This document shows, in pieces, positions 1 to 64,000 of a DNA stretch of 64,000 bases. Source of the stretch: Ktedonobacterales bacterium (GTDB lineage Bacteria > Chloroflexota > Ktedonobacteria > Ktedonobacterales > DATBGS01). The notes below the pieces were generated by a model that saw only the letters and a program-made list of their open reading frames with translations, did not search any database and had not been told where the DNA came from. How positions within the stretch are numbered: position 1 is the first letter of the stretch; the number at the start of each line of letters is the position of its first letter. The stretch lies in assembly GCA_036557285.1 (NCBI GenBank), contig DATBHW010000047.1:37001-101000 (forward strand), given 5' to 3'. Both the position numbers and the translations under genes were made by a program.

Positions 1-196
1 GGCGGGGCGGCGGCCTGTACCGCCAGCCTCCGTGCTGGCCCAACGTTGGCCTGCTGGTCCGTTGCTCTGGGGGCGAGCGTCCGCGCTTTCGAGCGGCTCG
101 CCGCCAGGGACGGCGGCGGTACAGGCAGGAGGCCATCGCCTGTACCGCCAGCCTCCGTGCTGGCGCGGGCGGGGCGGGGTGTGGCGCGCCATCTCC
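1..196. repeat. Family-A GC-rich hairpin-module repeat cluster (truncated by window edge)
   Basis: CTGTACCGCC / GGCGGCGGTACAGG arms plus the CAACGTTGGCCTGCTGGTCCGT core. The same building blocks occur at more than 20 other intergenic loci here. Ends about 14 bp from the stop of 210..1217. Confidence 0.8.
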
Positions 197-209
197 TCAG
201 TATGGCTCG

Positions 210-1217
210 CTATTGCAGGCAGGGATCAGCGCCGCTCTCATCGCCGAAGCAGTGGCCGTTCTGGAGGAGAATCACCACCTTTTTGATGCCCGCAAACTGC
301 TTCAGGGTCGCTGTGATCTCCGCCTTCACCCGCGCATCCGCTCCAACACCAGGGCTGCTGGTTGGGCGGCAGAACTGCACCGTCGCCGTCCCCTGCTCCG
401 CGCTGTTCCCCTTCATATTAAGCTTCAACTGAAAGTCTGGCCCGCCTGTCGGGTTGGGGGCCGCGCAAGCCGCGCTCGATGGCCCCGTGAACAGGCTGTT
501 GAGTTCCGAGAAGTAGCCCTCGCTGCGCTCCTCCGGCGTCGGCCCCGCGATCAACAATTGGACGGAAAACGCCTCGATGTCTGTGGTTGATGCCGCGAAG
601 CGATCAACAGCATACACGGCATCCGGTGTCGTGAGCGGGAACTTCGAGAAATAGACCGTGACGGGTATCCCGCCCGCAGGGATACTCGCGGTCCCTGAAG
701 CCGTAGCGACCGGCGTCGTCGTCGTCCCGCCCGGCGTGGCGGTTTGCCCGTTGGACGAGTTATGTATGCGGCTTGCCAGCAGCGCGGCGCTCACCAGAGC
801 GATCACCAGCACGGCAGCCACAGTCGTCAACACTGGGATCAGACGGCGCGTTGAGCGGCGCGGCTCCGGGCGCTCCGGGAAAATAGGCGTTGGCTCGGTA
901 TCGGCGGTGTACGACGGGCGCATAGGTAGCTCCCTTCTAGGGAGGGGAACGGGCGCGGCCTCGTTCCGCCTCTGGCGGTCCTCGGCGGCCCACAGGGCCA
1001 GCAGTTTTGGCGGTAAACCCTCCAGCGGCGCAGGGCCGGGTAAACGCTCAACAGCGGCGTCCAGGCGCGCATAAGCGGCATAGACCGCCGCGCACGCCGC
1101 GCACGTAGCAAGATGCGCTTCAAGGGCAGCACGCTCAGTTGGCTCCAGGTCGGCTGGGTGCGTGGCAGCCAGCTTCAGTCGCCATTGCTGGCAAGGCTGG
1201 GGCAGGGGCGGCGTCAA
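210..1217 (-). CDS. Anti-sigma factor: zf-HC2-like N-terminus, one TM helix, GerMN-like C-terminal domain
   Basis: 335-aa ORF. N-terminal HLATCAACAAVYAAY motif, TM segment VLTTVAAVLVIALVSAALLA, C-terminal LLIAGPTPEERSEGYF segment. The TTG start overlaps the upstream sigma stop (TTGA), which suggests translational coupling. Confidence 0.75.
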   Translation of the reverse strand: MTPPLPQPCQQWRLKLAATHPADLEPTERAALEAHLATCAACAAVYAAYARLDAAVERLPGPAPLEGLPPKLLALWAAEDRQRRNEAAPVPLPRRELPMRPSYTADTEPTPIFPERPEPRRSTRRLIPVLTTVAAVLVIALVSAALLASRIHNSSNGQTATPGGTTTTPVATASGTASIPAGGIPVTVYFSKFPLTTPDAVYAVDRFAASTTDIEAFSVQLLIAGPTPEERSEGYFSELNSLFTGPSSAACAAPNPTGGPDFQLKLNMKGNSAEQGTATVQFCRPTSSPGVGADARVKAEITATLKQFAGIKKVVILLQNGHCFGDESGADPCLQ

Positions 1218-1843
1218 CGTGCGAACCCTCCTTTCATGGGGTGAGAGGATTCATCCTCCAATCGCTGATAGGCCCGACGAAACTCCTCGCGGCCCCGGCT
1301 CACATAGACGCTGACGCTCTTTTCGGTCAGGTGCAGCAGGCGCGCGATCTCGCGCTGGCTAAAGCCGCCCTCCAACTGCAAGAGCAAACACATCCGATAT
1401 TTCGGCGTTAGCTGCTCCAGGGCCGCCCTCACCTGCTGGGCCTCGCCCACCTGGGCCTCTGGTCCGGCAGTGGTCGGATAGTGGGCCGCCTGTGGATCGC
1501 CCGGTTCGGCCCAGGGCAGCCAGCGCGCCAGCCGTCCCTGGCGCAGATACGAGCGAGCCTGATTCGTGGCAATCCGATAGAGCCAGGGACCAAAACGACT
1601 GGGATCGCGGAGGTCTGGTAAGGAGCGCCAGGCTGCAAAGAACGTCTCCTGGGCCAGATCGCGCCCCGCTTCGTCGTTGCCCACCACATGCGCCAGATAG
1701 CGACAGATGGGAGCGTTATACAGATGAAAGAGCGCGGTAAAGGCAGCGCGATCTCCAACCCGCGCCCGCTCCACCATCGCCGTCACCGACGCATCAGGAT
1801 CAGGCAGCGGGGGCGGGATCGCGCTCAGCGCGAACGGAAACAT
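1214..1843 (-). CDS. ECF-type RNA polymerase sigma-70 family factor
   Basis: 209 aa. Region 2 (AQETFFAAW, WLYRIATNQARSYLR) and region 4 HTH (FSQREIARLLHLTEKSVSVYVSRGR). GGGAGGA RBS about 5 nt upstream of the ATG. Confidence 0.9.
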   Translation of the reverse strand: MFPFALSAIPPPLPDPDASVTAMVERARVGDRAAFTALFHLYNAPICRYLAHVVGNDEAGRDLAQETFFAAWRSLPDLRDPSRFGPWLYRIATNQARSYLRQGRLARWLPWAEPGDPQAAHYPTTAGPEAQVGEAQQVRAALEQLTPKYRMCLLLQLEGGFSQREIARLLHLTEKSVSVYVSRGREEFRRAYQRLEDESSHPMKGGFAR

Positions 1844-1937
1844 CTCGCTCCTCCCGCATCTATGCCTTCCGCATAGATGTCTTCTGGCTATTCTCCTTGA
1901 CGCAAGAAAGCAACGAAACCCTACAAACCAACTGATA

Positions 1938-2030
1938 CGCTACGTGCAGCGCCGCCGTCTCGGCGGCCAATCCGTAGCGCCGCCGTCTCGGCGGTGCTAC
2001 AAGTGGCAGCCGCCTATACCGCCGCGTCTA
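1938..2030. repeat. Family-A hairpin repeats (two GCCGCC-GTCTCG-GCGGC units)
   Basis: GCAGCGCCGCCGTCTCGGCGGC and GTAGCGCCGCCGTCTCGGCGGTGCTACAAGTGG, in the intergenic gap between the sigma gene and the hydrolase gene. Confidence 0.8.
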
Positions 2031-2065
2031 GCGGCATCGCCGGAGGAGCATAGTGGAGGGGGAAG

Positions 2066-2887
2066 TTAGCTCGCCAGGAAAGCCAGCACATCGCGGTTAT
2101 ACTCGTCGGCGCGCTCGATAATGGGGATATGCCCCGTATCGGGATAGAGGATGAGCCGCGCGCCGGGGATATGCTGCGCCAGATACTTCCCGTTCTCCAC
2201 CGGAACCAGCGGGTCCACTTCGCCATGCGCCACCAGCGTCGGGACGTGAATCTGGCCCAGCCGATCAGAGGCATTATGTGCCGTACACGCCTGTAACTGG
2301 CGCATATACGCCTCGGCGGGCTGCGGGCGATAGCGCGCGTTTTCGACAATGCGCTCCATGACCTCCGGGTGACTCTCGGCGTAGCCCGGAGCCATGATCA
2401 TAGTATAGCTCTGGCGGCTCACTTCGCCAGGGTCCATCCCCCGCCGATCCCGCCCCAACATCGCCAGCATCTCCGGCCCAGGCTGCACATGGGTTGGCCC
2501 ACCGGCAGAAGTAGCGGTCAGCACCAGCTTTTCCACCAGCGCCGGATGACGCAGCGTCAGTTCCAGCGAGATGAAGCCCCCCATCGAAATGCCCACGATA
2601 TGGGCGCGCTCCACGCCCAGCGCCTTCAGCACCGCCGCAGCGTCATCCGCCTGATCCGCAGTGCTGTATGGGCCGGACGCCAGATCGCTATCACCAGTAT
2701 CGCGGTGGTCCAGCGCAATCGTGCGGTACGTCTGCCCAAAGACCTTCAACTGCTTAAACCACCCCAGCCGCTTCGAGCCAAGGCCCGTCAGCAATAAGAC
2801 CGTCCCTTTGGGGTCAGGCGGGCTGACCTCATCATAGGCCATCGCGCGCCCAGCAAGCATCACTTTCGAGGGGGTTTGGACCTGCAT
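2066..2887 (-). CDS. Alpha/beta-fold hydrolase
   Basis: Nucleophile elbow GISMGG and a C-terminal GHIP motif. Start moved to the internal ATG (MQVQTPSK) preceded by AAGGAG at 6 nt. The track ORF extends to 2986. Confidence 0.85.
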   Translation of the reverse strand: MQVQTPSKVMLAGRAMAYDEVSPPDPKGTVLLLTGLGSKRLGWFKQLKVFGQTYRTIALDHRDTGDSDLASGPYSTADQADDAAAVLKALGVERAHIVGISMGGFISLELTLRHPALVEKLVLTATSAGGPTHVQPGPEMLAMLGRDRRGMDPGEVSRQSYTMIMAPGYAESHPEVMERIVENARYRPQPAEAYMRQLQACTAHNASDRLGQIHVPTLVAHGEVDPLVPVENGKYLAQHIPGARLILYPDTGHIPIIERADEYNRDVLAFLAS

Positions 2888-2915
2888 GGTTACTCCTTCT
2901 TGTGGAAACGCCCGG

Positions 2916-5414
2916 TCAACGTCCAGATTTTGGCGTCCGCGCGGGCAGCAGAGGACGCCGAATAAGGCTCGGAATGCTGGGAACATCTACATCGTCGGGA
3001 AGATTCCTGGCCTCTTCGGCGGCGCGCGCGCTCTCTTCGCCCGCCTGAATACATTGCTGCGCCAGTTCCAGCAAGCCGTTGGCAATCTCTTCCGCGCGGG
3101 ATGCGGCCATGCCCAGCCGACGCGCCACGCGCTCGTGCGCCTGACCATCCAGCGGGCCTGACGATAGGTTCCCCGTTCCCGCCCTGGTTGCATCCGCCGA
3201 TGCAGGCGCGGCGGCAGGCATCCTGGGCGTCGTATCGCCCGCGCGCAGCCCCGCGAGCCGCTCCAGCATCTGCAAGGCGCTCAGCCCCGTCTTCTGCTCC
3301 GCCGCTGGCTGAGGCGCAGCGGGCGGCTGGGGCGCAGCCGAAGCGGGCGCCTGGCCCGCGCCCTGGATTTCTGGCAGAGCAGCCGTCTCCTGAATGGTGC
3401 GCGCCAGGCGCTGAGCAACCTCAGCCGCCGTCTGGATCGTCGCCGCCGCTGTGTGCAGCCGCTCAGCCTGCCTGGTAAACTGGCTGATCAGCAGATCGCT
3501 GTGCTGGCGCACCTGGGCTAGCTGGGCCGGATCGGCCCTGGGCGCGCTGCGCAGCCGTTCCTCCAGCCCCTCGCGCTCGGCCTGCAAACGCTGCTCGTGC
3601 ATCTGGCGCTCGGTGAGCAACCGCTGTTCGACGGTATGCAGCGCAGCCTCAGCCGCCGCCACACGCGCCTCAGCGGCTTGCGCCTGCTCCTGCAATCGCT
3701 GGCGTTCGCGCTTCCATTGTTCCTCAGTCGCCTGCGCCACCTGGCGCTCCGAGTGCAGGTGCCCTTCCAGCGTCTGCGTCATCTCCTGCGCGGCCTGGCG
3801 CTGCAACTGCGCCTCTTGCTCCAGTTCCTGGCGGGCAGCCTCCAACTGCTGCTGCGCCTGGTAATGTTCTTCCTCATATTGTTGGACCGTCATTTGCAAA
3901 CCGATCAGCCGCGTGCGCACCTGCACGACGCTCATCATCAGCCCATCCAACGGAGAGCCGCCGGGCGTGGGCAGTTCCGGCAAATCGTGCATTTCGCCCA
4001 GCGCCAATCGCCCCAGCGCATCCGTCAAAACGCGAATCAGGCGCGTCTCGCGGCCACGATCACGGTCATTGAGTTGACGGTCCATTCCCTCCAGTAAGCC
4101 GTTCAGGCGATCAGCCAGCGGCGTCAGTTCGCGGTCCAAAGCGCCTACCCGCGCTTGATAGTCGCCGTAGCCAAAGCGCGCCAGCGTCTCCATCACGTAG
4201 TTCAGACTCTCCTGGCGCGCGCGCGCCTGAATAAGCTGACTGGAGCGCAGCTGATCGACTCGCTCCTCTGCCAGCGCCACATCGCGCTCCAGCGCGCGGC
4301 GCTGCTCTGCCACCTGGCGCGACTCAAAGAGGCTCACCAGATGGCGCGCGCCAATCAGCGCCACCAGCAGGCTGGCGCACACCAGCGCCACCAGCATCTC
4401 TGTGGGGCTGCTGGCCCTGGTCAGCGCGTGCGCCAGAATAACGCCCACCACCACAACGGTCAGCGCAAAAGGCAAGGCCATCCAGATGCCAGAGCCTTCC
4501 TCATCGAGCGCAGACTCCTCTTCATCGGCTGACTTGCGGCCCCCGCCGCGCAGACGCAGCAGCGCGCCCAGGCCAACAGCCAGGTAGCCAGCGTTCCAGA
4601 CAGCCTGAAGGGGCGAGTTGGAAGGCGCGAGTTGACCAGGCGTCTGGACTATGCTGACAAAATCAGCGCCGACCAGCAGCAGCATCGCCAGCCCCAGGAT
4701 ACCCAGCGCGCTAGAGAGGGGGCTGTGTCCCGCGCCCACCGAGCGCAGGGCAAAGGTCAGCCCGCCCAGCAGGAGCAGGTCACTGACACAGATAGCCAGC
4801 GTCGTCAACTGCCCGGCGCTCAGCGGGCCATCCGTCACCAGAGCGAGCGGAACCAGCACAAAGTAGATTACCGCCGCCATCCCCGTGCCAACCACCAGCA
4901 GGCCATCGAAGAACCGCCCCAGCCGCGTCAGCGCCTTCGTACCCTGCGTGGGCGGGGGAAAGAGCAGAAATGCCAGGAAAAATCCGATGCTCTGGACGAT
5001 CAGCGCCAGGCTCGCCACCGAAGGATAGCTTCCCGCCAGGCTTACGGGGAGATTGGTATTGGATGAAGCCGGAACAAAGCGGGTTCCTTGCGCCACCAGC
5101 ACCCCCAGGCAGGCCAGGCCCAGCAGCACCCACGCGCCGCGCTCACGCCCCTGCAACGCCACGCTGACCAGTAAGCAGCTTCCCAGCGCAAAAAGCCCGC
5201 TAATCATGGGAACGCCTAGCTCCACCAGCCCTAAATGCGTGCCGCTGGAGAGCGCCAGGGCCAGCGCCAGAAAGCCTTCGGCCACCACAGCGAGCAGCAC
5301 GCCTCCGGCCAGGGGCAGCCGACTGGCCGGAGAGGATACAGCGGAGGGCCGCGCATCATCGGGCGGTTCCCCTGTCTCAGCGAACATATCTGATCTACCA
5401 GGAAAAATAGACAT
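2916..5414 (-). CDS. Large polytopic membrane protein with HAMP-like segment and long Q/E/A-rich coiled coil
   Basis: 832 aa. About 8-10 hydrophobic helices at the N-terminus, then GDYQARVGALDRELTPLADRLNGLLEGM (HAMP-like), then about 300 aa of heptad-like Q/E/R/A sequence. No catalytic motif recognised. Confidence 0.7.
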   Translation of the reverse strand: MSIFPGRSDMFAETGEPPDDARPSAVSSPASRLPLAGGVLLAVVAEGFLALALALSSGTHLGLVELGVPMISGLFALGSCLLVSVALQGRERGAWVLLGLACLGVLVAQGTRFVPASSNTNLPVSLAGSYPSVASLALIVQSIGFFLAFLLFPPPTQGTKALTRLGRFFDGLLVVGTGMAAVIYFVLVPLALVTDGPLSAGQLTTLAICVSDLLLLGGLTFALRSVGAGHSPLSSALGILGLAMLLLVGADFVSIVQTPGQLAPSNSPLQAVWNAGYLAVGLGALLRLRGGGRKSADEEESALDEEGSGIWMALPFALTVVVVGVILAHALTRASSPTEMLVALVCASLLVALIGARHLVSLFESRQVAEQRRALERDVALAEERVDQLRSSQLIQARARQESLNYVMETLARFGYGDYQARVGALDRELTPLADRLNGLLEGMDRQLNDRDRGRETRLIRVLTDALGRLALGEMHDLPELPTPGGSPLDGLMMSVVQVRTRLIGLQMTVQQYEEEHYQAQQQLEAARQELEQEAQLQRQAAQEMTQTLEGHLHSERQVAQATEEQWKRERQRLQEQAQAAEARVAAAEAALHTVEQRLLTERQMHEQRLQAEREGLEERLRSAPRADPAQLAQVRQHSDLLISQFTRQAERLHTAAATIQTAAEVAQRLARTIQETAALPEIQGAGQAPASAAPQPPAAPQPAAEQKTGLSALQMLERLAGLRAGDTTPRMPAAAPASADATRAGTGNLSSGPLDGQAHERVARRLGMAASRAEEIANGLLELAQQCIQAGEESARAAEEARNLPDDVDVPSIPSLIRRPLLPARTPKSGR

Positions 5415-5506
5415 GAGGTCGCCTCTTCTGAGTGCGGTATTCCCTTTCCATCTGAGCGGTTGGCGCTATTCTAGCTACTCAGCCCTCTTCCGTCAAGCAT
5501 CTAGTA

Positions 5507-5685
5507 CCTATCGGGGATTGCCACTTGTACCGCCGCCTTCCAGGCGGCTCAACGCTGCGCCAGGGCGAGCGTGCGCCCTCCAGGCCACCGTACCAGCAAG
5601 CCAGCGTCCAGCCGCCAGGATGGCGGCTGTCACTTGTAGCGCCGCCATCCTGGCGGCTAGTCGCTTACCGCCTATACCGCCAGCC
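5507..5685. repeat. Family-A repeat cluster
   Basis: CCTATCGGGG terminus, then ACTTGTACCGCCGCCTTCCAGGCGGC ... GCCGCCAGGATGGCGGC units. Ends about 9 bp from the stop of 5694..6215. Confidence 0.85.
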
Positions 5686-5693
5686 CCCTGCGC

Positions 5694-6215
5694 TCAGGCG
5701 GCCCGTTCCGTCTGCACAGCCTGACGCCAGACCCGCGCCAGCGCCCCCTTGAAGCGCCGCTGCGCCGCCTCCACTCCCTCTCGCTGCTCCAGCGCGCCAT
5801 ACCCCTGCCCGATGCGCACCAGGCTCACCGCCAGCGCCCAGTAGCGCACCTCCCACGCCAGCCAGCCGGGCCGCCGCATTGCCGCCTCTGGCGCTGCGGT
5901 CAACTGCACCAGCCGCCGCAGTTCCCCCACCAGCAGCCACCCCAGCCAGGCGTCACTGCGCCACGCCTCCTGCCGCTCGAAGGGCTGCCTCCGCGTCTCG
6001 GCGGCGAACACCTCCGCCACTTCCTGCTCGTCCTCGGCGCTCAGCGCCGCCAGCCCGCGCCCCTGGCGCGCCGCCAGCAATGCCGCCAGCCAGGGGCCAA
6101 GCGCCTCTGCCACCTGCCGCGCCAGGGGCAGCATGGCCCACACCGGCCCCACCGTCCGCCGCACTTCCTCGGGCCGAATGCCCGACACGCCCGACCCCAG
6201 CCAGGCGACATACAC
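5694..6215 (-). CDS. Hypothetical protein (W/R/A-rich, no family recognised)
   Basis: 173-aa ORF with GTG start and GGGAG about 9 nt upstream. The sequence is non-repetitive and protein-like, but GC-rich shadow ORFs overlap it, so coding status is uncertain. Confidence 0.45.
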   Translation of the reverse strand: MYVAWLGSGVSGIRPEEVRRTVGPVWAMLPLARQVAEALGPWLAALLAARQGRGLAALSAEDEQEVAEVFAAETRRQPFERQEAWRSDAWLGWLLVGELRRLVQLTAAPEAAMRRPGWLAWEVRYWALAVSLVRIGQGYGALEQREGVEAAQRRFKGALARVWRQAVQTERAA

Positions 6216-6482
6216 CTGCCACCGCTCCCGAAAGGCTCCACGCCTGGGTCGTTCTCCTTCTGCCTTTGCCTACGCATCACCAACACACCGCCTCCCAGGC
6301 ACAAGCGGCCACCCCCACACAGGCCCACGCCCGGCCAGCGCGCGGAGGGAAAGCGCCGCGTGGGAGCTTTGCCCCCACACAGCGCAGGCGCTGTGTGGGA
6401 GCTTTGCCCCCACACAGCGCCTGCGCTCGCACACCCGGCACCGTGGCGTCCCAACCCGCCAGGAGATGGCCGCTCAGGAAGA

Positions 6483-6510
6483 TTGACCCATCATACCAGG
6501 ATGGTACAAT
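6483..6510 (+). promoter_or_regulatory. Sigma-70-like promoter, TTGACC-16 nt-TACAAT with a TG extended -10, no obvious downstream gene
   Basis: TTGACC at 6483-6488 and TGgTACAAT at 6502-6510. The downstream 170 nt contain several hairpins and then run into a repeat cluster. Confidence 0.4.
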
Positions 6511-6686
6511 CCCACACAGCCCCATCTCCTGGTCTTCCCAGGTCTGGGGTATGATGCGGCAGCGATATGACGCTGACCGCATCAGCCGTTCTCATGCTGG
6601 AAATGTGCTGCAACGCTCCCATCAGGGAGCGTCTGCTGCTATCCTACCGTACCGCGTTCGCGCCTGTCAAGCGTTTAGGACGTTTG

Positions 6687-7052
6687 GGTTTCCACCACCT
6701 ATCGGGGCCGCGCCTGTACCGCCGCCGTCCCGGCGGCCCACCGCTGCGCCAGGGCGAGCGTGCGCCCTCCAGGCCACCGTCACTTGTAGCGCCGCCGTCC
6801 CGGCGGCCACCGCTGCGCCAGGGCGAACGTGCGCCCTCCAGGCCACCGTCACTTGTACCGCCGCCATCCTGGCGGCTCAACGCTGCGCCAGGGCGAACAT
6901 GCGCCCTCCAGGCCACCGTACCAGCAAGCCAGCGTCCAGCCGCCAGGATGGCGGCGCTACCAGTGAAGGCCGCGCGCGCTGCGGGCGGGGAGTCCCTGAA
7001 GAGGGACTTGGTGGCGGCGTGCCGCCTCCAGGCGCGGTTTTAACCGCCAGCC
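6687..7052. repeat. Family-A repeat cluster with three tandem 69-bp modules
   Basis: GGTTTCCACCACCTATCGGGG terminus. Module starts at 6781 and 6850 are exactly 69 bp apart. The right part carries the GGGGAGTCC...GGCGCGGTTTTAACCGCC submotif also seen at 44705-44772. Confidence 0.9.
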
Positions 7053-7057
7053 TCTTA

Positions 7058-7912
7058 TCAGAGCAGCGTATCTAACCAGGCGGCAATGCCCGCGCCTACC
7101 TCCTGTTCATGCCCGCTGTACGGGTGATTCGCGCCCACGAACAGTCGGGTATCAACGCGGCTGGCAGCCGTCGCCTGGCTCCGAATGCGTTCTAGCTCTT
7201 GCGCGCCGCCAACATCTCCCCCGGTCCCATAGAACAGCAGCAGCGGGCAGCGAATCTGCCCAATCAGCGGCTCCGGTGTCGTCACGCCAAACATACCAAG
7301 CGCCGCGCGAGCTTCAGGGGTCCAATCGAGCAGCGTTCGGGCGCTGAGCGTGCCATCCGGGCCAAACGATCCCCAGGGCAGCAGTTCGCTGCCGCGCCCT
7401 TGCTCAACCAGCCGCTGCGCTGTCGCACGTACCTCAGCGGCGATAGGCGGGAATGTGATCGGCGCAGGTGAAGCGCAGACCAGCCCCGCAACCTGTGGAT
7501 GCTGGCGCTGCGCTTGATAGGCGACGATTTTCGCGCTGCCCAGGCTATGCCCCAGCAGCGCGACACCCCGAAACCCAAGGCCCAGCGCGAAATCTACCCA
7601 CGCCCCAATATCCAGCGGGCAATCTTGAAAGCGTTCCCAGCCAGCCCCAATGACCGTGTAGCCGCCGTGTTGCTCGACGATCTCGCCAAAGGCCCAGCCG
7701 CGATTATTGCCCGTCACAGACGCATAACCCTGACCAGCCAGCGCCCGGCTGACCAGCAGGTGCAGCGGATGCGCGAAACTGATGTCCCAGCCGGGGACAT
7801 GCACCACCACGACAGGCTTGCTGGGTCCGATGGGCCGGATAACCGCCCCGTTGAGCCGTATGCCATCTTCACTCTGAATCCAGACTAACTCTTCGCTATA
7901 GGTCTTCTCCAT
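7058..7912 (-). CDS. Alpha/beta-fold hydrolase
   Basis: GHSLGS nucleophile elbow. Start taken at the internal ATG (MEKTYSEE) with a GAAGGGG RBS. The track ORF starts at a GTG at 7936. Confidence 0.8.
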   Translation of the reverse strand: MEKTYSEELVWIQSEDGIRLNGAVIRPIGPSKPVVVVHVPGWDISFAHPLHLLVSRALAGQGYASVTGNNRGWAFGEIVEQHGGYTVIGAGWERFQDCPLDIGAWVDFALGLGFRGVALLGHSLGSAKIVAYQAQRQHPQVAGLVCASPAPITFPPIAAEVRATAQRLVEQGRGSELLPWGSFGPDGTLSARTLLDWTPEARAALGMFGVTTPEPLIGQIRCPLLLFYGTGGDVGGAQELERIRSQATAASRVDTRLFVGANHPYSGHEQEVGAGIAAWLDTLL

Positions 7913-7972
7913 AAATGGCCCCTTCTTATGGTACACTCTCTACTAGAGAGATAGAGGCGCAAACGCGCCAGC

Positions 7973-9298
7973 ATGTTTGCCCATCCCCTTGCCCGAAGAG
8001 AGGAAGCAGGCGCCGCAATGTTCAATCACGCTTCAATCAGCGCCGTCAACGGTTCGACCTTCTCTGAACGATTTGTCAAACCCCTCTACGACTCCTATTG
8101 CTTCTCCAACCTGCCCGCAGCCATTGCCCGGCTCCTCACCGGCCAGGGGCCATCTCCTCTGCCGCCCGATGTTTTCGGTGATCTGCCCACCCGCTATGAC
8201 ACGGTGATTTTTCTCTTTGCTGACGCCTTTGGCTGGCGCTTCTTCGAGCGTTACGCCGACCAGTACAGCATCCTCAAGACGATGATCACAGACGGCGTGG
8301 TTTCCAAACTCACCTCCCAATTCCCCTCCACCACCTCCGCGCATATGACCACCATTCATACCGGCCTGAACGTGGGGCAGAGCGGAGTCTATGAATGGTA
8401 CTATTACGAGCCGCTCGTTGATACGATCATTTCGCCGCTGCGCTTCGCCTATGGCAGCGATAGAAATACGCCCGACACCCTCCGGCGCTCTGCCGTCCCG
8501 CCGCCTGCTTTTTTCCCTGAGCAGACGCTGTACCAATCGCTCCAGGCGCAGGGGGTCGCCTCCCATGTCTTCCAATGGCATCACTACGCCCACTCGACCT
8601 ACAGCGAGATCGTTGGCCGGGGCGCGGCGCTCCACGCCTACACGTCGCTTCAAGAAGCGTTCTCCAGCCTGGCCGAACTCGTAACGGCCAGAGTCGCAGG
8701 CCCGACCTATTATTTTCTCTACTTTGACCGCATTGACAGCATCGGCCACGCTGCCGGACCAACCTCAAAGCGTTTCGACGAAACCGTCGAAAGCTATCTC
8801 ACCGCCCTTGACCAGTGCTTGTACCAGCGGGTGCGCGGCAAAGCGGGCAAAGCCCTGTTGATCCTGACCGCCGATCATGGGCAGGTGGATGTGGACCCGC
8901 TGGCAACCTGCTACCTCAATCTCCAGATCCCGGAACTGGCGCGCGCCTTCAGAACGAACGCGCAAGGCGCGCCAATCGTCCCGGCAGGCTCCCCACGCGA
9001 CATGTTTCTCTATATACAGGAAGAGCAGCTTGCAGAATCGCTTGCCCTGCTCCAGCAGCGCCTGGCAGGCAAGGCCGAAGTCTATCCGGTTCAGGAATTG
9101 CTCGCGCAGGGCTTCTTCGGGCCACAGGCACCATCGCCAGCGTTGTCAGGCCGCCTGGGCAACGTCGTCATTCTGCCCTACGCGGGGGAAACGGTCTGGT
9201 GGTTGGAGCCAGGCGTCTATGACATGACCTTCTTTGGGCATCATGGCGGGCTGACGCCCCACGAAATGGAGATACCGCTGCTGCTCTTGCCGCTCTGA
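7973..9298 (+). CDS. Alkaline-phosphatase-superfamily protein (type I phosphodiesterase / nucleotide pyrophosphatase-like)
   Basis: FLFADAFGW, QFPSTTSAHMTTIHTG and LILTADHGQ motifs typical of the AP/NPP metal-site core. Alternative start at 8018. Confidence 0.8.
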   Translation: MFAHPLARREEAGAAMFNHASISAVNGSTFSERFVKPLYDSYCFSNLPAAIARLLTGQGPSPLPPDVFGDLPTRYDTVIFLFADAFGWRFFERYADQYSILKTMITDGVVSKLTSQFPSTTSAHMTTIHTGLNVGQSGVYEWYYYEPLVDTIISPLRFAYGSDRNTPDTLRRSAVPPPAFFPEQTLYQSLQAQGVASHVFQWHHYAHSTYSEIVGRGAALHAYTSLQEAFSSLAELVTARVAGPTYYFLYFDRIDSIGHAAGPTSKRFDETVESYLTALDQCLYQRVRGKAGKALLILTADHGQVDVDPLATCYLNLQIPELARAFRTNAQGAPIVPAGSPRDMFLYIQEEQLAESLALLQQRLAGKAEVYPVQELLAQGFFGPQAPSPALSGRLGNVVILPYAGETVWWLEPGVYDMTFFGHHGGLTPHEMEIPLLLLPL

Positions 9299-9313
9299 CA
9301 CGCGAGCATACGC

Positions 9314-9668
9314 GTGTAGCGCCGCCGTCCCTGGCGGCGAACAGCTACGCTCTAGTTCCCCCAAACATGCGGTGTTGCCAGGCGAGGCGTGGTACTTGTA
9401 GCGCCGCCTCCCTTCGGGAAGGGCCGCTTGCCTCGGCTGGGCCTCGGCAGTCTCGCTCCCGGTGGTCGCTCGCGCGTCCCTCCTGGCGGCTCAACGCTGG
9501 CCTACTGGTGTGTTGGCCCGCAGGGCGAAAGCTCGCCCTGGCGCAGCGGTGGCCTGCTGGTCCGGTGGCCTGGAGGGCGAACGCTCGCCAGGCGCAGCGT
9601 TGGCCGCCAAGATGGCGGCGCTACAAGTACCATGCCTCGCTTGCCAACACCTCAGATTTGGTAGAACC
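9314..9668. repeat. Family-A repeat cluster with ~42-bp inverted termini
   Basis: Left AGTTCCCCCAAACATGCGGTGTTGCCAGGCGAGGCGTGGTAC (from about 9354) and right GTACCATGCCTCGCTTGCCAACACCTCAGATTTGGTAGAACC (to 9668) are inverted copies. The interior contains hairpin modules plus a CGAGCGACCA...CCCTTCGGGAAGGG insert variant. Confidence 0.85.
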
Positions 9669-9685
9669 CCCTTACTCCTGCCTAC

Positions 9686-9715
9686 TGGACAAGCACTCCC
9701 TGGCCCCCATATAAT
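9686..9715 (+). promoter_or_regulatory. Candidate promoter of the gcv operon (TGGACA-18 nt-TATAAT)
   Basis: TGGACA at 9686-9691 and TATAAT at 9710-9715, about 120 nt upstream of gcvT. Confidence 0.45.
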
Positions 9716-9837
9716 ACTCTAAACAACATCAGCATTACGCGCGCAAAAGACCCTATGCCTATGGCCCCCTGCCAGCAACGCTGCTGCTGAATCTTGGTGA
9801 ACTATGAAGACGCGACAAGCTACCCCAGGAGAATGTA

Positions 9838-10962
9838 ATGAGCAACGCAACGCAGCCTGCTCCCGCGCTGAAGCGTACACCACTCTACGACCTGCACCTG
9901 GAATCGGGCGGGCGCATGGTCGAGTTCGGCGGCTGGGAAATGCCGGTACAGTATCGCGGCATTATCGAAGAACACCAGGCCGTTCGCACCCGCGCCGGGT
10001 TGTTCGATGTCAGCCACATGGGCGAGTTCCGCATCGAAGGGCCGGGCGCGCTGGACTTCTTGCAGCATCTCGTGCCGAACAACGTCGCAAGGCTGGCAAT
10101 CAATCAGACGCTCTATACCCAGCTTTGCCTGCCCAGTGGTGGGACTATTGACGATTGCACCCTCTATCGCCTGGCTGAGCAGCGTTTTCTGCTCGTCGTC
10201 AACGCTTCCACCTGCGACAAAGACTGGGCCTGGGTCAACCAGCACGCCACCAGCTTTGATCTGACCACGCTGGAAAACGCCACCGACGAAATCGCCCTCT
10301 TTGCCTTCCAGGGACCGCAGGCCGAGGCCATCCTGCAACCTCTCGCAGACACCGACCTGGCTGCCATTCCGTATTATCATTGCCTCCCCGGAGCCATCGC
10401 TGGCATCCCCGCGCTGATCTCGCGCACCGGCTATACCGGCGAAGACGGCTTCGAGTTGTATCACCATGCCACAGATGCCCCGGAGCTATGGCGCGTCATT
10501 CTGGAGGCCGGACAGGCCAGCGGCGCGCTGCCGATTGGCCTGGGCGCGCGCGATACCCTGCGGCTGGAAGCGGGCTTTTGCCTTTATGGACACGAACTGA
10601 CCGAAGAGATCACCCCGCTGGAGGCCGCGCTGGGCTGGAGCGTGAAGCTGGACAAAGGCGTTGATTTTATCGGGTGCGAAGCACTGGCACGCCAGAAGCA
10701 GGAAGGGCTGAAGCGCAAGAGGATCGGTATCGAGATGACGGATCGCAGCGTGCCACGCGCAGGCTATGCCCTGCTGGCAGACGGCCAGCCGGTGGGCGAA
10801 CTGACCAGCGGCACACTTGGCCCCAGCCTGAATAAGACGATTGGCATGGGCTACGTCCCGCCTGACTATGCGAAAGCAGGAACGGCGCTGGAAGTCGAGA
10901 TTCGCGGCAAGAGGGTCGGCGCAGCGGTCGTCTCCCTGCCATTTTATAAACGCCCTCGATAA
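9838..10962 (+). CDS. gcvT: Glycine cleavage system T protein (aminomethyltransferase)
   Basis: 374 aa. Clear family resemblance (LKRTPLYDLH, GWEMPVQY, HQAVRTRAGLFDVSHMGEF, ISRTGYTGEDGFEL). AGGAG RBS. Followed by gcvH, gcvPA and gcvPB. Confidence 0.95.
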   Translation: MSNATQPAPALKRTPLYDLHLESGGRMVEFGGWEMPVQYRGIIEEHQAVRTRAGLFDVSHMGEFRIEGPGALDFLQHLVPNNVARLAINQTLYTQLCLPSGGTIDDCTLYRLAEQRFLLVVNASTCDKDWAWVNQHATSFDLTTLENATDEIALFAFQGPQAEAILQPLADTDLAAIPYYHCLPGAIAGIPALISRTGYTGEDGFELYHHATDAPELWRVILEAGQASGALPIGLGARDTLRLEAGFCLYGHELTEEITPLEAALGWSVKLDKGVDFIGCEALARQKQEGLKRKRIGIEMTDRSVPRAGYALLADGQPVGELTSGTLGPSLNKTIGMGYVPPDYAKAGTALEVEIRGKRVGAAVVSLPFYKRPR

Positions 10963-11014
10963 TCAGACCAAATGATACGCCTGTTTCTGACGGGCGAAAG
11001 GAGCGACAAGCAGC

Positions 11015-11413
11015 ATGGCAAAACTCATCCATCCCGCTACCCTGCGCTACGCCGACACCCACGAATGGGTGCGTGTCGAAGGCGATGAGGCGGTGATCGG
11101 CATCTCGGATTACGCCCAGGACTCGCTGGGCGATGTCGTCTATCTGGACTTGCAGAGCAAAGTCGGCCAGCAGGTGAAGCAGAGCGGGCATTTCGGCGAC
11201 ATCGAGTCGGTGAAAGCAACCTCTGAACTCTTCGCCCCCGTCGGCGGCGAGGTCGTGCGCGTCAACGACAAGCTCTCTGAACAGTCCGAACTGGTGAATA
11301 CGGACCCCTATGGCGACGGCTGGATGCTGGTCATCAAAATGAGCGATCCCGCCGAAGTGGACAGGCTCATGACCGCCGAGCAATACGAAGAATTTCTCAA
11401 GAGCGGGCATTAG
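11015..11413 (+). CDS. gcvH: Glycine cleavage system H protein (lipoyl carrier)
   Basis: 132 aa. Lipoyl-lysine context ESVKATSELFAPV and HEWVRVEGD. AAAGGAG RBS. Confidence 0.95.
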   Translation: MAKLIHPATLRYADTHEWVRVEGDEAVIGISDYAQDSLGDVVYLDLQSKVGQQVKQSGHFGDIESVKATSELFAPVGGEVVRVNDKLSEQSELVNTDPYGDGWMLVIKMSDPAEVDRLMTAEQYEEFLKSGH

Positions 11414-11444
11414 GCTGGCGTGGGTTTCCGACGGAGTAGATCAT

Positions 11445-12821
11445 ATGAACACCTATGTTCCCAACACCACTGCCGATCAGCAGGTCATGTTACGCAGCCT
11501 GGGCGCAGACAGCATCGAAGACCTGCTGCAAAGCATCCCCAAAAGCCTGCGGCTCAACCGCCCGCTGAACCTGCCGCCGGGCGCGAGCGAACTGGAACTG
11601 CGCCGCATTCTTGGCAGGATGGCCGCCAAAAACAGCGACCTGGACCGCGCGCCCGGCTTCCTGGGCGCGGGCATCTACGACCACTACATCCCGGCGGTCG
11701 TCCCCCATCTGGTCAAACGCTCCGAGTTTTACACCTCCTACACGCCCTACCAACCGGAAGTTAGCCAGGGTATCCTCCAGGCTATCTACGAGTTCCAGAC
11801 GTTGATGTGCCAGTTGACCGGCCTGGACATCGCCAACGCCTCCCTCTACGACGGCTCAACCGCCGTTGCCGAAGCTGCCCAGCTTGCTGTCGGCCCCACA
11901 GGCCGGGGTACGGTGGTTATCTCTCGCGCCGTTGATCCGCAGTATCGCGCCCTGGCGCACACCTACGCGCACGCGCGCGGCTACGAGATCAAAGAGGTTG
12001 GCTTCGATCAACAGACCGGCGCTACCGATCTGAAGGCGCTGGACGCTGCGGTCGAAAGAGACACCGCCGCCGTGATCATCCAGCAGCCCAACTTCTTTGG
12101 CGCGCTGGAAGACACACAGGCCATCGAAGCGATCACCCACAAAGGCAAGGCGCTCTTTGTCGTCGCCATCAGCGAGCCGTTCTCGCTGGGCGTGCTGGAA
12201 GCGCCGGGCCATTACGGCGCTGATCTGGCGGTGGGCGAAGGCATGGCGCTGGGCAATCCCGTCAGCTACGGCGGCCCCGGCGTGGGCTTCTTCGCCGCCA
12301 GGAACGAATATATGCGCCGCATGCCGGGCCGCCTGGCGGGCAAGACGGTTGATACTCACGGCCAGACCGGCTATGTCCTCACGCTTCAGACACGCGAGCA
12401 GCACATCCGCCGCGAGCGCGCCACATCGAATATCTGCACGAATCAGGCGCTGGTGGCGCTGGCCGCGACGGTCTATCTGGCCTCGGTGGGCAAAGCGGGC
12501 TTTCAGGACGCGGCCAGGCAATCGCTCCAGAAAGCGCACTACGCCTATCAGCGCATCAGCGAGGTTCCGGGGTTCCAACCGGCTTTTACCAGTCCTTTCT
12601 TCGATGAGTTTGCCATGCGCTGCCCGATGCCCGTCCGCGACCTGAATCGGCGGCTCATCGAGCAGGGCTTCATCGGCGGCTATGGGCTGGACAAAGCCTA
12701 TCCAGAACTGGAGAACGTAGCCCTCTTCTGCGTGACCGAGACACGCACCAGAGACGAGATCGATCAATTTGTGGATGCCCTGGCGAGGATCACGCAGACG
12801 GCGGGGGTTGCTGGCGGTTAA
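11445..12821 (+). CDS. gcvPA: Glycine dehydrogenase (decarboxylating) subunit 1
   Basis: 458 aa. YTPYQPEVSQGILQAIYEFQT and NASLYDGSTA motifs of the P-protein N-terminal subunit. Confidence 0.95.
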   Translation: MNTYVPNTTADQQVMLRSLGADSIEDLLQSIPKSLRLNRPLNLPPGASELELRRILGRMAAKNSDLDRAPGFLGAGIYDHYIPAVVPHLVKRSEFYTSYTPYQPEVSQGILQAIYEFQTLMCQLTGLDIANASLYDGSTAVAEAAQLAVGPTGRGTVVISRAVDPQYRALAHTYAHARGYEIKEVGFDQQTGATDLKALDAAVERDTAAVIIQQPNFFGALEDTQAIEAITHKGKALFVVAISEPFSLGVLEAPGHYGADLAVGEGMALGNPVSYGGPGVGFFAARNEYMRRMPGRLAGKTVDTHGQTGYVLTLQTREQHIRRERATSNICTNQALVALAATVYLASVGKAGFQDAARQSLQKAHYAYQRISEVPGFQPAFTSPFFDEFAMRCPMPVRDLNRRLIEQGFIGGYGLDKAYPELENVALFCVTETRTRDEIDQFVDALARITQTAGVAGG

Positions 12822-12824
12822 AAT

Positions 12825-12965
12825 CGCGCCTACGGGCGGCCAGCCACTTGTAGCGCCGCCTTCCAGGCGGCCAACGACTCGCCGCCAGGGACGGCGGCGG
12901 TACAGGCAGAGGTCGCCTGTACCGCCAGCCTCCGTGCTGGCGCGGGCGGGGGAGGGTGCGGCGCT
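12825..12965. repeat. Family-A repeat inserted between gcvPA and gcvPB
   Basis: CCACTTGTAGCGCCGCCTTCCAGGCGGC ... GGCGGCGGTACAGGCAG ... CCTGTACCGCCAGCCTCCGTGCTGGCGCGGGCGGGG. Occupies most of the 213-bp gap inside the operon. Confidence 0.85.
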
Positions 12966-13034
12966 GCACGCGAACGCCGCGCTCGCGCCTGTTATTGAGG
13001 GCTTGCTATTGCTTATTATCAAGGAGTCTCTCTC

Positions 13035-14501
13035 ATGAGTACCGAACCGCTCATTTTCGAGATCGGCGCGCTGGGTCGGCGCGGCGCAACCCTGCCCGCC
13101 CTGGACGTACCCGAACAGCCCATAGATGATCTCATTCCGGCGGCCCTCCAGCGCAAGACGCCCGCCCCACTGCCCGAAGTCAGCGAGATCGAACTGGTGC
13201 GCCACTACACCCACCTCTCGCAGCGCAACGTCGGCGTAGACTCGATCTTCTATCCCCTCGGCTCCTGCACCATGAAATACAACCCCAAGATCAACGAAGA
13301 GATGCAGGCGCTGCCCGGCTTTGCCCGCATCCATCCTGCCCAGGATGAATCTACAGCGCAGGGAGCCATCCAACTGCTCTACGAGCTAGAACAGTACCTC
13401 TGCGAGATCGCGGGCATGACGCGCTTCACGCTCCAGCCCGCTGCCGGCGCGCATGGCGAAATCACCGGCCTGATGGTCATCAAAGCCTATCACCAGAGTC
13501 GCGGCGACACCAGGCGCAATATCATCCTCATTCCCGACAACGCGCATGGCACCAATCCCGCCAGCGCCACCCTGGCAGACTACCTGACCGTCGAAGTCCC
13601 CTCTGACCGGCGCGGCAATATGGACATAGCCGCGCTCAAAGCCGTCCTGGCCGAGCGCGGCAGCGAAGTGGCCGGCATCATGATGACCAACCCGAACACC
13701 CTGGGCGTCTTCGACGAGAACATCGAGACGATTGCTCGCATGGTGCATGAAGCGGGCGGTCAGCTCTATTATGACGGCGCGAACGCGAACGCCATCCTGG
13801 GCATCACGCGCCCCGGCGACATGGGCTTCGATGTCGTCCACCTCAACCTGCACAAGACGTGCAGCGTGCCGCATGGCGGCGGCGGCCCTGGCGCTGGCCC
13901 CATCGGCGTCAAAGCGCATCTCGTCCCCTTCCTGCCCGGCCCGCTGCCCGCAAAGAACGAACAGGGCTATTATTGGGAAGAAGCTGGCGCGCCATCCATT
14001 GGCCGCGTGCGCGCCAACTACGGCAACTTCCTGGCGCTCGTGCGCGCCTACACCTATATTCGCTTTCATGGCCCCGACGGCCTGCGGCATGTCAGCGACA
14101 GCGCCGTCCTCAACGCCAACTACATCATGCACGCGCTCAAGGATGTCTACGAACTGCCCTATGATCGCGCCTGCATGCACGAATGCGTGCTGTCGTCCCG
14201 CCGCCAGCGCGAGGAGTACGATGTCCACGCGACAGACGTTGCCAAGCGGCTCATAGACTTCAACATCCATCCGCCGACCATCTACTTCCCCCTGATCGTT
14301 CCCGAAGCCCTGATGATCGAGCCGACGGAGACAGAGACCAAAGAAACGCTGGACAACTTTATCGCGGTCATGCGCCAGATCGCAGAGGAGGCACAGACCA
14401 ACCCCGCCATCCTCCGCGAAGCGCCGCACCACACCCCCGTTGGCCGTCTCGACCAAACGCAGGCCGCCCGCAAGCCCGACCTGTGCTGGCTAGGAGCCTG
14501 A
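13035..14501 (+). CDS. gcvPB: Glycine dehydrogenase (decarboxylating) subunit 2
   Basis: 488 aa. PLP-lysine context [18 protein letters not shown] and [18 protein letters not shown]. Confidence 0.95.
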
Positions 14502-14504
14502 CAT

Positions 14505-14705
14505 GCCACTGGTAGCGCCGCCTTCCAGGCGGCCTCTGCCTGTACCGCCGCCGTCCCTGGCGGCCAACCCGCTGCGCCAGGGCCAACGTTCGCCCTCCAG
14601 ACCACCTGACCAGCCGGCCAACGTTGCGCCAGCACGGAGGCTGGCGGTACAGGCGCTCCCCACCCCGCCTGTACCGCCGCCGTCCCTGGCGGCGCTGCCA
14701 GTAAA
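14505..14705. repeat. Family-A repeat cluster
   Basis: Starts 4 bp after the gcvPB stop. CCACTGGTAGCGCCGCCTTCCAGGCGGC, CTGTACCGCCGCCGTCCCTGGCGGC, GCACGGAGGCTGGCGGTACAGG units. Confidence 0.85.
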
Positions 14706-14900
14706 ACGCCCTTCTTCAAGGGGGTCCTGGATAACGGCCCTGAATCGGCACGAGAATTGCTGACGGACTCCCAGAGAAGCCATACTTCCAGGCAGGAGCC
14801 TGGAGGCATGCTGTACTGATGAGGCTGACCAGAAAAAAAGCTTCCGGGTTCTGGTCTTTGTCAACGCGCAGCGGAGACAGGACACCTCCGAGAGATTCTC

Positions 14901-17582
14901 ATGAACATCGTGCGCCAATCCGAATCGAACTCCCCGCCTCCCCTGGACAACAAAAAGGGCATGCCAGACAAACCCACGCGGCGCTTTTGGCTGGCAGTGG
15001 CGCGCTGGTTCCGCGTGAACACCTTTGCCCCGGCCTGGCTGGGCGAACGCTGGGGGCATCCCCTTTGGGGCATCCTGGCGGCTCTTCTCTTGCAAGGGGC
15101 TGCCATTACCCTCACGCTGCTGCTGGAGAAAGTCTTCCCCGCCTATGTTTTCCAGAGCGTCCTCTCCATGCTGGGCGTTGCAGTGATCGCGCTTTCCTGG
15201 GGCGCGGGTCCAAGCGTGGTAGCAACCATCATTGGCGCTCTCCTCATAGAGTTCGTCGTTTTGCCTCCGTCGCTCAACTGGATTCTCCATACTGGCAGCG
15301 AAGTGATTGGCGTCGCGCTTTACCTCCTGGCCGGTTCGGTCATCAGCGCCCTGGCGAGCCAGACCGAACGGGCGCGCCGGAACGCGCAAACCCTGGCCGC
15401 CTCGCTGGAGAAAGAACGCGCCCGACTGGAGACGGTTCTGGAAGCCATGCCCGATGGGGTCTCCCTCCACGATGCGCAGGGAAACATCGTCTGGCTCAAT
15501 CGCAAGGGGCGGCTGAATATTGGATCGGCGGACGAACAGCCTCCCATGGCGCACATGCCACAGGTCTACGCAGTACGTACCTCTTCAGGCGCCCCTTTAA
15601 CCGTTGAAGAACTGCCTCTCGCCAGGGCGCTCAAGGGCGAAACCATCGAAAGCGTGGAATTGTCTTATCGCGGCAAGGGCCAAGAGCATCCGTGTACGAT
15701 GAGCGCCGCGCCCTTATTCGACGACCAGGGCCGGGTGGAGAACGTCGTAATCGTTGTCCATGACATCTCTGCCCTGCGGCATGCCGAAAGCGAGGCGGCA
15801 AAACGGGCCAGCGAACTTGAAGCCATCTTCGAGGCTATTGCCGATGGCGTGATGGTTTACGACACCGAAGGGCGGATTCTGCGTATGAACCCGGCTGGAC
15901 AGGCCATGCTCGCCCGCATCACGCCGCTTGATACAGCTACCCTGACCCTGCCGGAACGCCTCGAAAGGGCAGGCGGGCTGCGCGATGAGCGCGGCGCTCC
16001 GCTGCCCCAGGCTGACTGGCCCCAGTTCCGCGCCTTGCGCAGCGAGGTTTTGACCGGCTCCAATGCGCCCGACATCCTCGTGCGGCTGCTCGATGGAAAT
16101 GAGATGGAACTCAATGTGAGTGGTGCGCCCATCCGCACGCAAAACGGGCAGGTGGCCGGAATCGTTTGCCTCTACAGCGACGTGACCGAGCGACGGCGGC
16201 TGGAACGACGGACACAAGAAGCATTGGAATCGCTGCTGCTCATGGCAGAGGCGCTGGCACAGGTTCCGCCTGCCTTCCTCCCTGGTGAACAAAACGCCAC
16301 GCCGCCGCCCAACGAGGCAGCCCAACGCCTGGTTGAACTCACCCGTCGCGTCCTGGGCTGCCAGCGCGTGGGCATCCTGGCGATTGAACCGGAGACCGAA
16401 CTCGAACGCCCTATTGCCGCTGTCGGGCTAAACCCGGAAGAGGAACTGCGCTTGTGGACCGAGCAGCAGAAAATACCGCTCAGCGCAGCCCGCGACCCAA
16501 CCCCCTCGTCGCGCCTGCATGCCGGAGAGATCGTCATCGTCAATAGGTCGGAGCCTCCCTACCAGGGCAAGCCCAATCCTTACAACACCCAAACGGTGCT
16601 GGTCGCGCCAATACGCATCGGCGAGCGATTAATCGGCATCCTGGGTCTGGATTACGGCAGCGTCCCGCATTCCTTTACCAGCGAAGAGATCGCTCTGGCG
16701 GGCGCTGTCAGCCAACTGGGCGCGCTGGTTCTGGAGCGCGAGCGGCTGATGCGCGAGCGGGGAGAGGCGCAGGTGAAAGTGCTGGCCTTGCAAGAAGCAA
16801 CCCAGCGGATGGACGAATTCCTCAGCGTCATCAGCCACGAACTCCGCACCCCCGTCACCTCCATTAAGATCGGCATCCAACTGCTGCTCAAGCGCATCGA
16901 GCGCCCGGCCTCCGACGACCAGATCAGCCCGGATCGCCTCCAGAGCCTCCTCCAGCGCCAGGAGCGCGGCCTCCAGGTCACTGATCAACAAATCCGGCGG
17001 CTGACTCACCTGCTCGATGACCTGATCGATCTGTCGCGCATTCGCACCGGCAAGCTGGAGATGCACGTCGAAGTGTGCAACCTGAGCGCGCTGGTGCGCG
17101 AGATGGTTGAGGAGGAGCAGCTAGCCCACCCGGACCGCATCATCAAGCTAGAGCTACCCCCGGACGCGCCTCTCCAGGCGCTGGCGGACCCGAACCGGAT
17201 TGCGCAAGTCCTCACCAACTACCTGACCAATGCCCTGAAATACTCTCAATCTGACCAACCTGTCGAGGTTGGGCTGCGTATCGAAGGGCGGCAGGCATGC
17301 GTCTGGGTGCGTGACCACGGGCAAGGCATCTCTCCGGCGGAACAGGCGCGTGTCTGGGAACTCTTTCATCGCGTCCCCGGCATCGAGGTGAAAAGCGGAT
17401 CGGGCATCGGGCTGGGGCTGGGGCTGTACATTAGTAAGATGATGATCGCGCGCCATCACGGAAAGGTGGGAGTCAAGAGCATCCCAGGCCAGGGGTCCAC
17501 CTTCTGGTTTACCCTGCCGCTGGCGCCTGTGCCAGCACAGGCGCTGGGAGACGCCCCAACAGCCGTGAATCAACAGCCGTGA
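14901..17582 (+). CDS. Sensor histidine kinase (multi-TM N-terminus, PAS x2-3, GAF-like, HisKA, HATPase_c)
   Basis: 893 aa. H-box SHELRTPVTSI and ATP-lid GSGIGLGLGLYISK. PAS-like blocks (DGVSLHDAQGNIVWLN, DGVMVYDTEGRILRMN). No response regulator is adjacent. Confidence 0.9.
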   Translation: MNIVRQSESNSPPPLDNKKGMPDKPTRRFWLAVARWFRVNTFAPAWLGERWGHPLWGILAALLLQGAAITLTLLLEKVFPAYVFQSVLSMLGVAVIALSWGAGPSVVATIIGALLIEFVVLPPSLNWILHTGSEVIGVALYLLAGSVISALASQTERARRNAQTLAASLEKERARLETVLEAMPDGVSLHDAQGNIVWLNRKGRLNIGSADEQPPMAHMPQVYAVRTSSGAPLTVEELPLARALKGETIESVELSYRGKGQEHPCTMSAAPLFDDQGRVENVVIVVHDISALRHAESEAAKRASELEAIFEAIADGVMVYDTEGRILRMNPAGQAMLARITPLDTATLTLPERLERAGGLRDERGAPLPQADWPQFRALRSEVLTGSNAPDILVRLLDGNEMELNVSGAPIRTQNGQVAGIVCLYSDVTERRRLERRTQEALESLLLMAEALAQVPPAFLPGEQNATPPPNEAAQRLVELTRRVLGCQRVGILAIEPETELERPIAAVGLNPEEELRLWTEQQKIPLSAARDPTPSSRLHAGEIVIVNRSEPPYQGKPNPYNTQTVLVAPIRIGERLIGILGLDYGSVPHSFTSEEIALAGAVSQLGALVLERERLMRERGEAQVKVLALQEATQRMDEFLSVISHELRTPVTSIKIGIQLLLKRIERPASDDQISPDRLQSLLQRQERGLQVTDQQIRRLTHLLDDLIDLSRIRTGKLEMHVEVCNLSALVREMVEEEQLAHPDRIIKLELPPDAPLQALADPNRIAQVLTNYLTNALKYSQSDQPVEVGLRIEGRQACVWVRDHGQGISPAEQARVWELFHRVPGIEVKSGSGIGLGLGLYISKMMIARHHGKVGVKSIPGQGSTFWFTLPLAPVPAQALGDAPTAVNQQP

Positions 17583-18784
17583 ATATGATAAGCAATCTGC
17601 GCCGTTCCGTCTTTTCCAGAGGCGTTCGTCGTAATCGTGATCGTGCCATCAATATTGCCCACACTTGCCGTCACCTTGACAGTCACCTCATCTGTTCCGC
17701 TGTTCGGTGGCCCAAAGAGGCTGCCGTTGGAGTGGTCCAGCGACACTGGTTTCGCAGAATTGCCCACCGGATTCACCCTGGCCGACCAGGCAAGCGTCTT
17801 CCCGCCAACATTTTTGAGGATAAAGCCGCTGCTCCCCTTACCGGGGCAGGGAACGATGAGCGGGTTCCCTGTTACTCGTAATTGAGGAGGGTCGGCGCTG
17901 AGCGTCGCTGTGGGCTGCGGCGTGATCGTTGGCAGCGTAAGCGAAAACGTGGGAATAGCCGATGGCTCGATGCCAGAGCTTTCCTGTGGGCTGGAACTCA
18001 GCCCCAGATAAATGACCCCCCCCGCCATAATCCCCAGGATCACAAACACCATCACAAAGCTCACAACTACTCGTGGCCGAGGTGCTTCACCGTCCGACAT
18101 CCGGCCCGGTCCATTGAGGCTGCCCAGGCCCAACTCGTCCAACAGCCGGTCCGCTACCCTCTGGCGCGCGGGCGGCGCTGATGGGCGTTCAACCGGCGCT
18201 CGCCCGCGCCCTGGCGGGTCCACAGCCATCTCCTGCTTTGGAGGCGGCAAACCCATCTCATCAAAAAAGTCGTTCCTCTCTGGCCTGGCCGCTTCCCTCC
18301 TTGGGGGCATCGCAACAGGGGTAGAAGCTACGGCGGGAGCAGCCTTAGCAGGAGCAGGCTGGCTTGGCGCTGAAGAGGCGATCTCCTGCCACTGGCGGCG
18401 AATGCTGGCGAGCGCGCTGTGCAGCCGGAAAAGACCGGCAACCGGGCTATCTGGTTCCGGTTTACTGGGCGGAGGCGCTCCACCCAGCAGCGCCCCGGCC
18501 AGCCCCTCTATCTGCCCAATATGATCGCCGCTGCTCAGCAGGTGGCTGAAGAACCGTTCCAGAAGCTCAGAACGCGGACCCTCCTCACGGTCAAACTCAG
18601 CCTCCAGTCCCGTCAAGTCTGACCAGACGACGCTCCGCAGGCTCTCCACCTCTTCCTGGCCCGCCGGATCGACTGCCTTTGCCGTATCGAGCGTGCGCAG
18701 CGCCTCTGTGACCGCCATCTGGACCTGTCGAGAAAGCTGCTGAACAGACACCTCTGACGCCCTGCCTGGCTGATTAGATCCCAT
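17570..18784 (-). CDS. Hypothetical single-pass membrane protein with beta-rich extracytoplasmic domain
   Basis: 404 aa. Soluble N-terminal region, P/A-rich linker, TM VVVSFVMVFVILGIMAGGVIYLGL, C-terminal domain of about 130 aa. AAAGGA RBS. The 3' end overlaps the kinase 3' end by 13 nt (convergent). Confidence 0.6.
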   Translation of the reverse strand: MGSNQPGRASEVSVQQLSRQVQMAVTEALRTLDTAKAVDPAGQEEVESLRSVVWSDLTGLEAEFDREEGPRSELLERFFSHLLSSGDHIGQIEGLAGALLGGAPPPSKPEPDSPVAGLFRLHSALASIRRQWQEIASSAPSQPAPAKAAPAVASTPVAMPPRREAARPERNDFFDEMGLPPPKQEMAVDPPGRGRAPVERPSAPPARQRVADRLLDELGLGSLNGPGRMSDGEAPRPRVVVSFVMVFVILGIMAGGVIYLGLSSSPQESSGIEPSAIPTFSLTLPTITPQPTATLSADPPQLRVTGNPLIVPCPGKGSSGFILKNVGGKTLAWSARVNPVGNSAKPVSLDHSNGSLFGPPNSGTDEVTVKVTASVGNIDGTITITTNASGKDGTAQIAYHIHGC

Positions 18785-18898
18785 CGCCCGATGTTCCTTT
18801 CCGCATCAGGGGTCTTTGCCAGACCTCTGATCTCCCCTGAAGAATGCTGCCCTATTTTATAACGACTGAGCAAAACAGGCAAGTCCGGCGGCGAACCT

Positions 18899-19177
18899 GA
18901 TTCCACCAACTATCGGAGGGCGCCACTGGTAGCGCCGCCATCTTGGCGGCTCGCCACTGGTAGCGCCGCCGTCCCGGCGGCTCGCCACTGGCTTGCCTGT
19001 ACATGGCGCTGGAGGGCAGACGCCACTTGTAGCGCCGCCATCCTGGCAGCTCAACGCTGGCCTGCTGGCACGTTGGCCTGAAAGGCGAGCGCTCGCCCTG
19101 GCGCAGCGGGGGCCGCCTGGAAGGCGGCGCTACAAGTACCATGCCTCGCTTGCCAACATCTCCTGTGTGGTGGAACC
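18899..19177. mobile_element. Family-A MITE-like element with flanking 9-bp direct repeats (8/9 identical)
   Basis: Termini GATTCCACCAACTATCGG... and ...GTGTGGTGGAACC. Flanks GGCGAACCT (18890-18898) and GGCGAAACT (19178-19186). Confidence 0.75.
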
Positions 19178-19264
19178 GGCGAAACTCTGCCCATTGCCCC
19201 ACGTAGACAATATTGGTATGATGGGTTCAGGTCGTAGCACAACAGGAAGAGGCAGGTCAAACCT

Positions 19265-20215
19265 ATGTCGCTCTTTAACAAAGAGACGCCGGAACAGCAA
19301 GCCGCACGCGAGGCTGCCGAAGCGCGCGACGCCGCCAGTGTCGCCTCGCTGGAACGCGGCGGGCTGCCCATCCGGGCGCAGGAACGGCTGAGGCAAGAGC
19401 GCGGGCCGGATGGTCGCCCTAAAATCTGGACCAGCGACCTGTCCGTCAGCGAATTGCTCGCCAGCCGCTCGGTCAACTTCGAGCCGATCAGCCAGGTCTT
19501 CGGCTCCTCCATCTACCGCATGGCTTATCAGGTCGGCTCGTGGTCCTATAACAGCACCGGCGAAATCACCTCCTTCTCGCAGGCGCTGTACCACGCCCGC
19601 AGCCTGGCGTTGGGGCGGCTCTTGCAGGAGGCCAGCGCCCTGGGCGCGCATGGCGTCATCGGCGTCCGGCTGGAACACAAAGAATACGAGTGGGGCGCGA
19701 ACCTGCTGGAGTTTAGCGCGCTCGGCACAGCGGTGCGCCTGCGCAACTGGCAGGGCGAACTGCCCCTCCCCTTTACCAGCGACCTTTCCGGCCAGGAGTT
19801 CCTCAAGGTGCTGCACGCGGGCTATGTCCCGGTTACGCTGGCGATGGGCTGTGTCGCCTATTACATCGCCACCACCTGGAACGATGAATATGCCAAACGC
19901 AGTTGGACAAACCAGGAGATGGGAGCCTACACCCAGGGCGTCTATCGCGCCCGCCACCTGGCTTTTTCGCGCATGGCCGACGACGCGCGCCGGGTTCACG
20001 CCGATGGCGTCATCGGCTCCGATATTCACATGAAAGTGAAAGAAGTAACCGCCTATCGCAGAAGACCCTATAGCAACGAATCTGAGGCCATTGAAGATTA
20101 CATTATCGAGTTCTTTGCCTTCGGCACCACTGTCGCCGCCATCAGCGAGCGCCACGAAGTCCCCAGGCCACGTCTGGTCGTTGATCTCGAAGATTATCCC
20201 CCAAGCATCGAATAA
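19265..20215 (+). CDS. Tandem-YbjQ (UPF0145 / putative heavy-metal-binding) domain protein
   Basis: 316 aa. Two internal repeats of the TSDLS..E(F/L)L...G(F/Y).P...V.G....... pattern, each ending in G(V/I)IG(V/S) and F.A(L/F)GTAV, typical of YbjQ_1 domains. Confidence 0.8.
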   Translation: MSLFNKETPEQQAAREAAEARDAASVASLERGGLPIRAQERLRQERGPDGRPKIWTSDLSVSELLASRSVNFEPISQVFGSSIYRMAYQVGSWSYNSTGEITSFSQALYHARSLALGRLLQEASALGAHGVIGVRLEHKEYEWGANLLEFSALGTAVRLRNWQGELPLPFTSDLSGQEFLKVLHAGYVPVTLAMGCVAYYIATTWNDEYAKRSWTNQEMGAYTQGVYRARHLAFSRMADDARRVHADGVIGSDIHMKVKEVTAYRRRPYSNESEAIEDYIIEFFAFGTTVAAISERHEVPRPRLVVDLEDYPPSIE

Positions 20216-20246
20216 GGTACGGGATACGTAACGAAGGAGCAGCACT

Positions 20247-21092
20247 ATGGCAGATGAGGTAGAAATACAGGCAGCGCAGCCCGGCGGTCCAATGGAGGGA
20301 TTGCCCAAGCACGCGCTGGAACGCTTGCAGCGCATGCGCAGCGCCCCTGGTAAGGGCGGCCTCTTTACCAGCGACCTTTCGATCAACGAGTTTCTGCTGG
20401 TCAAGGCAGCGGGCTTCGATCCAGTGGGGCTGGTCGTCGGCTCCAGCATCTATCATATCGGCTATCAATTCGCCAACATGATGCGCAACCAGGAGATGAC
20501 CGTGTTGTCGCAGGCCATGTACCACGCCCGCGAACTGGCGATGACGCGCATGGAGGAAGAGGCCAACACCCTGGGCGCGGATGGCATCGTGGGGGTGCGC
20601 CTGGAAGTGGGCCGCTACGAGTGGGGCCAGCACCTGGCCGAGTTCCTCGCCATTGGCACCGCGGTGCGCAGCCACGACGGCAAAAATCACCGCACCATCA
20701 AGGGCATGCCCTTCACCAGCGACCTGTCCGGCCAGGACTTTTACACGCTCATCCAGGCTGGCTATATGCCCGTCGGCCTCGTGATGGGATCATGCGTCTA
20801 TCACGTCGCGCATCAGGGGCTGGGCCAGTGGTTCAAGACGGTGGGCAACAACGTCGAGATGACCAACTACACCCAGGCGCTCTACGACGCCCGCGAACTG
20901 GCAATGGAGCGCATGCAGGCCGAGGCCACCGCGCTGCGCGCCGAAGGCATCGTGGGCGCGCAGATTCACGAAAAGTCACACGGCTGGGGTAGCCATGTCA
21001 TTGAATACTTCGCCGTCGGTACCGGCGTCATCCAGACCCGCGCCGATCACATCATCGCGCCACCGCAGCTCGTCCTCAGCCTGGACGATTAA
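20247..21092 (+). CDS. Tandem-YbjQ (UPF0145) domain protein, paralog of the upstream gene
   Basis: 281 aa. Same two-domain layout (FTSDLSINEFLL..., FTSDLSGQDFYTL...). GAAGGAG RBS. 31-bp gap to the upstream paralog. Confidence 0.8.
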   Translation: MADEVEIQAAQPGGPMEGLPKHALERLQRMRSAPGKGGLFTSDLSINEFLLVKAAGFDPVGLVVGSSIYHIGYQFANMMRNQEMTVLSQAMYHARELAMTRMEEEANTLGADGIVGVRLEVGRYEWGQHLAEFLAIGTAVRSHDGKNHRTIKGMPFTSDLSGQDFYTLIQAGYMPVGLVMGSCVYHVAHQGLGQWFKTVGNNVEMTNYTQALYDARELAMERMQAEATALRAEGIVGAQIHEKSHGWGSHVIEYFAVGTGVIQTRADHIIAPPQLVLSLDD

Positions 21093-21133
21093 CGAAGGCG
21101 GACCCCTGGCATACACCCTGAAGGGAGCAACAA

Positions 21134-21808
21134 ATGACCGCATCTACCGCTCCTGATCTGAAAGATCAGCTTGTTCAGGCAGCACGCCTGCTCTTCCAAA
21201 CGGGGGTCATGTCGCACAGCGGGCATGGCAACATGAGCGCGCGCTTGCCAGGAACCGAGCAGATGCTGCTCACCTCGGGAGGCACGATTGCCCAGTTGAC
21301 AGCGGAAGAGTTGGCGGTTGTCTCCTTCGATGGCGACGTGGTGGAAGGCGCGCTGCTTCCGGTCACGCGCGAGATCGTTGCCATGCACGCTGGCATTTAC
21401 CGCGAGCGCCCCGATGCGCTCGCGGTCATCCACACCCATTCGCCCCATGTCACCAGCTTTGCTCTGGCGGCCAAACCGCTGCCCTGCGCCTACGAAGCGA
21501 TGCTGCGCTTCGGCATTACCGAAGATATTCCGGTGGCCGACTGGGCGCCCAGGGGATCGCCTGAATCCGTCGCCAACATTGCCGAGCAGCTTCGGCGCCA
21601 CCCAACCGTCTCAGCAGTGCTGCTCGCCAATCATGGCCTGCTGGCATTCAGCCGCGATCCCCTCGCGGCGGCGCAGCTCGTGGTGGTCATGGAAGAGGCG
21701 GCAGAAATGACCCTGCGCGCCCGCGCGCTTGGCGGCGAACATCCCTTTCCTGCCGACGCGCTGGATCAGGAACGGCAGCACATGCAGCGTTTCGGCTCGG
21801 CGCGCTAA
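21134..21808 (+). CDS. Class II aldolase/adducin family protein
   Basis: 224 aa. GHGNMSAR, IHTHSPH, and LLANHGLLAF motifs of the class II aldolase fold. GAAGGGAG RBS. Confidence 0.85.
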   Translation: MTASTAPDLKDQLVQAARLLFQTGVMSHSGHGNMSARLPGTEQMLLTSGGTIAQLTAEELAVVSFDGDVVEGALLPVTREIVAMHAGIYRERPDALAVIHTHSPHVTSFALAAKPLPCAYEAMLRFGITEDIPVADWAPRGSPESVANIAEQLRRHPTVSAVLLANHGLLAFSRDPLAAAQLVVVMEEAAEMTLRARALGGEHPFPADALDQERQHMQRFGSAR

Positions 21809-21964
21809 TAAATCAGCCCCCCTGCTGCCTGACGCCTCGTTTGGTCTCAGTATTGCTGACGAACAAAGCTGGCAAATGAGAAGCAATTCCGGCATCCTGT
21901 CAGGTTTTTGCCTTTTTGGTGGTCATAGCTTCAGAGAAGCTTCTTAACGGAGAGTGGTGAGCCG

Positions 21965-22582
21965 ATGCCGTCTTACCGGACATGGGAGACCTCTTCATCT
22001 ACATCAGGCGTCTCATCTGAAGAGAGCCGCCTTGTGGCGCGCGCCCAGGGTGGAAATCAGGCTGCCTTTGAGGCCCTCTATGAACACTATAATAACCAGA
22101 TTTGTCGCTACTTAATCCGCATGGTCGGCAACGACGGCGTTGGCTGCGAACTGGCGCAGGAAACCTTCTTGAAGGCATGGGAAGCCCTGCCCGGCTTGCG
22201 CGAGCCAGCCCGTTTTGCAAGCTGGCTCTATCGTATCGCCACCAACTGCGCCTATACCTATCAACACCGCGCCGGGCGGCTGCACCTTGTCTCCTGGGAT
22301 GTGTACGAAAGCGGCGGCGAAGAATTGAGTGTCGCCGGGCCAGAGAAACGAGTTGAGGAAACGGAACTGCTCAAACTCGCCCTGGCGCGCGTCTCGCCAA
22401 CCTATCGCCCATGCCTCATCTTATACGTCGTCGAAGACCTGCCACAACGCAAGATCGCTGACCTGCTGAAGATAAAGGAATCATCCGTGAGCAAATATGT
22501 CAGCCGGGGAAAAGAGGAACTGCGCCAGATCTATCATCGCCTGCTGAGAGAGCAGCTTACCCCCGCGAAAGGAGGGCGGTAA
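21965..22582 (+). CDS. ECF-type RNA polymerase sigma factor
   Basis: 205 aa. Region 2 (AQETFLKAWEAL, WLYRIATNCAYTY) and region 4 (LPQRKIADLLKIKESSVSKYVSRGK). Confidence 0.9.
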   Translation: MPSYRTWETSSSTSGVSSEESRLVARAQGGNQAAFEALYEHYNNQICRYLIRMVGNDGVGCELAQETFLKAWEALPGLREPARFASWLYRIATNCAYTYQHRAGRLHLVSWDVYESGGEELSVAGPEKRVEETELLKLALARVSPTYRPCLILYVVEDLPQRKIADLLKIKESSVSKYVSRGKEELRQIYHRLLREQLTPAKGGR

Positions 22583-22587
22583 GCGCC

Positions 22588-23913
22588 ATGCTCCACCAGC
22601 CTCCCTGCATAGACTGGGCAGAAAAACTGACCCTCAGATACGAAGACCTGACGCCCGACGATCAAGTCGCCCTGGATGCCCATATCAAAAGCTGTTCCGT
22701 ATGCCAGGCAGCCCAGGCCGACTATCATTTTCTTGACGCGCGCCTGCGCGCCTTACCACCCCCTGGCATCAAGCCGTTTCCGCGCCTTTCCTTTCCCGCC
22801 TCTCTGAAACAGGAAGCGAACGAAGCGGGCAGCCGCGTATTGCCTGCGCGCCAATCTTCCAGCGCCCGACAACACGCCCTGCACACCGGCCCGTTTATCG
22901 CCTTCATCAAAAGAGCCGGAACAGGCGCTTTGATCGCCAGCCTCGTGCTGACCCTGCTGATCCTGTTCAGCGGGCGCGGCGTCTTCAACCCCGCCGACGC
23001 CTATCCGCTGGGAGCTACGCTCTTCAGCTATCAACGACATACCTTTTTTGTCACTGCCGTCGCCTGGTCGCCTGATGGCCGCTATCTCGCCTCCGGCAGT
23101 TGGGACCACAGCGTCCAGGTCTGGAACGCCCGGACCGGCGCGCTCGTCTTTTCCTACCAGCAGAATGACAACGTGGATGCCCTTGCCTGGTCGCCCGATA
23201 GCCGCTATCTCGCCTCTGGCAGTTGGGATTTCAGCATCGAGGTGTGGAACATCGCAGAGCAGCGTCTCACCCAGGTGTATCAGGGGCATAACGGCATCGT
23301 CTCCGCCCTGGCCTGGTCGCCTGATGGTCGCTATCTCGCCTCTGGTAGTTGGGATGACACCATGCAGGTCTGGGATGCCAGAACGGGCGCCACCCTTTTT
23401 ACCTATCAGTATAACGAGATCGTGGATACGGTGGCCTGGTCGCCCGATGGCCGCTATCTGGCTGTCGGCGGGAGAGATGATTACGTCCATATCTTGAGCG
23501 CCCAAAGACCCTGGCCCCAACTTTACGTCTACGCAGGCTATCCCTACCAATGCGCTGAATGCGTGGTAAATGCCGTGGCCTGGTCGCCAGACAGCCGCTA
23601 TATCGCCTCTGGAGATAGGGCTGGCATCGTGCAGGTCTGGGACACGACAACCGGACGGCCTGTTATCACCTATAAAGGCCATACCGCTGACGTGTACGCG
23701 TTGGCCTGGTCGCCTGATGGCCGCTATATCGCTTCCGGCAGTGTAGACCGCACAGTCCAGGTCTGGCAGGCCATGACGGGCCTCTTGCTCGTCACCCACA
23801 CCGGCCACAGCCAGACTGTCGCTGCCGTCGCCTGGTCGCCTGATGGCCGCTATATCGCTTCTGGCAGTTGGGACAACACCGTACAGGTATGGCAGGCAAC
23901 CTACGATGGGTGA
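22588..23913 (+). CDS. Anti-sigma factor (zf-HC2) fused to an extracytoplasmic WD40 beta-propeller
   Basis: 441 aa. HIKSCSVCQAAQADYHFL zinc-finger motif, TM ALIASLVLTLLILFSG, then about 7 repeats of AWSPDGRY(L/I)ASGSWD...VQVW. Starts 6 nt after the sigma gene stop. Confidence 0.85.
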   Translation: MLHQPPCIDWAEKLTLRYEDLTPDDQVALDAHIKSCSVCQAAQADYHFLDARLRALPPPGIKPFPRLSFPASLKQEANEAGSRVLPARQSSSARQHALHTGPFIAFIKRAGTGALIASLVLTLLILFSGRGVFNPADAYPLGATLFSYQRHTFFVTAVAWSPDGRYLASGSWDHSVQVWNARTGALVFSYQQNDNVDALAWSPDSRYLASGSWDFSIEVWNIAEQRLTQVYQGHNGIVSALAWSPDGRYLASGSWDDTMQVWDARTGATLFTYQYNEIVDTVAWSPDGRYLAVGGRDDYVHILSAQRPWPQLYVYAGYPYQCAECVVNAVAWSPDSRYIASGDRAGIVQVWDTTTGRPVITYKGHTADVYALAWSPDGRYIASGSVDRTVQVWQAMTGLLLVTHTGHSQTVAAVAWSPDGRYIASGSWDNTVQVWQATYDG

Positions 23914-23984
23914 GCATGAAGCAAGAAAGGAGGGGTGAGATAGCTGTTATTTTTGTAGGCAAACCCCATCTTCTGTGTGTAGCG

Positions 23985-24258
23985 TGAACACATTCAGGAA
24001 GGTAGCGCACTCCTGAACGAGTCGGCTGACTGGGCAGCCGGAACCAAAGCCGCGAGACCCTTAAAACGCTGGCTGAAAGAGCCGCAACAGGGGTTCGCCC
24101 CTGCGGGTGCGTTCACACCCGATGAATCCATCTTTGGGACTCTGATTCGGAACCGTCCGGTCCCTTGCCCGGCTAGGGCCACACACTCAGGTGTGCTGAG
24201 TGCGGTGTGTTGCAGGAGGCTGTCTGGTCGTAAGACCACTGAGGTCTATCAGGCAGGC
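23985..24258 (+). ncRNA. Candidate structured RNA of unknown class (independent sRNA or 5' leader)
   Basis: Non-coding gap with at least 9 local hairpins. Examples: TTCAGGA/TCCTGAA (23993-24017), CGGCTG/CAGCCG (24023-24040), CAGGGG-UUCG-CCCCUG (24088-24103) directly stacked on CGGGTG/CACCCG (24104-24121), and TGGTC-GUAA-GACCA (24225-24238). The tetraloop identities fit the + strand. Confidence 0.45.
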
Positions 24259-24305
24259 AAGTGCAAGAATCAACATGTATAATACATTTTGAAAGGCAGG
24301 GTATT

Positions 24306-25685
24306 ATGCCAATCTATGAGCGCCAGCAGCGCGAAGAGCTGGATCAGTTAGTGGAGGGCTACACCAACGGCAGCCTCAGCCGCCGCGCCTTCTTGCAGCG
24401 GGCTACCGCGCTGGGCCTCTCGCTGAGCTTTGCTGGCTCGATCCTGGCCGCCTGCGGCCCCAGCTCCAGTCCTTCCAATCCCACATCGGTGGATGTCCTC
24501 AACGTCTGGAGCGGCCCGGAGCAGGAGTCATTCAAGGCGGTGGTCAAGCCCTTTACCGATCAATCTGGCATTACCGTCAAACTTGAGTCCACGCGCGACC
24601 TGAACGCCACGCTGACTACCCGCATTCAGGGCCGCAACCCGCCCGACATTGCCATCCTGCCCAACCCCGGCAAGATGCAGCAGTTAGCGGCTCAGGGCCA
24701 TCTCATCTCCCTGGACAACTTCCTGGACATGGGCCAGATTCAGAGCCAGTATTCCCAAGGCTGGATTGACCTGGGCAGCTACAACAACAAGCTCTACGCC
24801 CTGTTCTACAAGGCCGCGAACAAAGGCACCGTCTGGTACAGCCCCAAGCAGTTCCAGGCCAACAATTATCAGATTCCCAAGACCTGGGACGAGATGATCG
24901 CTCTCTCCGATTCGATTGCCACCAGCGGTAAGTTCCCCTGGGCAATGGGCGTCTCCAGCGGCTCGGCCAGCGGCTGGCCCGCCACCGACTGGATCGCGGA
25001 GATTTATCTGAACACCAGCGGCCCGGACCTGTACGACCAGTGGGTCGCCCACAAGATTAGCTGGACCGACGACTCCATCAAGAACGCCTGGAAGATGTTC
25101 GGGCAGATCGCCGGCGGCAAGCACTACATCAACGGCGCGCCGCAGTCCATTCTGGCGACTGGCTTCCAGGAGGCCAGCTATAAGCCGTTCGATACGCCGC
25201 CCACCGCCTACATGTATTACCTGGGCGACTTCACCGAAACCTTCATCAAAGACCAGTTCAAGGACAAGGTAGTGGCCGGAACGGATTTCGACTTCTTCCC
25301 CTTCCCCACCATCAACCAGCAGTTTGCCAACTCGCTGACCGGCGGCGCCGATGTCGTCACGGCGCTGACCAATAACAGCGCCGTCAAACAACTGGTCCAG
25401 TACATGGCAACCCCCGCCGCCCAGGCCATCTGGGTCAAGCGCGGCGGCTTCACCGCCACCAACAAATCGGTGGACGCCAGTTCCTATCCCGATCAGGTAG
25501 CCGCGAAGTCGGCAAGCTCGCTGGCCTCGGCGGCCCACTTCCGCTTTGGCGCGGGCGATCTGATGCCATCTCAGGTACAGAACGCCTTCTGGGCGGGCGT
25601 TCTCAAGTTCATCGGCGACCAGAGCCAGCTTGACAGCGTCCTGGGCGAGATTGAAGGCATTGCGCAACAGGCGTATACTGGCTAG
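24306..25685 (+). CDS. ABC transporter substrate-binding lipoprotein (sugar/family-1 type)
   Basis: Twin-arginine-like signal SRRAFLQRATALGLSL followed by lipobox LAAC. Length and composition fit family-1 sugar-binding proteins. Start at the internal ATG with a GAAAGG RBS; the track ORF starts at 24261. Confidence 0.85.
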   Translation: MPIYERQQREELDQLVEGYTNGSLSRRAFLQRATALGLSLSFAGSILAACGPSSSPSNPTSVDVLNVWSGPEQESFKAVVKPFTDQSGITVKLESTRDLNATLTTRIQGRNPPDIAILPNPGKMQQLAAQGHLISLDNFLDMGQIQSQYSQGWIDLGSYNNKLYALFYKAANKGTVWYSPKQFQANNYQIPKTWDEMIALSDSIATSGKFPWAMGVSSGSASGWPATDWIAEIYLNTSGPDLYDQWVAHKISWTDDSIKNAWKMFGQIAGGKHYINGAPQSILATGFQEASYKPFDTPPTAYMYYLGDFTETFIKDQFKDKVVAGTDFDFFPFPTINQQFANSLTGGADVVTALTNNSAVKQLVQYMATPAAQAIWVKRGGFTATNKSVDASSYPDQVAAKSASSLASAAHFRFGAGDLMPSQVQNAFWAGVLKFIGDQSQLDSVLGEIEGIAQQAYTG

Positions 25686-25724
25686 TAATCCATAGTTTCC
25701 CAGACAAGTGGTTTGGATGTGTCT

Positions 25725-25766
25725 CCAGGAGCCGGAGGCGTCGCGCAGACGCCCTCCGGCTCCTGG
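25725..25766 (+). promoter_or_regulatory. Long GC-rich intercistronic stem-loop between the binding-protein and permease genes
   Basis: CCAGGAGCCGGAGGCGTC-GCGCA-GACGCCCTCCGGCTCCTGG, an about 18-bp near-perfect stem with no U tract after it. Confidence 0.6.
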
Positions 25767-25789
25767 CTGGCTCACAAAAGGAGCAAGCT

Positions 25790-26728
25790 ATGGCCGTAGC
25801 AGTCCCTCAGCCCGCCGCGCCGCCTGCGCAGAAAAGCGGCAGAAAACCCATCGCCAGGCAGGATAAGTTCATCGCCTGGTTTTGGATCGCCCCGGCGGTC
25901 GTGTTTGCCGCTATCTTTCTGGTCTACCCGGTGATCAACACCATCATAACCAGCTTCCAGGACGCCAACTCTATTAATTACGTCGGCTTCCAAAACTACC
26001 AACGCATCTTCACCAATTCCGTCCTGCTGAGCGTGGTACGCAATAACCTGCTGTGGCTGGTGCTGGCGACGGCAGGCACCGTGTTCCTGGGGCTGATCAT
26101 CGCGGTGCTGGTGGATCGAGTGCGCATCGAAAGCTTTGCCAAATCCACCATCTTCATCCCTATGGCGCTCTCCATGACCGCCGCCGCTGTCATCTGGCGC
26201 TTCGTCTACGCCTATGCCGCGCCTGGGGAAAAGCAGATTGGTCTGCTCAACGCCATCTGGACCTCCTTTGGCGCGCAGCCCCAGGCATGGACAAATGACC
26301 CCAAGAACCTCTTGCTCAACAACGTCCTGCTCATCGTCGCCTACGTCTGGATGTGGACCGGCTTCTGCATGGTCATCCTCTCGGCAGCCCTCAAGGGCAT
26401 CCCCACCGAAATCTTAGAGGCTGCCCGCGTTGATGGAGCCAGCGAACTCTCCATCTTCTTTCGCATCACCATGCCAATGATCAGCCCCACCATCGCTGTC
26501 GTGGCGACCACCATGCTCATCAACGTCCTCAAAATCTTCGACATCGTATACGTCATGACAGGCGGAACCGCTGGCACCAACGTCGTTGCCGTCAGCTACT
26601 ACCAGCAGTTCTTCGACTTCAGCAACTTTGGCGTCGGCAGCGCGCTCGCCGTCGTGCTGCTCGTTGCGATCATTCCCATCATGATCTTCAACATTCGGCG
26701 CTTCCGCATTCAGGAGGCCCAGCGATGA
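25790..26728 (+). CDS. ABC sugar transporter permease (MalF/UgpA-like)
   Basis: 312 aa, 6 predicted TM helices. EAA-loop region LEAARVDGASELSIFFRITMPMISP. AAAGGAG RBS. Confidence 0.9.
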   Translation: MAVAVPQPAAPPAQKSGRKPIARQDKFIAWFWIAPAVVFAAIFLVYPVINTIITSFQDANSINYVGFQNYQRIFTNSVLLSVVRNNLLWLVLATAGTVFLGLIIAVLVDRVRIESFAKSTIFIPMALSMTAAAVIWRFVYAYAAPGEKQIGLLNAIWTSFGAQPQAWTNDPKNLLLNNVLLIVAYVWMWTGFCMVILSAALKGIPTEILEAARVDGASELSIFFRITMPMISPTIAVVATTMLINVLKIFDIVYVMTGGTAGTNVVAVSYYQQFFDFSNFGVGSALAVVLLVAIIPIMIFNIRRFRIQEAQR

Positions 26729-27693
26729 GAACAACACCACAGACATCCTCTGGCGCCGACTCCAGCGCCGAACTGGCTTTACGGCCCTCTGGCGCAGCCC
26801 TGGCCGTTGGGCAGCGCCGCTCCCTGGGCGGCCACCTGGCCCATGCCTTCAGCGGCAGCGCCCTGACCATCATCGTCGTCCTGATCGCGCTGCTCTGGTC
26901 GGTGCCGACCATCGGCCTGCTCATCAGTTCGTTCCGCCCCCCAGCAGATATTCACAGCAGCGGCTGGTGGACTGGCCTGTTCCCCCCCTGGCACTTCACC
27001 ATCGAAAACTATCAAAACGTGCTGCAATCGCAGGGCCTGGGAACCGCCTTTGTCAACAGCCTGTTTATCGCCATCCCTGGCACGATCCTGCCCGTCTTGA
27101 TCGCTGCCTTCGCGGCCTACGCCTTCGCCTGGATGAAGTTTCCGGGGCGCGATTGGATCTTTCTCATCATCGTCGCTCTGCTGATCGTACCGGCTCAGAC
27201 TATCCTGATCCCCATCCTCAATCTGCTCGCCAGCCTCACCGATTCTACGGGCGTGAAACTGACAGGCAACTATATAAGCGTCTGGCTGGTGCATACCGCG
27301 CTGGGGCTGCCGTTCGCCATCTATCTGCTGCGCAGCTTTTTCAGCGCCTTGCCCGGCGATCTGTTTGAGTCTGCCGCCATAGATGGCGCGTCACACATAC
27401 GCGTCTTCTTCTCGATTCTCATGCCACTCTCAGTCCCATCGCTGGCGTCGCTGGTCATCTTCCAGTTCATGTGGGTCTGGAACGACCTGCTCGTCGCGCA
27501 GATTTTCCTGGGCGGCAACCCGGACAGAGCGCCAATGACCGTGACTATTTCCAATCTGGTCAACAGCTTCGGCACCAACTACGAAGTGTTGACCTCCGCC
27601 GCCTTCCTCTCGATGGCCTTGCCCCTGGCGATCTTCTTTGGCTTGCAACGCTATTTCGTGCGCGGTATTCTGGCCGGTTCGGTCAAGGGATAA
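26725..27693 (+). CDS. ABC sugar transporter permease (MalG/UgpE-like)
   Basis: 322 aa. EAA-loop FESAAIDGASHIRVFFSILMPLSVP. ATGA overlap with the upstream permease. Confidence 0.9.
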   Translation: MRTTPQTSSGADSSAELALRPSGAALAVGQRRSLGGHLAHAFSGSALTIIVVLIALLWSVPTIGLLISSFRPPADIHSSGWWTGLFPPWHFTIENYQNVLQSQGLGTAFVNSLFIAIPGTILPVLIAAFAAYAFAWMKFPGRDWIFLIIVALLIVPAQTILIPILNLLASLTDSTGVKLTGNYISVWLVHTALGLPFAIYLLRSFFSALPGDLFESAAIDGASHIRVFFSILMPLSVPSLASLVIFQFMWVWNDLLVAQIFLGGNPDRAPMTVTISNLVNSFGTNYEVLTSAAFLSMALPLAIFFGLQRYFVRGILAGSVKG

Positions 27694-27734
27694 AGGTCAA
27701 GGGATCAAGTCAAGGGACTTAATAAGGAGGACTC

Positions 27735-29003
<1,269 letters not shown>

Positions 29004-29009
29004 AGCGCG

Positions 29010-29270
29010 CTGAATACCACTTGCAGCGCCGCCACTTGTAGCGCCGCCATCTTGGCGGCTCAACGCTGGCCTGCTGGTCCGTCGGCCTGGAGGGCGCACG
29101 CCACTTGTAGCGCCGCCATCTTGGCGGCTCAACGCTGGCCTGCTGGTCCGTCGGCCTGGAGGGCGAGCGTTCGCCCTGGCGAACTGCTGGCCGCCAGGGA
29201 CGGCGGCGGTACAGGCCCCGCAGCCCCCTGCCGCCAAGATGGCGGCGCTACAAGTGGTAGCCGCAACCAT
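29010..29270. repeat. Family-A repeat cluster with tandem 69-bp modules
   Basis: Module starts CCACTTGTAGCGCC at 29032 and 29101, exactly 69 bp apart. The cluster closes with GCCGCCAGGGACGGCGGCGGTACAGG and GCCGCCAAGATGGCGGCGCTACAAGTGG. Confidence 0.9.
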
Positions 29271-29330
29271 GCGAGCGGCGCAGCCCCTAGCCGCGATTGT
29301 AATCGCCAGGGCGGGGCGCGCCGCGCCGCC

Positions 29331-29681
29331 CTACTTCTTGAGCAGCGGCAGCCCGTTGCTGTCTGTGAAACTGCCGGTAATGATCGTCACCAGATCAATG
29401 ATCGTCCAGACACCGCAGCCGCCGATGGTCAGCAGCATAGCGACACCTGTGCCGGTCTTCCCCACGTAGAAACGGTGAACACCAAAAGAACCGACAAACA
29501 GGCAGAGCAGCAGGGTGGTCAACCAATCCTTCTGCATTCCCGCGTACTGCATCGGCACACCCGGCTGCTGATAGCCTGCCTGGGGCGGATAGGGCTGCTG
29601 GTAGGGTTGCGACGGCTGCTGGTAGGGCTGCGATGGCTGCTGATAAGGCCCCGACGGCTGTTGGTAGGGCGGTTGCTGCAT
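29331..29681 (-). CDS. TM2 domain-containing membrane protein with P/Q/Y-rich N-terminus
   Basis: 116 aa. [36 protein letters not shown] matches the TM2 domain pattern. AAGGAG RBS. Confidence 0.85.
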
Positions 29682-29845
29682 TGGCTCTCTCCTTTATTTT
29701 TCAGGGCTAGCTTGGTGTGTCTGGCCGGCGCGTCTCGGCGCCAAATCTCGATACCAAAACCTCAATCTCACAAACAACCCCTGAGCCGGATACATCACTC
29801 ACAAGCAGCCGGGCCTGTATGAAGATTGAGCCAGAGCTAGCTCCT

Positions 29846-29874
29846 ATACTACGGGCAAAACCTCAGCTTGTCAA
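29846..29874 (-). promoter_or_regulatory. Candidate promoter for the TM2 gene (TTGACA-17 nt-TAGTAT on the minus strand)
   Basis: Minus-strand TTGACA (plus 29869-29874) and TAGTAT (plus 29846-29851). Lies immediately beside the left flank of the MITE at 29891. Confidence 0.45.
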
Positions 29875-29890
29875 GCCCCCTACCAGCTTT

Positions 29891-30067
29891 GGTTCTAGCA
29901 AAAATGAGGTGTTGGCAAGCGAGGCATGGTACTGGTAGCGCCGCCTTCCAGGCGGCCAACGCTGCGCCAGGGCGAGCGTTCGCCCTACGGACCAGCACAC
30001 CAGCAGGCCAGCGTCCAGCCGCCAAGATGGCGGCGCTACAAGTGGCAACCCCGATAGGTGGTGGAAC
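29891..30067. mobile_element. Family-A MITE-like element with perfect 10-bp flanking direct repeat
   Basis: Termini GGTTCTAGCAAAAATGAGGTGTTGGCAAGCGAGGCATGGTAC... and ...CCCCGATAGGTGGTGGAAC. TACCAGCTTT is present at 29881-29890 and at 30068-30077. Confidence 0.85.
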
Positions 30068-30135
30068 TACCAGCTTTGACACAGACAGCAGAGCAGGCAG
30101 AAAAGCTTTTCTGCCTGCTCTGCTGTCTGTGTCCC

Positions 30136-30579
30136 TTACTTTTTGACGAGCGGGAAGCCATTGGCATCCCTATAGTTGTCGGTGACAATCATAATCAAAT
30201 CAACAATCGTCCAGATGCCACAGCCGCCAAACGTCAGTAGCTGAATTACCCCGATGAGCATATGCCCCGTATAGAAGCGGTGGATGCCAAGCACACCCAC
30301 GAACAGGCACAACAGCAGCGTCGTCAGCCAGTCTTTCCGCCCGGCCATTGGATACGCCCCCGCGTAGCCCGGAGGATACGCGGGCGCATAGGGCTGTTGA
30401 TAGCCCGGCTGCGCTGGCTGGTATGGATAGGGCTGCTGATAGCCCGGCTGCGCTTGTTGGGGTGGCTGGTACGTCCCTTCTGGTGGCTGATACCCTCTGC
30501 CAGCCTGCTCTTGTGGCGCTTGAGATGGCCCCTGCGGTTGGTCCTGTGACCGCTGCTGAGACTCTGGATAGGACTGCAT
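30136..30579 (-). CDS. TM2 domain-containing membrane protein with P/Q/Y-rich N-terminus (paralog)
   Basis: FVGVLGIHRFYTGHMLIGVIQLLTFGGCGIWTIVDL. Start set at the internal ATG (MQSYPESQQ) with an AAAGGA RBS. The upstream part of the track ORF lies in repeat DNA. Confidence 0.8.
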   Translation of the reverse strand: MQSYPESQQRSQDQPQGPSQAPQEQAGRGYQPPEGTYQPPQQAQPGYQQPYPYQPAQPGYQQPYAPAYPPGYAGAYPMAGRKDWLTTLLLCLFVGVLGIHRFYTGHMLIGVIQLLTFGGCGIWTIVDLIMIVTDNYRDANGFPLVKK

Positions 30580-30689
30580 GGCTGCTATTCCTTTCATCGC
30601 TTGCGTTTCGGTGGTGGCGTCTACCCCGCCTGTTTCTGCACAAGCAATGCCAGCGCATCCGCTGATCTCGCCTGAGCGCCCTCTAGCCA

Positions 30690-30868
30690 CGTTCCACCCA
30701 AAAAAATGAGTCTGGCAAGCGAGGCATGGTACTTGTAGCGCCGCCATCCTGGCGGCTCAACGCTGACCTGCTGGTCCGTCGGCCTGGAGGGCGCACGCTC
30801 GCCCTGGCGAAGCGTTGGCCGCCAGGATGGCGGCGCTACAAGTGACGCCCTCGATAGGTGGTGGAACC
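30690..30868. mobile_element. Family-A MITE-like element with 9-bp flanking direct repeat (8/9 identical)
   Basis: Termini (C)GTTCCACCCAAAAAAATGAG...GGCATGGTAC and ...CTCGATAGGTGGTGGAACC. Flanks CTCTAGCCA (30681-30689) and TTCTAGCCA (30869-30877). Confidence 0.8.
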
Positions 30869-30933
30869 TTCTAGCCAGCAGGCATTGCCGCTGCAAGAGC
30901 AGGTATGATATGCTTGGAAGAGGAGGTAGCATA

Positions 30934-31866
30934 ATGTCTTCAGCAGATGAACCACACACCCGCGAAGCGCCCGACACCCCTCTGGACGGGCGCTTCGCCT
31001 TTGCCGTCGGCACGATTGGCACAACCATCCTCAGCGATGGCAGCGCCCATATGGATGGCGGGGCCATCTTCGGGCGCGTCCCCCGCGTCCTCTGGGAGCG
31101 CCTGCTGCCACCCGATCACCTCAACCGCGTCCCCCTCTCGCTCAATTCCGTCCTGCTGGAGACCGAGGCCGGATTGATGCTCATCGAAACCGGCTATGGC
31201 AACAAGCTCAGCGAAAAAATGACGCGCAATGTCGCGCTGGAGCGCCCCAGCGGATCGCTGCTGGACCAACTGGCAGCACTGGGCATCGCGCCCGAAGACA
31301 TCAAGATCGTCGTCAACACCCATCTGCACGCCGACCACTGCGGCTGGAACACGCGCCGCCTGGAGGATGGCCGCCACGCGCCCACCTTCCCCAACGCGCG
31401 CTACATCCTCCAGAAAACCGAGTGGGAAGCCGCCGTTCATCCCAACGAACTGGTCGCCGCGACCTACCTGGAGGAGAATATCCAGCCGCTCAAAGACGCG
31501 GGCGTGCTTGACTTGATTGATGGCGACCTGACCATCACCCCTCACGTGCGCGTCGTGCTGACGCCAGGCCACACTGCCGCGCACCAGAGCGTCTGGATTG
31601 AGTCCGGGCCGTCGGGGCGCGAAAGCGCCGCCCTCTTCAGCGGCGACGCCATCGTACACGGCATCCATCTGGAGCGCCTGGCCTGGATACCGGCGGTAGA
31701 TGACCTGCCGCTCGTCTCGCTGCAAACCAAGAAGCAGATCATCGAAGAAAGCCTGCGCCGCCAGGCTGCCCTGATCGTCACCCATCATCCCTTCCCTGGC
31801 CTGGGCATTCTGGCCCGCGACGACCAGGGCAAGCTGCACTTTCACCCGCATCACGAGCATCAGTAA
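30934..31866 (+). CDS. MBL-fold metallo-hydrolase
   Basis: THLHADHCGW (HxHxDH) motif and a later TPGHTAAH. GGAGG RBS before the internal ATG (MSSADEPH). Confidence 0.85.
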   Translation: MSSADEPHTREAPDTPLDGRFAFAVGTIGTTILSDGSAHMDGGAIFGRVPRVLWERLLPPDHLNRVPLSLNSVLLETEAGLMLIETGYGNKLSEKMTRNVALERPSGSLLDQLAALGIAPEDIKIVVNTHLHADHCGWNTRRLEDGRHAPTFPNARYILQKTEWEAAVHPNELVAATYLEENIQPLKDAGVLDLIDGDLTITPHVRVVLTPGHTAAHQSVWIESGPSGRESAALFSGDAIVHGIHLERLAWIPAVDDLPLVSLQTKKQIIEESLRRQAALIVTHHPFPGLGILARDDQGKLHFHPHHEHQ

Positions 31867-32016
31867 GGCCGTCCACGTAGCTGCATCAGCAGGCGAGCGC
31901 GCTCAAGCGCCTGGCCCCTGGCTGGCATGGTTCCTGCATCCTCTGGAATACTAGAGCCAGGCGTGGGCGTCAAGATCGCTCGCCAGACACCGCGCCGACC
32001 CGTCATGGAGGAGCTG

Positions 32017-33198
32017 ATGTCGCTCTCACAACCGCGATCAAATCAACCTGGGCCGTCACGCTGGCAGAAGCGCCCCAGGGCCAGCCCCCAGGGCCAGAAG
32101 CCGGACCAGCAGACCAGGCCCCGCAAATGGGCGCCTGGGTTCAGGCAGGCGTTCAGAAAAATGTTCGCGGGTCTGCGCGCCTTCTGGACCAAACTCAACA
32201 ACGATTGGGTGTTTAATCTGGCGGCCATGCTCGCCTATAACCTGCTGATGTCCATTGTCCCCATTCTGGCGATGCTGCTCAGCTTCCTGGGCCTCTTCCT
32301 GAGCGGGTTGGCCCCCGGAGCGGAACAGCGTTTCATCGATCAGATCACCAGCGCGCTCCCTGGAGCCAGGGATTTCATCGATCCAGCGTTGAAACGGCTG
32401 GCAGCCAGTTCAGGCGTGTTTGTCGTCCTCACCATCCTCCTGAGTATCTGGTTTGGTTCGCGGCTCTTCGTTGCCATCGAGCAATGTTTTGGCATCATCT
32501 ACCGCCTGCCCTCGCGTGGCTTTCTGCTCCAGAACAGCATCGCCCTGCTCATGATGCTCATCTTCGCCGCCCTCATGCCTGTGCTGCTGGCCGTTTCGGC
32601 AGTGCCATCGTTTCTCACCACCACCATTGTTGATAAGTTTCTCGGCAATTCCCCAGCCACCCGTCTCTTGCTGACGATTGGAACGATCATCGCGGGCTTT
32701 CTTATCGCCACCATCCTCTTCCTGGTGATCTACATGGTCATCCCCAACCGGCCACTCCGCATAAAAGACGCGTGGAGGGGCGCGCTGATCGCCGGGGCGC
32801 TGCTGGAAGTCTACGTGATCGCCTTCCCTTTCTACGCAACGCTCCTGCTGAAACCCAGCAGCTACGGCTCAACCGCAGGCTTTGCCATACTGACGCTGGT
32901 CTTCTTCTACTACTTCGGCATCATCTTGCTCCTGGGGGCCGAATTCAACTCGTTTTGGGCAGGCCAGCGCCAGACGGCTGCCGGTCTGTCGGGCATCCTC
33001 TATCAACTTCAGGCGCGTAAAAGCGTGGAAGGCGCGGCTGGCCCCACCGCCGGGGAACGTCAGGAAGACTTGCAGGCGAATCGCGCCGGCCTGGGTATCA
33101 CCATGACCCCGGCTTCAGCCACCATCAATCCGCCCTCAAACGAAGAAGAGTCGCCGCACACCCAACAGCGCGACGAGCAGGCGCCCGATGGCTCCTGA
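32017..33198 (+). CDS. YihY/BrkB (virulence factor BrkB) family membrane protein
   Basis: Polytopic. LAAMLAYNLLMSIVPILAMLLSF and FYYFGIILLLGAEFN are typical of YihY. The start is uncertain (ATGs at 31927, 32005 and 32017); 32017 has GGAGGA 5 nt upstream. Confidence 0.8.
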   Translation: MSLSQPRSNQPGPSRWQKRPRASPQGQKPDQQTRPRKWAPGFRQAFRKMFAGLRAFWTKLNNDWVFNLAAMLAYNLLMSIVPILAMLLSFLGLFLSGLAPGAEQRFIDQITSALPGARDFIDPALKRLAASSGVFVVLTILLSIWFGSRLFVAIEQCFGIIYRLPSRGFLLQNSIALLMMLIFAALMPVLLAVSAVPSFLTTTIVDKFLGNSPATRLLLTIGTIIAGFLIATILFLVIYMVIPNRPLRIKDAWRGALIAGALLEVYVIAFPFYATLLLKPSSYGSTAGFAILTLVFFYYFGIILLLGAEFNSFWAGQRQTAAGLSGILYQLQARKSVEGAAGPTAGERQEDLQANRAGLGITMTPASATINPPSNEEESPHTQQRDEQAPDGS

Positions 33199-33245
33199 AC
33201 GCAGCAAAAGCAGAGGGCGGCAGGCTGCGCTGCCGCCCTCCGTAC

Positions 33246-34661
33246 TTACCGCTCCCTCCACCGATCTGCCGATGGCCTGTGCCGCTGTGAGCGGCGCGGC
33301 GGCATGAACGGCGTCGGAGCGCCAGGAGCCGCGCCGCTCTGTGGATACCCCGGCCCGCCCGGCCCCTGTTCTGGAGCGATCTCCTCATCCGGCTCTGGCT
33401 CCGGGGGAGCAGGCGGAACAACCCGTTCGTCCCAGGGGTAATCGTCGGCGCTGCTCAGTTTGGCCGACTGTCGCCCGCTGAGCGCAGGCAGCGGCTCCGC
33501 GCCTACTGGCCCCTCTTTGCCCTGATGGCCCTTTGGAAGCGTCAGCATCCCCTGCTGCGGGCGAGCGCCAGGGGCAGCAGCGCGCAGCGCGTACTGCCCT
33601 GCTCGCCCACTCTCTCCTGGTCGAGTGTCGGCTGGCTCGCCCTCTTTTCTCGCCCTGGCGGTGGTTGGCGCCTCCGCCCCATGTGAGCGCCCGATAAAGA
33701 ACGCCAGACCGCCAACCAGCGCGAGCAGCGCCACCACCCCCAATACCGCCGCCAGCACGGCATCTTTGAGAGTGGATTTGGTCGCACCAAGCGAGGGAGT
33801 ATTCGTCGTTGACGAATCACCCGAACCCTGCGTCGTGCGTGTGGCCGTCGTCGTCGGGCTAATGCCCGGCACAGGTGTCCCTGAAGACGCTGCCTGGGCG
33901 GTCACTGGGATCGGCCCGGCAGTGGCAGAAAGGGTGGTTGTAGAGTTCACCGCCTGGGCATAATAGTTCCCGCTTGCCGCCCCTCCTGAAATAGTCAACG
34001 TCTGGCGAAACGACCCATCCTTCTCCGTGACAACATCCGTCTGCGCTACCGGCGGCGCGTTGCAGACGGCGCTGCAAGGCACGATCACCAGATTCAGCGT
34101 CTGCGGTCCAGGCACCCAATTCGTGCCGATAATCGTCAAGGTCTCACCGGCAACGATAGTGTCCGGCGAAAAAGCCAGCGCAGCCGGTTGGCTGGTAAGC
34201 AGCGAAAAGCTGTTCGCCGAAAGAGCCGTTCCAAAGCCCGGCTGAACCACGCAGGCATAATACTTTCCAACCTTGTTCACTTCCAACGGCCACAAAAAAC
34301 CGGCGACAAAATCGCCATACTGATCTGTCTGATAGGAGCCGAGCGTCTTTGCTCCACCGCAGCTCGTACTGGAGAGGCCCAGGCTCAACGTTACAGAAGA
34401 ATAGGGCCGCCAGGAGGCGCCCTGGATACTCACCTGCGCGCCAGGCGGCCCGGCAATCACCCCCCGGTAATTCGGCGTCTTAAAACCGACAGACCCGCCG
34501 CTTGCAAACGCAGGAGCCGCTTCCCACGCCTGCGCGACACCTCCGGCCAGGCACAGCGCCAGCGCCAGCAGCAGCGCCCCAGCCGCCCGTCGCTGCCAGC
34601 CAGCCAGCCTCGCCGTCCGGCGCGGGCCGGTCCTTTTCCAGACAACCCTGAAGGTTCTCAT
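33246..34661 (-). CDS. Hypothetical secreted/membrane-anchored protein (signal peptide, beta-rich repeats, S/T linker, TM, Pro-rich tail)
   Basis: Signal-like AAGALLLALALCLAGGVAQAWEA, second TM VLAAVLGVVALLALVGGLAFFIG. Start taken as the internal ATG (MRTFRVVWK) in the ORF-track frame. My hand indexing near 34621-34680 disagreed by 1 nt, so I followed the track frame. Confidence 0.6.
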   Translation of the reverse strand: MRTFRVVWKRTGPRRTARLAGWQRRAAGALLLALALCLAGGVAQAWEAAPAFASGGSVGFKTPNYRGVIAGPPGAQVSIQGASWRPYSSVTLSLGLSSTSCGGAKTLGSYQTDQYGDFVAGFLWPLEVNKVGKYYACVVQPGFGTALSANSFSLLTSQPAALAFSPDTIVAGETLTIIGTNWVPGPQTLNLVIVPCSAVCNAPPVAQTDVVTEKDGSFRQTLTISGGAASGNYYAQAVNSTTTLSATAGPIPVTAQAASSGTPVPGISPTTTATRTTQGSGDSSTTNTPSLGATKSTLKDAVLAAVLGVVALLALVGGLAFFIGRSHGAEAPTTARARKEGEPADTRPGESGRAGQYALRAAAPGARPQQGMLTLPKGHQGKEGPVGAEPLPALSGRQSAKLSSADDYPWDERVVPPAPPEPEPDEEIAPEQGPGGPGYPQSGAAPGAPTPFMPPRRSQRHRPSADRWRER

Positions 34662-34972
34662 CAACAACGCTCCAATTCTGGCCGCCAGGCACACGCGCCC
34701 AACCAGCGCAGCCAGCGTATCCGTTGCAAGATCAGCAGGCAATCCTTCTCAAAAAGAGCAGAGACTCACTCTATAATAACGCGCCAGCTATCCCCTCTAT
34801 AACCCGAATTGCGCCGCCAGCTATTCTATCAAATCTTCTTGAATGCTTGCGGATGCTACTGGCAGTATCCCTCTTCCTTTCTGGCCCCCTTGCCAGCTTC
34901 CCCGCAAGCGGCTATAATTACGAAAAGGCGAGGAGGCAGCAAGCCCGATTCGCAAGGAGGCTTCGTCACACC

Positions 34973-36697
34973 ATGCGCGTAACACCTGCCCGGCGATCTC
35001 TGCTCTTTGCGCTTGCCAGGCGCCTGAGCCTGGCTTTTGTGTTTGGGGCACTCATCAGCCTCCTCGGCGGGCTATGGCAAAGTTCTCTCAGCTATGCCGT
35101 CCTGGCGGATGCGCTGCTGCTGCGCTTCCTGCTGGACCGCCGAGAATGGGCGACCAAATCCTTTTGGGATCAAGCGCCCTGCCTCCTGTTTCTTCCTTTG
35201 TACGCCATTGTAGCCACATATAATCTGAATTTTGGCCTGAACAAAACGCTGGGGCTGACAGCCCCCTGCTTTAGCATCGCGCTGATCGCCGCGATGATCT
35301 TCTGGGCGAAAACGCCTTTGCCGCGCGCCTTTCCACTGTCGCCAGCCTATGGGCTGGCGGCTGCATCCGGCGCGCTCGTCATGTTCCAGATCGTCTTTCA
35401 CTTTCGCGCGCTAGACAGCGGCATCGTCCTCCTCGCACTCCTTCTGGCCGTCATAGGGAGCCTGCTTGGCGGACTCTTACACGTCTTCGCCGCATTTATT
35501 CGCACACTTCCCAGGCACTACATCTGGAAATATCACTTCTGGAAATATTACTCCTGGGTGAGAAGTGTAAGAGGCGTTGCGACTCCAGCCCTGGAGAAGC
35601 CGACCCGGGAGGAGCCACCACCGCCCGCCAGAAGCACCCTATCGCGGCGCACCGTCCTGGCGGGCCTGGTCGGTGCAGGTGGATTACTCGCCACCGGAGC
35701 CGGAGTAGCCTGGCTGACGCGCTACGTTGCTCCTCATTCTCTTGCGCTCGTCACCTACAAGGGGCATGAAGATGGCGTCTTCATACTTGCCTGGTCGCCC
35801 GATGGCTCACGCATCGCCACCGCAGGCGGGGACATAGATAAAACCATCCAAATCTGGGAAGCCACCTCTGGCAAAACACTGCTGACGTATCGCGGGCATG
35901 CCGACGGCCTTCTTATATCAAGCCTCGCCTGGTCGCCGGATGGCCGTCAGATCGCCTCAGCAGATTTTAAGGAAAACCTCCATATCTGGGACACCGCTAC
36001 TGGTGGTCATATGGTCACATATACCAAGCGCGGCTTCATTGCGCAGTGGTCGCCCGATGGCAGGCGCATCGCTTCGTCGGACTTCCACAGTATTCAGATT
36101 CGGGATGCCCTCACCGATACCCTGCTGCTTACCTATCAACCACAGCAGTTTGCGCCATGCGCTCTGGCCTGGTCCCCTGGTGGCACGCGCATTGTCGCTG
36201 GAAGTTCTGCTGGTGACGAGTTCCCGCCAGGCGTGCATGTTTTCAATGCTGTCACCGGCGAAACAATTGCTCTCTATAACAGCCATATCAGCAGCGTGAG
36301 AACAGCAATCTGGTCGCCCGATGGCAAGCGTATCGCCTCAGCCAGCATCGATCTTGTCATAGACACACCCCCGAACCAGATAGTCCAAAAAGACCCAACA
36401 GTCCACATCTGGGATGCCAGCACTGGCAAGCAGTTCTTCAGATACCGGGGACATACTGATACCGTCAATGGCGCGGCCTGGTCGCCTGATGGCAGGCGCA
36501 TCGCCTCAGCCAGCGACGATGAAACTGTGCAGGTCTGGGACGCTGATACCGGCAGCCATGTCTTCACCTATCACAACAGTTTTCTGCCGGATATTCATCC
36601 GTCACAGGTCGCCTGGTCGCCCGATGGGCGATTGATCGCTTCGGCCAGCTACGACTTTGGTGGGGACGCGCAAGTCTGGGTACCAGAAAAGACATGA
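34973..36697 (+). CDS. Polytopic membrane domain plus internal Tat-like motif plus WD40 beta-propeller protein
   Basis: WD40 repeats (AWSPDGSRIAT, AWSPDGRQIAS, WSPDGKRIASAS, AWSPDGRRIASASDD). Preceded by SRRTVLAGLVGAGGLLATGAG and about 6 hydrophobic helices. The start is uncertain; the track ORF begins at 34724. Confidence 0.75.
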   Translation: MRVTPARRSLLFALARRLSLAFVFGALISLLGGLWQSSLSYAVLADALLLRFLLDRREWATKSFWDQAPCLLFLPLYAIVATYNLNFGLNKTLGLTAPCFSIALIAAMIFWAKTPLPRAFPLSPAYGLAAASGALVMFQIVFHFRALDSGIVLLALLLAVIGSLLGGLLHVFAAFIRTLPRHYIWKYHFWKYYSWVRSVRGVATPALEKPTREEPPPPARSTLSRRTVLAGLVGAGGLLATGAGVAWLTRYVAPHSLALVTYKGHEDGVFILAWSPDGSRIATAGGDIDKTIQIWEATSGKTLLTYRGHADGLLISSLAWSPDGRQIASADFKENLHIWDTATGGHMVTYTKRGFIAQWSPDGRRIASSDFHSIQIRDALTDTLLLTYQPQQFAPCALAWSPGGTRIVAGSSAGDEFPPGVHVFNAVTGETIALYNSHISSVRTAIWSPDGKRIASASIDLVIDTPPNQIVQKDPTVHIWDASTGKQFFRYRGHTDTVNGAAWSPDGRRIASASDDETVQVWDADTGSHVFTYHNSFLPDIHPSQVAWSPDGRLIASASYDFGGDAQVWVPEKT

Positions 36698-36771
36698 ACC
36701 AGGCGAACCTATTCGCCCGGCTCATATCAAACGAGATTCGCCTGGAGCGCCGCCTCCCTGGCGGCGAATCG

Positions 36772-37374
36772 TCACACCTGAAGCACGTTGAACCACAGCC
36801 CCACACCAACCAGAATCACCAGAATCCAGACCACAACCGGCTCGGCCCAGCTTCCCGCGCGGAAGCGAAGCTGACGTATCGGCGGAAAACCCAGGTGAAA
36901 ATGCAGCGGCCAGAAAATAGGAATGCCTTCTTCAGTCAGCGAATCGCCAAAGAGATGCAGGATATAGCCCAGCACGAGCGCCAGCCAGAGCGTCTCAGAG
37001 CCGTTGATAAAGTTGAGTTGCTGGCCGCCCATATGCCCCGCCAGCAAATGCACCGCCAGTTGCTGCGCCCCATAGCCCAGCGCCGCCCAGATACCAACCC
37101 CAAGCAAACTGTGCATAACCGTGCGGTGGCCGAAATGATGATTGATCTCGAAACTGAGAAAAGGAAACCACTGACCCATCGTGCTGGCCGTATTATCAAT
37201 ATCGGGGGCCAGTCCACCGATGGCAACCCCACCATAAAAGATACCTTTCACAGCCAGCATACTCAGGGTTGGCTCCTGGCTCCCCAGGATCAACGGCGGC
37301 CCGGAAAGATGCAGAAAACTATCAACAGCTACCGCGCCCGCCAGCGCAACAATAACGTGTGAATGACCTTCCAA
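36772..37374 (-). CDS. Membrane-bound metal-dependent hydrolase (YdjM/DUF457 family)
   Basis: 200 aa. N-terminal GHSH, HRTVMHSLL, and LHLFGDSLTEEGIPIFWP motifs. TTG start with GAAGGAGGG RBS. Confidence 0.8.
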   Translation of the reverse strand: MEGHSHVIVALAGAVAVDSFLHLSGPPLILGSQEPTLSMLAVKGIFYGGVAIGGLAPDIDNTASTMGQWFPFLSFEINHHFGHRTVMHSLLGVGIWAALGYGAQQLAVHLLAGHMGGQQLNFINGSETLWLALVLGYILHLFGDSLTEEGIPIFWPLHFHLGFPPIRQLRFRAGSWAEPVVVWILVILVGVGLWFNVLQV

Positions 37375-37486
37375 AAAACGAACCCTCCTTCAGCGTCGGG
37401 TAGGCGCGCTCTACACCCCCGGCATGGCGCTTCCACTGCCCATTGTAGAGGCGGATGCCCCCGTCGTCAAGTCGGATAACGCTCAG

Positions 37487-37665
37487 AGTTCCACCCCCTA
37501 TCGGGGGTTGCCACTTGTAGCGCCGCCATCTTGGCGGCTCAACGCTGGCCTGCCGGTCCGTTGGCCTGGTGGGCGAACGCTCGCCCTGGCGCAGCGTTGG
37601 CCGCCTGGAAGGCGGCGCTACAAGTACCATGCCTCGCTTGCCAACACCTCATGTTTGCTAGAACC
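37487..37665. mobile_element. Family-A MITE-like element with perfect 9-bp flanking direct repeat
   Basis: Termini AGTTCCACCCCCTATCGGGGG... and ...CCAACACCTCATGTTTGCTAGAACC. AACGCTCAG is present at 37478-37486 and at 37666-37674. Confidence 0.85.
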
Positions 37666-37670
37666 AACGC

Positions 37671-38054
37671 TCAGGTCAGGGCTTCTCCTTCTGAGCAGGG
37701 ATGCAGGCGGTCTTTCAGACGCTGACAGATACGTCGTATGAAGCGCGGCTTGATGGCTCTGCTGGACAACGGGCGGGGAGGTATGTGGCTCACCTGGGAA
37801 CCTGTAGCGGGCTGAAACAACCAGGCTTCAGGCATCAAGGTTTTCACCAGGCCATGCTTGACGAGAAAGCACAGCACGCTGCGTATCTCAGGGTGGGTAT
37901 ACAGGGTCGCATCGGCCAGGTCGGCAATCGTGACCGTCCCGTCACAGCGATACAGCACATGTTGCTGCAAGAGCGAGAGGGGGCGCACATGGTACTTCGC
38001 ACAGGGCGTGCGCTGATAGCGCAAAGTGACATCAAACGTGACAGCGGTCTGCAT
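37671..38054 (-). CDS. Small winged-helix-like protein, module copy A (partner of the XRE gene)
   Basis: The N-terminal ~75 aa are highly similar to 50812..51177 (TLRYQRTP.A.YHVRPLSLLQQ..LYRCDG.VTIADL.DAT.YTHPEIR). Start at the ATG 8 nt after the conserved AAAGGAG. Confidence 0.7.
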   Translation of the reverse strand: MQTAVTFDVTLRYQRTPCAKYHVRPLSLLQQHVLYRCDGTVTIADLADATLYTHPEIRSVLCFLVKHGLVKTLMPEAWLFQPATGSQVSHIPPRPLSSRAIKPRFIRRICQRLKDRLHPCSEGEALT

Positions 38055-38083
38055 AGACATGGCTCCTTTCATCACTTGCCATG

Positions 38084-38124
38084 CCCACGCGCCAGCGAGT
38101 ACAATAGCCTTACCGGCGCGTGGG
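38084..38124. promoter_or_regulatory. Conserved 10-bp inverted repeat / stem-loop in the XRE-wHTH spacer (copy A), with embedded plus-strand TTGCCA-18-TACAAT
   Basis: CCCACGCGCC (38084-38093) pairs with GGCGCGTGGG (38115-38124). TTGCCA at 38076-38081 and TACAAT at 38100-38105, antisense to the module genes. Confidence 0.6.
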
Positions 38125-38173
38125 TTCTTAATGGGGGCTTGCGAGTTGGTACTGCTGCCGTTGTAGGAATTGA

Positions 38174-38401
38174 CTACGCGGCAGCCCGTTCTTTTTCTTC
38201 CTCTGCCGTTGCTTTGATAGCCGCTATAATTTCTTCTGGCTCCTTCTTGTAGATTTCAACGAGCTTACGACGGTACACTGGGCGTGGCCGGGCATGCGCA
38301 TGTTCCCAATCTGATACTGTTTGTCGGCTCACCTGAAGCATAGCTGCCAATTCTTGTTGTGACAGCAGAGCTGCTTCTCGTAAATCTCTCAATGTCGGCA
38401 T
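38174..38401 (-). CDS. XRE-family helix-turn-helix transcriptional regulator, module copy A
   Basis: 75 aa. MPTLRDLREAALLSQQELAAMLQVSRQTVSDWE is a classic HTH_3/XRE pattern. Paralog at 50451..50684. Confidence 0.85.
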   Translation of the reverse strand: MPTLRDLREAALLSQQELAAMLQVSRQTVSDWEHAHARPRPVYRRKLVEIYKKEPEEIIAAIKATAEEEKERAAA

Positions 38402-38443
38402 GTCCAGACGACTCCTTTATAGAACCTGATACCTCCATAGTGG

Positions 38444-38472
38444 ATTGTAAACAATTGGCAGAAAAATGTCAA
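38444..38472 (-). promoter_or_regulatory. Promoter of XRE copy A (TTGACA-17 nt-TACAAT on the minus strand)
   Basis: Minus-strand TTGACA (plus 38467-38472) and TACAAT (plus 38444-38449). The ATTGT-TT-ACAAT palindrome overlaps the -10. Confidence 0.6.
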
Positions 38473-38488
38473 GTCTATGGCGTACCTA

Positions 38489-38662
38489 GGTCCACCAATG
38501 ATCGGGGGTCACTTGTAGCGCCGCCATCTTGGCGGCCAACGCTGCGCCTTGGCGAGCGTTCGCCCTCCAGGCCAGCGGACCAGCAGGCCAACGCTGGCCG
38601 CCTGGAAGGCGGCGCTACAAGTAACAGGTCTCGCTTGCTAACACCTCATGTTTGGTGGAACC
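38489..38662. repeat. Family-A element (GGTCCACCAATGATCGGGGG ... TTTGGTGGAACC termini)
   Basis: Both terminus types are present. No flanking duplication was found. The right side abuts another repeat fragment (ATCCTGTTGAATGCCCACAGTTTCGGCTTGTACCGCC). Confidence 0.8.
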
Positions 38663-38721
38663 CACATCCTGTTGAATGCCCACAGTTTCGGCTTGTACCG
38701 CCTGCGGGGTGGGGCGACTTT

Positions 38722-38935
38722 TGCATAGCTCTGCATGGCTCCTTTCATCACTTGCCATGCCCACGCGCCAGCGAGTACAATAGCCTTACCGGCGCGTGGG
38801 TTCTTAACGGGGTTCACGGGTTGGTGTTTCTGAGTCCGCCGTCCTAGTGAGCATCTAGGCGGCGGGCCGTTCTATTTCTGTACTCCTTTCTTTTGTCTCC
38901 TTGATAGCCGCGAGAAGTTCATCTTGCTATAGTGC
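38722..38935 (-). pseudogene. Decayed third copy of the XRE-wHTH module
   Basis: Keeps the wHTH start region and RBS, the full inverted repeat (38760-38769 / 38791-38800) with TTGCCA-18-TACAAT, and only the last ~20 codons of an XRE gene (...ELLAAIKETKERSTEIERPAA*). Both coding bodies are replaced by repeat DNA. Confidence 0.65.
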
Positions 38936-38944
38936 GCAAGCCCT

Positions 38945-39065
38945 CTATGCCTTTTGGTTTAGAGCGCCTCACACAACCTCCGCACGAGCAGGGGCGGGGT
39001 TGTAGCGCCGTCCTTCCAGGCGGCAGGGGTGGGGCCAACCGTCGGTTGTGTGAGGCATTCTTAGG
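38945..39065. repeat. Family-B ~110-bp palindromic element (copy 1 of 3)
   Basis: TAGAGCGCCTCACACAACCTCCGCACGAGCAGGGGCGGGGTTGTAGCGCCGTCCTTCCAGGCGGCAGGGGTGGGGCCAACCGTCGGTTGTGTGAGGCATTCTTAG. Near-identical copies at 55340-55450 and, inverted, at 61735-61850. Confidence 0.85.
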
Positions 39066-39145
39066 AGAGAACCTTTTTGTCTTCATTCTGAGCCAGCGCG
39101 GCTAAGCCTGCCTGTAATAGCGCATCCTGTTGAATGCCCACGGTT

Positions 39146-41152
39146 TCAACTGGTACCGTCGCCCCCGCCAGGCTCCGCGCCCTCCGCGACTTTTCCCCGC
39201 AGGCTCACGACCACCACCAGCAGACCGCAGATCAGTTCCAGCGCCAGCAGGGGCGCCCACGCGCGCGGCAGCAAGCCCACGCCGCCGCTGGCGCGATACG
39301 CCACGATAAAGGCCGCCGGTCCCAGCAGCCCCAGCGCCAGACCATAGATCGCCTGAAGCGCGCGGAAGAACTTTTGCAGCGCCGGACCCGCGAGCAGCGC
39401 GAAATAGCTCAGGCCAATAATCGCCAGCGGCAGCAGCGGCTCGGCCAGCGTATTGCCCAGCCATTGCAGCGCGACGGCGCTGGCGCTGCTGAGCGCCGCC
39501 AGATTGATGTCTTCCAGCACCCGCGCCACCCCCAGCCCCAGCAGCCCCAGGGCAACCACCAGTTCGGCGCTGTGCGGGCGGGCGCGCGGCCCGGCCCCCA
39601 CATGCTGATGAGCCGCCGCGCGTACACCGGGGCGTCCGCTGCCCTCCAGCCCCAGCGCCACCCCCCCCACGATCAGCAGCAGGCCAGCCAGCGCCTCCAG
39701 AAAGAAAAACGGCGCGCTCGGCGCAGCCCGAAAAGCATGGGGCCAATCGCGCAGGAAAGCGATCTCCCCATAGGCCACATTGAGCGCGCCCGCCAACCCC
39801 AGCAAGAACGCGCCGCCCACAAAAAGACGCCCGCGTTTCGGCCAGCGTATGCCCGCCAGCAGCAGGCCCAGCCCCAGCGTCAGCACGCAGAGCGCCGCCA
39901 GATCGAGTACCCCGCTGATCGCAAGGGGCTGGCGTCTGAACAAGGTGATGCCCACCTGCGCCACGATCAGCGCGGGCGTCAGTGGCAAAGCGGCCCAGGC
40001 CGCGACATCCACGCGCCGCGCCCCTGGCTCTGGTCCCTGGGCAGGCGCGGACGTATTCAGCAGCACCGCGCCCCCCGAACGGGGCAGCGGCAGCAGCCCG
40101 CGCTGCGCCCGCAAGAGCGACGCAGCCCACAGGCCCAGCAGCACCCGATGCAGCGAGATGGCTGGCTGCGCCGGTTTGGGAGTTCGCCTGCGCGGCGCTG
40201 TCTCCCCCGCGCTCAGGGGGAGAGAAGCGGCGTCCGGCCTGTCGGCTGCCGTCTCGAACCAGCCAGTTTCTAGCCGAAAGCAAGCCGAACCCTGGCGGCG
40301 CGTAAAAGGGGCCAGGCTGAACAGCCAGCTATAGCCCCTGTCGGGAAGGCGCGCGTAGCACGTAACGCGCAGCCGCAAGCGCGGCCCCGCCGCCCGCGCG
40401 CGCGCCTGGAACGGCGAACGAACCAACGGCCTGGCTTCAGACGATTGGGACAGCCCGCGACCATGCACGAACATCCGGCGCAAGCGCGCCCACCGTCGCC
40501 AGGCCACTGTGCGCAGACGCGCGCGTCTGCCGGTGCGCGGGCCGACAGTCACATCCGTAACCGCCGCGATATGCCCCCAGGGCAGCAAGAACCAGCGGCC
40601 CATCTGCCCCGGCAGAAAAAAGAGCAGCCCCTGGCGTCCAATTGCCAGGTGCAGATGGTTCTGGCGGCGCAGCCAGGTCGCCCGCCACAGCAGCGCGGGC
40701 AGCGCGATCAGCCCAAGCGCCAGCGCCAGCAGCGGCCCGCCAATGCCAAGCGCCAGCGCCACGCCCGCCCAGGCAGGCCGCTGCGGGACAGCTTGATGGC
40801 TCACAGCAGGCAATGGACGCGCGATGATAGCCGGAGGCGAAGTCAGCGACTGATGTACCGTCGGGATCAAGAGCAGAAAGCCCAGCGCCACACCCACCGC
40901 CAGCGCCCACAACACAACCCGCGCGCGCCGCCAGTTGAGGTCTTGCAGGACGGCCAGACGCTCCTGATCGATCCGAAAAATCGAAGCCGATCCGCTTCCC
41001 GCTTGCGCCGACTGGCGCGCCTCCGGCTCAGGCGCGGCTTCCGCCGCTGGCAGCGTCTGGGACACTGCGGGCGGCGCGAGGGACGGCATCGGCCCCGTAC
41101 TCACCACCGACACATCCTGTCCCTGCGCCTGTGCGTCTGAGGATCGCTCCAT
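39146..41152 (-). CDS. Hypothetical large polytopic membrane protein
   Basis: Longest of three overlapping GC-rich ORFs. It has many L/A/G-rich hydrophobic helices and a plausible GGGAGG RBS before the internal ATG (MERSSDAQ); the track ORF extends to 41215. No family recognised. Confidence 0.55.
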   Translation of the reverse strand: MERSSDAQAQGQDVSVVSTGPMPSLAPPAVSQTLPAAEAAPEPEARQSAQAGSGSASIFRIDQERLAVLQDLNWRRARVVLWALAVGVALGFLLLIPTVHQSLTSPPAIIARPLPAVSHQAVPQRPAWAGVALALGIGGPLLALALGLIALPALLWRATWLRRQNHLHLAIGRQGLLFFLPGQMGRWFLLPWGHIAAVTDVTVGPRTGRRARLRTVAWRRWARLRRMFVHGRGLSQSSEARPLVRSPFQARARAAGPRLRLRVTCYARLPDRGYSWLFSLAPFTRRQGSACFRLETGWFETAADRPDAASLPLSAGETAPRRRTPKPAQPAISLHRVLLGLWAASLLRAQRGLLPLPRSGGAVLLNTSAPAQGPEPGARRVDVAAWAALPLTPALIVAQVGITLFRRQPLAISGVLDLAALCVLTLGLGLLLAGIRWPKRGRLFVGGAFLLGLAGALNVAYGEIAFLRDWPHAFRAAPSAPFFFLEALAGLLLIVGGVALGLEGSGRPGVRAAAHQHVGAGPRARPHSAELVVALGLLGLGVARVLEDINLAALSSASAVALQWLGNTLAEPLLPLAIIGLSYFALLAGPALQKFFRALQAIYGLALGLLGPAAFIVAYRASGGVGLLPRAWAPLLALELICGLLVVVVSLRGKVAEGAEPGGGDGTS

Positions 41153-41239
41153 AAAGCCTCCCTGGTGGGAACCGGCAAAGTCCATACGCGCCTCCCAGCG
41201 AACACCTGCGTTCAATCAGCTATCTCACCGATTCTAGCA

Positions 41240-41325
41240 CAGATGAAATCCACTTGTAGCGCCGCCTTCCAGGCGGCTGATCGTTCGCCGCCAGGGACGG
41301 CGGCGCTACACGCAACAGACGCTGC
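41240..41325. repeat. Family-A hairpin repeat (short copy)
   Basis: CCACTTGTAGCGCCGCCTTCCAGGCGGC...GCCGCCAGGGACGGCGGCGCTACACGC. Followed through about 41480 by the GGGGAGTCCGTGCAGACA / CGAGCGACCAACGGGA submotifs. Confidence 0.8.
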
Positions 41326-41490
41326 GCCTGCGAAGGGTGGGGAGTCCGTGCAGACACGGGTGCGCGAGCGACCAACGGGAACGAGCATGCCGAGGCATAG
41401 CAGCGGCCCGCCGCTCCCCACAGGGGAAGGCAAGCGCCCGTCGCCGGAGGCGGACTTGGCGGCGCAGCCTCCAGGCACAGCTTTCAACCG

Positions 41491-43092
41491 TCATACCCCC
41501 GCCTCTTCTGGTGGTTCGGTATGAATCAAGACCGCGCCAAGGGGCGGCAGTTCTGCCCGCAGCGCCCGCTCAATCTCTTCCGCCTGCACATGCACCTGCT
41601 GAATGGGCGCGGCCCCCGAAAAAGTGCAGTGCAGCACCAGATCATAGAGCGGCGCTTCCGGCGTCGGCGGCTGCTCCTCCGCGTGATTCATCACCCGATA
41701 GACATGGACCTCGTGGCAGCTTCCCCGTCCGGCCACCTCATCGGCAATCCGGCGCACCCGCGACACCAGGGCTGGCTGCTCCGCCGAAACATCGCGCCGA
41801 TGCTCCACACTCACATCTGGCGCTTCCAGGTGCGTCGTCACGCGGCGCACCGCCGGATACGCCCGATAGATCGCGCGCTCCAGACGAGTTGCCGCATCAT
41901 GCGCCGCCCGCAGGTCCAGATCGGGGTCCACCTCCAGATGCAAATCCGCTTCCAGCGCGTCAGTCCCACGCTCTTCTTCCAGAACGCGCACGCGCACATC
42001 ATGCGCCCGCAAGTCCAACTCCAGCGCCAGATAGTGAATACCCTGGGCCGTCGTTTCCGCCGCCGTTTCCGCCGGTTCCACATGCACCACCACATCCACA
42101 TCCGCCTGGGGCGCATCGGCGCACACAGCCTCGCGCGCCGCGCGCTCCACCGCCTCCGTTACCGCGTGGGCATGCTCGAACGTCGCTGTGCGCGGCGCGC
42201 CCACGACCAGATCGGCAAAAAGCTTGTTGCCTGCCCGGCGCGTTCGCACCCGCCGCACATCCACCACGCCTTCTACGCCCTGCGCGGCGTGTTCCAGCGC
42301 CGAAGGGAGCGTATCTGGCGCTCGGTCCAGCAGGGCATCCAGCGTCTGGCGCACCAGCCGAAAGCTGACCCAGATCACAATCAGCGAAACGCCCAGCGCC
42401 GCCACCGCGTCGGCCTGTCCCAGCCAGGGCACAGCAACCGCCTGACCGATGCGCACCGCCACCAGCCCTAGAATCACCACCACCGAACTCCAGATGTCGG
42501 TGCGAAAATGCAGCGCGTCAGCCTCCAGCGCCTGGCTTCCCTGCTCCTTTGCCACGCGCATCAGCGCCCGCGAGCGCGTAGCGTCCACCGCAATGGAAAC
42601 GGCCATCACCAGAAACGTCCAGATACTGGGGTCCACCTGACCTTCATGCAAGAGCAAACGCCGCAGCGCCTCATAGATGATCCAGCCCGCCGTCAGCAGC
42701 AGCAGCCCGGCCTCCAGAAACGCCGAAAGGTTCTCGAACTTGCCATGCCCATAGTTATGCGTCTCATCTGGCGGGCGATCCGCCACGCGCACCGCCACCA
42801 GCGTCATCAGCGCGGCCACCAGATCAAGCCCCGAATGCGCCGCCTCGGCCAGAACGCCCAGGCTGCCGCTGAGCAGGCCCACAATCAGCTTCAGGCTGGT
42901 CAGCCCGACAGCCGCCAGCACCGACGAAAAGGCCACCAGCCGCTTCTCTTGCGCCCCCGTTCGACCAGTTCGGCCTGCTGCTCTGGCGCTGGCGGAGCTT
43001 GCGGCCCCTGGCGTCCAGTTCCGACGCCGTTTTGAGTTTTCAGAAGGGTCAGTCGCTGGCGTCCTCTGCCTCGCTGGCGGGGCAGATGGCAT
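41491..43092 (-). CDS. Cation diffusion facilitator (CDF) family transporter with extended C-terminus
   Basis: 533 aa. SLKLIVGLLSGSLGVLAEAAHSGLDL, HNYGHGKFE, and ADALHFRTD motifs. AAGGAGG RBS. About 200 aa lie beyond a normal CDF length. Confidence 0.85.
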   Translation of the reverse strand: MPSAPPARQRTPATDPSENSKRRRNWTPGAASSASARAAGRTGRTGAQEKRLVAFSSVLAAVGLTSLKLIVGLLSGSLGVLAEAAHSGLDLVAALMTLVAVRVADRPPDETHNYGHGKFENLSAFLEAGLLLLTAGWIIYEALRRLLLHEGQVDPSIWTFLVMAVSIAVDATRSRALMRVAKEQGSQALEADALHFRTDIWSSVVVILGLVAVRIGQAVAVPWLGQADAVAALGVSLIVIWVSFRLVRQTLDALLDRAPDTLPSALEHAAQGVEGVVDVRRVRTRRAGNKLFADLVVGAPRTATFEHAHAVTEAVERAAREAVCADAPQADVDVVVHVEPAETAAETTAQGIHYLALELDLRAHDVRVRVLEEERGTDALEADLHLEVDPDLDLRAAHDAATRLERAIYRAYPAVRRVTTHLEAPDVSVEHRRDVSAEQPALVSRVRRIADEVAGRGSCHEVHVYRVMNHAEEQPPTPEAPLYDLVLHCTFSGAAPIQQVHVQAEEIERALRAELPPLGAVLIHTEPPEEAGV

Positions 43093-43189
43093 AACAACCT
43101 GCCTCCTTTACCCATAGCTCATAGCTTATCCGACACCTATTCCATCATCCATTGTAAGCCATCAGGAAAAGAAGCGCAAAGCGCGGCAC

Positions 43190-43555
43190 GTGGATGAGGT
43201 TCTACCACCTGGCGGGGCGCCACCCGTACCGCCGCCATCCTGGCGGCTCACCGCTGGCCCGCCGCTCCGCTGGATTGGAGGGCGCACGCCACTGGTACCG
43301 CCGCCATCCTGGCGGCTCACCGCTGGCCCGCCACTACGCTGACCTGGAGGGCGCACGCCACTGGTAGCGCCGCCTTCCAGGCGGCTCACCGCTGGCCCGC
43401 CACTCCGCTGACCTGGAGGGCGCACGCCACTGGTAGCGCCGCCATCCTGGCGGCTCAACGTTGGCCCGCCACTACGCTGACCTGGAGGGCCACCGCTCGC
43501 CCTGGCGCAGCGTTGGCCGCCGGGGACGGCGGCGCTACACGCGGCTGACGCCCGC
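43190..43555. repeat. Family-A cluster with four tandem 69-bp modules
   Basis: CCACTGGTA(C/G)CGCCGCC starts at 43289, 43358 and 43427, each 69 bp apart, preceded by a more diverged unit. Closes with GCCGCCGGGGACGGCGGCGCTACACGC. Confidence 0.9.
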
Positions 43556-43599
43556 TTCCCCCAAAAAGTCCTATTGCCGCAAAAATACGCGCCCGATGC

Positions 43600-43628
43600 T
43601 TGACATAGGCGCATCAAGCAGGTATACT
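43600..43628 (+). promoter_or_regulatory. Near-consensus sigma-70 promoter (TTGACA-17 nt-TATACT)
   Basis: TTGACA at 43600-43605 and TATACT at 43623-43628. The first RBS-supported start codon downstream is at 43910. Confidence 0.6.
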
Positions 43629-43909
43629 TCCTGCATCTTCACTTGCAGGAGGTTCCCCCGCACTACAGATCAGCAACCCGTGATCATCAACTGAAGTATG
43701 GCTAGTACGGCCAGTGTTAGACCGCTGACCGTACCAATAACCCCAGTCCTGGAGGGTATTCAGGAATGAGGCTAGAGGGTATTGTACCATCGCCACCCTC
43801 CAGCGGCTCCTCCTGGACCCTGCTCGCCAGCCACGCTGGCGCCAGTCCACTGGGGGAGCCGCTTTGCTGCGTCGCTCGCAGGCGGCGCAGCAGAAGGAGG
43901 GTAGCTTCG

Positions 43910-44350
43910 ATGGCCTTACCGTTTCGTCGTCACCTGCGTCCCTGCCCCTGGAACCCTGCTGCTTTCGCTGGTCCCAGCCCTTCCCTCACCCTGCGCGAAT
44001 GGCAGGTCGGTGTCCTGCTCTCGCGGCTCTCCCCCGTCGTGCGCGCGGCGCTCTGTGCCTGGCTGCTCGCTCCCACCGACCTGAACCGCTGGCCGCCACC
44101 AGAGCATTTTCACCACCAGCGCCTGCCTTTGCGTCCCGAAGAGCAGCGCGGTCAGCCGCGCTCCACCGCCTGCTACCTGCTCTACCAGGAACTGAAAGTG
44201 ATTCGCCAGACGCTGGATATGCCGCCGCAGGTCTTGAGCGTCATGACGCACAACGAGCTGCTGGCGGTGCATGCCATCCGGCTCCAGCAGTTGGAGCGGT
44301 GGCTCTGGCCGCCCGACGCCGCCCGACAGATCCACCGCCTGATCGCCTGA
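43910..44350 (+). CDS. Hypothetical protein (146 aa)
   Basis: AAGGAGGG RBS 9 nt before the ATG (MALPFRRH). The C-terminal half is protein-like (YLLYQELKVIRQTLDMPPQVLSVMTHNELLAVHAIRLQQLERWLW). No family recognised. The track ORF begins at 43766. Confidence 0.5.
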   Translation: MALPFRRHLRPCPWNPAAFAGPSPSLTLREWQVGVLLSRLSPVVRAALCAWLLAPTDLNRWPPPEHFHHQRLPLRPEEQRGQPRSTACYLLYQELKVIRQTLDMPPQVLSVMTHNELLAVHAIRLQQLERWLWPPDAARQIHRLIA

Positions 44351-44351
44351 C

Positions 44352-44772
44352 GCCTGCCCTCCAGCGCCGCCTTCCAGGCAGCCACTGGTAGCGCCGCCTT
44401 CCAGGCGGCCACCGCTGCGCCAGGGCGAGCGGTCGCCCACCAGGCCACCGTACCAACAGGCCAACGTTGAGCCGCCAGGATGGCGGCGCTACAAGTGGCG
44501 TGCGCCCTCCAGACCACCTTACCGGCGGCCCACCCGTACCGCCGCCGTCTCGGCGGCTCAACGTTGGCCCGCCACTCCGATGGATCGGAGGGCGACCGCT
44601 CGCCCTGGCGCAGCGGTGGCCGCCTGGAAGGCGGCGCTACAAGTGACGTGTGCCCTTCAGGTCAGCGTACCGGCAGGCCAGCGTTGCGCCGCCCAGGCGC
44701 GCCAGGGGTGGGGAGCCTGTGCAGACAGGCTTGGCGGCGCAGCCTCCAGGCGCGGTTTTAACCGCCAGCCCC
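44352..44772. repeat. Family-A repeat cluster (multiple modules in both orientations)
   Basis: Begins 2 bp after the 43910..44350 stop and ends at the stop of 44773..45348. Contains the GGGGAGCCTGTGCAGACAGG...GGCGCGGTTTTAACCGCC terminal submotif. Confidence 0.9.
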
Positions 44773-45348
44773 CTAGCGCGGCACAAACGTCAGCAAATAA
44801 TGCCACTCGTGCAGCGAGCGTTGCTCATCCAGCGCCAGCCCCGCAGCGGCAGCGTCGGCAATAATCTCTTCCGCCGTAATGCGCACATCAACAGGCGGCC
44901 CCACCGGCGTCTCTCTCTTCTCCCATTCCAGCACCGCAACGCGCCCATCCTCGCGCAGCAGACGTTTGGCCGCCAGCAAAAACGACGAACGCTGATCAAC
45001 TTCGTGCAGCACAAACGCCACCAGCGCCAGGTCCACCGAGCGCGGCGGAATCGAAGGCTCCAGTTCGCTGGAGCGCCGCACCGCCACATTCGTAATCCCC
45101 TGCTGCGCCAGGCGCGCCCGCAGATCATCCACCATCTCCTGCTGCACATCCACCGCGTACACCTTGCCCGTAGGGCCAACCAGTTCCGACGCTGGCAGCG
45201 TAAAAAACCCTGGCCCACAGCCCAGATCAGCCACCATTTTGCCCTCGCCAACCCTCAGCGAGCGCAGAAACTCATAGCGGTCAATCCGCTCCAGGCGATC
45301 TTCCGCCAATAACAAATGCTTCATAGCCGGGTCAAACTTGCGGCCCAT
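44773..45348 (-). CDS. Class I SAM-dependent methyltransferase
   Basis: Motif I VADLGCGPGFFT. Start at the internal ATG (MGRKFDP) with a GAAGGAG RBS. The track ORF extends to 45639. Confidence 0.85.
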   Translation of the reverse strand: MGRKFDPAMKHLLLAEDRLERIDRYEFLRSLRVGEGKMVADLGCGPGFFTLPASELVGPTGKVYAVDVQQEMVDDLRARLAQQGITNVAVRRSSELEPSIPPRSVDLALVAFVLHEVDQRSSFLLAAKRLLREDGRVAVLEWEKRETPVGPPVDVRITAEEIIADAAAAGLALDEQRSLHEWHYLLTFVPR

Positions 45349-45508
45349 ACACACTCCTTCTACAACCAGCGGGCGCGCGCCAAATTGACACGCTGCTCCT
45401 GGCTCACGCCCCACGAAGATGCAGCAATGAATCACTGCCGCATCCCTCCCAAAAGATACCTTCCATAATGGTATCACAGGAGTGGCACTGTTTGCCGAGA
45501 TCATATCC

Positions 45509-45537
45509 TTGACAAAAGCAAATAAATGGTTCACAAT
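45509..45537 (+). promoter_or_regulatory. Candidate promoter of the MarR-GNAT gene (TTGACA-17 nt-CACAAT)
   Basis: TTGACA at 45509-45514 and CACAAT at 45532-45537. AGCAAATAAA direct repeats flank the -10. Inverted repeat GATACC-N9-GGTATC at 45455-45475. Confidence 0.5.
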
Positions 45538-45577
45538 AGCAAATAAAAAGCAGCCCTTCCCGAATGGGAGAACACGC

Positions 45578-46507
45578 ATGCTCACTGAAACCATCGAAGC
45601 CAGAATTAGCGCCGTCCGACACTTCAACCGCTCCTTCACCCGGCAAATCGGCGTGCTGCGCGAAGGACTCTTGCACAGCCCCTATCCATTGACCGAAGCC
45701 CGCATCATCTTCGAGCTTGCCCAGCGCCAGGGACTCACCGCCTCTGACCTGGGCCGCGAACTGGGGCTGGACGCGGGCTACCTCAGCCGTCTCCTCTCCC
45801 GGCTCGAACAACAGGGGCTGCTGGAAAAAGTTCGCTCGGAAACCGACGGACGCCAGCGCCTGCTCAGCCTCACCACCCAGGGCCAGCAAGCCTTCGCCCT
45901 CCTTGACCAGCGTTCGCGCGACGAAATCGCCGAAATGCTCAACGACCTCAGCGAAGAGGACCAGCAGCAGTTGCTCAAAGCTATGGACACCATCGAGCGC
46001 GTCTTCAGCAAGAGCTTCAAATATGCCCAGCCGTTCATCCTGCGCTCCCACGAGCCAGGCGACATGGGCTGGGTCACGCACCGACACGGCGTCCTCTATG
46101 CCCAGGAATACGGCTGGGACGAGCATTTTGAGGCGCTGGTCGCTCAGATCGTCTCCGACTTCATCACCCACTACAACCCCGAACGCGAACGCTGCTGGAT
46201 CGCCGAAATGAACGGCGAAATCGTCGGCTCCGTCTTTTGCGTGCAGGCCAGCGACACCGTTGCCAAACTGCGGCTGCTGCTCGTCGAACCCAGGGCGCGC
46301 GGCCTGGGGCTGGGCAATCGCCTCGTCGAAGAGTGCCTCCGCTTTGCGCGGCGGCGTGGCTACCAGAAAATGGTTCTCTGGACCAACAGCGTCCTGGTCG
46401 CTGCCCGCCACATCTACGAGCAAAAGGGATTCACCCTCGTCGCCCAGGAAGCCCACCACAGCTACGGCCACGACCTCATCGGCGAAACCTGGGAACTGAC
46501 CTTGTAG
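45578..46507 (+). CDS. MarR-type wHTH fused to a GNAT N-acetyltransferase
   Basis: N-terminus LTEARIIFELAQRQGLTASDLGRELGLDAGYLSRLLSRLEQQGLL (MarR). C-terminus LLLVEPRARGLGLGNRLVEE (GNAT motif A). Confidence 0.85.
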   Translation: MLTETIEARISAVRHFNRSFTRQIGVLREGLLHSPYPLTEARIIFELAQRQGLTASDLGRELGLDAGYLSRLLSRLEQQGLLEKVRSETDGRQRLLSLTTQGQQAFALLDQRSRDEIAEMLNDLSEEDQQQLLKAMDTIERVFSKSFKYAQPFILRSHEPGDMGWVTHRHGVLYAQEYGWDEHFEALVAQIVSDFITHYNPERERCWIAEMNGEIVGSVFCVQASDTVAKLRLLLVEPRARGLGLGNRLVEECLRFARRRGYQKMVLWTNSVLVAARHIYEQKGFTLVAQEAHHSYGHDLIGETWELTL

Positions 46508-46524
46508 TGTCGCTGAGTCGGCAG

Positions 46525-46705
46525 CCCAACTTGCAGCGCCGCCTTCCAGGCGGCTGGGGGCTGTGGGGACGTGGTACTGGTAGCGCCGCCGTCCCGGCGG
46601 CTGGGGGCTGGCCTGCTGGGACAGTGGCCTGGAGAGCGCACGCTCGCCCTGGCGCAGCGGTGAGCCGCCTGGAAGGCGGCGCTACAAGTGGCCTCCCCCC
46701 GATAG
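46525..46705. repeat. Family-A repeat cluster
   Basis: CTTGCAGCGCCGCCTTCCAGGCGGC, CTGGTAGCGCCGCCGTCCCGGCGGC ... GCCGCCTGGAAGGCGGCGCTACAAGTGG. Confidence 0.85.
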
Positions 46706-46833
46706 TCAGGTGGACCCAACCGTCAGCTTCTCTGGCATAAAAATTGGTAATATGATAAAGAAGAGCGAGGGTTTGCCCGCATCTCATCCATTTGGAGGCG
46801 AAAGACGGAAAGACAGTAATGGAACGGACTACT

Positions 46834-47850
46834 ATGAAAATCGCCTTGCTCGGGCCGGTCTGCTGGCGCACGCCGCCCGTCCACTATGGCCCCTGGGAGC
46901 AGGTCGTCAGCAACATCGCAGAAGGACTCGTCGCGCGCGGCGTCAATGTCACCCTCTTCGCCAGCGGCGATTCCGAAACGGCGGGCAGGCTCGACGCCAT
47001 CTGCCCCGGCTCCATCTACGAGCATCCCGAACTGGACGGCAAAGTCTACGAATACCTGCACATCGCCCACTGCTACGAGCGCGCCCGCGAGTTCGACCTG
47101 ATCCACAACAATTATGACTATATGGGCCATGCCTGGGCGCGGCTGGTCCCCACGCCCGTACTCACCACCATTCACGGCTTCAGTTCGCCGCGCATCCATC
47201 CGGCCTACCGCGCGTACAATGGCTATGTGAAATACGTCAGCATCAGCGACGCAGATCGGCTCGATGGCCTGGACTACCTCGCCACCGTCTACAACGGCAT
47301 TGACACCACCCGCTTCACCTTCAGCGAACGCCCCGGCGACTCTCTCCTCTTCCTGGGGCGCATCTCCCCCGAAAAGGGGACGCACCTCGCCATCGAGATC
47401 GCCCGGCAGAGCGGCATGCGGCTCATCATCGCCGGAATCATCCAAGACCAGGAATATTTTGACACCCTGGTGCAGCCCTTCGTGGACGGTCGGCAGATTG
47501 ACTATATCGGCCCTGTCGGCCCCCAGGACCGCAACAAACTGCTCAGCAGCGCCTATGCCCTGCTGCACCTCGTCACCTTCCGCGAACCCTTTGGCCTCAC
47601 CATGATCGAAGCGGGCGCGTGCGGCCTGCCGGTCATTGCCACGCCGCTGGGGTCCGTCCCCGAAATCATCAAGGATGACCTCAACGGCCTCATCGTTCCC
47701 GACGCCGAAACCGCCGTCGCCAGGCTGCCCGACATCCTGAAGATTGATCGCGCCACCTGTCGCCGCCACGTCGAGCAGCACTTCAGTCTGGACGCCATGA
47801 TAGACGGCTATCTGAGCGTCTACGAGCGGATGCTCTCTGAGCGGGGGTAG
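46834..47850 (+). CDS. Glycosyltransferase family 4 (GT-B fold)
   Basis: MKIALLGP... N-terminus and the EPFGLTMIEAGACGLPVIAT (E-x7-E region) motif. The start is uncertain (ATGs at 46792, 46819 and 46834). Confidence 0.85.
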   Translation: MKIALLGPVCWRTPPVHYGPWEQVVSNIAEGLVARGVNVTLFASGDSETAGRLDAICPGSIYEHPELDGKVYEYLHIAHCYERAREFDLIHNNYDYMGHAWARLVPTPVLTTIHGFSSPRIHPAYRAYNGYVKYVSISDADRLDGLDYLATVYNGIDTTRFTFSERPGDSLLFLGRISPEKGTHLAIEIARQSGMRLIIAGIIQDQEYFDTLVQPFVDGRQIDYIGPVGPQDRNKLLSSAYALLHLVTFREPFGLTMIEAGACGLPVIATPLGSVPEIIKDDLNGLIVPDAETAVARLPDILKIDRATCRRHVEQHFSLDAMIDGYLSVYERMLSERG

Positions 47851-47856
47851 CAGCCA

Positions 47857-48447
47857 TTATCGGAACAAACGCGCCACCGGATACGTAAAGCCAGGCACAA
47901 CATCCAACCCATCCAGCATATCGTTCACGCCCAGCGTCTGCACCGGCTTTTCCGCGCCGGGCCGCCAGACTTCAACCTGCTTCGATTTCGGCCAGATCAG
48001 CCAGACCAACGGCACCCCAACCGCCAGCCACTGGCGCGCCCGCGCCTCCATCTTTGGCCGCGACTCGCTGGGGGAAACCACCTCAACCACCAGATCAGGC
48101 GCAAGCTGCCAGAACTCATCCCAGGCCGCCGTTCCCGGCTGGGGCAGGCGATCCGTCCGCACAAACGCCAGATCAGGCGCAAGCACCGTGTCGCGCTTGC
48201 CAGGCGGGTTCACCTTGTAACCTGCCTGAGAAAGTGTACATTCACCCAGGTTATGCGCCTCTACAAAAGCCCCAAGCCCTACATGCAGCCGCGAGGCAAT
48301 CGTATCATGGCCGCCTCCAGTCGGTGGCATCTTCGCCAATCTCCCTTCGACCAGCTCATATTTCCACCCGTCATTGGGCAGGCGTGCCAGATCCTCCGCT
48401 GTCATAAAGACCCCGGTTTCCGCGATAGTCTCTGAGTCTTGCGCCAT
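47857..48447 (-). CDS. Uma2-family (DUF820) endonuclease-fold protein
   Basis: 196 aa. YELVEGRL..MPPTGGGH, APDLAFV, and APDLVVEVVSPS motifs typical of Uma2. Confidence 0.85.
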   Translation of the reverse strand: MAQDSETIAETGVFMTAEDLARLPNDGWKYELVEGRLAKMPPTGGGHDTIASRLHVGLGAFVEAHNLGECTLSQAGYKVNPPGKRDTVLAPDLAFVRTDRLPQPGTAAWDEFWQLAPDLVVEVVSPSESRPKMEARARQWLAVGVPLVWLIWPKSKQVEVWRPGAEKPVQTLGVNDMLDGLDVVPGFTYPVARLFR

Positions 48448-48565
48448 AGGGAGCGCCTCCCTTCAGCCTTGCGTGCAGAGCAGACAGTACAGTCTACCAC
48501 CAGCATATCACAACGTCCGCCGCGAGCGAAGCGCATCAACTAAAGAAGCGTCCTGGCAAGTTGCC

Positions 48566-50038
48566 TCAACAGTGCCGCCGGGAGGGCAGATCGCGCTTAT
48601 CAGGCACATCATCAATGAAGGTCTGGGCAAACTCCATAAAGCGATAGACATCTGCAAACGTTGTCGCCAGCCCCAGCGAGACCCGCACCGCTCCACCGCT
48701 TTGCAGCCCCATCGCCGTCAGGAAATCATCATACGGTGGCCGCTCCTGGCGCGCGAAGTTTTGCACCACCGCATCTTTTGAGACGCCAAAGGCCATTTCC
48801 CCCGCCCCCGGATTACAGAAACAGCCGGTACGCAACGACAGGTGATAGCTGTTGGCCCGCCGATCCACCACGCGCTCATCCACCACCTTGCCGCTGGGGT
48901 CGAAGAAGTTCAGCGCAATCGTGCCGCCGCGCATCTGGCAATCACGCGGCCCGTAGACCTGCGCCAGCGGCGCGCCGTTGCTGTGGCGCAGCGCAAGCAG
49001 ATGCTCGATCAGCCAGCCCGTCAGGCACAGCACGCGGGCATGAATCGTCTCGACGCCGATAGACTGAATGTGCTTCAGCCCGATCTCGATAGCCGGAAGA
49101 CTGAGATAATTGATCGTACCATCCTCAAAAGCCGCCTCGTCATCCGCCATGAACAGCCGCTCGCTCTCCACCGAAACCGCCCAGATGCTGCCACCGGCAA
49201 ACCAGGGGCGTTGCAGTTTCGCCACCGCCGCCTTGCGCGCAATCAAACAGCCAATGCCGGTAGGATAGCCAAAGATTTTATAGAAAGAGAGCGGCACAAA
49301 ATCAGGATGGCGCCTGCTCAAATCAAACGTATTGGTCGGGACGAAAGCCGCGCCATCCACCAGTACATCCCAGCCGCGCTCATGCGCCCGCTCAATCCAT
49401 TCCAGCGGATGCTGGACGCCAGAGAAATTGGACTGAGCCGGATACGCAAAGAGGCGCGGACCGCCGCCTGCGGGCTGGTCGAGCGCCGCAAAGAGTTCAG
49501 CCTCATCCACCCGCAGTTCCGGCGGCACAACCGACACATAGGTGACAGCCGCGCCGCGCGCCCGCGCAAACTCCCGAATGCCATTGACCGAATTATGGTT
49601 GTCGTAGGTGAGCAGGTACTGGCTCTCAGCCGTAAACGGGTAGGACTCGCCCACCAGCTTGAGCGCCCCGCTGGCGTTGGAAGTAAAGGCTACCAGATAT
49701 TCTTCCGGCGAAGCGTGGAAATACTCCAGCACACAGGCGCGCGCCTGTTCGGCCAGTTCAGTCGCCGCGCGCGAGGTTGGATTATCCGAATGCGGGTTGC
49801 CAAAGACATGCTGGCTCAGCAACTCCAGATGCGCCCGCAGTTGGCGCTCAGCGTACAACCCACCGCCCGTATAGTCGAGGTAAATCTGCCCCTCTTTGTC
49901 CAGCCGGGCATACTCCGTCGCCCGCAGGTCATCCAGCAAGCGCGTGCTGTCATACGCCGGGTAGCGCCGACGGAACGCCTCCAGCGCAGCATCCATCTGC
50001 ACCCTATTGGAGCGAAGTGAAGTCACGTTGCGAGCCAT
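48566..50038 (-). CDS. Aminotransferase class V-fold PLP-dependent enzyme (cysteine desulfurase / MOSC-N-terminal-like)
   Basis: YLDYTGGGLY, FTSNASGALKLV, and LSFYKIFGYPTGIGCL (PLP-Lys context). Start at the internal ATG (MARNVTSL) with a GGGAGGA RBS. Confidence 0.8.
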   Translation of the reverse strand: MARNVTSLRSNRVQMDAALEAFRRRYPAYDSTRLLDDLRATEYARLDKEGQIYLDYTGGGLYAERQLRAHLELLSQHVFGNPHSDNPTSRAATELAEQARACVLEYFHASPEEYLVAFTSNASGALKLVGESYPFTAESQYLLTYDNHNSVNGIREFARARGAAVTYVSVVPPELRVDEAELFAALDQPAGGGPRLFAYPAQSNFSGVQHPLEWIERAHERGWDVLVDGAAFVPTNTFDLSRRHPDFVPLSFYKIFGYPTGIGCLIARKAAVAKLQRPWFAGGSIWAVSVESERLFMADDEAAFEDGTINYLSLPAIEIGLKHIQSIGVETIHARVLCLTGWLIEHLLALRHSNGAPLAQVYGPRDCQMRGGTIALNFFDPSGKVVDERVVDRRANSYHLSLRTGCFCNPGAGEMAFGVSKDAVVQNFARQERPPYDDFLTAMGLQSGGAVRVSLGLATTFADVYRFMEFAQTFIDDVPDKRDLPSRRHC

Positions 50039-50134
50039 AGGCATCCTCCCATTCATCAAAAGTAGCTCTTTCCTCTAGTATGCCTGATAGCCGCCGTTTT
50101 GGCTAGGGGCAAGATGAGATGGAAGCTAAACTTA

Positions 50135-50376
50135 GGTTCTACCAAATCTGAGGTGTTGGCAAGCGAGGAGTGTTACTTGTAGCGCCGCCGTCCCTGGCGG
50201 CCACTTGTAGCGCCGCCATCTTGGCGGCCAGCGTTAGCCCGCCGGAACGCTGGCCCCAAGGGCGAACGCTCGCCCTGGCGCAGCGGTGGGCCGCCTGGAA
50301 GGCGGCGCTACAAGTGGGCGCTCGCCAGGGCGCAGCGGTGGCCGCCTGGAAGGCGGCGCTACAAGTGGCCCCGAAC
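50135..50376. repeat. Family-A repeat cluster
   Basis: Left terminus GGTTCTACCAAATCTGAGGTGTTGGCAAGCGAGGAGTGTTAC. The right end is truncated (…CTACAAGTGGCCCCGAAC). The flanks share only AACTTA. Confidence 0.8.
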
Positions 50377-50380
50377 TTAT

Positions 50381-50415
50381 AGATACTTGACGAAGTATCT
50401 GGTGAATGTTATAAT
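50381..50415 (+). promoter_or_regulatory. Promoter of XRE copy B (TTGACG-17 nt-TATAAT) with overlapping palindromic operator
   Basis: TTGACG at 50387-50392 and TATAAT at 50410-50415. Perfect palindrome AGATACTT-GACG-AAGTATCT at 50381-50400 spans the -35. Confidence 0.65.
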
Positions 50416-50450
50416 CTCTCGTAGAATCATCCTAGCGAGGAGCCTTTCCG

Positions 50451-50684
50451 ATGCCCACCTTACGAGACTTGCGTGAAGAAGCGTTTATGACGCAAGTAGA
50501 CCTTGCGAAAGCGTGCGGCGTAAGCAGTGCCAGCATTAGCGACTGGGAAAATGCGAAGTCTGCCCCGTCCATGAAAAATCGTCGCAAGCTCATGGAGGCG
50601 CTGGGGAAGACGCCGCACGAGATTATGGAGGCAATCCGTGAAACCCAGAGAAAGGGGAGCCAAAGAGAAAGGCCCGCCGCCTAA
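50451..50684 (+). CDS. XRE-family helix-turn-helix transcriptional regulator, module copy B
   Basis: 77 aa. MPTLRDLREEAFMTQVDLAKACGVSSASISDWE. Shares its N-terminus and the C-terminal ...ERPAA* with copy A and the remnant. Confidence 0.85.
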   Translation: MPTLRDLREEAFMTQVDLAKACGVSSASISDWENAKSAPSMKNRRKLMEALGKTPHEIMEAIRETQRKGSQRERPAA

Positions 50685-50741
50685 CTGAATCTTAGACGGC
50701 AGGCAAAAGTACCAGCCCGTAGGAAACCCGTTGAAAGGAAC

Positions 50742-50782
50742 CCCATACGCCGGTAGGACCATTGTACTCGCTGGCGTATGGG
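50742..50782. promoter_or_regulatory. Conserved inverted repeat / stem-loop in the XRE-wHTH spacer (copy B), with embedded minus-strand TTGCCA-18-TACAAT
   Basis: CCCATACGCC (50742-50751) pairs with GGCGTATGGG (50773-50782). Two base pairs differ from copy A in a compensatory way. Minus-strand TTGCCA (plus 50785-50790) and TACAAT (plus 50761-50766). Confidence 0.6.
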
Positions 50783-50811
50783 CATGGCAAGTCACGAAAG
50801 GAGCCATGCTC

Positions 50812-51177
50812 ATGTCGTCAACCACGCCCTTTGATGGCAGCCTCTTCGATTTCACCCTGCGCTATCAGCGCACCCCTGGCGCGCAATATCATGTACGCCC
50901 CCTCTCGCTCTTGCAGCAAGAAATGCTTTATCGCTGTGATGGGCGCGTCACCATCGCCGATTTGTCCGACGCGACGAAATACACCCACCCAGAAATCCGT
51001 AATATCCTCAGCTTTCTCAGCGCACACGGCCTCGTGCAAACCATCTTTGTGAAGCAGGATGCTTCACTCAAACCGGAAGCCTGGCTGTTCAAGCCGCCTG
51101 CTCAGCAGCAGATCGGTAACACGCCAACGCAGCCTCTCCCCCAACAACAGCCGCCTGCTCGCATCCGCGCTTCCTGA
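50812..51177 (+). CDS. Small winged-helix-like protein, module copy B
   Basis: MSSTTPFDGSLFDFTLRYQRTPGAQYHVRPLSLLQQEMLYRCDGRVTIADLSDATKYTHPEIRNILSFLSAHGLVQT. The C-terminus is Q/P-rich and unrelated to copy A. Conserved AAAGGAG RBS. Confidence 0.7.
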   Translation: MSSTTPFDGSLFDFTLRYQRTPGAQYHVRPLSLLQQEMLYRCDGRVTIADLSDATKYTHPEIRNILSFLSAHGLVQTIFVKQDASLKPEAWLFKPPAQQQIGNTPTQPLPQQQPPARIRAS

Positions 51178-51326
51178 ACAGCCTGAATTGGCAGCGCAAG
51201 CGCATACAGTAGCACAGGGCAAGATGGGTAATCTTGCGCATGACCACGCCGCGCCGATCAAGTATCATTGCTGCTGTGCGGCGACCACCACGGGCCGCGA
51301 GAGAGAAAGATAGGAAAGGAATACCT

Positions 51327-52163
51327 GTGCAGGAACAGCAACCACCAACCCAGACCTACGCCCTGGGACACGCCCCCAAAGAGATTCAGCGGTTACTCGT
51401 ACAAGGTCAGATGATCAACCCATTCACACAGCACATGCTGAAAGAAGCTGGCATTACTACAGGGATGAACGTGCTGGACCTGGGCTGCGGCCCTGGCGAG
51501 GTCAGCCTGATCGCCGCTGAACTGGTAGGCGCAACCGGCAGCGTCCTGGGCATTGATACGAACCCTGACGTGCTGCAACTGGCACACGCCCGCGCTCAGG
51601 ACGCTGGCTTCAAGCACGCCTCCTTCCTGGCCTCAGACATCCGCGAACTGGCCCTGGACCAGGAATATGATGCCATCGTGGGTCGGCTCATCTTGTTGTA
51701 TCTGCCGGAACGTCTCGCCATCTTGCGCCGCCTCACGCAGCACCTGCGGCCCGGCGGAGTTGTCGCCTTCCAGGAATACGATATGGCTGGCGCCGCCGAT
51801 ACCACCCTGCCACACTCCCCCTTCTTTGAGCAAGTCTGGACCTGGATGACGCAAGCCTTCCAACGGGCTGGAGTAGAGATACGGATGGGGATGAAACTCC
51901 ACAGCACATTCCTGGAGGCCGACTTACCTGCCCCACACCTGCGCCACGAGGCCGACATTGGCGCTGGACCAGACTGGCTGGGCTACGAGGTGCTCGCCAA
52001 CGTGGTGCGCGCGCTCCTGCCGCTGATCGTGAAGTTTGGGATAGCGACCGCCGAGGAAGTGGACATCGAAACCCTGGCTGACCGCCTACGCGAGGAGATC
52101 GTCAGCCACAACGGCGTTGCCCGTTCCCCAGCCCTCATCTCGGCCTGGGTCCGCAAGAGCTAG
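51327..52163 (+). CDS. Class I SAM-dependent methyltransferase
   Basis: Motif I VLDLGCGPGEVS and post-I GIDTNPDVL. GTG start after an AAAGGA RBS. The track ORF begins at 51234. Confidence 0.8.
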   Translation: MQEQQPPTQTYALGHAPKEIQRLLVQGQMINPFTQHMLKEAGITTGMNVLDLGCGPGEVSLIAAELVGATGSVLGIDTNPDVLQLAHARAQDAGFKHASFLASDIRELALDQEYDAIVGRLILLYLPERLAILRRLTQHLRPGGVVAFQEYDMAGAADTTLPHSPFFEQVWTWMTQAFQRAGVEIRMGMKLHSTFLEADLPAPHLRHEADIGAGPDWLGYEVLANVVRALLPLIVKFGIATAEEVDIETLADRLREEIVSHNGVARSPALISAWVRKS

Positions 52164-52169
52164 CATGCC

Positions 52170-52325
52170 GCGCAACACCACTTGCCGCACCGCCTTCCTG
52201 GCGGCCACTTGTAGCGCCGCCATCCTGGCGGCTCAACGTTGGCCCGCCGGGACGCTGGCCTGGAGGGCGAACGCTCGCCAGGGCGCAGCGTTGGCCGCCA
52301 GGATGGCGGCGCTACAGGTGGGGTT
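52170..52325. repeat. Family-A repeat filling the gap between two convergent genes
   Basis: CCACTTGCCGCACCGCCTTCCTGGCGGCCACTTGTAGCGCCGCCATCCTGGCGGC ... GCCGCCAGGATGGCGGCGCTACAGGTGG. Confidence 0.85.
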
Positions 52326-53120
52326 TCAGTGTCTCCAAGTCGTCGCCTCAATCGCCGACATCTTGCCCTTATTCGCCAGCGCCAGCTTCAGCGCCGCCGC
52401 GTGCGCCGCCTCTTCGGCCTTGTTGTCCAGCGCGGACAGCGCGATTGGCCCGCCATAGCGATGCTCCAGCCCGACCTTGATCAGATAATCAGTAAACCAG
52501 GGGTTCTTCGGCAGCACCGGCCCATGCAGATACGTCCCATAAACGTGCTTATAGATCGCGCCCTCGTAGCCATCTCTGCCGTTATTCCCCCAGCCCGCCA
52601 CCACCTTGCCCAGCGGCTTTGCGTCCGGCCCCAGGTACGTGCGCCCGCTGTGGTTCTCGAAGCCCACCATCACCTGCTGCTGCCCGCTGAAGTCGCACTC
52701 CATCGCCAGATGCGTCATAAATCGCTCGGAGCCGCCTTCCGTCTTCAGGTCCAGCAGACCAATCCCCGGCAGCGGATCGCCCCTGAACGGCCTGTACTCG
52801 TGGCCCAGCAATTGATAGGCGGCGCACACCGCCAGGAACACACTGCCAGCCTCAACTGCATCCTTCAGCGCCGCGCCCTTCTTCAGCAGATCGCGCGCAG
52901 CAAGCTGCATCTCGCGGTCAGCGCCGCCGTGTGACAGAATCAGATCATACTGGCTAAAATCGCTCATCTCACCCACCTCCACCTCGCGCACCTCCGTCTT
53001 GATGCCGCGCCAGTCGCAGCGCCGCTGAATCGAAAAGAGATTGCCGCGATCCCCCGCCACGCTCAGCAGCGACGGGTACAGATGGCAGATACGCAGCGTC
53101 ATATCCTTGAGGTCGGCCAT
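52326..53120 (-). CDS. gatD: Glutamine amidotransferase subunit of lipid II isoglutaminyl synthase (GatD/CobQ-type)
   Basis: 264 aa. Nucleophile context FLAVCAAYQLLG and a C-terminal YLHGP motif. Sits 2 bp downstream of murT, the canonical murT-gatD arrangement. Confidence 0.8.
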   Translation of the reverse strand: MADLKDMTLRICHLYPSLLSVAGDRGNLFSIQRRCDWRGIKTEVREVEVGEMSDFSQYDLILSHGGADREMQLAARDLLKKGAALKDAVEAGSVFLAVCAAYQLLGHEYRPFRGDPLPGIGLLDLKTEGGSERFMTHLAMECDFSGQQQVMVGFENHSGRTYLGPDAKPLGKVVAGWGNNGRDGYEGAIYKHVYGTYLHGPVLPKNPWFTDYLIKVGLEHRYGGPIALSALDNKAEEAAHAAALKLALANKGKMSAIEATTWRH

Positions 53121-53122
53121 TC

Positions 53123-54541
53123 TTATTCCTTCCAGACGTGCGACACCCAGCCGCGCTCGGTCATCGCCCGTCGCAGTTCCAGCGTCGGCGTATAGCCAGC
53201 GAAGATAAAGAGCGAGCCTTGCGGCCCCGCCTTGCGCAAACCGGCCTTCAGCGCCGCCGGGCGATCATGAACCACCTCGATCTTCTCCTCCGGCACGCCC
53301 GCATACTTGAAGCGCATCGCCAGTTCCTCGCCCTTCGTGCCGCCGCATGTCACGCTCAGCAGATCGCGCGCGATCTCCTCAACCTCCACATCCCAGAACC
53401 AGGCAAAGTCCTCGCCATCCACCACTGTATTGCTCGCCGCCACCAGCACATGCTTCTGGCCCGGCCAGCCCTCAATCGTGCGCAGAATCGTATTATACGA
53501 AGTCGGATTCTTGACGAACGAAAGATAGACCGTCTGATCGCCCGCCTGAATCGGCTCCAGCCGCCCAAAGGCAGGCTTCACCTTTGCCAGCCCCAGCGCG
53601 GCCTTATTCAAATCCAGACTCAGCGCGTAGGCCCCGCCAATCGCGCCGGTCACGTTATAGACATTATGAATGCCCACCAGCGGCATCGTCAGCGCCGCCT
53701 CGCCCCCAGGCGTGCGAATGGTTACGGTCGTCGGCCCCTGCGGCCTCATCTCTGCCGCCGTCAGCGCCACATCCAGCCTGGGCCGCGCGTAGCCGCAGTT
53801 GGGGCAGCGATACGCCCCAAGGTGCGAAATATACACCGCCTCATACTCGAAATACTGCTGGCACTTCACACAGCGCACCGTATCCGCCGCGTGTTCGGGG
53901 ACCGTCCCGCCCAGGCCACGCGCCTCCAGCCCAAAGTACAGACGCCGCGCTCGCATATCCGGGGCAAAGTTCGCCACCAGCGGATCATCTCCGTTCAGCA
54001 AGACTGTCGCGGCGGCGGGCAGTTCCCGAATGACGCGCTCCAGCCCGTTTGCCACCTTATACAGTTCACCATAGCGATCCAGTTGATCGCGGAAGATATT
54101 CGTGACCATGACCACATCCGGCTGAAGCTCCGGGATTGCCAGCGGGAATGTTCCCTCGTCCACCTCGAAGACCAGCAGATCGTCGTCCAGTTCGCCGCGC
54201 AGATTCGCCGCGTTGACTGCCACCGTCGTCACGCCTTGCAGCATATTCGCGCCTGTGCGATTCTGCGAGACGCGCAGCCCGTTCGCCAGGCCAGCAGCCC
54301 CGATCATCTGCGAAGTCGTCGTCTTGCCGTTGCTGCCCGTAATGGCAATCTTCTTCGCCTTGCTGGCCCCAATGACCTTGCGCAGCACATCGGGATCGAT
54401 AGCGCGCGCAAGCATACCGGGCAGGCTGGTACCGCCGCCCACCTTCAGCAGACGCCCGGTTGAACCAGCCAGCTTACCCGCGCCCAGCGCCAGCGTCAGG
54501 CGCGGGCGCGGCCCGTTCCTCTTTTTTCCTGTTTCCCGCAT
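53123..54541 (-). CDS. murT: Mur-ligase-family subunit of lipid II isoglutaminyl synthase (MurT)
   Basis: 472 aa. P-loop ITGSNGKTTT, C4 zinc ribbon CVKCQQYF...YRCPNCGY, C-terminal DUF1727-like region. Confidence 0.85.
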   Translation of the reverse strand: MRETGKKRNGPRPRLTLALGAGKLAGSTGRLLKVGGGTSLPGMLARAIDPDVLRKVIGASKAKKIAITGSNGKTTTSQMIGAAGLANGLRVSQNRTGANMLQGVTTVAVNAANLRGELDDDLLVFEVDEGTFPLAIPELQPDVVMVTNIFRDQLDRYGELYKVANGLERVIRELPAAATVLLNGDDPLVANFAPDMRARRLYFGLEARGLGGTVPEHAADTVRCVKCQQYFEYEAVYISHLGAYRCPNCGYARPRLDVALTAAEMRPQGPTTVTIRTPGGEAALTMPLVGIHNVYNVTGAIGGAYALSLDLNKAALGLAKVKPAFGRLEPIQAGDQTVYLSFVKNPTSYNTILRTIEGWPGQKHVLVAASNTVVDGEDFAWFWDVEVEEIARDLLSVTCGGTKGEELAMRFKYAGVPEEKIEVVHDRPAALKAGLRKAGPQGSLFIFAGYTPTLELRRAMTERGWVSHVWKE

Positions 54542-54594
54542 CGTGTCTGGCCCTCATCTCTCTGCCAGGCGGGGATGAGTCGTTTCATCCCAAA

Positions 54595-54915
54595 TCTGCA
54601 TGTGGCGGAGCGTCTTACCTGTAGCGCCGCCATCTTGGCGGCCAACGCTGCGCCCTGGCGAGCGTGCGCCCTCCAGGCCAGCGGACCAGCAGGCCAACGC
54701 TGGCCGCCAAGAAGGGACGCGCGAGCGACCAACGGGAGCGAGGACCTCTCGCTCGACGAGGCATAGCCGAGGCAAGCGGCAGAGACGCGCGAGCGAGGCG
54801 CAGCCGAGCGAGAATGGCCGCGCCCAGCGCGGTCAAGCGGCTCTGGCGAAGCCCTTCCCGAAGGGGGCGGCGCTACAAGTCGAAACCCCAGGCATTCAAC
54901 AGGATTTGGTATCAT
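54595..54915. repeat. Family-A repeat cluster with CGAGCGACCAACGGGAGCGAG...CCCTTCCCGAAGGGG insert variant
   Basis: CTTACCTGTAGCGCCGCCATCTTGGCGGC ... GGGGCGGCGCTACAAGTCGAAACCCCAGGCATTCAACAGGAT. The same insert variant occurs at 9405-9470 and 61530-61610. Confidence 0.85.
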
Positions 54916-55021
54916 CCCCCGCCAAATTGGCAAGGTGAAGATAGCAAGAGCCAGACCAGAGATATACGGAAATCGTGAACGGCTCGATCCCCTCCGGCGA
55001 TGAAAGCCTCCAGGGCAGAAC

Positions 55022-55267
55022 TCAGGTATAGGCGGGCAGCACCCGATTGCGTCTCTGCCCCAGCAGCAGATAGAGCAGCGGGCCAACCACCGGTACCACC
55101 CAGACCAGCACCAGCCAGAGCGTCTTCTCACCACAATTCATTTCATCGCCCAGAATCATAAACGTCAGGACAATCGAGCCAATCACCGGCAAGAGCAGCA
55201 CCAGCAGAAATAAACTGGTGATCGCGCAGCCGCCTGGGCCTTCTCGTGAGGTCGCCATTGCCTCCAC
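55022..55267 (-). CDS. PLD-nuclease N-terminal (PLDc_N) domain small membrane protein
   Basis: 81 aa. Two TM helices and the LWLVLVWVVPVVGPLLYLLLGQRR motif typical of PLDc_N. Confidence 0.7.
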   Translation of the reverse strand: MEAMATSREGPGGCAITSLFLLVLLLPVIGSIVLTFMILGDEMNCGEKTLWLVLVWVVPVVGPLLYLLLGQRRNRVLPAYT

Positions 55268-55339
55268 TCCTTCTCTTCTCTAAGCGCACGCAAACCTGAT
55301 GCACCCTGCGGGCAAGGACCATGCCAGGGGGACGACCAG

Positions 55340-55450
55340 GCTAAGAGCGCCTCACAAAACCTCCGCACGAGCAGGGGCGGGGTTGTAGCGCCGTCCTTCC
55401 AGGCGGCAGGGGTGGGGCCAACCGTCGGTTTGTGAGGCATTCTAAGAGCG
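55340..55450. repeat. Family-B palindromic element (copy 2 of 3)
   Basis: CTAAGAGCGCCTCACAAAACCTCCGCACGAGCAGGGGCGGGGTTGTAGCGCCGTCCTTCCAGGCGGCAGGGGTGGGGCCAACCGTCGGTTTGTGAGGCATTCTAAGAG. Confidence 0.85.
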
Positions 55451-55766
55451 ATGGCAGGGCAGCGCGCGGGCCAGCAAAACAAAAGACGCAATTTGTTCCG
55501 GTACCATTGAGACAACAGTCCTATTTTTGCCCCAAATCCTACACAAGAAACCTGATTTATGGTATGTAATCACTCGGAGCAAATGGACGGACAAGCGCGT
55601 CTTCAATAGAGGGCTGGTCAAATTGGCATTAGAAATGCTTCACCCATGAACTGAAAGCCAGAAAGTCTGGTACATCAGCCTGATACGAAGACTACACGGA
55701 CCCTGTACGGAGCAAGAACACCTGGCCGAACGCCCCACGTTGTTGCCAACTTGAAAGGAAAAAACC

Positions 55767-56090
55767 GTGAGCTATAAAGATGTGCCTCATGCTGCCGTCA
55801 ACGAACTCATGAAGTGGGTGCGAAAACAAGGAAAACAGGTCGCCAGCCTGCAAACCTGGCCCCATCTGACGGGTTGGTCCTCGCTCCCTGACTGGTTTGC
55901 GCACATCAACGTACACCGTACAGCGCCGCTCCATGTTCGCATCAAGCGCAACGGCTACAGGTTTACCATCATCCACGAACCCGATGACACCCTCTGCCCA
56001 ACCTGCTGCGCCAGCGCAGCCGTCACCGTTGTCTCCCAGGACGCCCCGACGCACGCCCCTGAGCGTGCGCTCGTCACCCAGCAAGGATAA
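55767..56090 (+). CDS. Hypothetical protein in a lower-GC islet
   Basis: 107-aa ORF, GTG start after an AAAGGA RBS. No recognisable family. The overlapping ORFs in other frames are less protein-like. Confidence 0.4.
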   Translation: MSYKDVPHAAVNELMKWVRKQGKQVASLQTWPHLTGWSSLPDWFAHINVHRTAPLHVRIKRNGYRFTIIHEPDDTLCPTCCASAAVTVVSQDAPTHAPERALVTQQG

Positions 56091-56244
56091 CAGCCTGCCT
56101 CTCTCAATGGCCGATTCGTCCGCTTCCACAAAATGCTCTCCTCACGCGCCGCAGCGGAATGCTGCGGCGCGTGGTATGCTGTATCCAGGGATGGCATTAT
56201 CGTGCGTAATACGCATTTGGCACGCAGAAACGGAGCAGCAGGCA

Positions 56245-56484
56245 ATGGCAACCGCAGTACATATCAAGACAACCGTTCTGCCAGGTGGCAAAATTGAAAT
56301 CAGCGCCCCAGAACTCCCCCCAGGGAAGCAAGCCAATGTCTTCGTGGTCATCGAAGATGAGGAACCCAAAGAGAAGCGGCACGTACTCGATATTCTCTCA
56401 ACAGTTCCTGGGCATCGTGTATTCCAAACGGCTGAAGAAGTGGATGCCTACATTCGGGAGGAACGTGACTCGTGGGAGCGCTAG
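56245..56484 (+). CDS. Type II antitoxin (AbrB/SpoVT-like N-terminus), VapB-like
   Basis: 79 aa (MATAVHIKTTVLPGGKIEISAPELPPG...). The 3' end overlaps the PIN toxin start by 13 nt. It lies inside a longer track ORF (55897..56484). Confidence 0.7.
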   Translation: MATAVHIKTTVLPGGKIEISAPELPPGKQANVFVVIEDEEPKEKRHVLDILSTVPGHRVFQTAEEVDAYIREERDSWER

Positions 56485-56918
56485 CCCTTCCTAAACAAGG
56501 CTTGGTCTACCTGGATGCAAACAGCATCATCTATGCAGTTGAACTTATAGAACCATACCAAACCATACTTCGGCCCCTTTGGGAGGGAGCACGTACAGGA
56601 GTTCTCAGTGTCGCTACAAGCGATCTCACACTTCTGGAGATTCTGGTCAAGCCTCTAAAAATTGGGAATAAAGGTCTTGAAGCAGACTGTCGCGCGCTGC
56701 TAGATTCCCCAGATGTGCGGCTTATATCTATCTCCCATGCGGTGCTGGAGCATGCGGCTAGTCTCAGAGCAACCACAAGCGTCAAAACGCCTGACGCAAT
56801 CCATGCAGCGACAGCCTTGATAGCTGGTTGTGAGTTATTTGTGACGAACGACAGTGCATTTAAGAAAATCCCCGGCTTGCCGGTGGCCTTGCTTAGTGAA
56901 ATAATCTTGTCTCCATAG
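56472..56918 (+). CDS. vapC: PIN-domain ribonuclease toxin (VapC-like)
   Basis: 148 aa. Acidic PIN residues in context VYLDANSIIYAVE, ...LLEILV..., TPDAIHAATA, and FVTNDSAFKKI. Confidence 0.85.
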   Translation: MGALALPKQGLVYLDANSIIYAVELIEPYQTILRPLWEGARTGVLSVATSDLTLLEILVKPLKIGNKGLEADCRALLDSPDVRLISISHAVLEHAASLRATTSVKTPDAIHAATALIAGCELFVTNDSAFKKIPGLPVALLSEIILSP

Positions 56919-57038
56919 GCCATATAACATATAGCTGAAATCCGCCTGATAGCGCCTGGTAATGGCTCCGTAACAAACGCCAGCCACAAAAGACATATAA
57001 AAAGATAGAGAGATCAGCAGAAAGGAACAGCGATCACC

Positions 57039-57527
57039 ATGTCAGAAACACTCTTGCAAAAGGCCACCTTTGGAGCCGGATGCTTCTGGGGCGTCGAAGC
57101 CGCGTACCGTCAGGTCAAAGGCGTCGTCTCTACCGAAGTCGGCTACGAAGGCGGCACATTCGATACACCCACCTATCGGGATGTCTGCACCGATCAAACC
57201 GGCCATGCTGAAGTCGTCGAAGTCACCTACGACCCCGCGCGGGTCTCCTATGAGGAGCTGCTTAACGTCTTTTGGGACAACCACAACCCCACCCAACTCA
57301 ACCGCCAGGGGCCAGACACTGGCACACAATACCGCTCGGTCATCTTCTTCCACACCCCGGAGCAGCAGGCAGCGGCCACCGCCTCCAAAGAGGCGCTGGC
57401 GCGATCTGAACGCTACAAAAAGCCCATCGTCACCGAGATCACCCCGGCAGGCGCCTTCTACAAAGCCGAAGACTATCACCAGCAGTACCTGGAAAAGCGC
57501 GGCCTCTCAAGCTGCCACCTCGGCTGA
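57039..57527 (+). CDS. msrA: Peptide-methionine (S)-S-oxide reductase
   Basis: 162 aa. Catalytic [10 protein letters not shown] motif, [12 protein letters not shown], and QYRSVIFF. Confidence 0.95.
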
Positions 57528-57529
57528 TA

Positions 57530-57849
57530 CCACATCCCGCCGTCCCGGCGGCCAACTCGGCCAACTCGTAGCGCCGCCGTCCCGGCGGCCACTGCCGCGC
57601 CAGGGCGCGCGTGCGCCCTCCAGCGCGAACGTATCAGCAGGCCAACGGTGAGCCGCCAAGAGGGCGGCGCTACGGGTTGGCAGAAGCCAGGCGGGTTACT
57701 TGTAGCGCCGCCTTCCAGGCGGCCAACGCTGCGCCAGAGCGAGCGTGCGCCCTCCAGCGCGAACGTATCAGCAGGCCAACGCTGGCCGCCAAGATGGCGG
57801 CGCTACAAGTAACAGACCTCGCTTGCCAACACCTCAGATTTGGTGGAAC
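57530..57849. repeat. Family-A repeat cluster
   Basis: Starts 3 bp after the msrA stop and ends with the terminus ...CTCGCTTGCCAACACCTCAGATTTGGTGGAAC. Confidence 0.85.
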
Positions 57850-57868
57850 TGCCAGGCGGCATATCCAG

Positions 57869-57897
57869 TTGCAGAAATCCGCGCCAGGGTGTAGAAT
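57869..57897 (+). promoter_or_regulatory. Candidate promoter of the rpmH operon (TTGCAG-17 nt-TAGAAT)
   Basis: TTGCAG at 57869-57874 and TAGAAT at 57892-57897, about 115 nt upstream of rpmH. Confidence 0.45.
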
Positions 57898-58015
57898 TGG
57901 GTGAAAGCTTTATCGCAATCACCTGCCAGACGCAAGCGCACACCCGTTCGATCAATCCGCGCTCTGGCGGTTGGGTGTAATGCTGAGCGTATATGCAGTG
58001 TGAGGAAGAAATGAT

Positions 58016-58153
58016 ATGAAACGCACCTGGCAACCCAAACGTATACCTCGTAAAAGGGAACATGGTTTTCTCAAGCGCATGTCCACACGCGGAGGCCGCA
58101 AAGTGCTGCGCGCCCGGCGGCTCAAGGGCCGCTGGCGGCTGACCGTCGTGTAG
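58016..58153 (+). CDS. rpmH: 50S ribosomal protein L34
   Basis: My own translation: [45 protein letters not shown] (45 aa), an unmistakable L34. GAGGAAG RBS. Too short for the ORF track. Confidence 0.95.
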
Positions 58154-58203
58154 CAGCGCGGGCGCGCAGCCCAGGCGCGGGCGCCAAGGCGGGAGGCGCG
58201 CGA

Positions 58204-58650
58204 GTGATCTGCGAGACGAGAAGGAGAGGCATGCAGGCGGAAACGCAGGAGATGCTCCGACCCAGGATTCTACAGAATGCGCACAAACCGGCTCGCTTGA
58301 AAAAAGCGCGCCAGTTTCAGCATGTCCGCCAGCAGGGGCGCTCAGTGGGCAGCGCCTTGCTGACACTGGGTTGGGCGCCCAACGCCCTCGCCTTTTGCCG
58401 CTGCGGCTATACGGTGGGCAAGCGCGTCGGCGGGGCCGTCACCCGCAATCGCGTCAAGCGCCGCCTGCGTGAAATCATCCGCCTGGCAATCAAGGCAGGC
58501 CATGTTGCCCCCGGCTACGATCTCGTCTTGATTGCGCGGACCGGCGCCGCGCAGGCAACCTACGAACAACTTGCCACCGATGTCACTCATCTGCTGCAAC
58601 GCGCCCATCTCTGGCAGGCTGACTCGCCGGAAGGACTCGTTCTATCATGA
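58204..58650 (+). CDS. rnpA: Ribonuclease P protein component
   Basis: RNR motif [16 protein letters not shown] and synteny after rpmH. The true start may be an internal ATG at 58231 or 58252. Confidence 0.9.
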
Positions 58651-58859
58651 AATATGTCGCGCTCGGCCTCATTCGTTTCTATCAAAAGTTCATCTCGCCC
58701 ATGACACCGCCGAGTTGCCGGTTTGAGCCTACCTGCTCGCACTACGGCTACGAAGCCATCCAGAAACACGGCTTCTTTCGTGGTGGCTGGCTGACTATCA
58801 AACGCATCGGGCGCTGCCACCCATTTTATAACGGCAATTTGTATGATCCCGTACCCTGA
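58647..58859 (+). CDS. yidD: Membrane protein insertion efficiency factor YidD
   Basis: 70 aa. YQKFISP...[19 protein letters not shown]...[12 protein letters not shown] overlap with rnpA. Confidence 0.95.
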
Positions 58860-59007
58860 GAAGGGTACGCCGATGGCGCAGCAAGGAGTTTGGGGTGAGC
58901 TATCAATCGCTCATAGTGTGGTATCATCAGCTAGCATTTATCCATCATCGTCCCGCTAGTGGCGCAGCGCCTCGGAAGCGCTCGGCCAGCGCAGGGGAGG
59001 GCTTCGC

Positions 59008-60321
59008 GTGGACTTGTTAACGATACTCAGAGATATTTTCTACTTACCTATCTTCAACGTTCTGATGTTCCTGTTCTGGCTGGTCCGCGACTTCGGGCTG
59101 TCCATCGTCTTGCTCACCATCATGGTCCGTATGGCCCTGGTGCCGCTGACCTTCAAGCAACTGCGCTCCCAGCGCAGGATGATGGAGCTTCAGCCGCAGT
59201 TGAACGCCCTGAAGGCCCAGTATGGCGACGACAAGCAGGGCTTTGCCAGGGCGCAAATGCAGTTCATGAAGGAAAATAACGTCAGCATGCTTGGCGGCTG
59301 CCTGCCCTTGCTCGTCCAGCTTCCTTTCCTGTATGGCCTGTTCTACGCCCTCAGCAGCGGCGTGAGATCAAACCCAGGGGAAACGATTGCGCAGCATGTC
59401 CAGCGCATGAATGGCGATCTCTATCCCTTCATGCACTTTGCCAGCGTCACCCTGCCGGGCGGCTTGCATCCGCTGAATACCCTGCTGGAGTGGTTTAGCT
59501 GGCTGCCGGGGCATCCGGTGCTTGATCTCAGCCTCGCCGACCCCACCCATATACTGCCGATTTTGGCCGCGCTCTTCACCTTCATTCAGGTGCGCATGAT
59601 CCAGGGCGTGCGCAAGCCGCCGCAGCTTGAACCAGGGGCCGACCCCAAGAAAGTCGCTCAGGCAAACGTCCAGCAGCAGACGATGAGCCTGATGACCTAC
59701 ATCACCCCGTTCTTCACACTCTTCATCGCCTGGCAGTATGCCGCTGGCCTCTCGCTCTACTGGGTCGTTGGCACGTTGTTTGCCGTGGGACAGCAGTACG
59801 TCATCTACGGCTGGGGCAGCCTCTTCAAGGGCATTCCCCGCCTGGATGAATGGGCAGCGAAAAAGAACGCCGAACGCGAGGCGCGCCGCGAGGCAAAGCT
59901 CATCGCCAAAGGCGTCATCTCCGCGCCCACCGTCGTTGAAAGCAGCCTGGTGTCGAAAAACGGCGCGGCAAAGAACGCCGGGGGCGGCGGACGCCGCAAG
60001 GACTGGATTGACCAGGCCAAAGGAGAGACAGAACAGGCGTCCAGGGGAAAAGAGCGCGCCCAAAGCGCGCGCCCATTCCCCTCGCTGATGAAACCGAAAG
60101 AAAGTCCCGCAACGGCCAACCCGCCAAAGGCCGCGCCCCCGGCCCCCAATGGGGCAGCCAATGGCAGCAAAACCGATACAAAAACCAGCGCGGGTGTCGG
60201 AACAGCGCCCAAGGGCGGCGGCCCGACCACTCCCCCCAGGGCGGGCGGAGCGCCGCACAACCAGCGGAGGGGCCAGTCGCGCAGTGGCAATATACCCAGG
60301 CCAAAGGGAGGCAAAAAATAG
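59008..60321 (+). CDS. yidC: Membrane protein insertase YidC/Oxa1 family with long basic C-terminal tail
   Basis: 437 aa. PLTFKQLRSQRRMMELQPQ, GCLPLLVQLPFLYGLFYAL motifs. The C-terminal ~130 aa are K/R/G/P-rich. Confidence 0.9.
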   Translation: MDLLTILRDIFYLPIFNVLMFLFWLVRDFGLSIVLLTIMVRMALVPLTFKQLRSQRRMMELQPQLNALKAQYGDDKQGFARAQMQFMKENNVSMLGGCLPLLVQLPFLYGLFYALSSGVRSNPGETIAQHVQRMNGDLYPFMHFASVTLPGGLHPLNTLLEWFSWLPGHPVLDLSLADPTHILPILAALFTFIQVRMIQGVRKPPQLEPGADPKKVAQANVQQQTMSLMTYITPFFTLFIAWQYAAGLSLYWVVGTLFAVGQQYVIYGWGSLFKGIPRLDEWAAKKNAEREARREAKLIAKGVISAPTVVESSLVSKNGAAKNAGGGGRRKDWIDQAKGETEQASRGKERAQSARPFPSLMKPKESPATANPPKAAPPAPNGAANGSKTDTKTSAGVGTAPKGGGPTTPPRAGGAPHNQRRGQSRSGNIPRPKGGKK

Positions 60322-61326
60322 GTGGACAGTGTCGAAGCCAGCGGCAAAACCATTGATGACGCCGTACTCCAGGCATTAGCGCGCCTGGGCAGACGCCGCG
60401 ATGAGGTCAATATCGAAGTCCTGCAAGAACCCAGCCGAGGCTCGTTCGGCCTGGGCATCCGTGATGCGCGCGTTCGGGTCACGCTCAAACAGCGACGGCC
60501 ATCATCCGGCGCGATCATCACCCCCGAAATGGCCGACGCGCTGCTTGGCTTCAGCGAACCCGCTCCTCCTCCGGCTGCGCCAGGACGCGCCCAGCAAACG
60601 CCAAAGCAGAGCCAGCCACGCCCGCCCATCGGCCCCCAGCCTGACGAAGAAGAAGAGGACGAGGAGGAAGAGTATCTGGAGGACGAGGAGGAAGAAGAGG
60701 AGTATCTGGAAGAAGGCGAAGAATATCTAGAGGACGAGGAGGAAGAAGAGGAAGAAGAGGAAGAAGTGTTCCCCGGCCTGCGCAGCCGCGCGGCTGTCGC
60801 TTCAGACCTCGAAACCTTCGAGGAAGAAGAAGAACTCCTCGAAGGCGAGACTGGCCCGGTCAGCCGCGAAGTCGTCTCCACCTCGGTAGAAGTGCTGCAA
60901 ACCATCCTGCATCACATGGGCATTCGCGGGCAGGTCGAAGTGCGCAGCCGCGACCCGCTCACCCTCAACGTGCGCATGGAAGACGGCCTCGGCCTGCTCA
61001 TCGGGCGGCGCGGCGAAACGCTCGCCTCGCTCCAGTTGCTCGTCAACCTTATCGTCAGCCACCAGATCAAACACCGCCAGCGCGTCATCGTAGACGTAGA
61101 AGACTACCGGCTGCGCCGCGAAGAAAACCTGCGCCAGCTTGCCTTCCGTATCGCCCAGCAGGTGCGCCAGTCGCGGCGGGCCATCCCCCTGGAAGCCATG
61201 CCCGCCAACGAGCGCCGCATCATCCACATGGCCCTTTCCGACAGCAACGACGTGATGACCCACAGCGAAGGCGAAGGCGACCAGCGCCGCGTCATCATCT
61301 CCCTGCGCCGCACCACCGGCAGATAA
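60322..61326 (+). CDS. jag: Jag/SpoIIIJ-associated KH + R3H RNA-binding protein with acidic insert
   Basis: N-terminal Jag_N (GKTIDDAVLQALARLG), KH (GLLIGRRGETLASLQ), R3H (ERRIIHMAL). GTG start adjacent to the yidC stop. E/D/Y-rich insert at about aa 105-150. Confidence 0.9.
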   Translation: MDSVEASGKTIDDAVLQALARLGRRRDEVNIEVLQEPSRGSFGLGIRDARVRVTLKQRRPSSGAIITPEMADALLGFSEPAPPPAAPGRAQQTPKQSQPRPPIGPQPDEEEEDEEEEYLEDEEEEEEYLEEGEEYLEDEEEEEEEEEEVFPGLRSRAAVASDLETFEEEEELLEGETGPVSREVVSTSVEVLQTILHHMGIRGQVEVRSRDPLTLNVRMEDGLGLLIGRRGETLASLQLLVNLIVSHQIKHRQRVIVDVEDYRLRREENLRQLAFRIAQQVRQSRRAIPLEAMPANERRIIHMALSDSNDVMTHSEGEGDQRRVIISLRRTTGR

Positions 61327-61350
61327 GCCGACCACATCACGCTACACAAA

Positions 61351-61383
61351 GCGGCGACCCGTTGGGGGTCGCCGCCTTCTCTT
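61351..61383 (+). terminator. Rho-independent-like terminator after jag
   Basis: GCGGCGACCC-GTTGG-GGGTCGCCGC (10-bp stem) followed by CTTCTCTT. Begins 25 nt after the jag stop. Confidence 0.6.
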
Positions 61384-61424
61384 GCCCCTTGATGCACGCA
61401 CCACACCCAAATCCTGCTGCGTGC

Positions 61425-61650
61425 TTGCGGCTACCACTTGTAGCGCCGCCTTCCAGGCGGCCAACGCTTCGCCAGCGCGAACGCTGCCCTCCAGGCCAAC
61501 GTACCAGCAGGCCAGCGTTGAGCCGCCGGGAGGGACACGCGAGCGACCAACGGGAGCGAGACTGCCGAGGCCCAGCTGAGGCAAGCGGCCCTTCCCGAAG
61601 GGGAGCGGCGCTACGGCTGGCCGCCGGGACGGCGGCGCTACAGGTTCGCG
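61425..61650. repeat. Family-A repeat cluster (with CGAGCGACCAACGGGAGCGAG insert variant)
   Basis: CCACTTGTAGCGCCGCCTTCCAGGCGGC ... GGGGAGCGGCGCTACGG ... GCCGCCGGGACGGCGGCGCTACAGG. Confidence 0.85.
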
Positions 61651-61734
61651 CCTGGGCCAGGCACGCATCTTGCTGCGAAGCACCCGCTACTCCTGCCATC
61701 CGACGTTGATGCGCCGGGACCGCTGGAACCATCT

Positions 61735-61850
61735 CTAAGAATGCCTCACACAACCGACGGTTGGTCCCACCCCTGCCGCCTGGAAGGACGGCGCTACAAC
61801 CCCGCCCCTGCTCGTGTGGAGGTTTTGTGAGGCGCTCTCAGCCGCCTCAA
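61735..61850. repeat. Family-B palindromic element (copy 3 of 3, inverted)
   Basis: CTCTAAGAATGCCTCACACAACCGACGGTTGGTCCCACCCCTGCCGCCTGGAAGGACGGCGCTACAACCCCGCCCCTGCTCGTGTGGAGGTTTTGTGAGGCGCTCTCAG. Confidence 0.85.
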
Positions 61851-61885
61851 CGACAAAAGAAGAAAGAAGAAAGAAGGGACACGCG

Positions 61886-62689
61886 ATGCGGTACCGACCA
61901 CTGCGTTCCACCAGGAAGGCGCAAACCTTCACGCGCCGATTGCGTCTTTCGGGCAGCGTCATCGTGCTGGTGATGCTAGCCCTGCTGACCGCCTCGTCCA
62001 GCGCCCAGGCAGGCGGCGCAGCCGCTTTTATCGGCAATGCGGCTGGCGTGAACGGCAACGTCAACGGCCAGGAGATTCTGGCCGCTTCTGTCACCCTGCC
62101 ACCCGACGGCGCTCCTCAACAAGCCTCACAGGCAACCTTCAGTGTCGAAAACCTGCTCAGCTCGGCTGCGCTCAAGGCAAGCACCGCTCTGGAAGGGGGT
62201 ACGGTGCGTGCTGACGCCTCCCTGGAGGACATCCAGGTCACGATTGCCGGGAATACGATCACCGCAGACGCGGGAAAGGCGGAGGCCACCGGAACCTGCG
62301 TGAATGGCAACGCCGACCTGAAAAACAGCTCCACCGTCACCAATCTGATCGTGAACGGGGTGTCAAATCCCTCCTCACCCGTCAACTTGCCCGGCTTTGG
62401 AACGCTGACGAAAGACTTTTCCTTCCAGGAAGGGACCGGAGCATCAGCCGGTATCCAGGCCAGCGCCTTACACATCGCTTCCACCGACAATACGCAGTTT
62501 CTCGATTTCGCCTTCACAAGCGTTCATGCCGACTGCGGCCTGGTCCCTGGCGCCCCTACCACCGGCGGCGGCCCCATCCCCCCAACCGGCGAAAGACCTC
62601 CCTGGATGCTCTGGGGGGCGCTGCTCACCACGCTCGCGCTGATTGGGCTGGTCTGCACGCTGGTCGAGCGCAAACGCTGGCTGCGCTAG
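61886..62689 (+). CDS. Secreted protein with C-terminal cell-wall sorting-signal-like tail (IPPTG + hydrophobic + basic)
   Basis: Signal peptide LRLSGSVIVLVMLALLTASSSAQA. The C-terminus is GGGPIPPTGERPPWMLWGALLTTLALIGLVCTLVERKRWLR. Directly upstream of a sortase gene. Start at an internal ATG; the track ORF starts at 61814. Confidence 0.75.
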   Translation: MRYRPLRSTRKAQTFTRRLRLSGSVIVLVMLALLTASSSAQAGGAAAFIGNAAGVNGNVNGQEILAASVTLPPDGAPQQASQATFSVENLLSSAALKASTALEGGTVRADASLEDIQVTIAGNTITADAGKAEATGTCVNGNADLKNSSTVTNLIVNGVSNPSSPVNLPGFGTLTKDFSFQEGTGASAGIQASALHIASTDNTQFLDFAFTSVHADCGLVPGAPTTGGGPIPPTGERPPWMLWGALLTTLALIGLVCTLVERKRWLR

Positions 62690-62710
62690 CCTGGCAGCCA
62701 GGAGAGACCT

Positions 62711-63412
62711 ATGCAAACGCGCATCCCACCACGAAGACCCCTACGGGTTCACTTGCTGAGCATCCTGGCTGGACTCTGGGCAGTGATCGCGCTGGCCGGT
62801 GTCCTGTTCATGGTCGAGCCGCTGGTATCACCCCCCACCAGCGCGCCGCCCGCGCAGGCGCGGCCTGCGGGCGCCACTCCTGCGGGCGCAGCGACCCTTC
62901 CCGAGCGTGGCGCGCAGCAGGGTACGGGATCGCCTCAGAAACCCGTACCCGTCTGGATCAACGCGCCCAAAGCCAATATCAACAGCAGCGTCGTTCCGGT
63001 GGGCATAGATGCTCAGGGCGCTATGGCAGCCCCGGAGGGAGCGAACAGCAGCCCGGTCTGGTTTCAGACCTTCTGGTGGCGCTATGGCGCGATGCCTGGG
63101 CAGATCGGCAATGCCGTCATTGCCGGGCATCTCGACCGCAAGGATGGCTCGCCTGCCATCTTCTGGAACCTGAGCAAGCTGGCTCCCGGTGATTCGGTGT
63201 TTGTTCGGACCGCGCTGGGCGTCACGCTCCATTTTGTGGTCACTGCCGTGACCACATTCGCAAACCCGACTGGCGGCGTCGCTGACCCGACGCTGCAACG
63301 CATCTTTGGCCCCGCACAGACCGCCAACCTGAATCTGATTACCTGCGCTGGCGACTGGACCGGCAGCGAGTACACCAAAAAGCTGGTGGTCTTCACCACC
63401 CTGGCCCCCTGA
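62711..63412 (+). CDS. Sortase (class F-like)
   Basis: N-terminal TM anchor, NAVIAGHLD (catalytic His context), LITCAG (TLxTC-type Cys), C-terminal Arg region. Confidence 0.85.
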   Translation: MQTRIPPRRPLRVHLLSILAGLWAVIALAGVLFMVEPLVSPPTSAPPAQARPAGATPAGAATLPERGAQQGTGSPQKPVPVWINAPKANINSSVVPVGIDAQGAMAAPEGANSSPVWFQTFWWRYGAMPGQIGNAVIAGHLDRKDGSPAIFWNLSKLAPGDSVFVRTALGVTLHFVVTAVTTFANPTGGVADPTLQRIFGPAQTANLNLITCAGDWTGSEYTKKLVVFTTLAP

Positions 63413-63437
63413 ACCTCGCGCGCAAGCGCGGCCTGTT

Positions 63438-63658
63438 CCTTGTAGCGCCGCCGTCCCTGGCGGCCACTTGTAGCGCCGCCTTCCAGGAGGCAGGAGGGGC
63501 TGAGGGGGCGTGTACCGCCGCCTTCCAGGCGGCCAACGCTTCGCCAGCACGAGCGCCTGCCCTTCAGCGCAACGTTCCGGCAGGCCAGCGTTGAGCCGCC
63601 TGGAAGGCGGCGCTACAAGTGTACCCCCCGATAGGTGGTGGAACGCTTTCACGTCGAA
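63438..63658. repeat. Family-A repeat cluster flanked by a 10-bp direct repeat
   Basis: GCGGCCTGTT at about 63428-63437 and again at about 63659-63668. The interior ends ...CCCCCCGATAGGTGGTGGAAC followed by the small hairpin GCTTTC-ACGTC-GAAAGC. Confidence 0.75.
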
Positions 63659-63698
63659 AGCGGCCTGTTTTCAGGCGAATGTGCTATACTCGTCCATT

Positions 63699-64000
63699 AT
63701 GACGAACGCACACATCGCCCACCAGCGACTCTTTCATCAACACCTTGCCCTGCCGAACTTCCAGAAGCCAGGCGATGTCGTCGCCTGGTTCGGCGCTGTC
63801 CAGGCCCAGGACTATCTGGGCGCGCTGTGGGCAGTCGGACTCCGCATGCCAGACGCCAGCGAAGCAGCGATAGAACAGGCCATCGCGGCTGGCGTCATCG
63901 TGCGCACGCATCCCATGCGCGGTACCTGGCATTTTGTCGCCGCCGCCGATATTCACTGGCTGCTTGCATTGATGGCCCCGCGCAATATCGCCAGGAATGC
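63699..64000 (+). CDS. Winged-helix DNA-binding domain protein (YcaQ/AlkZ-like, DUF1006); 3' end outside the window
   Basis: My own translation: MTNAHIAHQRLFHQHLALPNFQKPGDVVAWFGAVQAQDYLGALWAVGLRMPDASEAAIEQAIAAGVIVRTHPMRGTWHFVAAADIHWLL..., the typical N-terminus of this family. Open to the window end, so it is absent from the ORF track. Confidence 0.8.
   Translation, partial: MTNAHIAHQRLFHQHLALPNFQKPGDVVAWFGAVQAQDYLGALWAVGLRMPDASEAAIEQAIAAGVIVRTHPMRGTWHFVAAADIHWLLALMAPRNIARN

Follow-up and report, generated by a model that had tools for sequence, protein, structure and literature searches.

The window, by which we mean the whole 64,000-nt stretch of Ktedonobacterales DNA that was analysed, contains a gap of 392 nt (23914-24305) that extends from the stop codon of a WD40 gene (23911-23913) to the ATG of a gene for the solute-binding protein (SBP) of an alpha-glucoside-type ABC transporter. 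A preliminary description of this DNA had reported a gap of about 390 bp without a credible open reading frame (ORF) between the WD40 anti-sigma gene and the sugar ABC operon; our measurements agree, and the sole ORF in the gap, of 81 aa on the - strand, has no Pfam match. A promoter scan of 23600-24600 detected no promoter-like site, and no terminator was predicted between the upstream sigma/anti-sigma operon and the ABC operon. The six metagenome copies of the segment that we examined were all identical.

By folding energy alone, the segment is hardly unusual and barely above chance: the MFE has a z-score of -1.94 on the + strand, where 10 of 200 shuffles folded equally well, and of -3.2 on the - strand. 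The evidence for structure is comparative and not the folding energy. Rfam gave no match to the segment when the whole window was scanned at the gathering threshold, and no family, RAGATH-18 included, was matched by 23850-24400 at E<=10 or by 10 loci of the family described below at E<=1; the sole matches in all three scans, SNORD113 and FTX, were due to chance. Thus, the Rfam search proposed in the preliminary description, which had found no resemblance to RNase P, SRP, tmRNA, 6S or the cobalamin, c-di-GMP and ydaO consensus features, matched no family even at E<=10.

The 3' part of the segment matches the right end of TnpB transposons

Positions 244-390 of the intergenic region match the 3' end and the downstream region of a TnpB gene (L040). 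With a 20-nt motif of the window as the query, at least 120 loci were recovered from metagenome contigs; the counts given here for the family describe a sample among the matches listed and are not a census. Among these matches, the motif falls within the final ~12 codons of ORFs with 370 or more codons in at least 55 or so loci. The 3' third of the element is thus shared with the right ends of about 55 full-length tnpB elements, where it always has the same orientation as tnpB. In the full-length elements, the invariant motif TTGCCCGGCTAGGGCCACAC forms the final ~12 codons of tnpB (..LARLGPH..), and conservation ends ~95-150 nt beyond the motif (24165-24184 in the window) at GAAAGGCAG, the last conserved letters of the family being GGCAG. 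The preliminary description had found no repeat family, and inside the 64-kb window this is correct (no further copy by blastn or nhmmer); across genomes, however, the segment is a member of a dispersed element family. In contig L144, a full-length tnpB element is located 1 kb from a solo copy.

The family TnpB protein scores 189 bits against NCBIfam guided_TnpB (cut-off 100); among solved structures, ISDra2 TnpB is the closest to it. Some of the full-length elements are IS607-type elements with a MerR-resolvase TnpA; L110 is a complete one, with the MerR and resolvase TnpA at 557-1180, and C-terminal tnpA sequence precedes tnpB in many loci. IS607 ends bear short direct subterminal repeats (PMC6188088). 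The family has tandem AAACGTGTKC-type repeats at the left end and two (C)AACACGTTT repeats at the right end, i.e. direct subterminal repeats, with neither terminal inverted repeats nor a target duplication. The element in the window has no ORFs and thus neither tnpA nor tnpB, and a search with the family HMM and six-frame translation detected no family TnpB, either in the 64 kb of the window or in the ~9 kb past its left edge. The serine-recombinase TnpA of IS607 is found in the relatives and not in the window element, which is at most a non-autonomous IS607 derivative. We also considered a PATE of the IS200/IS605 group, which depends on a Y1 transposase, and rejected it; the partner transposase, where present, is a resolvase-type TnpA.

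Relatives with an empty site define a 367-nt insertion

Six relatives (L007, L008, L202, L203, L204 and L206), with SBPs 76-81% identical to that of the window, have the same gene order of sigma factor, WD40 anti-sigma and sugar-binding protein. Their spacer is conserved, about 100 nt long and without a match to the element, and therefore the window carries an insertion of 367 nt (23933-24299). We examined whether the ~100-nt spacer of L007 and L008 is a decayed copy of the element; nhmmer --max found no match. The empty site in the relatives reads AGGAG|GGTAT(C/T)ATG, and the insertion point in the window lies exactly between AGGAG and the GGTATT-ATG of the sugar-transporter gene, with no target duplication at AGGAG|...|GGTATT. 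NGGAG, mostly AGGAG, borders the left end in 16 of the 16 evaluable family elements, while the right flanks are unrelated from locus to locus. AGGAG is also the TAM of IS607 TnpBs, in which single TAM mutations abolish cleavage (PMC11061315). The predicted 20-nt guide past the right end, GGTATTATGCCAATCTATGA, is identical in 20 of 20 positions to the AGGAG-flanked empty site of L203 and has 2-5 mismatches to the sites of the five other relatives. Thus, as in an omega RNA, the predicted guide is the variable flank beyond the right end and matches a TAM-flanked empty site.

The preliminary description had also raised the possibility of a sugar-sensing leader. A riboswitch, or a leader that regulates the sugar ABC operon in cis, would fit the position upstream of the operon and the rich predicted structure; however, the element is absent from the six relatives that share the gene order, homologous copies precede unrelated genes, e.g. 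for a peptidase M20 and a putative dehydrogenase, and Rfam has no match. The comparative data already refute this reading, to which we give almost no credence, and for the same reasons (orthologous loci without the element, copies in front of unrelated genes) there would be no point in probing the RNA in-line with sugars.

Parts of the element and covariation of its helices

The features of the element are listed in Table 1. H1/H2 and H5/H6 in the window and in a few other copies were assigned by eye on alignments A3 and A4 and on A6, which is based on the model.

Table 1. Features at the insertion locus (positions in the window)
Feature	Position	Strand	Remarks
AGGAG, host Shine-Dalgarno and predicted TAM	23928..23932	+	directly left of the element
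Left-end remnant, ~41 nt	23933..23973	+	from comparison with L184, L186, L144 and L151
H1, UGUGU-(9 nt)-ACACA	23974..23992	+	both-side changes in 5/9 pairs
H2, CAGGA-AGGUAGCGCAC-UCCUG	23995..24015	+	GUAGC loop conserved in the family; stem sequence varies between copies
H3, CGGCUG-ACUGGG-CAGCCG	24023..24040	+	92% of cells paired; 3 pairs changed on both sides
Variable middle stretch of the 5' domain of solo copies	24041..24081	+	alignments A3, A4
H4, CCGC...GCGG	24082..24106	+	loop bears the window-specific UUCG-capped stem CAGGGG-UUCG-CCCCUG (24088-24103)
H5, CGGGUG-CGUUCA-CACCCG	24104..24121	+	92% paired; 3 pairs changed on both sides
H6, GGGAC...GUCCC	24136..24164	+	sequence-variable; 5 pairs changed on both sides
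Invariant motif TTGCCCGGCTAGGGCCACAC	24165..24184	+	includes P7, GCCC-GGCUA-GGGC (24167-24179)
P8, CACAC-ACUCAG-GUGUG-CUGAGU-GCG-GUGUG	24180..24209	+	99.5% paired; 4 pairs changed on both sides
P9, long variant, UUGCA...UGCAA and inner stems	24210..24267	+	consensus tip AGACC-ACUGA-GGUCU (24233-24247)
Right end: AAUCAA, repeats CAACATGTAT / AATACATTTT, then TTTGAAAGGCAG	24268..24299	+	conservation stops at 24299
Predicted 20-nt guide GGTATTATGCCAATCTATGA	24300..24319	+	spacer, ATG and first SBP codons
Solute-binding protein gene, alpha-glucoside-type ABC	24306..25685	+	context of the element

H6 has an inner stem CGGA-ACCG-UCCG (24148-24159) and directly precedes the conserved core. The loop of H5, CGUUCAU, is conserved and its stem covaries (CCGGAG/CUCCGG, CCAGAG/CUCUGG and others). 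H4 reads GCC(A)GC-GUAAAU-GCGGC in other copies. H1 also resembles the end-repeat motif arranged as an inverted pair.

The helices named in the preliminary description exist (24088-24103, 24104-24121, 24136-24164, 24180-24209 and 24225-24238), and most of them are covarying helices conserved in the family (H1-H6 and P8). By contrast, the two tetraloop hairpins are not features of the family: the UUCG hairpin is an insertion in the H4 loop that is peculiar to the window, and in place of the GNRA hairpin UGGUC-GUAA-GACCA the consensus pairs AGACC (24233-24237) with GGUCU (24243-24247).

In an alignment of 25 sequences by MAFFT, 93.4% of the cells of the 3' module were paired as compared to 36-46% when the partners were slid, and 111 cells were changed on both sides as compared to 37 in shuffles (0/500). 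For the 5' module in 14 solo copies, the values were 79.8% and 31-43%; as this alignment had been fitted to the model, its paired fraction is too high. Here 19 pairs were changed on both sides (0/500 shuffles). G-U cells outnumbered A-C cells by 81 to 19 in the 3' module and by 30 to 18 in the 5' module, which favours the + strand. Thus, the comparison with relatives that the preliminary description called for yielded homologues and covariation, strong in the 3' module, and its proposal of a structured RNA-type element in the + sense is borne out. The lower MFE z-score of the - strand would fit a structured RNA transcribed from that strand; however, the excess of G-U cells in the covarying helices, the shared orientation of the homologous region and tnpB in the full-length elements listed and the promoters of the complete solo copies, which point in the + direction, all argue against it, and we regard a - strand RNA as very improbable. 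In total, homology from the 3' end of tnpB to the right end and covariation in the sense of tnpB are the properties of an omega RNA, present here in a copy that is itself without tnpB. The segment is accordingly not the unclassified orphan RNA that it had been taken for, and we assign it to the guide-RNA (omega/reRNA) modules of a TnpB transposon family.

Solo copies carry an additional 5' domain

Among the loci listed, the 5' two-thirds of the element, with helices that likewise covary, were found only in 14 solo copies that lack tnpB. Searches of the full-length elements with nhmmer, tblastn and a covariance model did not detect the 5' domain (H1-H5); what nhmmer and the covariance model (R1) recovered from these elements was the anchor motif and an H6-like hairpin only, at ~20-31 bits, and model positions of about 150-195 (H6) match full-length elements too. 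We tested the idea that the 5' domain is a decayed C-terminus of tnpB and rejected it, as tblastn with 48 TnpBs aligned the last ~12 codons only. In complete solo copies, the left end is ~130-150 nt long and contains tandem AAACGTGTKC repeats and a promoter.

The copy in the window is the most divergent of the solo copies (105.6 bits vs 117-165 for the others). It has private insertions in H4 and downstream of H5, and forms 29 of the 36 consensus pairs of the 3' module and 34 of the 41 of the 5' module. It might be an inert fossil, i.e. a relic of an IS607-type TnpB transposon without a functional guide RNA that persists as the ribosome-binding site (RBS) of the SBP gene and whose deletion is not favoured. 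The truncated left end, the lack of a detectable promoter, the absence of tnpB within ~73 kb, the lowest score among the solo copies, the private insertions and the 7 of 36 broken consensus pairs in the 3' module, mainly in P9, are consistent with such a relic. However, helices H1-H6, P7 and P8 are all kept, several of them by compensatory changes, every invariant position of the core is retained, and the predicted guide and a natural empty site still agree in 20/20 positions. We consider an inert fossil possible, at a distinctly lower probability than a retained guide-RNA gene.

The right end and the expression of the ABC operon

The SBP gene now appears, from the sequence, to be translated from the surrogate Shine-Dalgarno sequence GAAAGG/CAGGG (24291-24301) in the right end. 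The TATAAT that the preliminary description regarded as a promoter box of the ABC operon is present at 24278-24283, but it sits inside the two subterminal repeats CAACATGTAT / AATACATTTT of the transposon right end, where other copies read TTTCAAC or TTTGAAC, and it has no usable -35 box. Nevertheless, the right end could have been exapted as an expression module that serves the host as an RBS (GAAAGG/CAGGG) and possibly as a -10 box for the ABC operon, a reading that is compatible with an active guide RNA as well as with an inert fossil. In its favour, the native upstream region of the operon, ~90 nt of spacer conserved in the six relatives, is missing from the window, TATAAT is specific to the window, and the start codon lies 6 nt past the right end, as in 62 of the 88 family loci listed. 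Against it, there is no acceptable -35 box, the promoter scan was negative, and, since no terminator is predicted upstream of the ABC operon, read-through suffices for its transcription. We regard exaptation as rather unlikely, and a window-specific -10 element as speculation.

Discussion

Altogether, these observations suggest that 23933-24299 is probably a 367-nt solo derivative of a Ktedonobacteria family of IS607-type TnpB transposons that has kept its guide-RNA gene. The element would have lost tnpA, tnpB, the promoter and most of the left end. Its RNA would consist of two parts, i.e. a core of H6 and P7-P10 (24136-24299) that is common to the right ends of full-length elements, and the 5' domain H1-H5 (23974-24121) that is confined to solo copies. 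At this locus, the + strand would be transcribed only by read-through from the sigma/anti-sigma operon, and the RNA would run about 20 nt beyond 24299. With a left end of ~41 nt and no promoter-like site, this copy is probably immobile and dependent on read-through. The scaffold would be bound by a family TnpB encoded elsewhere in the genome, and this TnpB would cut element-free alleles with AGGAG+GGTATTATGCCAATCTATGA, which would favour homing of the insertion or its retention. The right end would supply a replacement Shine-Dalgarno-like sequence, GAAAGGCAG; as this sequence mismatches the TAM, the occupied site should escape cleavage.

The element is of a known kind, and its RNA family is new and has an extra 5' domain. 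As in TnpB omega RNA/reRNA systems of the IS200/IS605-IS607 OMEGA type, e.g. ISDra2, the scaffold of the family overlaps the 3' end of tnpB and reaches the right end, the guide is the DNA just past the right end and the TAM adjoins the left end; moreover, the family protein passes the guided_TnpB cut-off and is nearest to ISDra2 TnpB among solved structures. It differs from these systems in that the family sequence lies outside Rfam, the copy in the window is without tnpB, and the solo copies add a 5' domain of ~150 nt that was undetected in full-length elements. With the ISFba1 IS607 TnpB systems, which use a RAGATH-18-derived reRNA (Cell Res 2024, PMC11061315), the family shares a serine recombinase TnpA, the length of TnpB (about 400 aa) and of the guide (about 20 nt), and an inferred AGGAG TAM that equals the measured one (PMC11061315). 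By contrast, the RAGATH-18 covariance model gave no match even at E<=1-10, the family scaffold extends over the final 12 codons of tnpB while the ISFba1 reRNA is wholly outside the ORF (PMC11061315), and the family TnpB is by sequence closer to ISDra2 TnpB than to 8IAZ.

Standalone omega RNAs without an effector exist and work in trans, according to the account of Altae-Tran et al. 2021 in PMC10691335. As described there, such guide-RNA loci are mobilised without an effector or transposase and reside together with effector-bearing loci; L144 is comparable. The copy in the window differs from those described in this source in that the TnpB partner in its genome is only putative and that it has lost the promoter and most of the left end. 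PATE/MITE derivatives of IS200/IS605 are likewise short, ORF-less and retain the transposon ends; however, they depend on a Y1 TnpA and not on a serine recombinase, and have Y1-type hairpins instead of direct subterminal repeats.

Tentatively, the solo copies could be more than deletion relics and form a distinct family of guide-only mini-transposons, in which the 5' domain has a function of its own and which home into the gaps between Shine-Dalgarno sequence and ATG; we view this as an idea less likely to be right than wrong. Such an element would comprise AGGAG, a left end that bears TnpA-binding repeats and a sigma-70 promoter of its own, H1-H5, the omega-RNA core and the right end, and H5 together with a U-run could form a terminator-like end of the 5' domain. 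The 5' domain might stabilise, process or gate the guide RNA or substitute for a part of the scaffold that is internal to tnpB. Insertion would occur between the host Shine-Dalgarno sequence and the start codon, and the TAM-mismatched mimic GAAAGGCAG would keep translation going. The extra 5' domain may interest groups engineering omega RNAs.

The analysis removes a false lead, as the segment is neither a sugar riboswitch nor an orphan ncRNA, and adds an RNA family beyond Rfam to the TnpB guide-RNA repertoire in a poorly studied phylum (Ktedonobacteria). With an occupied and an empty site, a TAM, a guide and a TAM-mismatched right end, the locus is a natural illustration, at the level of sequence, of the homing logic of TnpB, and AGGAG+GGTATTATGCCAATCTATGA is a directly testable target. 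Throughout the family, AGGAG (TAM and Shine-Dalgarno sequence) lies on the left and a Shine-Dalgarno mimic on the right, 4-11 nt before host start codons; the literature consulted, which reports the AGGAG TAM, does not mention this consequence for 5' UTRs. This family-wide pattern suggests that an RNA-guided transposon can inhabit 5' UTRs without much burden on its host.

A lineage-specific insertion at the sugar-binding protein gene

A gap of 392 nt separates the WD40 anti-sigma gene (22588-23913) from the ATG (24306) of the gene for the solute-binding protein of the sugar ABC operon. Every helix listed in the preliminary description, which proposed an unclassified structured RNA at 23985-24258, was found in the gap where stated, and the sole ORF of the gap (81 aa, - strand) is without a Pfam match. 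The segment 23985-24258 is not set apart by folding energy alone: the MFE z is -1.94 on the + strand, with 10 of 200 shuffles folding equally well, and -3.2 on the - strand. A check against Rfam gave zero matches at gathering thresholds over the whole window, and only two chance hits at E<=10 around the gap.

We compared the window, which derives from a Ktedonobacterales MAG, with 75 loci (L-numbered) encoding relatives of the solute-binding protein and with four further close relatives. The gap sequence recurs with zero differences in six metagenome contigs. The gene order sigma factor, WD40 anti-sigma, binding protein is kept in all six closest relatives (L007, L008, L202, L203, L204 and L206; protein identity 76-81%), in which the spacer is ~100 nt long and mutually conserved; no similarity between it and the window spacer was found. 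The gene start reads ...AGGAG|GGTAT(C/T)ATG... in 6/6 of these relatives. Because AGGAG and GGTATT-ATG, which adjoin in the relatives, stand 367 nt apart in the window, with exact junctions, this presence/absence polymorphism identifies 23933-24299 as a lineage-specific insertion that separates the Shine-Dalgarno sequence from the start codon.

The window (23914-23932 compared with L007 3880-4000, L008, L202, L203, L204 and L206) also lacks the native spacer of ~90 nt that the six relatives conserve and that presumably holds the promoter of the ABC operon. AGGAGGG occurs twice in the relatives, once directly downstream of the stop codon of the WD40 gene and once ahead of the ATG; a deletion spanning from one copy to the other may have removed the native spacer.

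The WD40 anti-sigma gene (23024-23907) and a second WD40 gene (35786-36655) contain nucleotide-level repeats of 123-126 nt; that these are 73-94% identical suggests recent homogenisation. REP-like repeats that are GC-rich and intergenic (core ACTTGTAGCGCCGCC[AT]TC..GGCGGC) occur in >30 copies window-wide, often in tandem 69-nt arrays and inverted pairs (e.g. 5523-5694, 6700-6990, 18901-19200, 29010-29260, 43198-43620 and 44357-44700), and are probably the family A/B repeats of the preliminary description.

The 3' part of the insertion is homologous to the 3' end of TnpB elements

Among the 75 relatives' loci, the single nhmmer match to the spacer outside its own strain was L040 2135-2275, which lies on the strand opposite to the binding-protein gene there and covers the 3' end of an ORF of 403 codons together with the sequence downstream. 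The Pfam domains OrfB_IS605 and Cas12f1-like_TNB assign this ORF to TnpB. Translation of window 24158-24193 gives RSLARLGPHTQV, and the TnpB C-terminus is RFLARLGPHTSL. Thus, the 3' part of the supposedly unclassified RNA is homologous to the 3' end of tnpB and the region downstream. The homologous region expected in relatives is absent from the six closest orthologous loci and present in the TnpB element family. A riboswitch or leader of the ABC operon, as the location before that operon had suggested, is refuted by this absence and by homologous copies preceding unrelated genes.

An exact search of metagenome contigs with the 20-mer TTGCCCGGCTAGGGCCACAC (window 24165-24184) identified at least 120 loci; counts of family loci are samples, among the matches listed. 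At ~55 loci among these matches the 20-mer falls within the final ~12 codons of an ORF at least 370 codons long, and 48 of these TnpB proteins share the N-terminus MLLCKKIKLEVS.... At 189 bits the family protein exceeds the cut-off of 100 for NCBIfam guided_TnpB; among solved structures, ISDra2 TnpB is the closest to it (E 3e-18). The C-terminus of a conserved ORF precedes many copies; in L110, a tnpB-carrying full-length element, this ORF encodes a MerR-HTH + resolvase protein and is, by these domains, assigned to TnpA of IS607 type. In other copies its place is taken by a promoter (TTGACA-17-TAcAAT) and a short reading frame upstream. A subgroup of full-length elements (L091, L113, L117, L121, L128, L159, L195 and L200) lacks tnpA; here a strong left-end promoter precedes a short, conserved reading frame (..ESMLETLDRLVQQEYERLQ..) running into tnpB.

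The family ends fit the description of IS607 transposon ends (PMC6188088): terminal inverted repeats of the usual type and a target duplication were not found at them, the left end has tandem AAACGTGTKC-type repeats, and two (C)AACACGTTT repeats lie near the right end, after whose TTTGAAAGGCAG conservation ceases. Among the matches listed, NGGAG, mostly AGGAG, adjoins the left end in 16/16 evaluable elements, and the start codon of an ORF of at least 80 codons follows the right end by 0-11 nt in 62 of 88 distinct loci, as opposed to 10.8% of 20,000 positions drawn at random from these loci. L110 has the order AGGAG, left end, tnpA, tnpB, right end, ATTGCT-ATG of a peptidase M20 gene. The TAM 5'-AGGAG was measured for 18 of 22 IS607 TnpB strains, and single TAM mutations abolished cleavage (PMC11061315). 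The NGGAG flank and this TAM together indicate insertion directly 3' of the host Shine-Dalgarno sequence; together with the right-end start codons, the flanks show, as judged from these junctions, that the family occupies the interval from the Shine-Dalgarno sequence to the start codon in host genes.

At its right end the family leaves the Shine-Dalgarno-like GAAAGGCAG, a mimic that mismatches the TAM at 2/5 positions. We infer that this mismatch shields the occupied site and that the terminal AG which the mimic shares with the TAM is the crossover dinucleotide. That the right end has been exapted as a ribosome-binding site, as a by-product, is close to certain. The TATAAT previously read as a promoter box of the ABC operon sits within the right-end repeats; that this TATAAT, specific to the window, has been exapted as a -10 box is speculation. 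We found no discussion in the literature consulted of a TAM doubling as a ribosome-binding site, or of this insertion pattern.

Two RNA modules are supported by covariation

For the 3' module, which spans from 12 nt before the TTGCCCGGCTAGGGCCACAC motif through the right end, a MAFFT alignment, not fitted to structure, was made of 25 copies of the long variant, among them the window copy. RNAalifold returned P7 (GCCC-GGCUA-GGGC), P8, a long P9 and a closing CCUU/AAGG pairing. In this alignment 93.4% of cells are paired, compared with 36-46% when partners are slid, and 111 cells are changed on both sides, compared with 37 +/- 5 in shuffles (0/500 reach the observed value). The UGGUC-GUAA-GACCA hairpin proposed earlier competes with an AGACC/GGUCU stem, which the family data support. 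G-U cells outnumber A-C cells 81 to 19, which fits the + strand, i.e. the tnpB sense strand; a structured RNA from the minus strand, the strand with the lower MFE z, is disfavoured both by these counts and by the way the element is oriented with respect to tnpB and the promoters.

Positions ~20-245 of the gap, in a single-sequence query, align solely to copies without a long ORF among the matches listed. A 5' module of ~190-220 nt is common to 14 distinct tnpB-less, or solo, copies among these matches (the window copy, L082, L083, L102, L136, L144, L148, L149, L151, L152, L168, L184, L199 and L201). Its helices run in the order H1 to H6, with a variable centre separating H3 from H4; the loops of H2 (GUAGC) and H5 (CGUUCAU) are conserved. 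H1-H6 were repeatedly recovered by single-sequence folds, and the stem sequences vary from copy to copy. The 14 solos score 105-165 bits against the covariance model of this module; full-length elements score ~20-31 bits, over the anchor motif and an H6-like hairpin only. In the model-based alignment, which leans towards the model, 79.8% of cells are paired (31-43% slid) and 19 pairs are changed on both sides (0/500 shuffles). Covariation beyond shuffles is therefore present in both modules. The 5' module cannot be recognised as decayed tnpB: tblastn with 48 TnpBs matched the last ~12 codons only.

Six solos (L083, L102, L144, L151, L152 and L168) are complete mini-elements with the order AGGAG, left-end repeats, promoter ~25 nt before H1 (TTGACA-17-TATGAT; 11/12 in L144), RNA and right end. 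A U-run (UUUU/UUUUU) follows H5 in most solo copies, with L144 3661-3686 scan-called terminator-like, and is lacking in the window copy; H1-H5 might thus be released as a short RNA of its own or serve for attenuation.

Contig L144 carries a full-length tnpB element (1146-2366, or 1146-2415) and a solo (3411-3810) 1 kb apart; thus, solos and effectors co-occur in genomes, in agreement with the report on standalone omega RNAs working in trans in PMC10691335. A host gene (ATG 2421) starts just downstream of this full-length element, and its stop codon is immediately followed by the solo guide-RNA element with its promoter.

Features of the window copy
Feature	Position
AGGAG	23928-23932
Left-end remnant	23933-23973
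H1	23974-23992
H2	23995-24015
H3	24023-24040
Centre of 5' module	24041-24081
H4	24082-24106
Private UUCG-capped stem inside H4	24088-24103
H5	24104-24121
H6	24136-24164
Motif / P7	24165-24184
P8	24180-24209
P9 (long variant)	24210-24267
Right-end repeats and GAAAGGCAG	24268-24299
Predicted guide, GGTATTATGCCAATCTATGA	24300-24319

The window copy forms 34/41 consensus pairs in the 5' module and 29/36 in the 3' module. It alone among the 14 listed solos has the long P9, a variant that occurs elsewhere in full-length elements (L110 and L157, for example); the window copy looks like a mosaic, and its long P9 suggests recombination between solo and full-length elements. Because its left end is ~41 nt long, compared with ~130-150 nt in complete solos, and no promoter-like or terminator-like site was found in 23600-24600, the window copy is probably immobile and transcribed only via read-through from the sigma/anti-sigma operon.

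A candidate solo TnpB guide-RNA element

The empty site of L203, one of the six closest relatives, consists of AGGAG followed by the exact 20 nt of the predicted guide; the other five empty sites have 2-5 mismatches to it. The best-supported reading is that the window element is a solo TnpB guide-RNA element. The location of its homologues at the 3' end of tnpB and the right end, its covariation, the guide at its boundary and the TAM-flanked empty site liken it to TnpB omega RNA/reRNA, and by these testable defining features it would work like one. It is not RAGATH-18, whose covariance model, as Rfam at large, gave no family match, nor is it a PATE of a Y1 element. The kind of element is known, since the AGGAG TAM (PMC11061315) and standalone omega RNAs (PMC10691335) are already published; new here are the RNA family itself, its solo-specific 5' domain and a clear natural case of insertion between Shine-Dalgarno sequence and ATG with a Shine-Dalgarno mimic at the right end.

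No family TnpB was found in the window or ~9 kb past its left edge. An inert relic of the same origin is a serious though rather unlikely alternative as regards function. On the best-supported reading, a transcript of the element would be bound by a family TnpB supplied in trans and active in this genome, and would direct it to cut element-free alleles, while GGCAG in place of AGGAG would protect the occupied site; such cleavage would favour the element's own retention.

Follow-up and report, generated by a model that had tools for sequence, protein, structure and literature searches.

Small non-coding transposons with REP-like hairpin cores lie at a fixed distance upstream of predicted promoters in a Ktedonobacterales bacterium

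We found that the repeats with GGTTCCACC-type ends in this Ktedonobacterales contig are small non-coding transposons with a 9-bp duplication on insertion, and that one end of these elements lies at a nearly constant distance from a predicted promoter. Our reading is a MITE family that is new but mechanistically of a known kind, with an unusual choice of insertion sites and a REP-like cargo. The elements bounded by a long (L) and a short (S) form of terminus are probably MITEs that were placed upstream of -35 boxes by a promoter-targeting, Mutator-like DDE transposase supplied in trans. Such an enzyme would cut the target with a 9-bp stagger and insert the element, in either orientation, at a distance of 15-17 bp (usually 16) upstream of the -35 box in a pre-existing sigma-70-type promoter; the site may be a 'safe' one in which the elements are neutral passengers. 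The fixed promoter distance is a new observation relative to the preliminary description of this DNA, which had missed it, and it identifies the likely transposase family.

Ten two-ended copies were collected from the 64-kb stretch of DNA that was analysed (the window), its flanks (about 19 kb) and a second Ktedonobacterales MAG (L011). The flanks came from JGI assemblies containing the window-edge genes (+9.8 kb and +9.3 kb), giving 83 kb in total. These copies are non-coding, 162-315 bp long and 62-93% identical to one another, and the only ORFs within them are spurious frames through the palindrome. A 9-bp target-site duplication (TSD), scored as at least 8 of 9 matches at offset 0 and at the exact element boundary, was observed in seven of the ten, with 9/9 matches in five copies and 8/9 in two, and its sequence differed from copy to copy. 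The chance of such a match is approximately 1e-4 per copy. Displacing the right flank of TSD-bearing copies by 1-3 nt in either direction left no more than 7/9 matches, and mismatched pairs of left and right flanks reached a maximum of 7/9 (1/90; mode 2-3).

All four copies quoted at the outset were found in the sequence with their coordinates and flanks. The copy of the original observation, E1 (29891-30068), has L on the left and S on the right. Its flanks had been read as a 10/10 repeat, which does match, as TACCAGCTTT, because the final base of the element is T and not C, and the 9-bp duplication is ACCAGCTTT (29882-29890 and 30069-30077, 9/9) and the element ends at 30068. The L end of E1 lies 16 nt from TTGACA-17-TAGTAT (29874-29846, minus strand). 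E2 (30690-30868; variant L left, S right) is flanked by CTCTAGCCA and TTCTAGCCA (8/9), and its S end lies 16 nt from the MBL-hydrolase promoter TTGCCG-18-TATGCT (30885-30914, plus strand); the same locus has one additional 69-nt hairpin unit in the JGI assemblies. The opposite arrangement, S left and L right, was observed in E3 (37487-37665), which is flanked by AACGCTCAG (9/9) and has its S end 16 nt from TTGACG-17-TACAAT (37470-37442, minus strand). E4 (18899-19177; S..L') reaches 279 bp with extra hairpin units, is flanked by GGCGAACCT and GGCGAAACT (8/9), and stands between the divergent promoters TTGCCT-17-TAAAAT (18882-18854, minus strand) and TTGCCC-17-TATGAT (19194-19222, plus strand), each 16 nt from an end.

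Outside the window, 9/9 duplications were observed for the copies in L138 (13297-13546; CTTCCTCTT), L140 (18787-18948; TTGTCTCCT) and L011, a different MAG (906-1152; TGCTGGCAA). The three two-ended copies without a TSD are E5, E6 and a further copy outside the window (L140, 17212-17427). E5 (38488-38662; S..L') has its central segment inverted relative to that of E3 and its S end 15 nt from TTGACA-17-TACAAT (38472-38444, minus strand). E6 (9354-9668; L..L', 315 bp) contains an I-module of about 75 nt (9409-9483) in place of one hairpin loop, and its right end lies 17 nt from TGGACA-18-TATAAT (9686-9715, plus strand), upstream of gcvT.

With promoters taken as consensus predictions in an uncultured organism, one end of the element preceded a sigma-70-type -35 box by 15-17 nt, most often by 16, in nine to ten of the ten two-ended copies. 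Nine copies passed the promoter criteria at a gap of 15-17 nt, and the tenth (E7) has TTGACG at a gap of 16 with a weak -10 box. As background, 0.43% of intergenic position/direction pairs pass the same criteria (binomial P of about 2e-18). An independent promoter scanner predicted sites at 38472, 37470, 29874, 19194 and 18882, all of them directly beside a MITE end, and 7 of the 14 intergenic promoter-like sites in the window had an intact MITE end 15-17 nt upstream. Four one-ended copies had gaps of 16-18 nt to the -35 box. The promoter-proximal end was S in about nine copies and L in about five, and a fixed orientation of L versus S toward the promoter was rejected since both ends occur proximally. 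Our literature search, of limited coverage, returned no description of fixed-distance promoter targeting as a MITE property.

The termini correspond to those first described, with long and short forms and with inverted ends that carry (N)GTTCYACC on both sides within an imperfect inverted repeat of about 27 nt. L and S are identical at 19 of 27 positions over this length, with 14 extra nt in L, and both run inward into the same inward-facing hairpin. The octamer GTTCYACC was observed 13 times in the window (1.9 expected), 11 of these at element ends. The outermost base varies, being G, A or C on the left, and C in eight of the ten copies on the right, with T and A in the other two. No transposase domain was found by Pfam in the window, nor in the precomputed Pfam assignments of the JGI gene calls, in agreement with the earlier statement that the window lacks a transposase gene. 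The proposal that these are non-autonomous elements with inverted termini, moved by a transposase with a 9-bp staggered cut, is upheld by the seven TSDs together with one orthologous empty site.

This empty site corresponds to E3, and was found in the relative L118; the two sequences are colinear after removal of the MITE and one copy of the TSD (19/26 identical). L117 and L118, with 86-90% amino-acid identity, contained no element copy in 34 kb. Orthologous predicted promoters without an element were observed in L117, L118, L119 and L143, including the MBL-hydrolase promoter of the E2 site, which is conserved in L117, L118 and L119. The E4 site in L143 was rejected as an empty site, as the gap between its two conserved promoters holds a different, T-module-type repeat. 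The more distant relative L119 has the hairpins without the L/S termini. No presence/absence polymorphism was observed among near-identical population assemblies (JGI), so that any current activity of the element is hypothetical.

Further copies were sought in several collections. The 17-mer GGTGTTGGCAAGCGAGG gave 116 hits in 185,579 species genomes, a collection outside which the source species lies, and the element was present in L011 only; the other loci had no match to the element profile and were taken as chance matches. A 19-base L-end pattern had six hits in metagenomes, all by chance, the hairpin had none in viral sequences, and a blastn search with E3 gave no match among plasmids. Nothing reached the gathering threshold in Rfam; the weaker matches, all spurious, paired the long hairpin with miRNA-precursor-like entries. 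Spurious ORFs translated from the copies gave six protein hits, on six other contigs of the source MAG. The dispersed copies comprise six two-ended and about six one-ended loci in the window, three in the 19 kb of flanks and one in the other MAG. Logan contigs were observed to end inside these repeats.

The preliminary description had assigned the intergenic GC-rich repeats to a MITE family, which we can retain for the L/S-bounded elements and not for the repeats as a whole. We counted about 23 loci in the window, with 6 two-ended, about 6 one-ended and about 10 without termini, and all related repeats together account for about 7.7% of the window's length and about 38% of the DNA between its genes. 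At 50135-50385 the L end is complete and the S' end truncated, and the right side of the locus holds ACTTA, a remnant of the left flank CTAAACTTA. This remnant plus 7 nt adjoins TTGACG-17-TATAAT (from 50387, plus strand), a spacing that would be expected from deletion of the end and part of the TSD. The one-ended locus at 43198-43550 consists of an S end, 17-18 nt from TTGCGC-17-TACAAT (minus strand), four tandem 69-nt hairpin-spacer units and a closing hairpin, with the right terminus missing. A similar S end at 6688-7050, 16-17 nt from TTGACA-18-TAGGAT (from 6670, minus strand), is followed by three hairpin-spacer units and then a T-module repeat. Two hairpin doublets at 57537-57850 close with an L' terminus 17-18 nt from TTGCAG-17-TAGAAT, the left terminus being missing. 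At 63420-63645 the L end is truncated and the S' end intact, with the extended -10 box TGCTATACT at the expected distance and a poor -35 box; the JGI assemblies have one extra 69-nt unit here. A hairpin doublet at 46529-46717 has a degenerate, S'-like right end, with no convincing promoter at the expected distance from it.

Approximately 40% of the repeat loci contain hairpins without termini, including all three loci in convergent intergenic regions: a REP-like cluster of GTAG-headed hairpins (29010-29260), hairpin clusters with a T-module (44357-44760) and a hairpin doublet (52163-52330). Other such loci include short-spacer inverted hairpin doublets at 12826-12940 and, similarly, 41250-41345, a cluster at 14506-14700, the hairpin loci at 1940-2010 and, with a degenerate S-like end, 5497-5690, and two loci with an I-module (54593-54790 and 61434-61650). 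Terminus-less clusters are located at sites without promoters, and those in convergent regions fall outside the MITE model. Such clusters may be MITE cores that have eroded or been rearranged; otherwise they would belong to a REP-type family that spread in a different way.

Every element is built around a 105-nt inverted doublet of GTAG-headed GC hairpins. Of the exact hairpin GTAGCGCCGCC-N4-7-GGCGGC, 46 copies were counted in the window and 54 in the 83 kb, always inside repeat loci, and more than half of the 46 lie outside two-ended elements. These more numerous hairpin-only repeats look like classical REP sequences. At least 12 hairpin doublets were identified, each of 104-106 nt, and doublets with two, one or no termini retain exact hairpin arms and the same 105-nt length. 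Hairpin variants with GTAC heads are also present. Units of 69 nt occur in tandem in one to four copies, with a copy number that differs between assemblies. The central segment may point either way relative to the termini, and when compensatory changes were looked for in its GGGCGA...TCGCCC hairpin, this was mostly of one variant, with some mismatched forms. As single-stranded DNA the E3 core is predicted to form one long hairpin (-61.6 kcal/mol, z = -8.0), and in the minimum-free-energy fold the outer arms of the two hairpins pair together. The repeats had been presented as transposase-mediated insertions 'rather than a passive REP', which was a false choice given that the core, an inverted doublet of GTAGCGCCGCC-N5-6-GGCGGC, itself has GTAG-type REP anatomy. 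Chloroflexi are among the known hosts of GTAG REPs, and in Anabaena dimers of REPs occur inside longer palindromes (PMC3733652). No RAYT gene was found in the 83 kb by Pfam or in the precomputed JGI Pfam assignments.

The combination of a 15-17-bp promoter distance, 8-9-bp duplications and insertion in either orientation points to the Mutator-like DDE transposases of TnGBS, ISLre2 and ISKra4. Members of these groups insert 15-17 bp upstream of -35 boxes, and ISKra2, ISKra4, ISKra5 and ISKra6, whose repeats are near-symmetric, have promoters on either side (PMC3942029). Inverted repeats of p-MULT elements measure 18-39 bp and end in C, their direct repeats are 8-9 bp long, and p-MULT 4 is known in Chloroflexi; a 9-bp direct repeat is given for at least two ISKra4-group entries in Table S1 (Guerillot et al. 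2014, PMC3942029). The inverted repeats of our elements, at about 27 nt, are within this length range; their outermost base is C at most right ends and varies at the left ends. We infer that the cognate transposase belongs to a Mutator-like, promoter-targeting lineage, most likely the ISKra4 group.

Elements of this group were observed at the same distance in relatives. L118 carries an ISKra4-family IS (NF033572, E = 4e-55) that stops 16 nt short of the -35 box, on its upstream side, in a promoter orthologous to that of the E2 site. A K. racemifer homologue of its transposase is 70% identical and has near-identical terminal repeats, with the IS end 16 nt from TTGACT-17-TATACT. The transposase family is abundant in Ktedonobacteria, with more than 7000 homologues, including those of K. 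racemifer and K. robiniae. We rejected both ISs, the two compared, as the parent of the MITEs, as their inverted repeats are unrelated. Both begin GGGTGT..., the L/S termini showed no significant similarity to the L118 repeats (shuffle P = 0.07-0.99), and the K. racemifer repeat (GGGTGTGACTCAAG...) is unrelated to them by eye. Neither the 83 kb nor the related loci yielded an autonomous element bounded by GGTTCYACC, and the genome and metagenome scans revealed one further MITE copy only.

Several other explanations were weighed against placement by a Mutator-like transposase. Two of the four original cases match at only 8/9, as might occur if the flanking repeats had arisen by chance or through misalignment of GC-rich repetitive DNA; the probability of this is negligible given seven exact-boundary cases, five of them 9/9, all different in sequence and one from a different MAG, with mismatched-pair and offset controls at or below 7/9. 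A transposase of another DDE family with 9-bp duplications (such as IS4, IS1, the IS903 group or IS256) might instead have moved the elements, their promoter association reflecting survival in harmless sites. Duplications of 9 bp are made by several IS families, and the termini differ from those of the two ISKra4-family ISs compared. However, selection for harmless sites would not set the distance from the -35 box at 16 +/- 1 nt in essentially all copies, a precision reported only for TnGBS/ISLre2/ISKra4-group transposases (PMC3942029), and we consider this explanation improbable. Still less credible, and very improbable overall, is a pure REP/REPIN system, in which a RAYT (HUH/Y1) would mobilise GTAG palindromes and their doublets, with L and S as mosaic flanking motifs, as in BIMEs. 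To our knowledge Y1/HUH transposition (IS200/IS605, RAYTs) makes no target-site duplication, and such a system therefore cannot yield seven 9-bp duplications at L/S boundaries or the 16-nt promoter distance; in addition, no RAYT was found in the 83 kb. These objections apply even though the core hairpin is present in 46 copies in 64 kb, in inverted doublets of constant 105-nt geometry and 69-nt tandem arrays, fills convergent intergenic regions, occurs in L119 without L/S termini, and has counterparts in the GTAG REPs of Chloroflexi and the embedded REP dimers of Anabaena (PMC3733652).

A history in two layers is possible, although we doubt it. The hairpin core and terminus-less clusters would form a REP/REPIN family, propagated by a RAYT or in some other way of its own, a subset of which gained L/S ends and so turned into a MITE moved by a DDE transposase; in the reverse case, MITE cores would have seeded the REP-like arrays. 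Because doublets keep their arms and 105-nt length whatever their termini, those without termini do not look older than two-ended ones, which is consistent with two layers, as are the promoter-free sites of the terminus-less clusters, the hairpins of L119 and the variable orientation of the central segment. On the other side, no RAYT was found in the 83 kb, gene conversion between palindromes could keep the hairpins uniform, and erosion alone could yield many terminus-less loci since terminus deletions are visible (50135-50385, 63420-63645). A more specific form of this idea, rather unlikely in our judgement, is that one hairpin doublet is propagated in two ways, as cargo of a promoter-targeting Mutator-like MITE and as terminus-less REP/REPIN-like clusters, with most strong promoters MITE-tagged 16 bp upstream. 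Either a DDE-mobilised MITE would then have captured a REPIN, or REP-like arrays would arise from MITE cores without a RAYT; if true, this would be a direct evolutionary link between two bacterial repeat classes normally treated as unrelated.

If placement by a Mutator-like transposase is right, the elements are a non-autonomous derivative of promoter-targeting transposons that has multiplied to very high density, and in 64 kb they accompany about half of the promoters that can be recognised. Transposase recognition upstream of sigma-A promoters could then be defined from the hundreds of independent insertions expected in a complete genome. In an uncultured Ktedonobacterales lineage without transcriptomics, promoter positions could be read off from intact element ends at no cost, and the REP-like core raises a testable question on the origin of REP families. 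The repeats also break short-read assemblies and generate spurious ORF calls.

Among known systems, the ISKra4 group (p-MULT 4) and TnGBS/ISLre2 (p-MULT 3) resemble the elements in their 9-bp duplications and in their position 15-17 bp ahead of sigma-A -35 boxes. Our elements lie in both orientations, as ISKra elements with near-symmetric repeats do, and have the phylum Chloroflexi as host in common with p-MULT 4. The terminal C of p-MULT elements is present in most of our copies, not in all. Unlike ISKra4-group ISs, which are about 1.4-1.7 kb long, they lack a transposase gene, measure 162-315 bp, have (N)GTTCYACC and not GGG termini, and enclose a REP-like hairpin doublet. They resemble bacterial MITEs such as Correia/NEMIS, RUP, ERIC and Nezha (listed by Di Nocera et al. 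2013, PMC3733652): like these, they are short intergenic sequences in many copies that encode no protein, have inverted repeats at their ends, are flanked by target duplications of fixed length and are predicted to form strong secondary structures. They differ from such MITEs in their REP-like cargo and very high density. The GTAG head, 6-7-bp GC stem and 5-6-nt loop match the anatomy of GTAG REPs (T. roseum GTAG-23, Anabaena GTAG-15; PMC3733652), and inverted dimers foldable as one hairpin, tandem clusters and mosaics with other motifs are likewise features of GTAG REPs, REPINs and BIMEs. The L/S-bounded units with target-site duplications and promoter targeting are unlike REPs. BOX elements of Streptococcus pneumoniae have a modular boxA-boxB(n)-boxC structure, and we know of no defined 9-bp duplication or promoter-distance rule for them. 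Our elements, of unrelated sequence and in an unrelated host, are likewise modular: the ends are modules of their own, and the number of 69-nt units repeated in tandem between them varies.

Elements bounded by inverted termini and flanked by target-site duplications were confirmed in the window, far beyond chance. The four copies cited in the preliminary description as miniature inverted-repeat transposable elements (MITEs) have the coordinates and flanking sequences reported there, but with element boundaries set as (N)GTTCYACC...GGTRGAAC(N) for flank comparison the duplication is 9 bp throughout, rather than 9-10 bp. The copies at 29891-30068 (E1) and 37487-37665 (E3) are flanked by ACCAGCTTT and AACGCTCAG, respectively (both 9/9), and those at 30690-30868 (E2) and 18899-19177 (E4) by repeats matching at 8/9; the earlier 10/10 reading at E1 arose because the element's final base is T, not C. 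Two other two-ended copies, 38488-38662 (E5) and 9354-9668 (E6), lacked a duplication. JGI metagenome contigs of the same population (99.9-100% identical) added 9.8 kb of sequence on the left and 9.3 kb on the right, and these flanks contained copies with perfect duplications at 13297-13546 of contig L138 (CTTCCTCTT) and 18787-18948 of contig L140 (TTGTCTCCT), and a two-ended copy without duplication at 17212-17427 of L140. A 17-mer scan of 185,579 species genomes gave a sole genuine match, in a different Ktedonobacterales MAG (L011, 906-1152; flanks TGCTGGCAA, 9/9). Seven of the ten two-ended copies in the window, flanks and L011 matched at 8/9 or better precisely at the boundary, while mismatched left and right flank pairs attained 7/9 in just 1 of 90 cases, and shifting the right flank by 1-3 nt in either direction left at most 7/9 for the duplication-bearing copies. 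The window contained 13 occurrences of the terminal octamer (1.9 expected), 11 of them at element ends.

The termini comprise a long form (L, 42 nt) and a short form (S, about 27 nt) that are homologous, with 19 of 27 aligned positions identical and 14 extra nt in L. Both ends lead inward into one hairpin type, ...CACTTGTAGCGCCGCC-N5-GGCGGC, so that the element as a whole forms a long imperfect palindrome. Its core doublet has a constant length of 104-106 nt and consists of a hairpin, a palindromic spacer of ~60 nt and an inverted hairpin, with the GTAG heads outward. In the predicted fold of the single strand, DNA or RNA, the two hairpins pair with each other through their outer arms, making a single long stem (E3 as DNA, -61.6 kcal/mol, z = -8.0; E1 as RNA, z = -4.1). 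Pairwise identity among copies was 62-93%, and E5 was 86% identical to the L011 copy. Variant elements contained additional 69-nt hairpin-spacer units (at 43220-43491, as many as four in tandem), an insert of ~75 nt replacing a hairpin loop, or a central spacer inverted relative to the termini. This inversion was observed at 38515-38618 (E5) and in L011, compared with 37517-37621 (E3), as expected if the spacer was flipped by recombination between the flanking inverted hairpins. The insert, termed the I-module, replaced the 5-nt loop of one hairpin in two different MAGs (9409-9483, ~54709-54790, ~61528-61604 and the L138 copy; L011 ~1026-1100) and is bordered by a direct repeat of 7 nt, TCCCTTC / TCCCTCC, that is loop-like in sequence. 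It is either a tiny element that entered the loop of a REP-like hairpin or a marker of a subfamily, propagated later.

Beyond the preliminary description, we found a fixed distance between element and promoter. In each duplication-bearing copy, exactly 16 nt (9 nt of duplication and 7 nt more) separated one end from a predicted -35 hexamer, which was followed by a good -10 at 17-18 nt: TTGACA-17-TAGTAT (E1), TTGCCG-18-TATGCT (E2), TTGACG-17-TACAAT (E3), TTGCCT-17-TAAAAT and TTGCCC-17-TATGAT on the two sides of E4, TTGACA-18-TATGCT (L140) and TTGACA-18-TATAAT (L011), save for the L138 copy, where TTGACG was accompanied by a weak -10. The gap was 15-17 nt in the three two-ended copies without duplication and 16-18 nt in four one-ended copies. 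With identical promoter criteria, the background was 0.43% of the window's intergenic position/direction pairs, and the binomial probability of at least 9 of 10 elements satisfying them is about 2e-18. An independent promoter scanner reported 15 sites within 18750-38700, five of which (38472-, 37470-, 29874-, 19194+ and 18882-) adjoin MITE ends at 15-16 nt. Across the whole window, an intact MITE end lay 15-17 nt upstream at 7 of 14 intergenic promoter-like sites, and degraded elements adjoin two or three more.

Relatives at 79-90% amino-acid identity possessed the same predicted promoters without an element, for E1 in L117, for E2 in L117, L118 and L119, for E3 in L117 and L118, and for the right-hand promoter of E4 in L143. 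At E3, L118 provided an orthologous empty site: after deletion of the MITE and one duplication copy the window and L118 were colinear and gap-free, with 19 of 26 positions identical through the duplicated 9-mer. These comparisons indicate that the promoters predate the MITE insertions. Neither an element copy nor a hairpin was observed in L117 and L118 (34 kb combined) and L119 contained a few hairpins only; the family therefore expanded in the source lineage. A second repeat family of about 70 nt, the T-module (GGGGAG-hairpin-TTGGTGGCGGC...GGCGCGGTTTTAACCGCC), was observed in the window at 7031-7048, 12813-12830 (-) and 44749-44766, each with about 50 nt upstream, and in relatives (L117 16795-16860; L143 ~500-570 and ~640-680). 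Its 18-mer occurred three times in the window against 0.12 expected, and the module had no match in Rfam. In relatives lacking the MITEs, it lies upstream of the promoters occupied in the window by E3 and E4.

A search of 5.8 billion protein clusters with a profile built from the MITE's translation in one open frame gave six matches, all spurious NCBI-annotated ORFs of 43-95 aa (VH599_07810, _18570, _21025, _00660, _19685 and _11825) on six other contigs of the same MAG; the family is therefore genome-wide here and otherwise very rare in public data. Every copy was present in same-population assemblies from five JGI samples and four SRA runs, with no sign of ongoing transposition among them. 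Element differences were limited to 30731-30798 (L121/L122) and 63553-63621 (L140/L141; independent assemblies), where each JGI version has an additional 69-nt unit relative to the window, reflecting either real variation in tandem copy number or repeats collapsed in the MAG assembly. Short-read Logan contigs of this organism (L131-L137) end within hairpin clusters, as assembly breaks in repeats. The population also has a small indel polymorphism upstream of repeat locus 6688: JGI contig L139 is missing ~41 bp (6396-6436) that the window and L138 both contain, with a 9-nt overlap at the junction.

Other repeats were also observed. A near-perfect 53-nt hairpin at 30078-30130 (GACACAGACAGCAGAGCAGGCAG-AAAAGCTTTT-CTGCCTGCTCTGCTGTCTGTGTC), directly 3' of a TM2-domain gene and adjoining E1, probably acts as the terminator of that gene; in L117 the equivalent position is occupied by a different hairpin. 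A 198-nt inverted repeat with 75% identity (37839-38036 and 50845-51042) is located within a small HTH-like gene, 37671-38054 (-), and indicates a plus-strand paralogue near 50.8 kb; both genes adjoin MITE copies. Tandem WD40-blade coding repeats of 123-126 nt in two genes (23024-23907 and 35786-36655) have no relation to the MITEs, yet made up most of the coding-repeat output.

The window contains about 23 repeat loci totaling ~4.9 kb, which corresponds to 7.7% of its length and to about 38% of the intergenic DNA. Only about half of the loci have an L or S terminus. The MITE reading is supported for the terminus-bearing elements and does not cover the terminus-less hairpin clusters. Loci with termini were confined to tandem or divergent intergenic regions; the convergent regions held three repeat loci (29010-29260, 44357-44760 and 52163-52330), every one a terminus-less cluster. 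Some terminus-less loci are visibly eroded MITEs, such as 50135-50385, where the S' (inverted S) end and the duplication are each partly missing and the promoter spacing still fits, and 63420-63645, with a truncated L end. Others may represent a separate, REP-like mode of spreading. The hairpin (46 in the window) combines a GTAG head with a GC stem of 6-7 bp and a loop of 5-6 nt that takes a few fixed forms. It has the same anatomy as GTAG-type REPs, which are known in Chloroflexi (T. roseum GTAG-23) and as dimers sometimes lie within longer palindromes, e.g. Anabaena GTAG-15 (PMC3733652). No REP-associated transposase (RAYT) was found in the window and 19 kb of flanks. The REP-like core and terminus-less clusters may form a second layer beside the MITEs.

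The window, at 58-68% G+C and with ordinary housekeeping content (glycine cleavage system, ABC transporters, rnpA/yidC and others), lies on a contig of 137 kb from an uncultured 'MAG TPA: Ktedonobacterales bacterium' (locus tags VH599_, proteins HEY73494xx). A domain search of the window and the 19 kb of added flanks detected no transposase domain, in agreement with the preliminary description of the window. ISKra4-family insertion sequences were observed in relatives. L118, at 89% amino-acid identity, carries a 1.67-kb IS (607-2276) with a transposase split over two ORFs (NCBIfam 'ISKra4 family transposase', E = 4e-55 and 4e-5) and inverted repeats starting GGGTGTCTCATC... and GGGTGTGACTCACC.... 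A gap of exactly 16 nt separates its right end from the downstream TTGCTG-18-TATGCT, the MBL-hydrolase promoter orthologous to the promoter adjoining E2, and its flanks showed no clean 9-bp duplication (5/9); the IS takes the place of the window's TM2-gene neighbourhood. An IS of K. racemifer (L142 1103-2742), with a transposase 70% identical to that of L118 and perfect 27-nt repeats, ends 16 nt from TTGACT-17-TATACT. Homologues of the L118 transposase are very numerous across Ktedonobacteria. Both ISs start GGGTGT..., with repeats not significantly similar to either form of terminus, L or S.

We propose that the MITEs would be mobilised in trans by a Mutator-like DDE transposase that targets promoters and most likely belongs to the ISKra4 group. 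The proposal is supported by the duplication length, the 16-nt gap to the -35, the occurrence of insertions in either orientation and the way related ISs behave in the clade. Prokaryotic Mutator-like (p-MULT) elements make direct repeats of 8-9 bp, and two of their lineages, TnGBS/ISLre2 and the ISKra4 group, target sites that lie 15-17 bp upstream of a sigma-A -35 box; where the repeats of ISKra elements are near-symmetric, promoters occur on either side (PMC3942029). The ISKra4 group takes its name from Ktedonobacter racemifer, and the prokaryotic Mutator-like lineage p-MULT 4 is present in Chloroflexi (Guerillot et al. 2014, PMC3942029). The terminus-bearing repeats form a new family, which is an unusual variant within known kinds rather than a system of a new kind.

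Follow-up and report, generated by a model that had tools for sequence, protein, structure and literature searches.

Introduction

REPs are hairpins defined by the tetranucleotide GT[AG]G that they carry at the foot (PMC6006769). The GTAG repeats form head-head, tail-tail and head-tail dimers as well as tandem clusters, including in Chloroflexi, and subfamilies distinguished by 'alternative complementary stem residues' are an ordinary pattern among them (PMC3733652). The E. coli enzyme TnpAREP acts on single-stranded DNA: it binds the GTAG-tagged hairpin, cuts C^T steps (the caret marks a break, here and below) beside REPs and in the linkers, and performs strand transfer. Excision of circles and assembly of tandem BIMEs, the copy number of which changes from strain to strain, have been proposed for it (PMC3333891).

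The hairpins presented here were found in an uncultured Ktedonobacterales bacterium from soil (Chloroflexota, MAG; proteins on record HEY7349482-HEY7349498) and are a GTAG-tagged REP/REPIN/BIME-like family, which is a known kind of element. The tandem 69-bp units of this family are probably half-copies of such an element set head to tail. What makes the family of interest is how densely it occurs, its half-element modules of a regular 69 nt that join within hairpin loops, the differences in module number within one population, and a hairpin head that is found across phyla and is joined to a spacer private to the lineage.

The hairpin and the inverted doublet

In the window, by which we mean the whole 64-kb stretch of DNA that was analysed, a motif scan allowing at most 1 mismatch per half detected 67 hairpins of the form GTA[G/C]CGCCGCC-N5/6-GGCGGC, while the strict N6 pattern gave 19 matches against 0.83 expected from shuffles. 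Each hairpin bears a foot tetranucleotide one base 5' of a 7-bp GC stem with a 3-nt loop (TCY). This tetranucleotide is GTAG in 52 copies, GTAC in 12 and another in 3, so that most of them carry the GT[AG]G mark of REPs at the 5' foot. High copy number and confinement to intergenic DNA, both features of REPs, were also observed, as counted in the window (67 per 64 kb).

Two hairpins in inverted orientation make up the basic element, a doublet that extends over 105±1 nt from GTAG to CTAC and occurs 16 times in the window. Its consensus is CACTT-GTAGCGCCGCC-ATCYT-GGCGGC-TCAACGCTGGCCTGCTGGTCCGTCGGCCTGGAGGGCGAACGCTCGCCCTGGCGCAGCGTTG-GCCGCC-TGGAA-GGCGGCGCTAC-AAGTG, with an asymmetric spacer of 61 nt that contains two small inner hairpins. 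When folded as a single strand, the doublet gives one long hairpin (-52.2 kcal/mol vs -27.2±3.0 for shuffled sequences, z = -8.45). Two inverted REPs, a conserved spacer and one long hairpin are what characterises REPINs, and all three were found, the last also in the fold of the doublet consensus. The reference case is given below; doublets are listed without a strand.

37517 to 37621: reference doublet, two REP hairpins and the 61-nt spacer (fold z = -8.45)

A search of the whole window against Rfam 15 gave no match at the gathering score, and the sub-threshold matches were only to generic long hairpins. Two other kinds of repeat were considered and rejected. Concerning a CRISPR array, the whole 69 nt is the repeat, so that there are no unique spacers, and no cas domains were detected in the window. 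Integron attC sites were discarded on the grounds that there is neither a GTTRRRY core nor an integrase.

Tandem modules and their junctions

The first-pass annotation of this DNA had reported units spaced 69 bp apart at three loci, and this spacing was recovered by TRF, which delimited period-69 arrays at 43218-43490 (4.0 copies, 92% matches), 29026-29165 (2.0 copies, 98% matches) and 6715-6919 (2.9 copies, 93% matches). Hairpin starts follow one another at 69/69/69, 69 and 70/69 nt in these arrays, respectively, and a fourth 69-nt spacing was located at 18960->19029. Among the 19 same-strand intervals 69 nt is the commonest (6 cases, plus one of 70); the periodicity that had been proposed is thus the prevailing one and not the sole one, as the same element also yields periods of 28-31, 51, 52 and 134 nt. 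Head-to-tail clusters are more numerous on the plus strand (10) than on the minus strand (3), a bias that is not significant (p=0.09). The arrays and modules are the following:

43220 to 43495, plus strand: four A-type modules in rows starting at 43220, 43289, 43358 and 43427 (TRF, 69-nt row layout), each with a leader CAC(T/C)(G/C), a REP hairpin and 42 nt of spacer ending in ...GGAGGGCGCACG(C)
43226 to 43247, plus strand: hairpin 1 of this array, foot GTAC, variable segment ATCCT
43295 to 43316, plus strand: hairpin 2, GTAC, ATCCT
43364 to 43385, plus strand: hairpin 3, GTAG, TTCCA
43433 to 43454, plus strand: hairpin 4, GTAG, ATCCT
43433 to 43538: doublet closing the array, GTAG...CTAC, 106 nt, with its second hairpin at 43516-43538 on the minus strand (GTCCCC)
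29033 to 29212, plus strand: two A-type modules, hairpins at 29038-29059 and 29107-29128, the second continuing into doublet 29107-29212; junction GGGCGCACGC^CACTTGTAG
6711 to 6960, plus strand: three B-type modules, hairpins at 6716, 6786 and 6855 (spacing 70, 69), the last continuing into doublet 6855-6960; junction GGCCACCGT^CACTTGTAG, at the loop of the other inner hairpin
18929 to 19133, plus strand: mixed cluster of a REP-only unit (31-nt period), an A-type module (18960->19029) and doublet 19029-19133
50267 to 50368: tandem 51-nt module, detected by TRF

All four hairpins between 43226 and 43454 have the 7-bp stem and a TCC triloop. The A-type unit is composed of the 5-nt leader CACTT, the 22-nt hairpin and spacer positions 1-42, and it therefore represents half a doublet repeated head to tail; the B-type unit has the same layout read from the opposite end of the doublet. 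Every 69-nt array terminates in a complete doublet. A conserved arm of about 40 nt had been ascribed to all units. This is true for the 43-kb and 29-kb arrays, which are the only ones with the arm TCAACGCTGGCCTGCTGG..., and it fails at the 6715 array, where the arm is CAACGCTGCGCCAGGGCGA..., taken from the opposite strand at the far end of the 61-nt spacer that gives TCAACGCTGGCCTGCTGG. The three arrays consequently fall into two kinds.

Junctions are fixed within each kind. The A-type junction reads ...GGAGGGCGCACGC^CACT(T/G)GTAG in the 43-kb and 29-kb arrays and in a truncated unit at 44493-44530. Written as GGGCGCACGC^CACT(T/G)GTAG, it recurs at these three places and in an extra unit of the separate assembly L242, and close variants were found at 18960-19029 and 44641-44690. 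Since the intact doublet reads ...GGGCG(A/C)ACGC^TCGCCC, the A-type break falls at a C^T step on the 3' edge of the central hairpin loop. In the B-type junction (..ACCGT^CACTT) there is no C^T step. The central loop, seen from its opposite side, is also where the 51-nt modules break, and a duplication of 134 nt (57568-57806) is the sole case in the window in which a whole doublet is repeated. Unit comparison showed that the closest kin of a unit are mostly its neighbours in the same array. The 69-nt arrays depart from BIMEs, where REP orientation alternates and the whole unit stands in tandem, as each of them repeats a single hairpin and part of the spacer in direct orientation.

Module number in assemblies of the same organism

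The first-pass annotation had also regarded the elements as modular and variable in copy number, and had advised comparing array lengths in sister genomes. We were able to make this comparison with contigs of five JGI samples (3300036826, 3300036835, 3300036857, 3300037153 and 3300041948), which cover window positions 965-35660 and 37926-64000. Outside the repeat clusters these contigs are at least 99.96% identical to the window, and the differences lie almost entirely in the hairpin repeats, where near-identical genomes differ by whole 69-nt steps, in agreement with the proposal. The 43-kb array has five units in assemblies L246 and L247 and four in the window. The fifth is in register, and its arm is foreign, with about a dozen positions unlike those of its neighbours. 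Three other loci differ as well:

30735 to 30839: doublet with one A module in the window and two in L242 (12996-13133), with the same junction
63512 to 63621: doublet whose A module (63553-63621, minus strand) is doubled in L251; junction GGGCAGGCGC^CACCTGTAG
52211 to 52322: doublet whose 51-nt module (part of the spacer plus the second hairpin, 52272-52322) is doubled in L246 and L251

Compared to the window, the totals are +69 nt at three loci and +51 nt at one, so that the strain-variable tandem number known from BIMEs is seen here at four loci, with assembly collapse as a caveat. Specifically, all four module differences shorten the window, as collapse of tandem repeats in its assembly would do; against collapse, the missing units differ in sequence from the units beside them, and five units are found in two independent assemblies alike. 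The arrays at 29038 (in L242), 6715 (in L123, L124 and L214) and 18960 are unchanged. An unrelated cluster of 35-bp hairpins (6353-6427) carries a 50-bp deletion in L123.

At the 30735 locus, the two A modules of L242 have identical arms, including a locus-specific base, whereas their heads differ (TACTT+ATCCT vs CACTT+TTCCA). Unlike heads on units with identical arms point to short-patch exchange among many copies. In this one natural population, gain and loss of whole modules outnumbers point differences.

Genomic setting and distribution

The genes of the window are ordinary chromosomal ones: a glycine cleavage operon, a sugar ABC transporter, MurT/GatD, the rpmH-rnpA-yidD-yidC-jag set, and ECF sigma factors with WD40 partners. 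All 67 hairpins are located outside the supported genes (61% of the window), apart from one 13-nt overlap with an uncertain gene start, at a density of about one per kb. Copies are found just past the stop codon of a phosphodiesterase gene (9316) and inside an operon, between gcvPA and gcvPB (12850/12881). The surroundings of the 43-kb array are:

41491 to 43092, minus strand: cation-efflux gene, divergent; the array sits between its start and the promoter below
43600 to 43628, plus strand: sigma-70-like promoter (TTGACA-17-TATACT), just past the array

Relatives whose GcvPB is 95.5-96.3% identical (e.g. GCA_037024435.1, GC 58%) have a syntenic gcv operon, and no hairpin of the window type was found in up to 21 kb of these GcvPB-matched relatives. 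Compared with them, the window carries an insertion of about 390 bp, a cluster of the repeats, in the gap from the phosphodiesterase stop codon to the gcvT promoter. Among seven further relatives, reached via rpmH, a single lineage harbors any copy (GCA_035307385.1, about 79-85% DNA identity), in the form of a compact 54-nt doublet. The hairpin family has undergone a recent massive expansion in this Ktedonobacterales lineage and is absent from the syntenic sites of its close relatives.

The distribution of the head is very different from that of the spacer. When a genome collection was scanned, at least 8 phyla had exact matches to the 22-nt head GTAGCGCCGCCNTCYNGGCGGC; the matches listed are mostly from Acidobacteriota, and they also include Planctomycetota, Verrucomicrobiota, Nitrospirales, Chloroflexia, Dormibacterota, Hydrogenedentota, Binatia and others. 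The same head is present in 12 IMG/VR contigs. An inverted partner ending in GCTAC lies within 220 nt in 77 of 124 distant copies, which use the same set of closing pairs. The 61-nt spacer, on the other hand, was found in this organism only, among the 1.7 Mb of DNA compared. Of two metagenome scans, one gave no match and the other only single-copy matches from other organisms.

With this setting in mind, the arrays could be thought to be kept mainly for a host function, as a terminator, mRNA stabiliser, protein-binding or supercoiling site, or spacer of divergent promoters, with copy number tuning it. REPs do play such roles in other bacteria, and the copies behind stop codons or within an operon, together with strand-specific G·T closing pairs, would fit. 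However, the clusters occupy convergent, tandem and divergent gaps alike and in both orientations, the 43-kb array lies upstream of two divergent genes and not behind one, and close relatives run the same operons with no copies. A terminator identity was considered and rejected, as the hairpins have no T-tract and the elements stand in both orientations. We thus regard maintenance of the arrays for such a role as unlikely, although individual copies may have a primary host function.

A different origin would make the doublets MITEs that descend from a classical DDE IS and are moved by it, the GTAG hairpins being merely their terminal inverted repeats. The doublet ends do form long imperfect terminal inverted repeats (CACTTGTAGCGCCGCC...GGCGGCGCTACAAGTG), and extended ends (CGAGGCATGGTA / CGGGGGTTGCCA) recur. 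Nevertheless, the best direct repeats flanking the doublets are 2-4 nt long, so that target-site duplication is no better than at random positions, and the window yielded no transposase, whatever its type. Moreover, single hairpins, half-elements and in-register modules of 69 or 51 nt are unlike the products of fixed-end cut-and-paste. Mobilization as MITEs is accordingly very unlikely, and a REP/REPIN/BIME-type element continues to be the preferred reading of the doublets.

Loop repertoire and stem covariation

The hairpins had been described with a 6-nt loop drawn from a small set. The limited set stands; the length had to be corrected, since these 6-mers extend by one base, a G, into the 3' stem. 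The segment that varies measures 5 nt in 54 of the 67 hairpins, and five 5-mers (ATCCT, ATCTT, TTCCA, GTCCC and GTCTC) cover 52 of these 54 copies. True 6-nt segments are mainly GTCCCT (9 copies), a subtype whose G·T closing pairs are strand-specific. In 52/54 copies the 5-mer opens and closes with bases that form a Watson-Crick pair (A-T 23, T-A 20, G-C 9), while its middle is TCC in 38 and TCT in 15. Consequently, the five 5-mers reduce to one covarying base pair combined with a C or T choice in the triloop.

The covariation was also evident among the 49 distinct sequences, in which the seventh stem pair is A-U in 20, U-A in 18, G-C in 9 and other in 2. The closing pair presents 27 double-change cells vs 8.8±2.5 in shuffled data, a value reached by 0/500 shuffles, and the signal disappears once the partner column is slid. 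In total, 98.8% of the stem cells are paired, and the compensatory stem changes known from REPs are thereby found in this family too. A single association emerged: the two ends of the doublet favor different closing pairs, A-T prevailing at the A end (14 vs 3) and T-A at the B end (12 vs 6; Fisher p=0.006). In this respect the ends are reminiscent of the Y and Z REPs found in E. coli BIMEs.

From the few loop sequences on what was taken for a constant stem, the first-pass annotation had suggested a recognition code, which would be read by different proteins or RNAs. In its favor, only five 5-mers account for nearly all of the 5-nt segments and the doublet ends prefer different types. The stem is not constant though, because its closing pair covaries, and the variation collapses to that pair plus the triloop choice. 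Furthermore, GTCCC, GTCTC, TTCCA and ATCTT are also used in unrelated phyla, and unlike heads on units with identical arms indicate frequent exchange and not assignment to a position. The proposed check of loop usage against position in the array revealed no positional rule, in a small sample. We consider such a code extremely unlikely; subfamilies of a REP hairpin, differing by complementary stem changes, account for the set.

Open reading frames over the arrays

Long ORFs across the arrays had been called artefactual, namely 43162..43617 (151 aa) and 28395..29270 (291 aa), both on the minus strand. Both are indeed present and look artefactual. The first one is described as follows:

43162 to 43617, minus strand: artefactual ORF of 151 aa; its translation is a 23-aa Gly/Pro/Arg/Ser repeat, and GC at codon position 2 is 0.77

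It stays open owing to the 23-codon period of the array. There is virtually no chance that the arrays encode a real protein with 23-residue repeats: frames are open across all three arrays and the JGI annotation pipeline called genes over two of them, but the array ORFs have no Pfam domain and no homologue among 5.8 billion protein clusters, their second-codon-position GC (0.74-0.77) is unlike that of the Pfam-supported genes here (about 0.40-0.50), several frames are open simultaneously on both strands, and the sequence occurs in both orientations throughout the intergenic space. Short-read (Logan) contigs stop inside the array.

A possible role of RayT in the assembly of the arrays

Genomes normally have a single RayT gene. 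With a profile derived from 120 genuine RayT proteins, no match was obtained in the window, in its flanks of ~13 kb or in the loci of the relatives, and the sole match in the other loci examined was a truncated gene at an acidobacterial locus. Similarly, tblastn with E. coli RayT, IS200 TnpA and an approximate consensus gave no match in the window. The RayT consensus matched 7866 entries of the protein database, and no Ktedonobacterales name appears in the best 120 of these 7866. With one gene expected per genome, absence from ~77 kb says little either way; as no RayT gene was found in the ~77 kb examined, mobilization of RayT type is something that we infer.

By analogy with E. coli TnpAREP, the elements would act as single-stranded DNA hairpins. 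A RayT-type (HUH, Y1) transposase encoded elsewhere in the genome may cut at the leader and inner-loop sites, and such an enzyme would then rejoin the cut ends. A scheme of this kind would account for the fixed junctions, the in-register gain and loss, the foreign unit within the array and the lack of target duplications. The C^T step at the A-type junction (...CGC^TCG...) speaks for it, and the B-type junction, which is no such step, speaks against it. Also counted against the RayT reading is the fact that the head-to-tail arrangement is rare in most REP families (PMC3733652). Apart from RayT, homologous slippage or unequal exchange over the 26-nt identical stretches of junction plus head would remove or add exactly one unit, and because array units are mostly each other's nearest kin, slippage probably contributes to module gain and loss.

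A bolder version is suggested by the same observations, and we hold it to be rather unlikely. The 69-nt module would be a minimal self-targeting single-strand transposon, made of a hairpin and its own 3' cleavage and target site, which RayT inserts and excises in register, while the head and the enzyme move horizontally. If so, the module would have its 3' site where the loop of an inner hairpin ends on the 3' side (...CGC^T), and mosaic arrays would be built from modules of different origin, as the foreign unit in L246 and L247 suggests. Horizontal movement of head and enzyme would be contrary to the strictly vertical view of REPIN-RAYT systems, given that the 22-nt head is spread over at least 8 phyla whereas the spacer is private to the lineage.

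Comparison with known systems

Our work extends REP/BIME-type elements to the Ktedonobacteria, at the unusual density of about one per kb. Such repeats break short-read assemblies and spawn false ORFs that are called as genes. The junctions in the loops and the cross-phylum head provide testable handles on the way in which arrays may be built by a RayT-type enzyme.

The family shares much with the GTAG REPs, including the clustered GTAG-23 of Thermomicrobium roseum (Chloroflexi; PMC3733652). Both have GTAG at the 5' foot of a GC-rich stem-loop with a loop of 2-3 nt, both comprise subfamilies that differ by complementary stem changes, and both are extragenic; both form head-head, tail-tail and head-tail dimers, and clusters that are reiterated in tandem together with flanking DNA. 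This likeness is drawn from the published description. The fixed 69-nt head-to-tail reiteration that is frequent here is rare or absent in most of those families. Additionally, Ktedonobacterales have not been reported as carriers of REPs.

Concerning the BIMEs and TnpAREP of E. coli (PMC3333891), both systems are mosaics of REPs and linkers with two REP types that have compensated stem changes, both vary in tandem number between strains, and for both an origin has been proposed by cleavage at C^T steps beside REPs or in linkers followed by strand transfer. The differences are that REP orientation alternates in BIMEs, while the arrays presented here are direct repeats of hairpin plus part of the spacer, and that TnpAREP needs a stem mismatch, while the stem here is a perfect 7 bp; no RayT gene was found in the ~77 kb.

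The REPINs of Pseudomonas (PMC3116915) consist, like our doublets, of an inverted pair of REPs with a conserved spacer that forms a long hairpin, and singlets and clusters coexist in both. Unlike REPIN-RAYT systems, which are described as long-lived and vertical, the present family is missing at the syntenic sites of relatives with ~95% identical housekeeping proteins. It also differs from REPINs in having a head common to distant phyla and a spacer private to the lineage.

Finally, the ends of IS200/IS605 elements (IS608, ISDra2) offer a further parallel. The elements of the window have no internal transposase gene and are not IS-sized, being doublets of 105 nt and modules of 69 nt. Nonetheless, both have a sub-terminal hairpin with a short guide at its 5' foot and make no target duplication, and both are thought to act as single-stranded DNA.

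Gene content and coding repeats

The genes rpmH, rnpA, yidD, yidC and jag are located at 58016-61326 in their usual order, and the window therefore probably lies near the replication origin region. The Jag sequence is interrupted at 60643-60766 by a long low-complexity insert that is acidic. The window also encodes two ECF-type sigma factors, within 210-1843 and 21965-23913, the second sigma factor gene preceding a gene with a WD40 propeller.

Coding features of the window
21965-22582: ECF-type sigma factor gene, followed by the WD40 membrane protein gene
22588-23913: membrane protein gene, C-terminus a WD40 propeller
29331-29681, - strand: small gene with a TM2 domain, the second of its kind (116 aa as called by JGI)
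34724-36697: additional WD40 membrane protein

Repeats are also present at the DNA level inside genes, with 123-bp repeats at 23055-23459 in the propeller of the 22588-23913 gene and a 21-bp tandem repeat at 29593-29670 within the TM2-domain gene. In two assemblies of a related species, a PAS-domain sensor gene (L218, 13198-14871 vs. L219, 13198-14514) differs by exactly one tandem repeat of 357 bp (119 aa).

Hairpin repeats

The main REP-like element, to which the 69-nt modules belong, is also reiterated at other periods. A second family, distinct from it, has three copies in the window with a unit of approximately 105 nt and approximately 97% identity among copies. Its ends are GCCTCACAAAACC...GGTTGTGTGAGGC, with a REP-like core (GTAGCGCCGTCCTTCCAGGCGGC) inside, and the whole folds as a long, branched hairpin; no Rfam match was found for this family.

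Repeat features of the window
1946-1995, 18929-18981, 50179-50228 and 63442-63491: main element, hairpin-only units, period 28-31 nt
9498-9601: main element, spacer-only duplication, 52 nt
50267-50368: main element, 51-nt unit of part of the spacer plus the hairpin
57568-57806: main element, whole-doublet duplication, 134 nt
38961-39066, + strand: second family
55344-55450, + strand: second family
61735-61838, - strand: second family
6353-6427: tandem 35-bp hairpin repeat, GCGCTGCGTGGGAGCTTTGCCCCCACACAGCGCAG

A further assembly of this organism (L123) is 50 bp shorter at the counterpart of the 35-bp tandem (position 5423). This deletion is another repeat-number difference, without relation to the 69-nt modules.

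Concerning orientation, 43 hairpins of the window are on the + strand and 24 on the - strand, and GC skew is negative along the entire window. The GTAG strand is the + strand in 10 of the 13 head-to-tail clusters, all four 69-nt arrays among them, a bias that is not significant for the clusters (p = 0.09).

Hairpin head in other organisms

Exact copies of the 22-nt hairpin head are present, among the matches listed from a genome collection (L001-L120), in MAGs of Acidobacteriota, Planctomycetota, Verrucomicrobiota, Nitrospirales, Chloroflexia, Dormibacterota, Hydrogenedentota and further groups. In IMG/VR, 12 contigs of viral or prophage type (L230-L241) carry it too. Most often the head makes up one terminus of a doublet (GTAG...CTAC) of approximately 50 or 96 nt, the inner hairpins of which also have xTCYx loops. 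Relatives without the repeat family retain a single isolated hairpin, GTGGCGC(C/T)GCCGTCTCTG(G/A)CGGCGCG, located on the - strand at about 17010 in L224 and at 19607-19629 in L218, and adjoined by an HTH gene in both. This solitary hairpin is similar to the GTCCCT-type singletons of the window.
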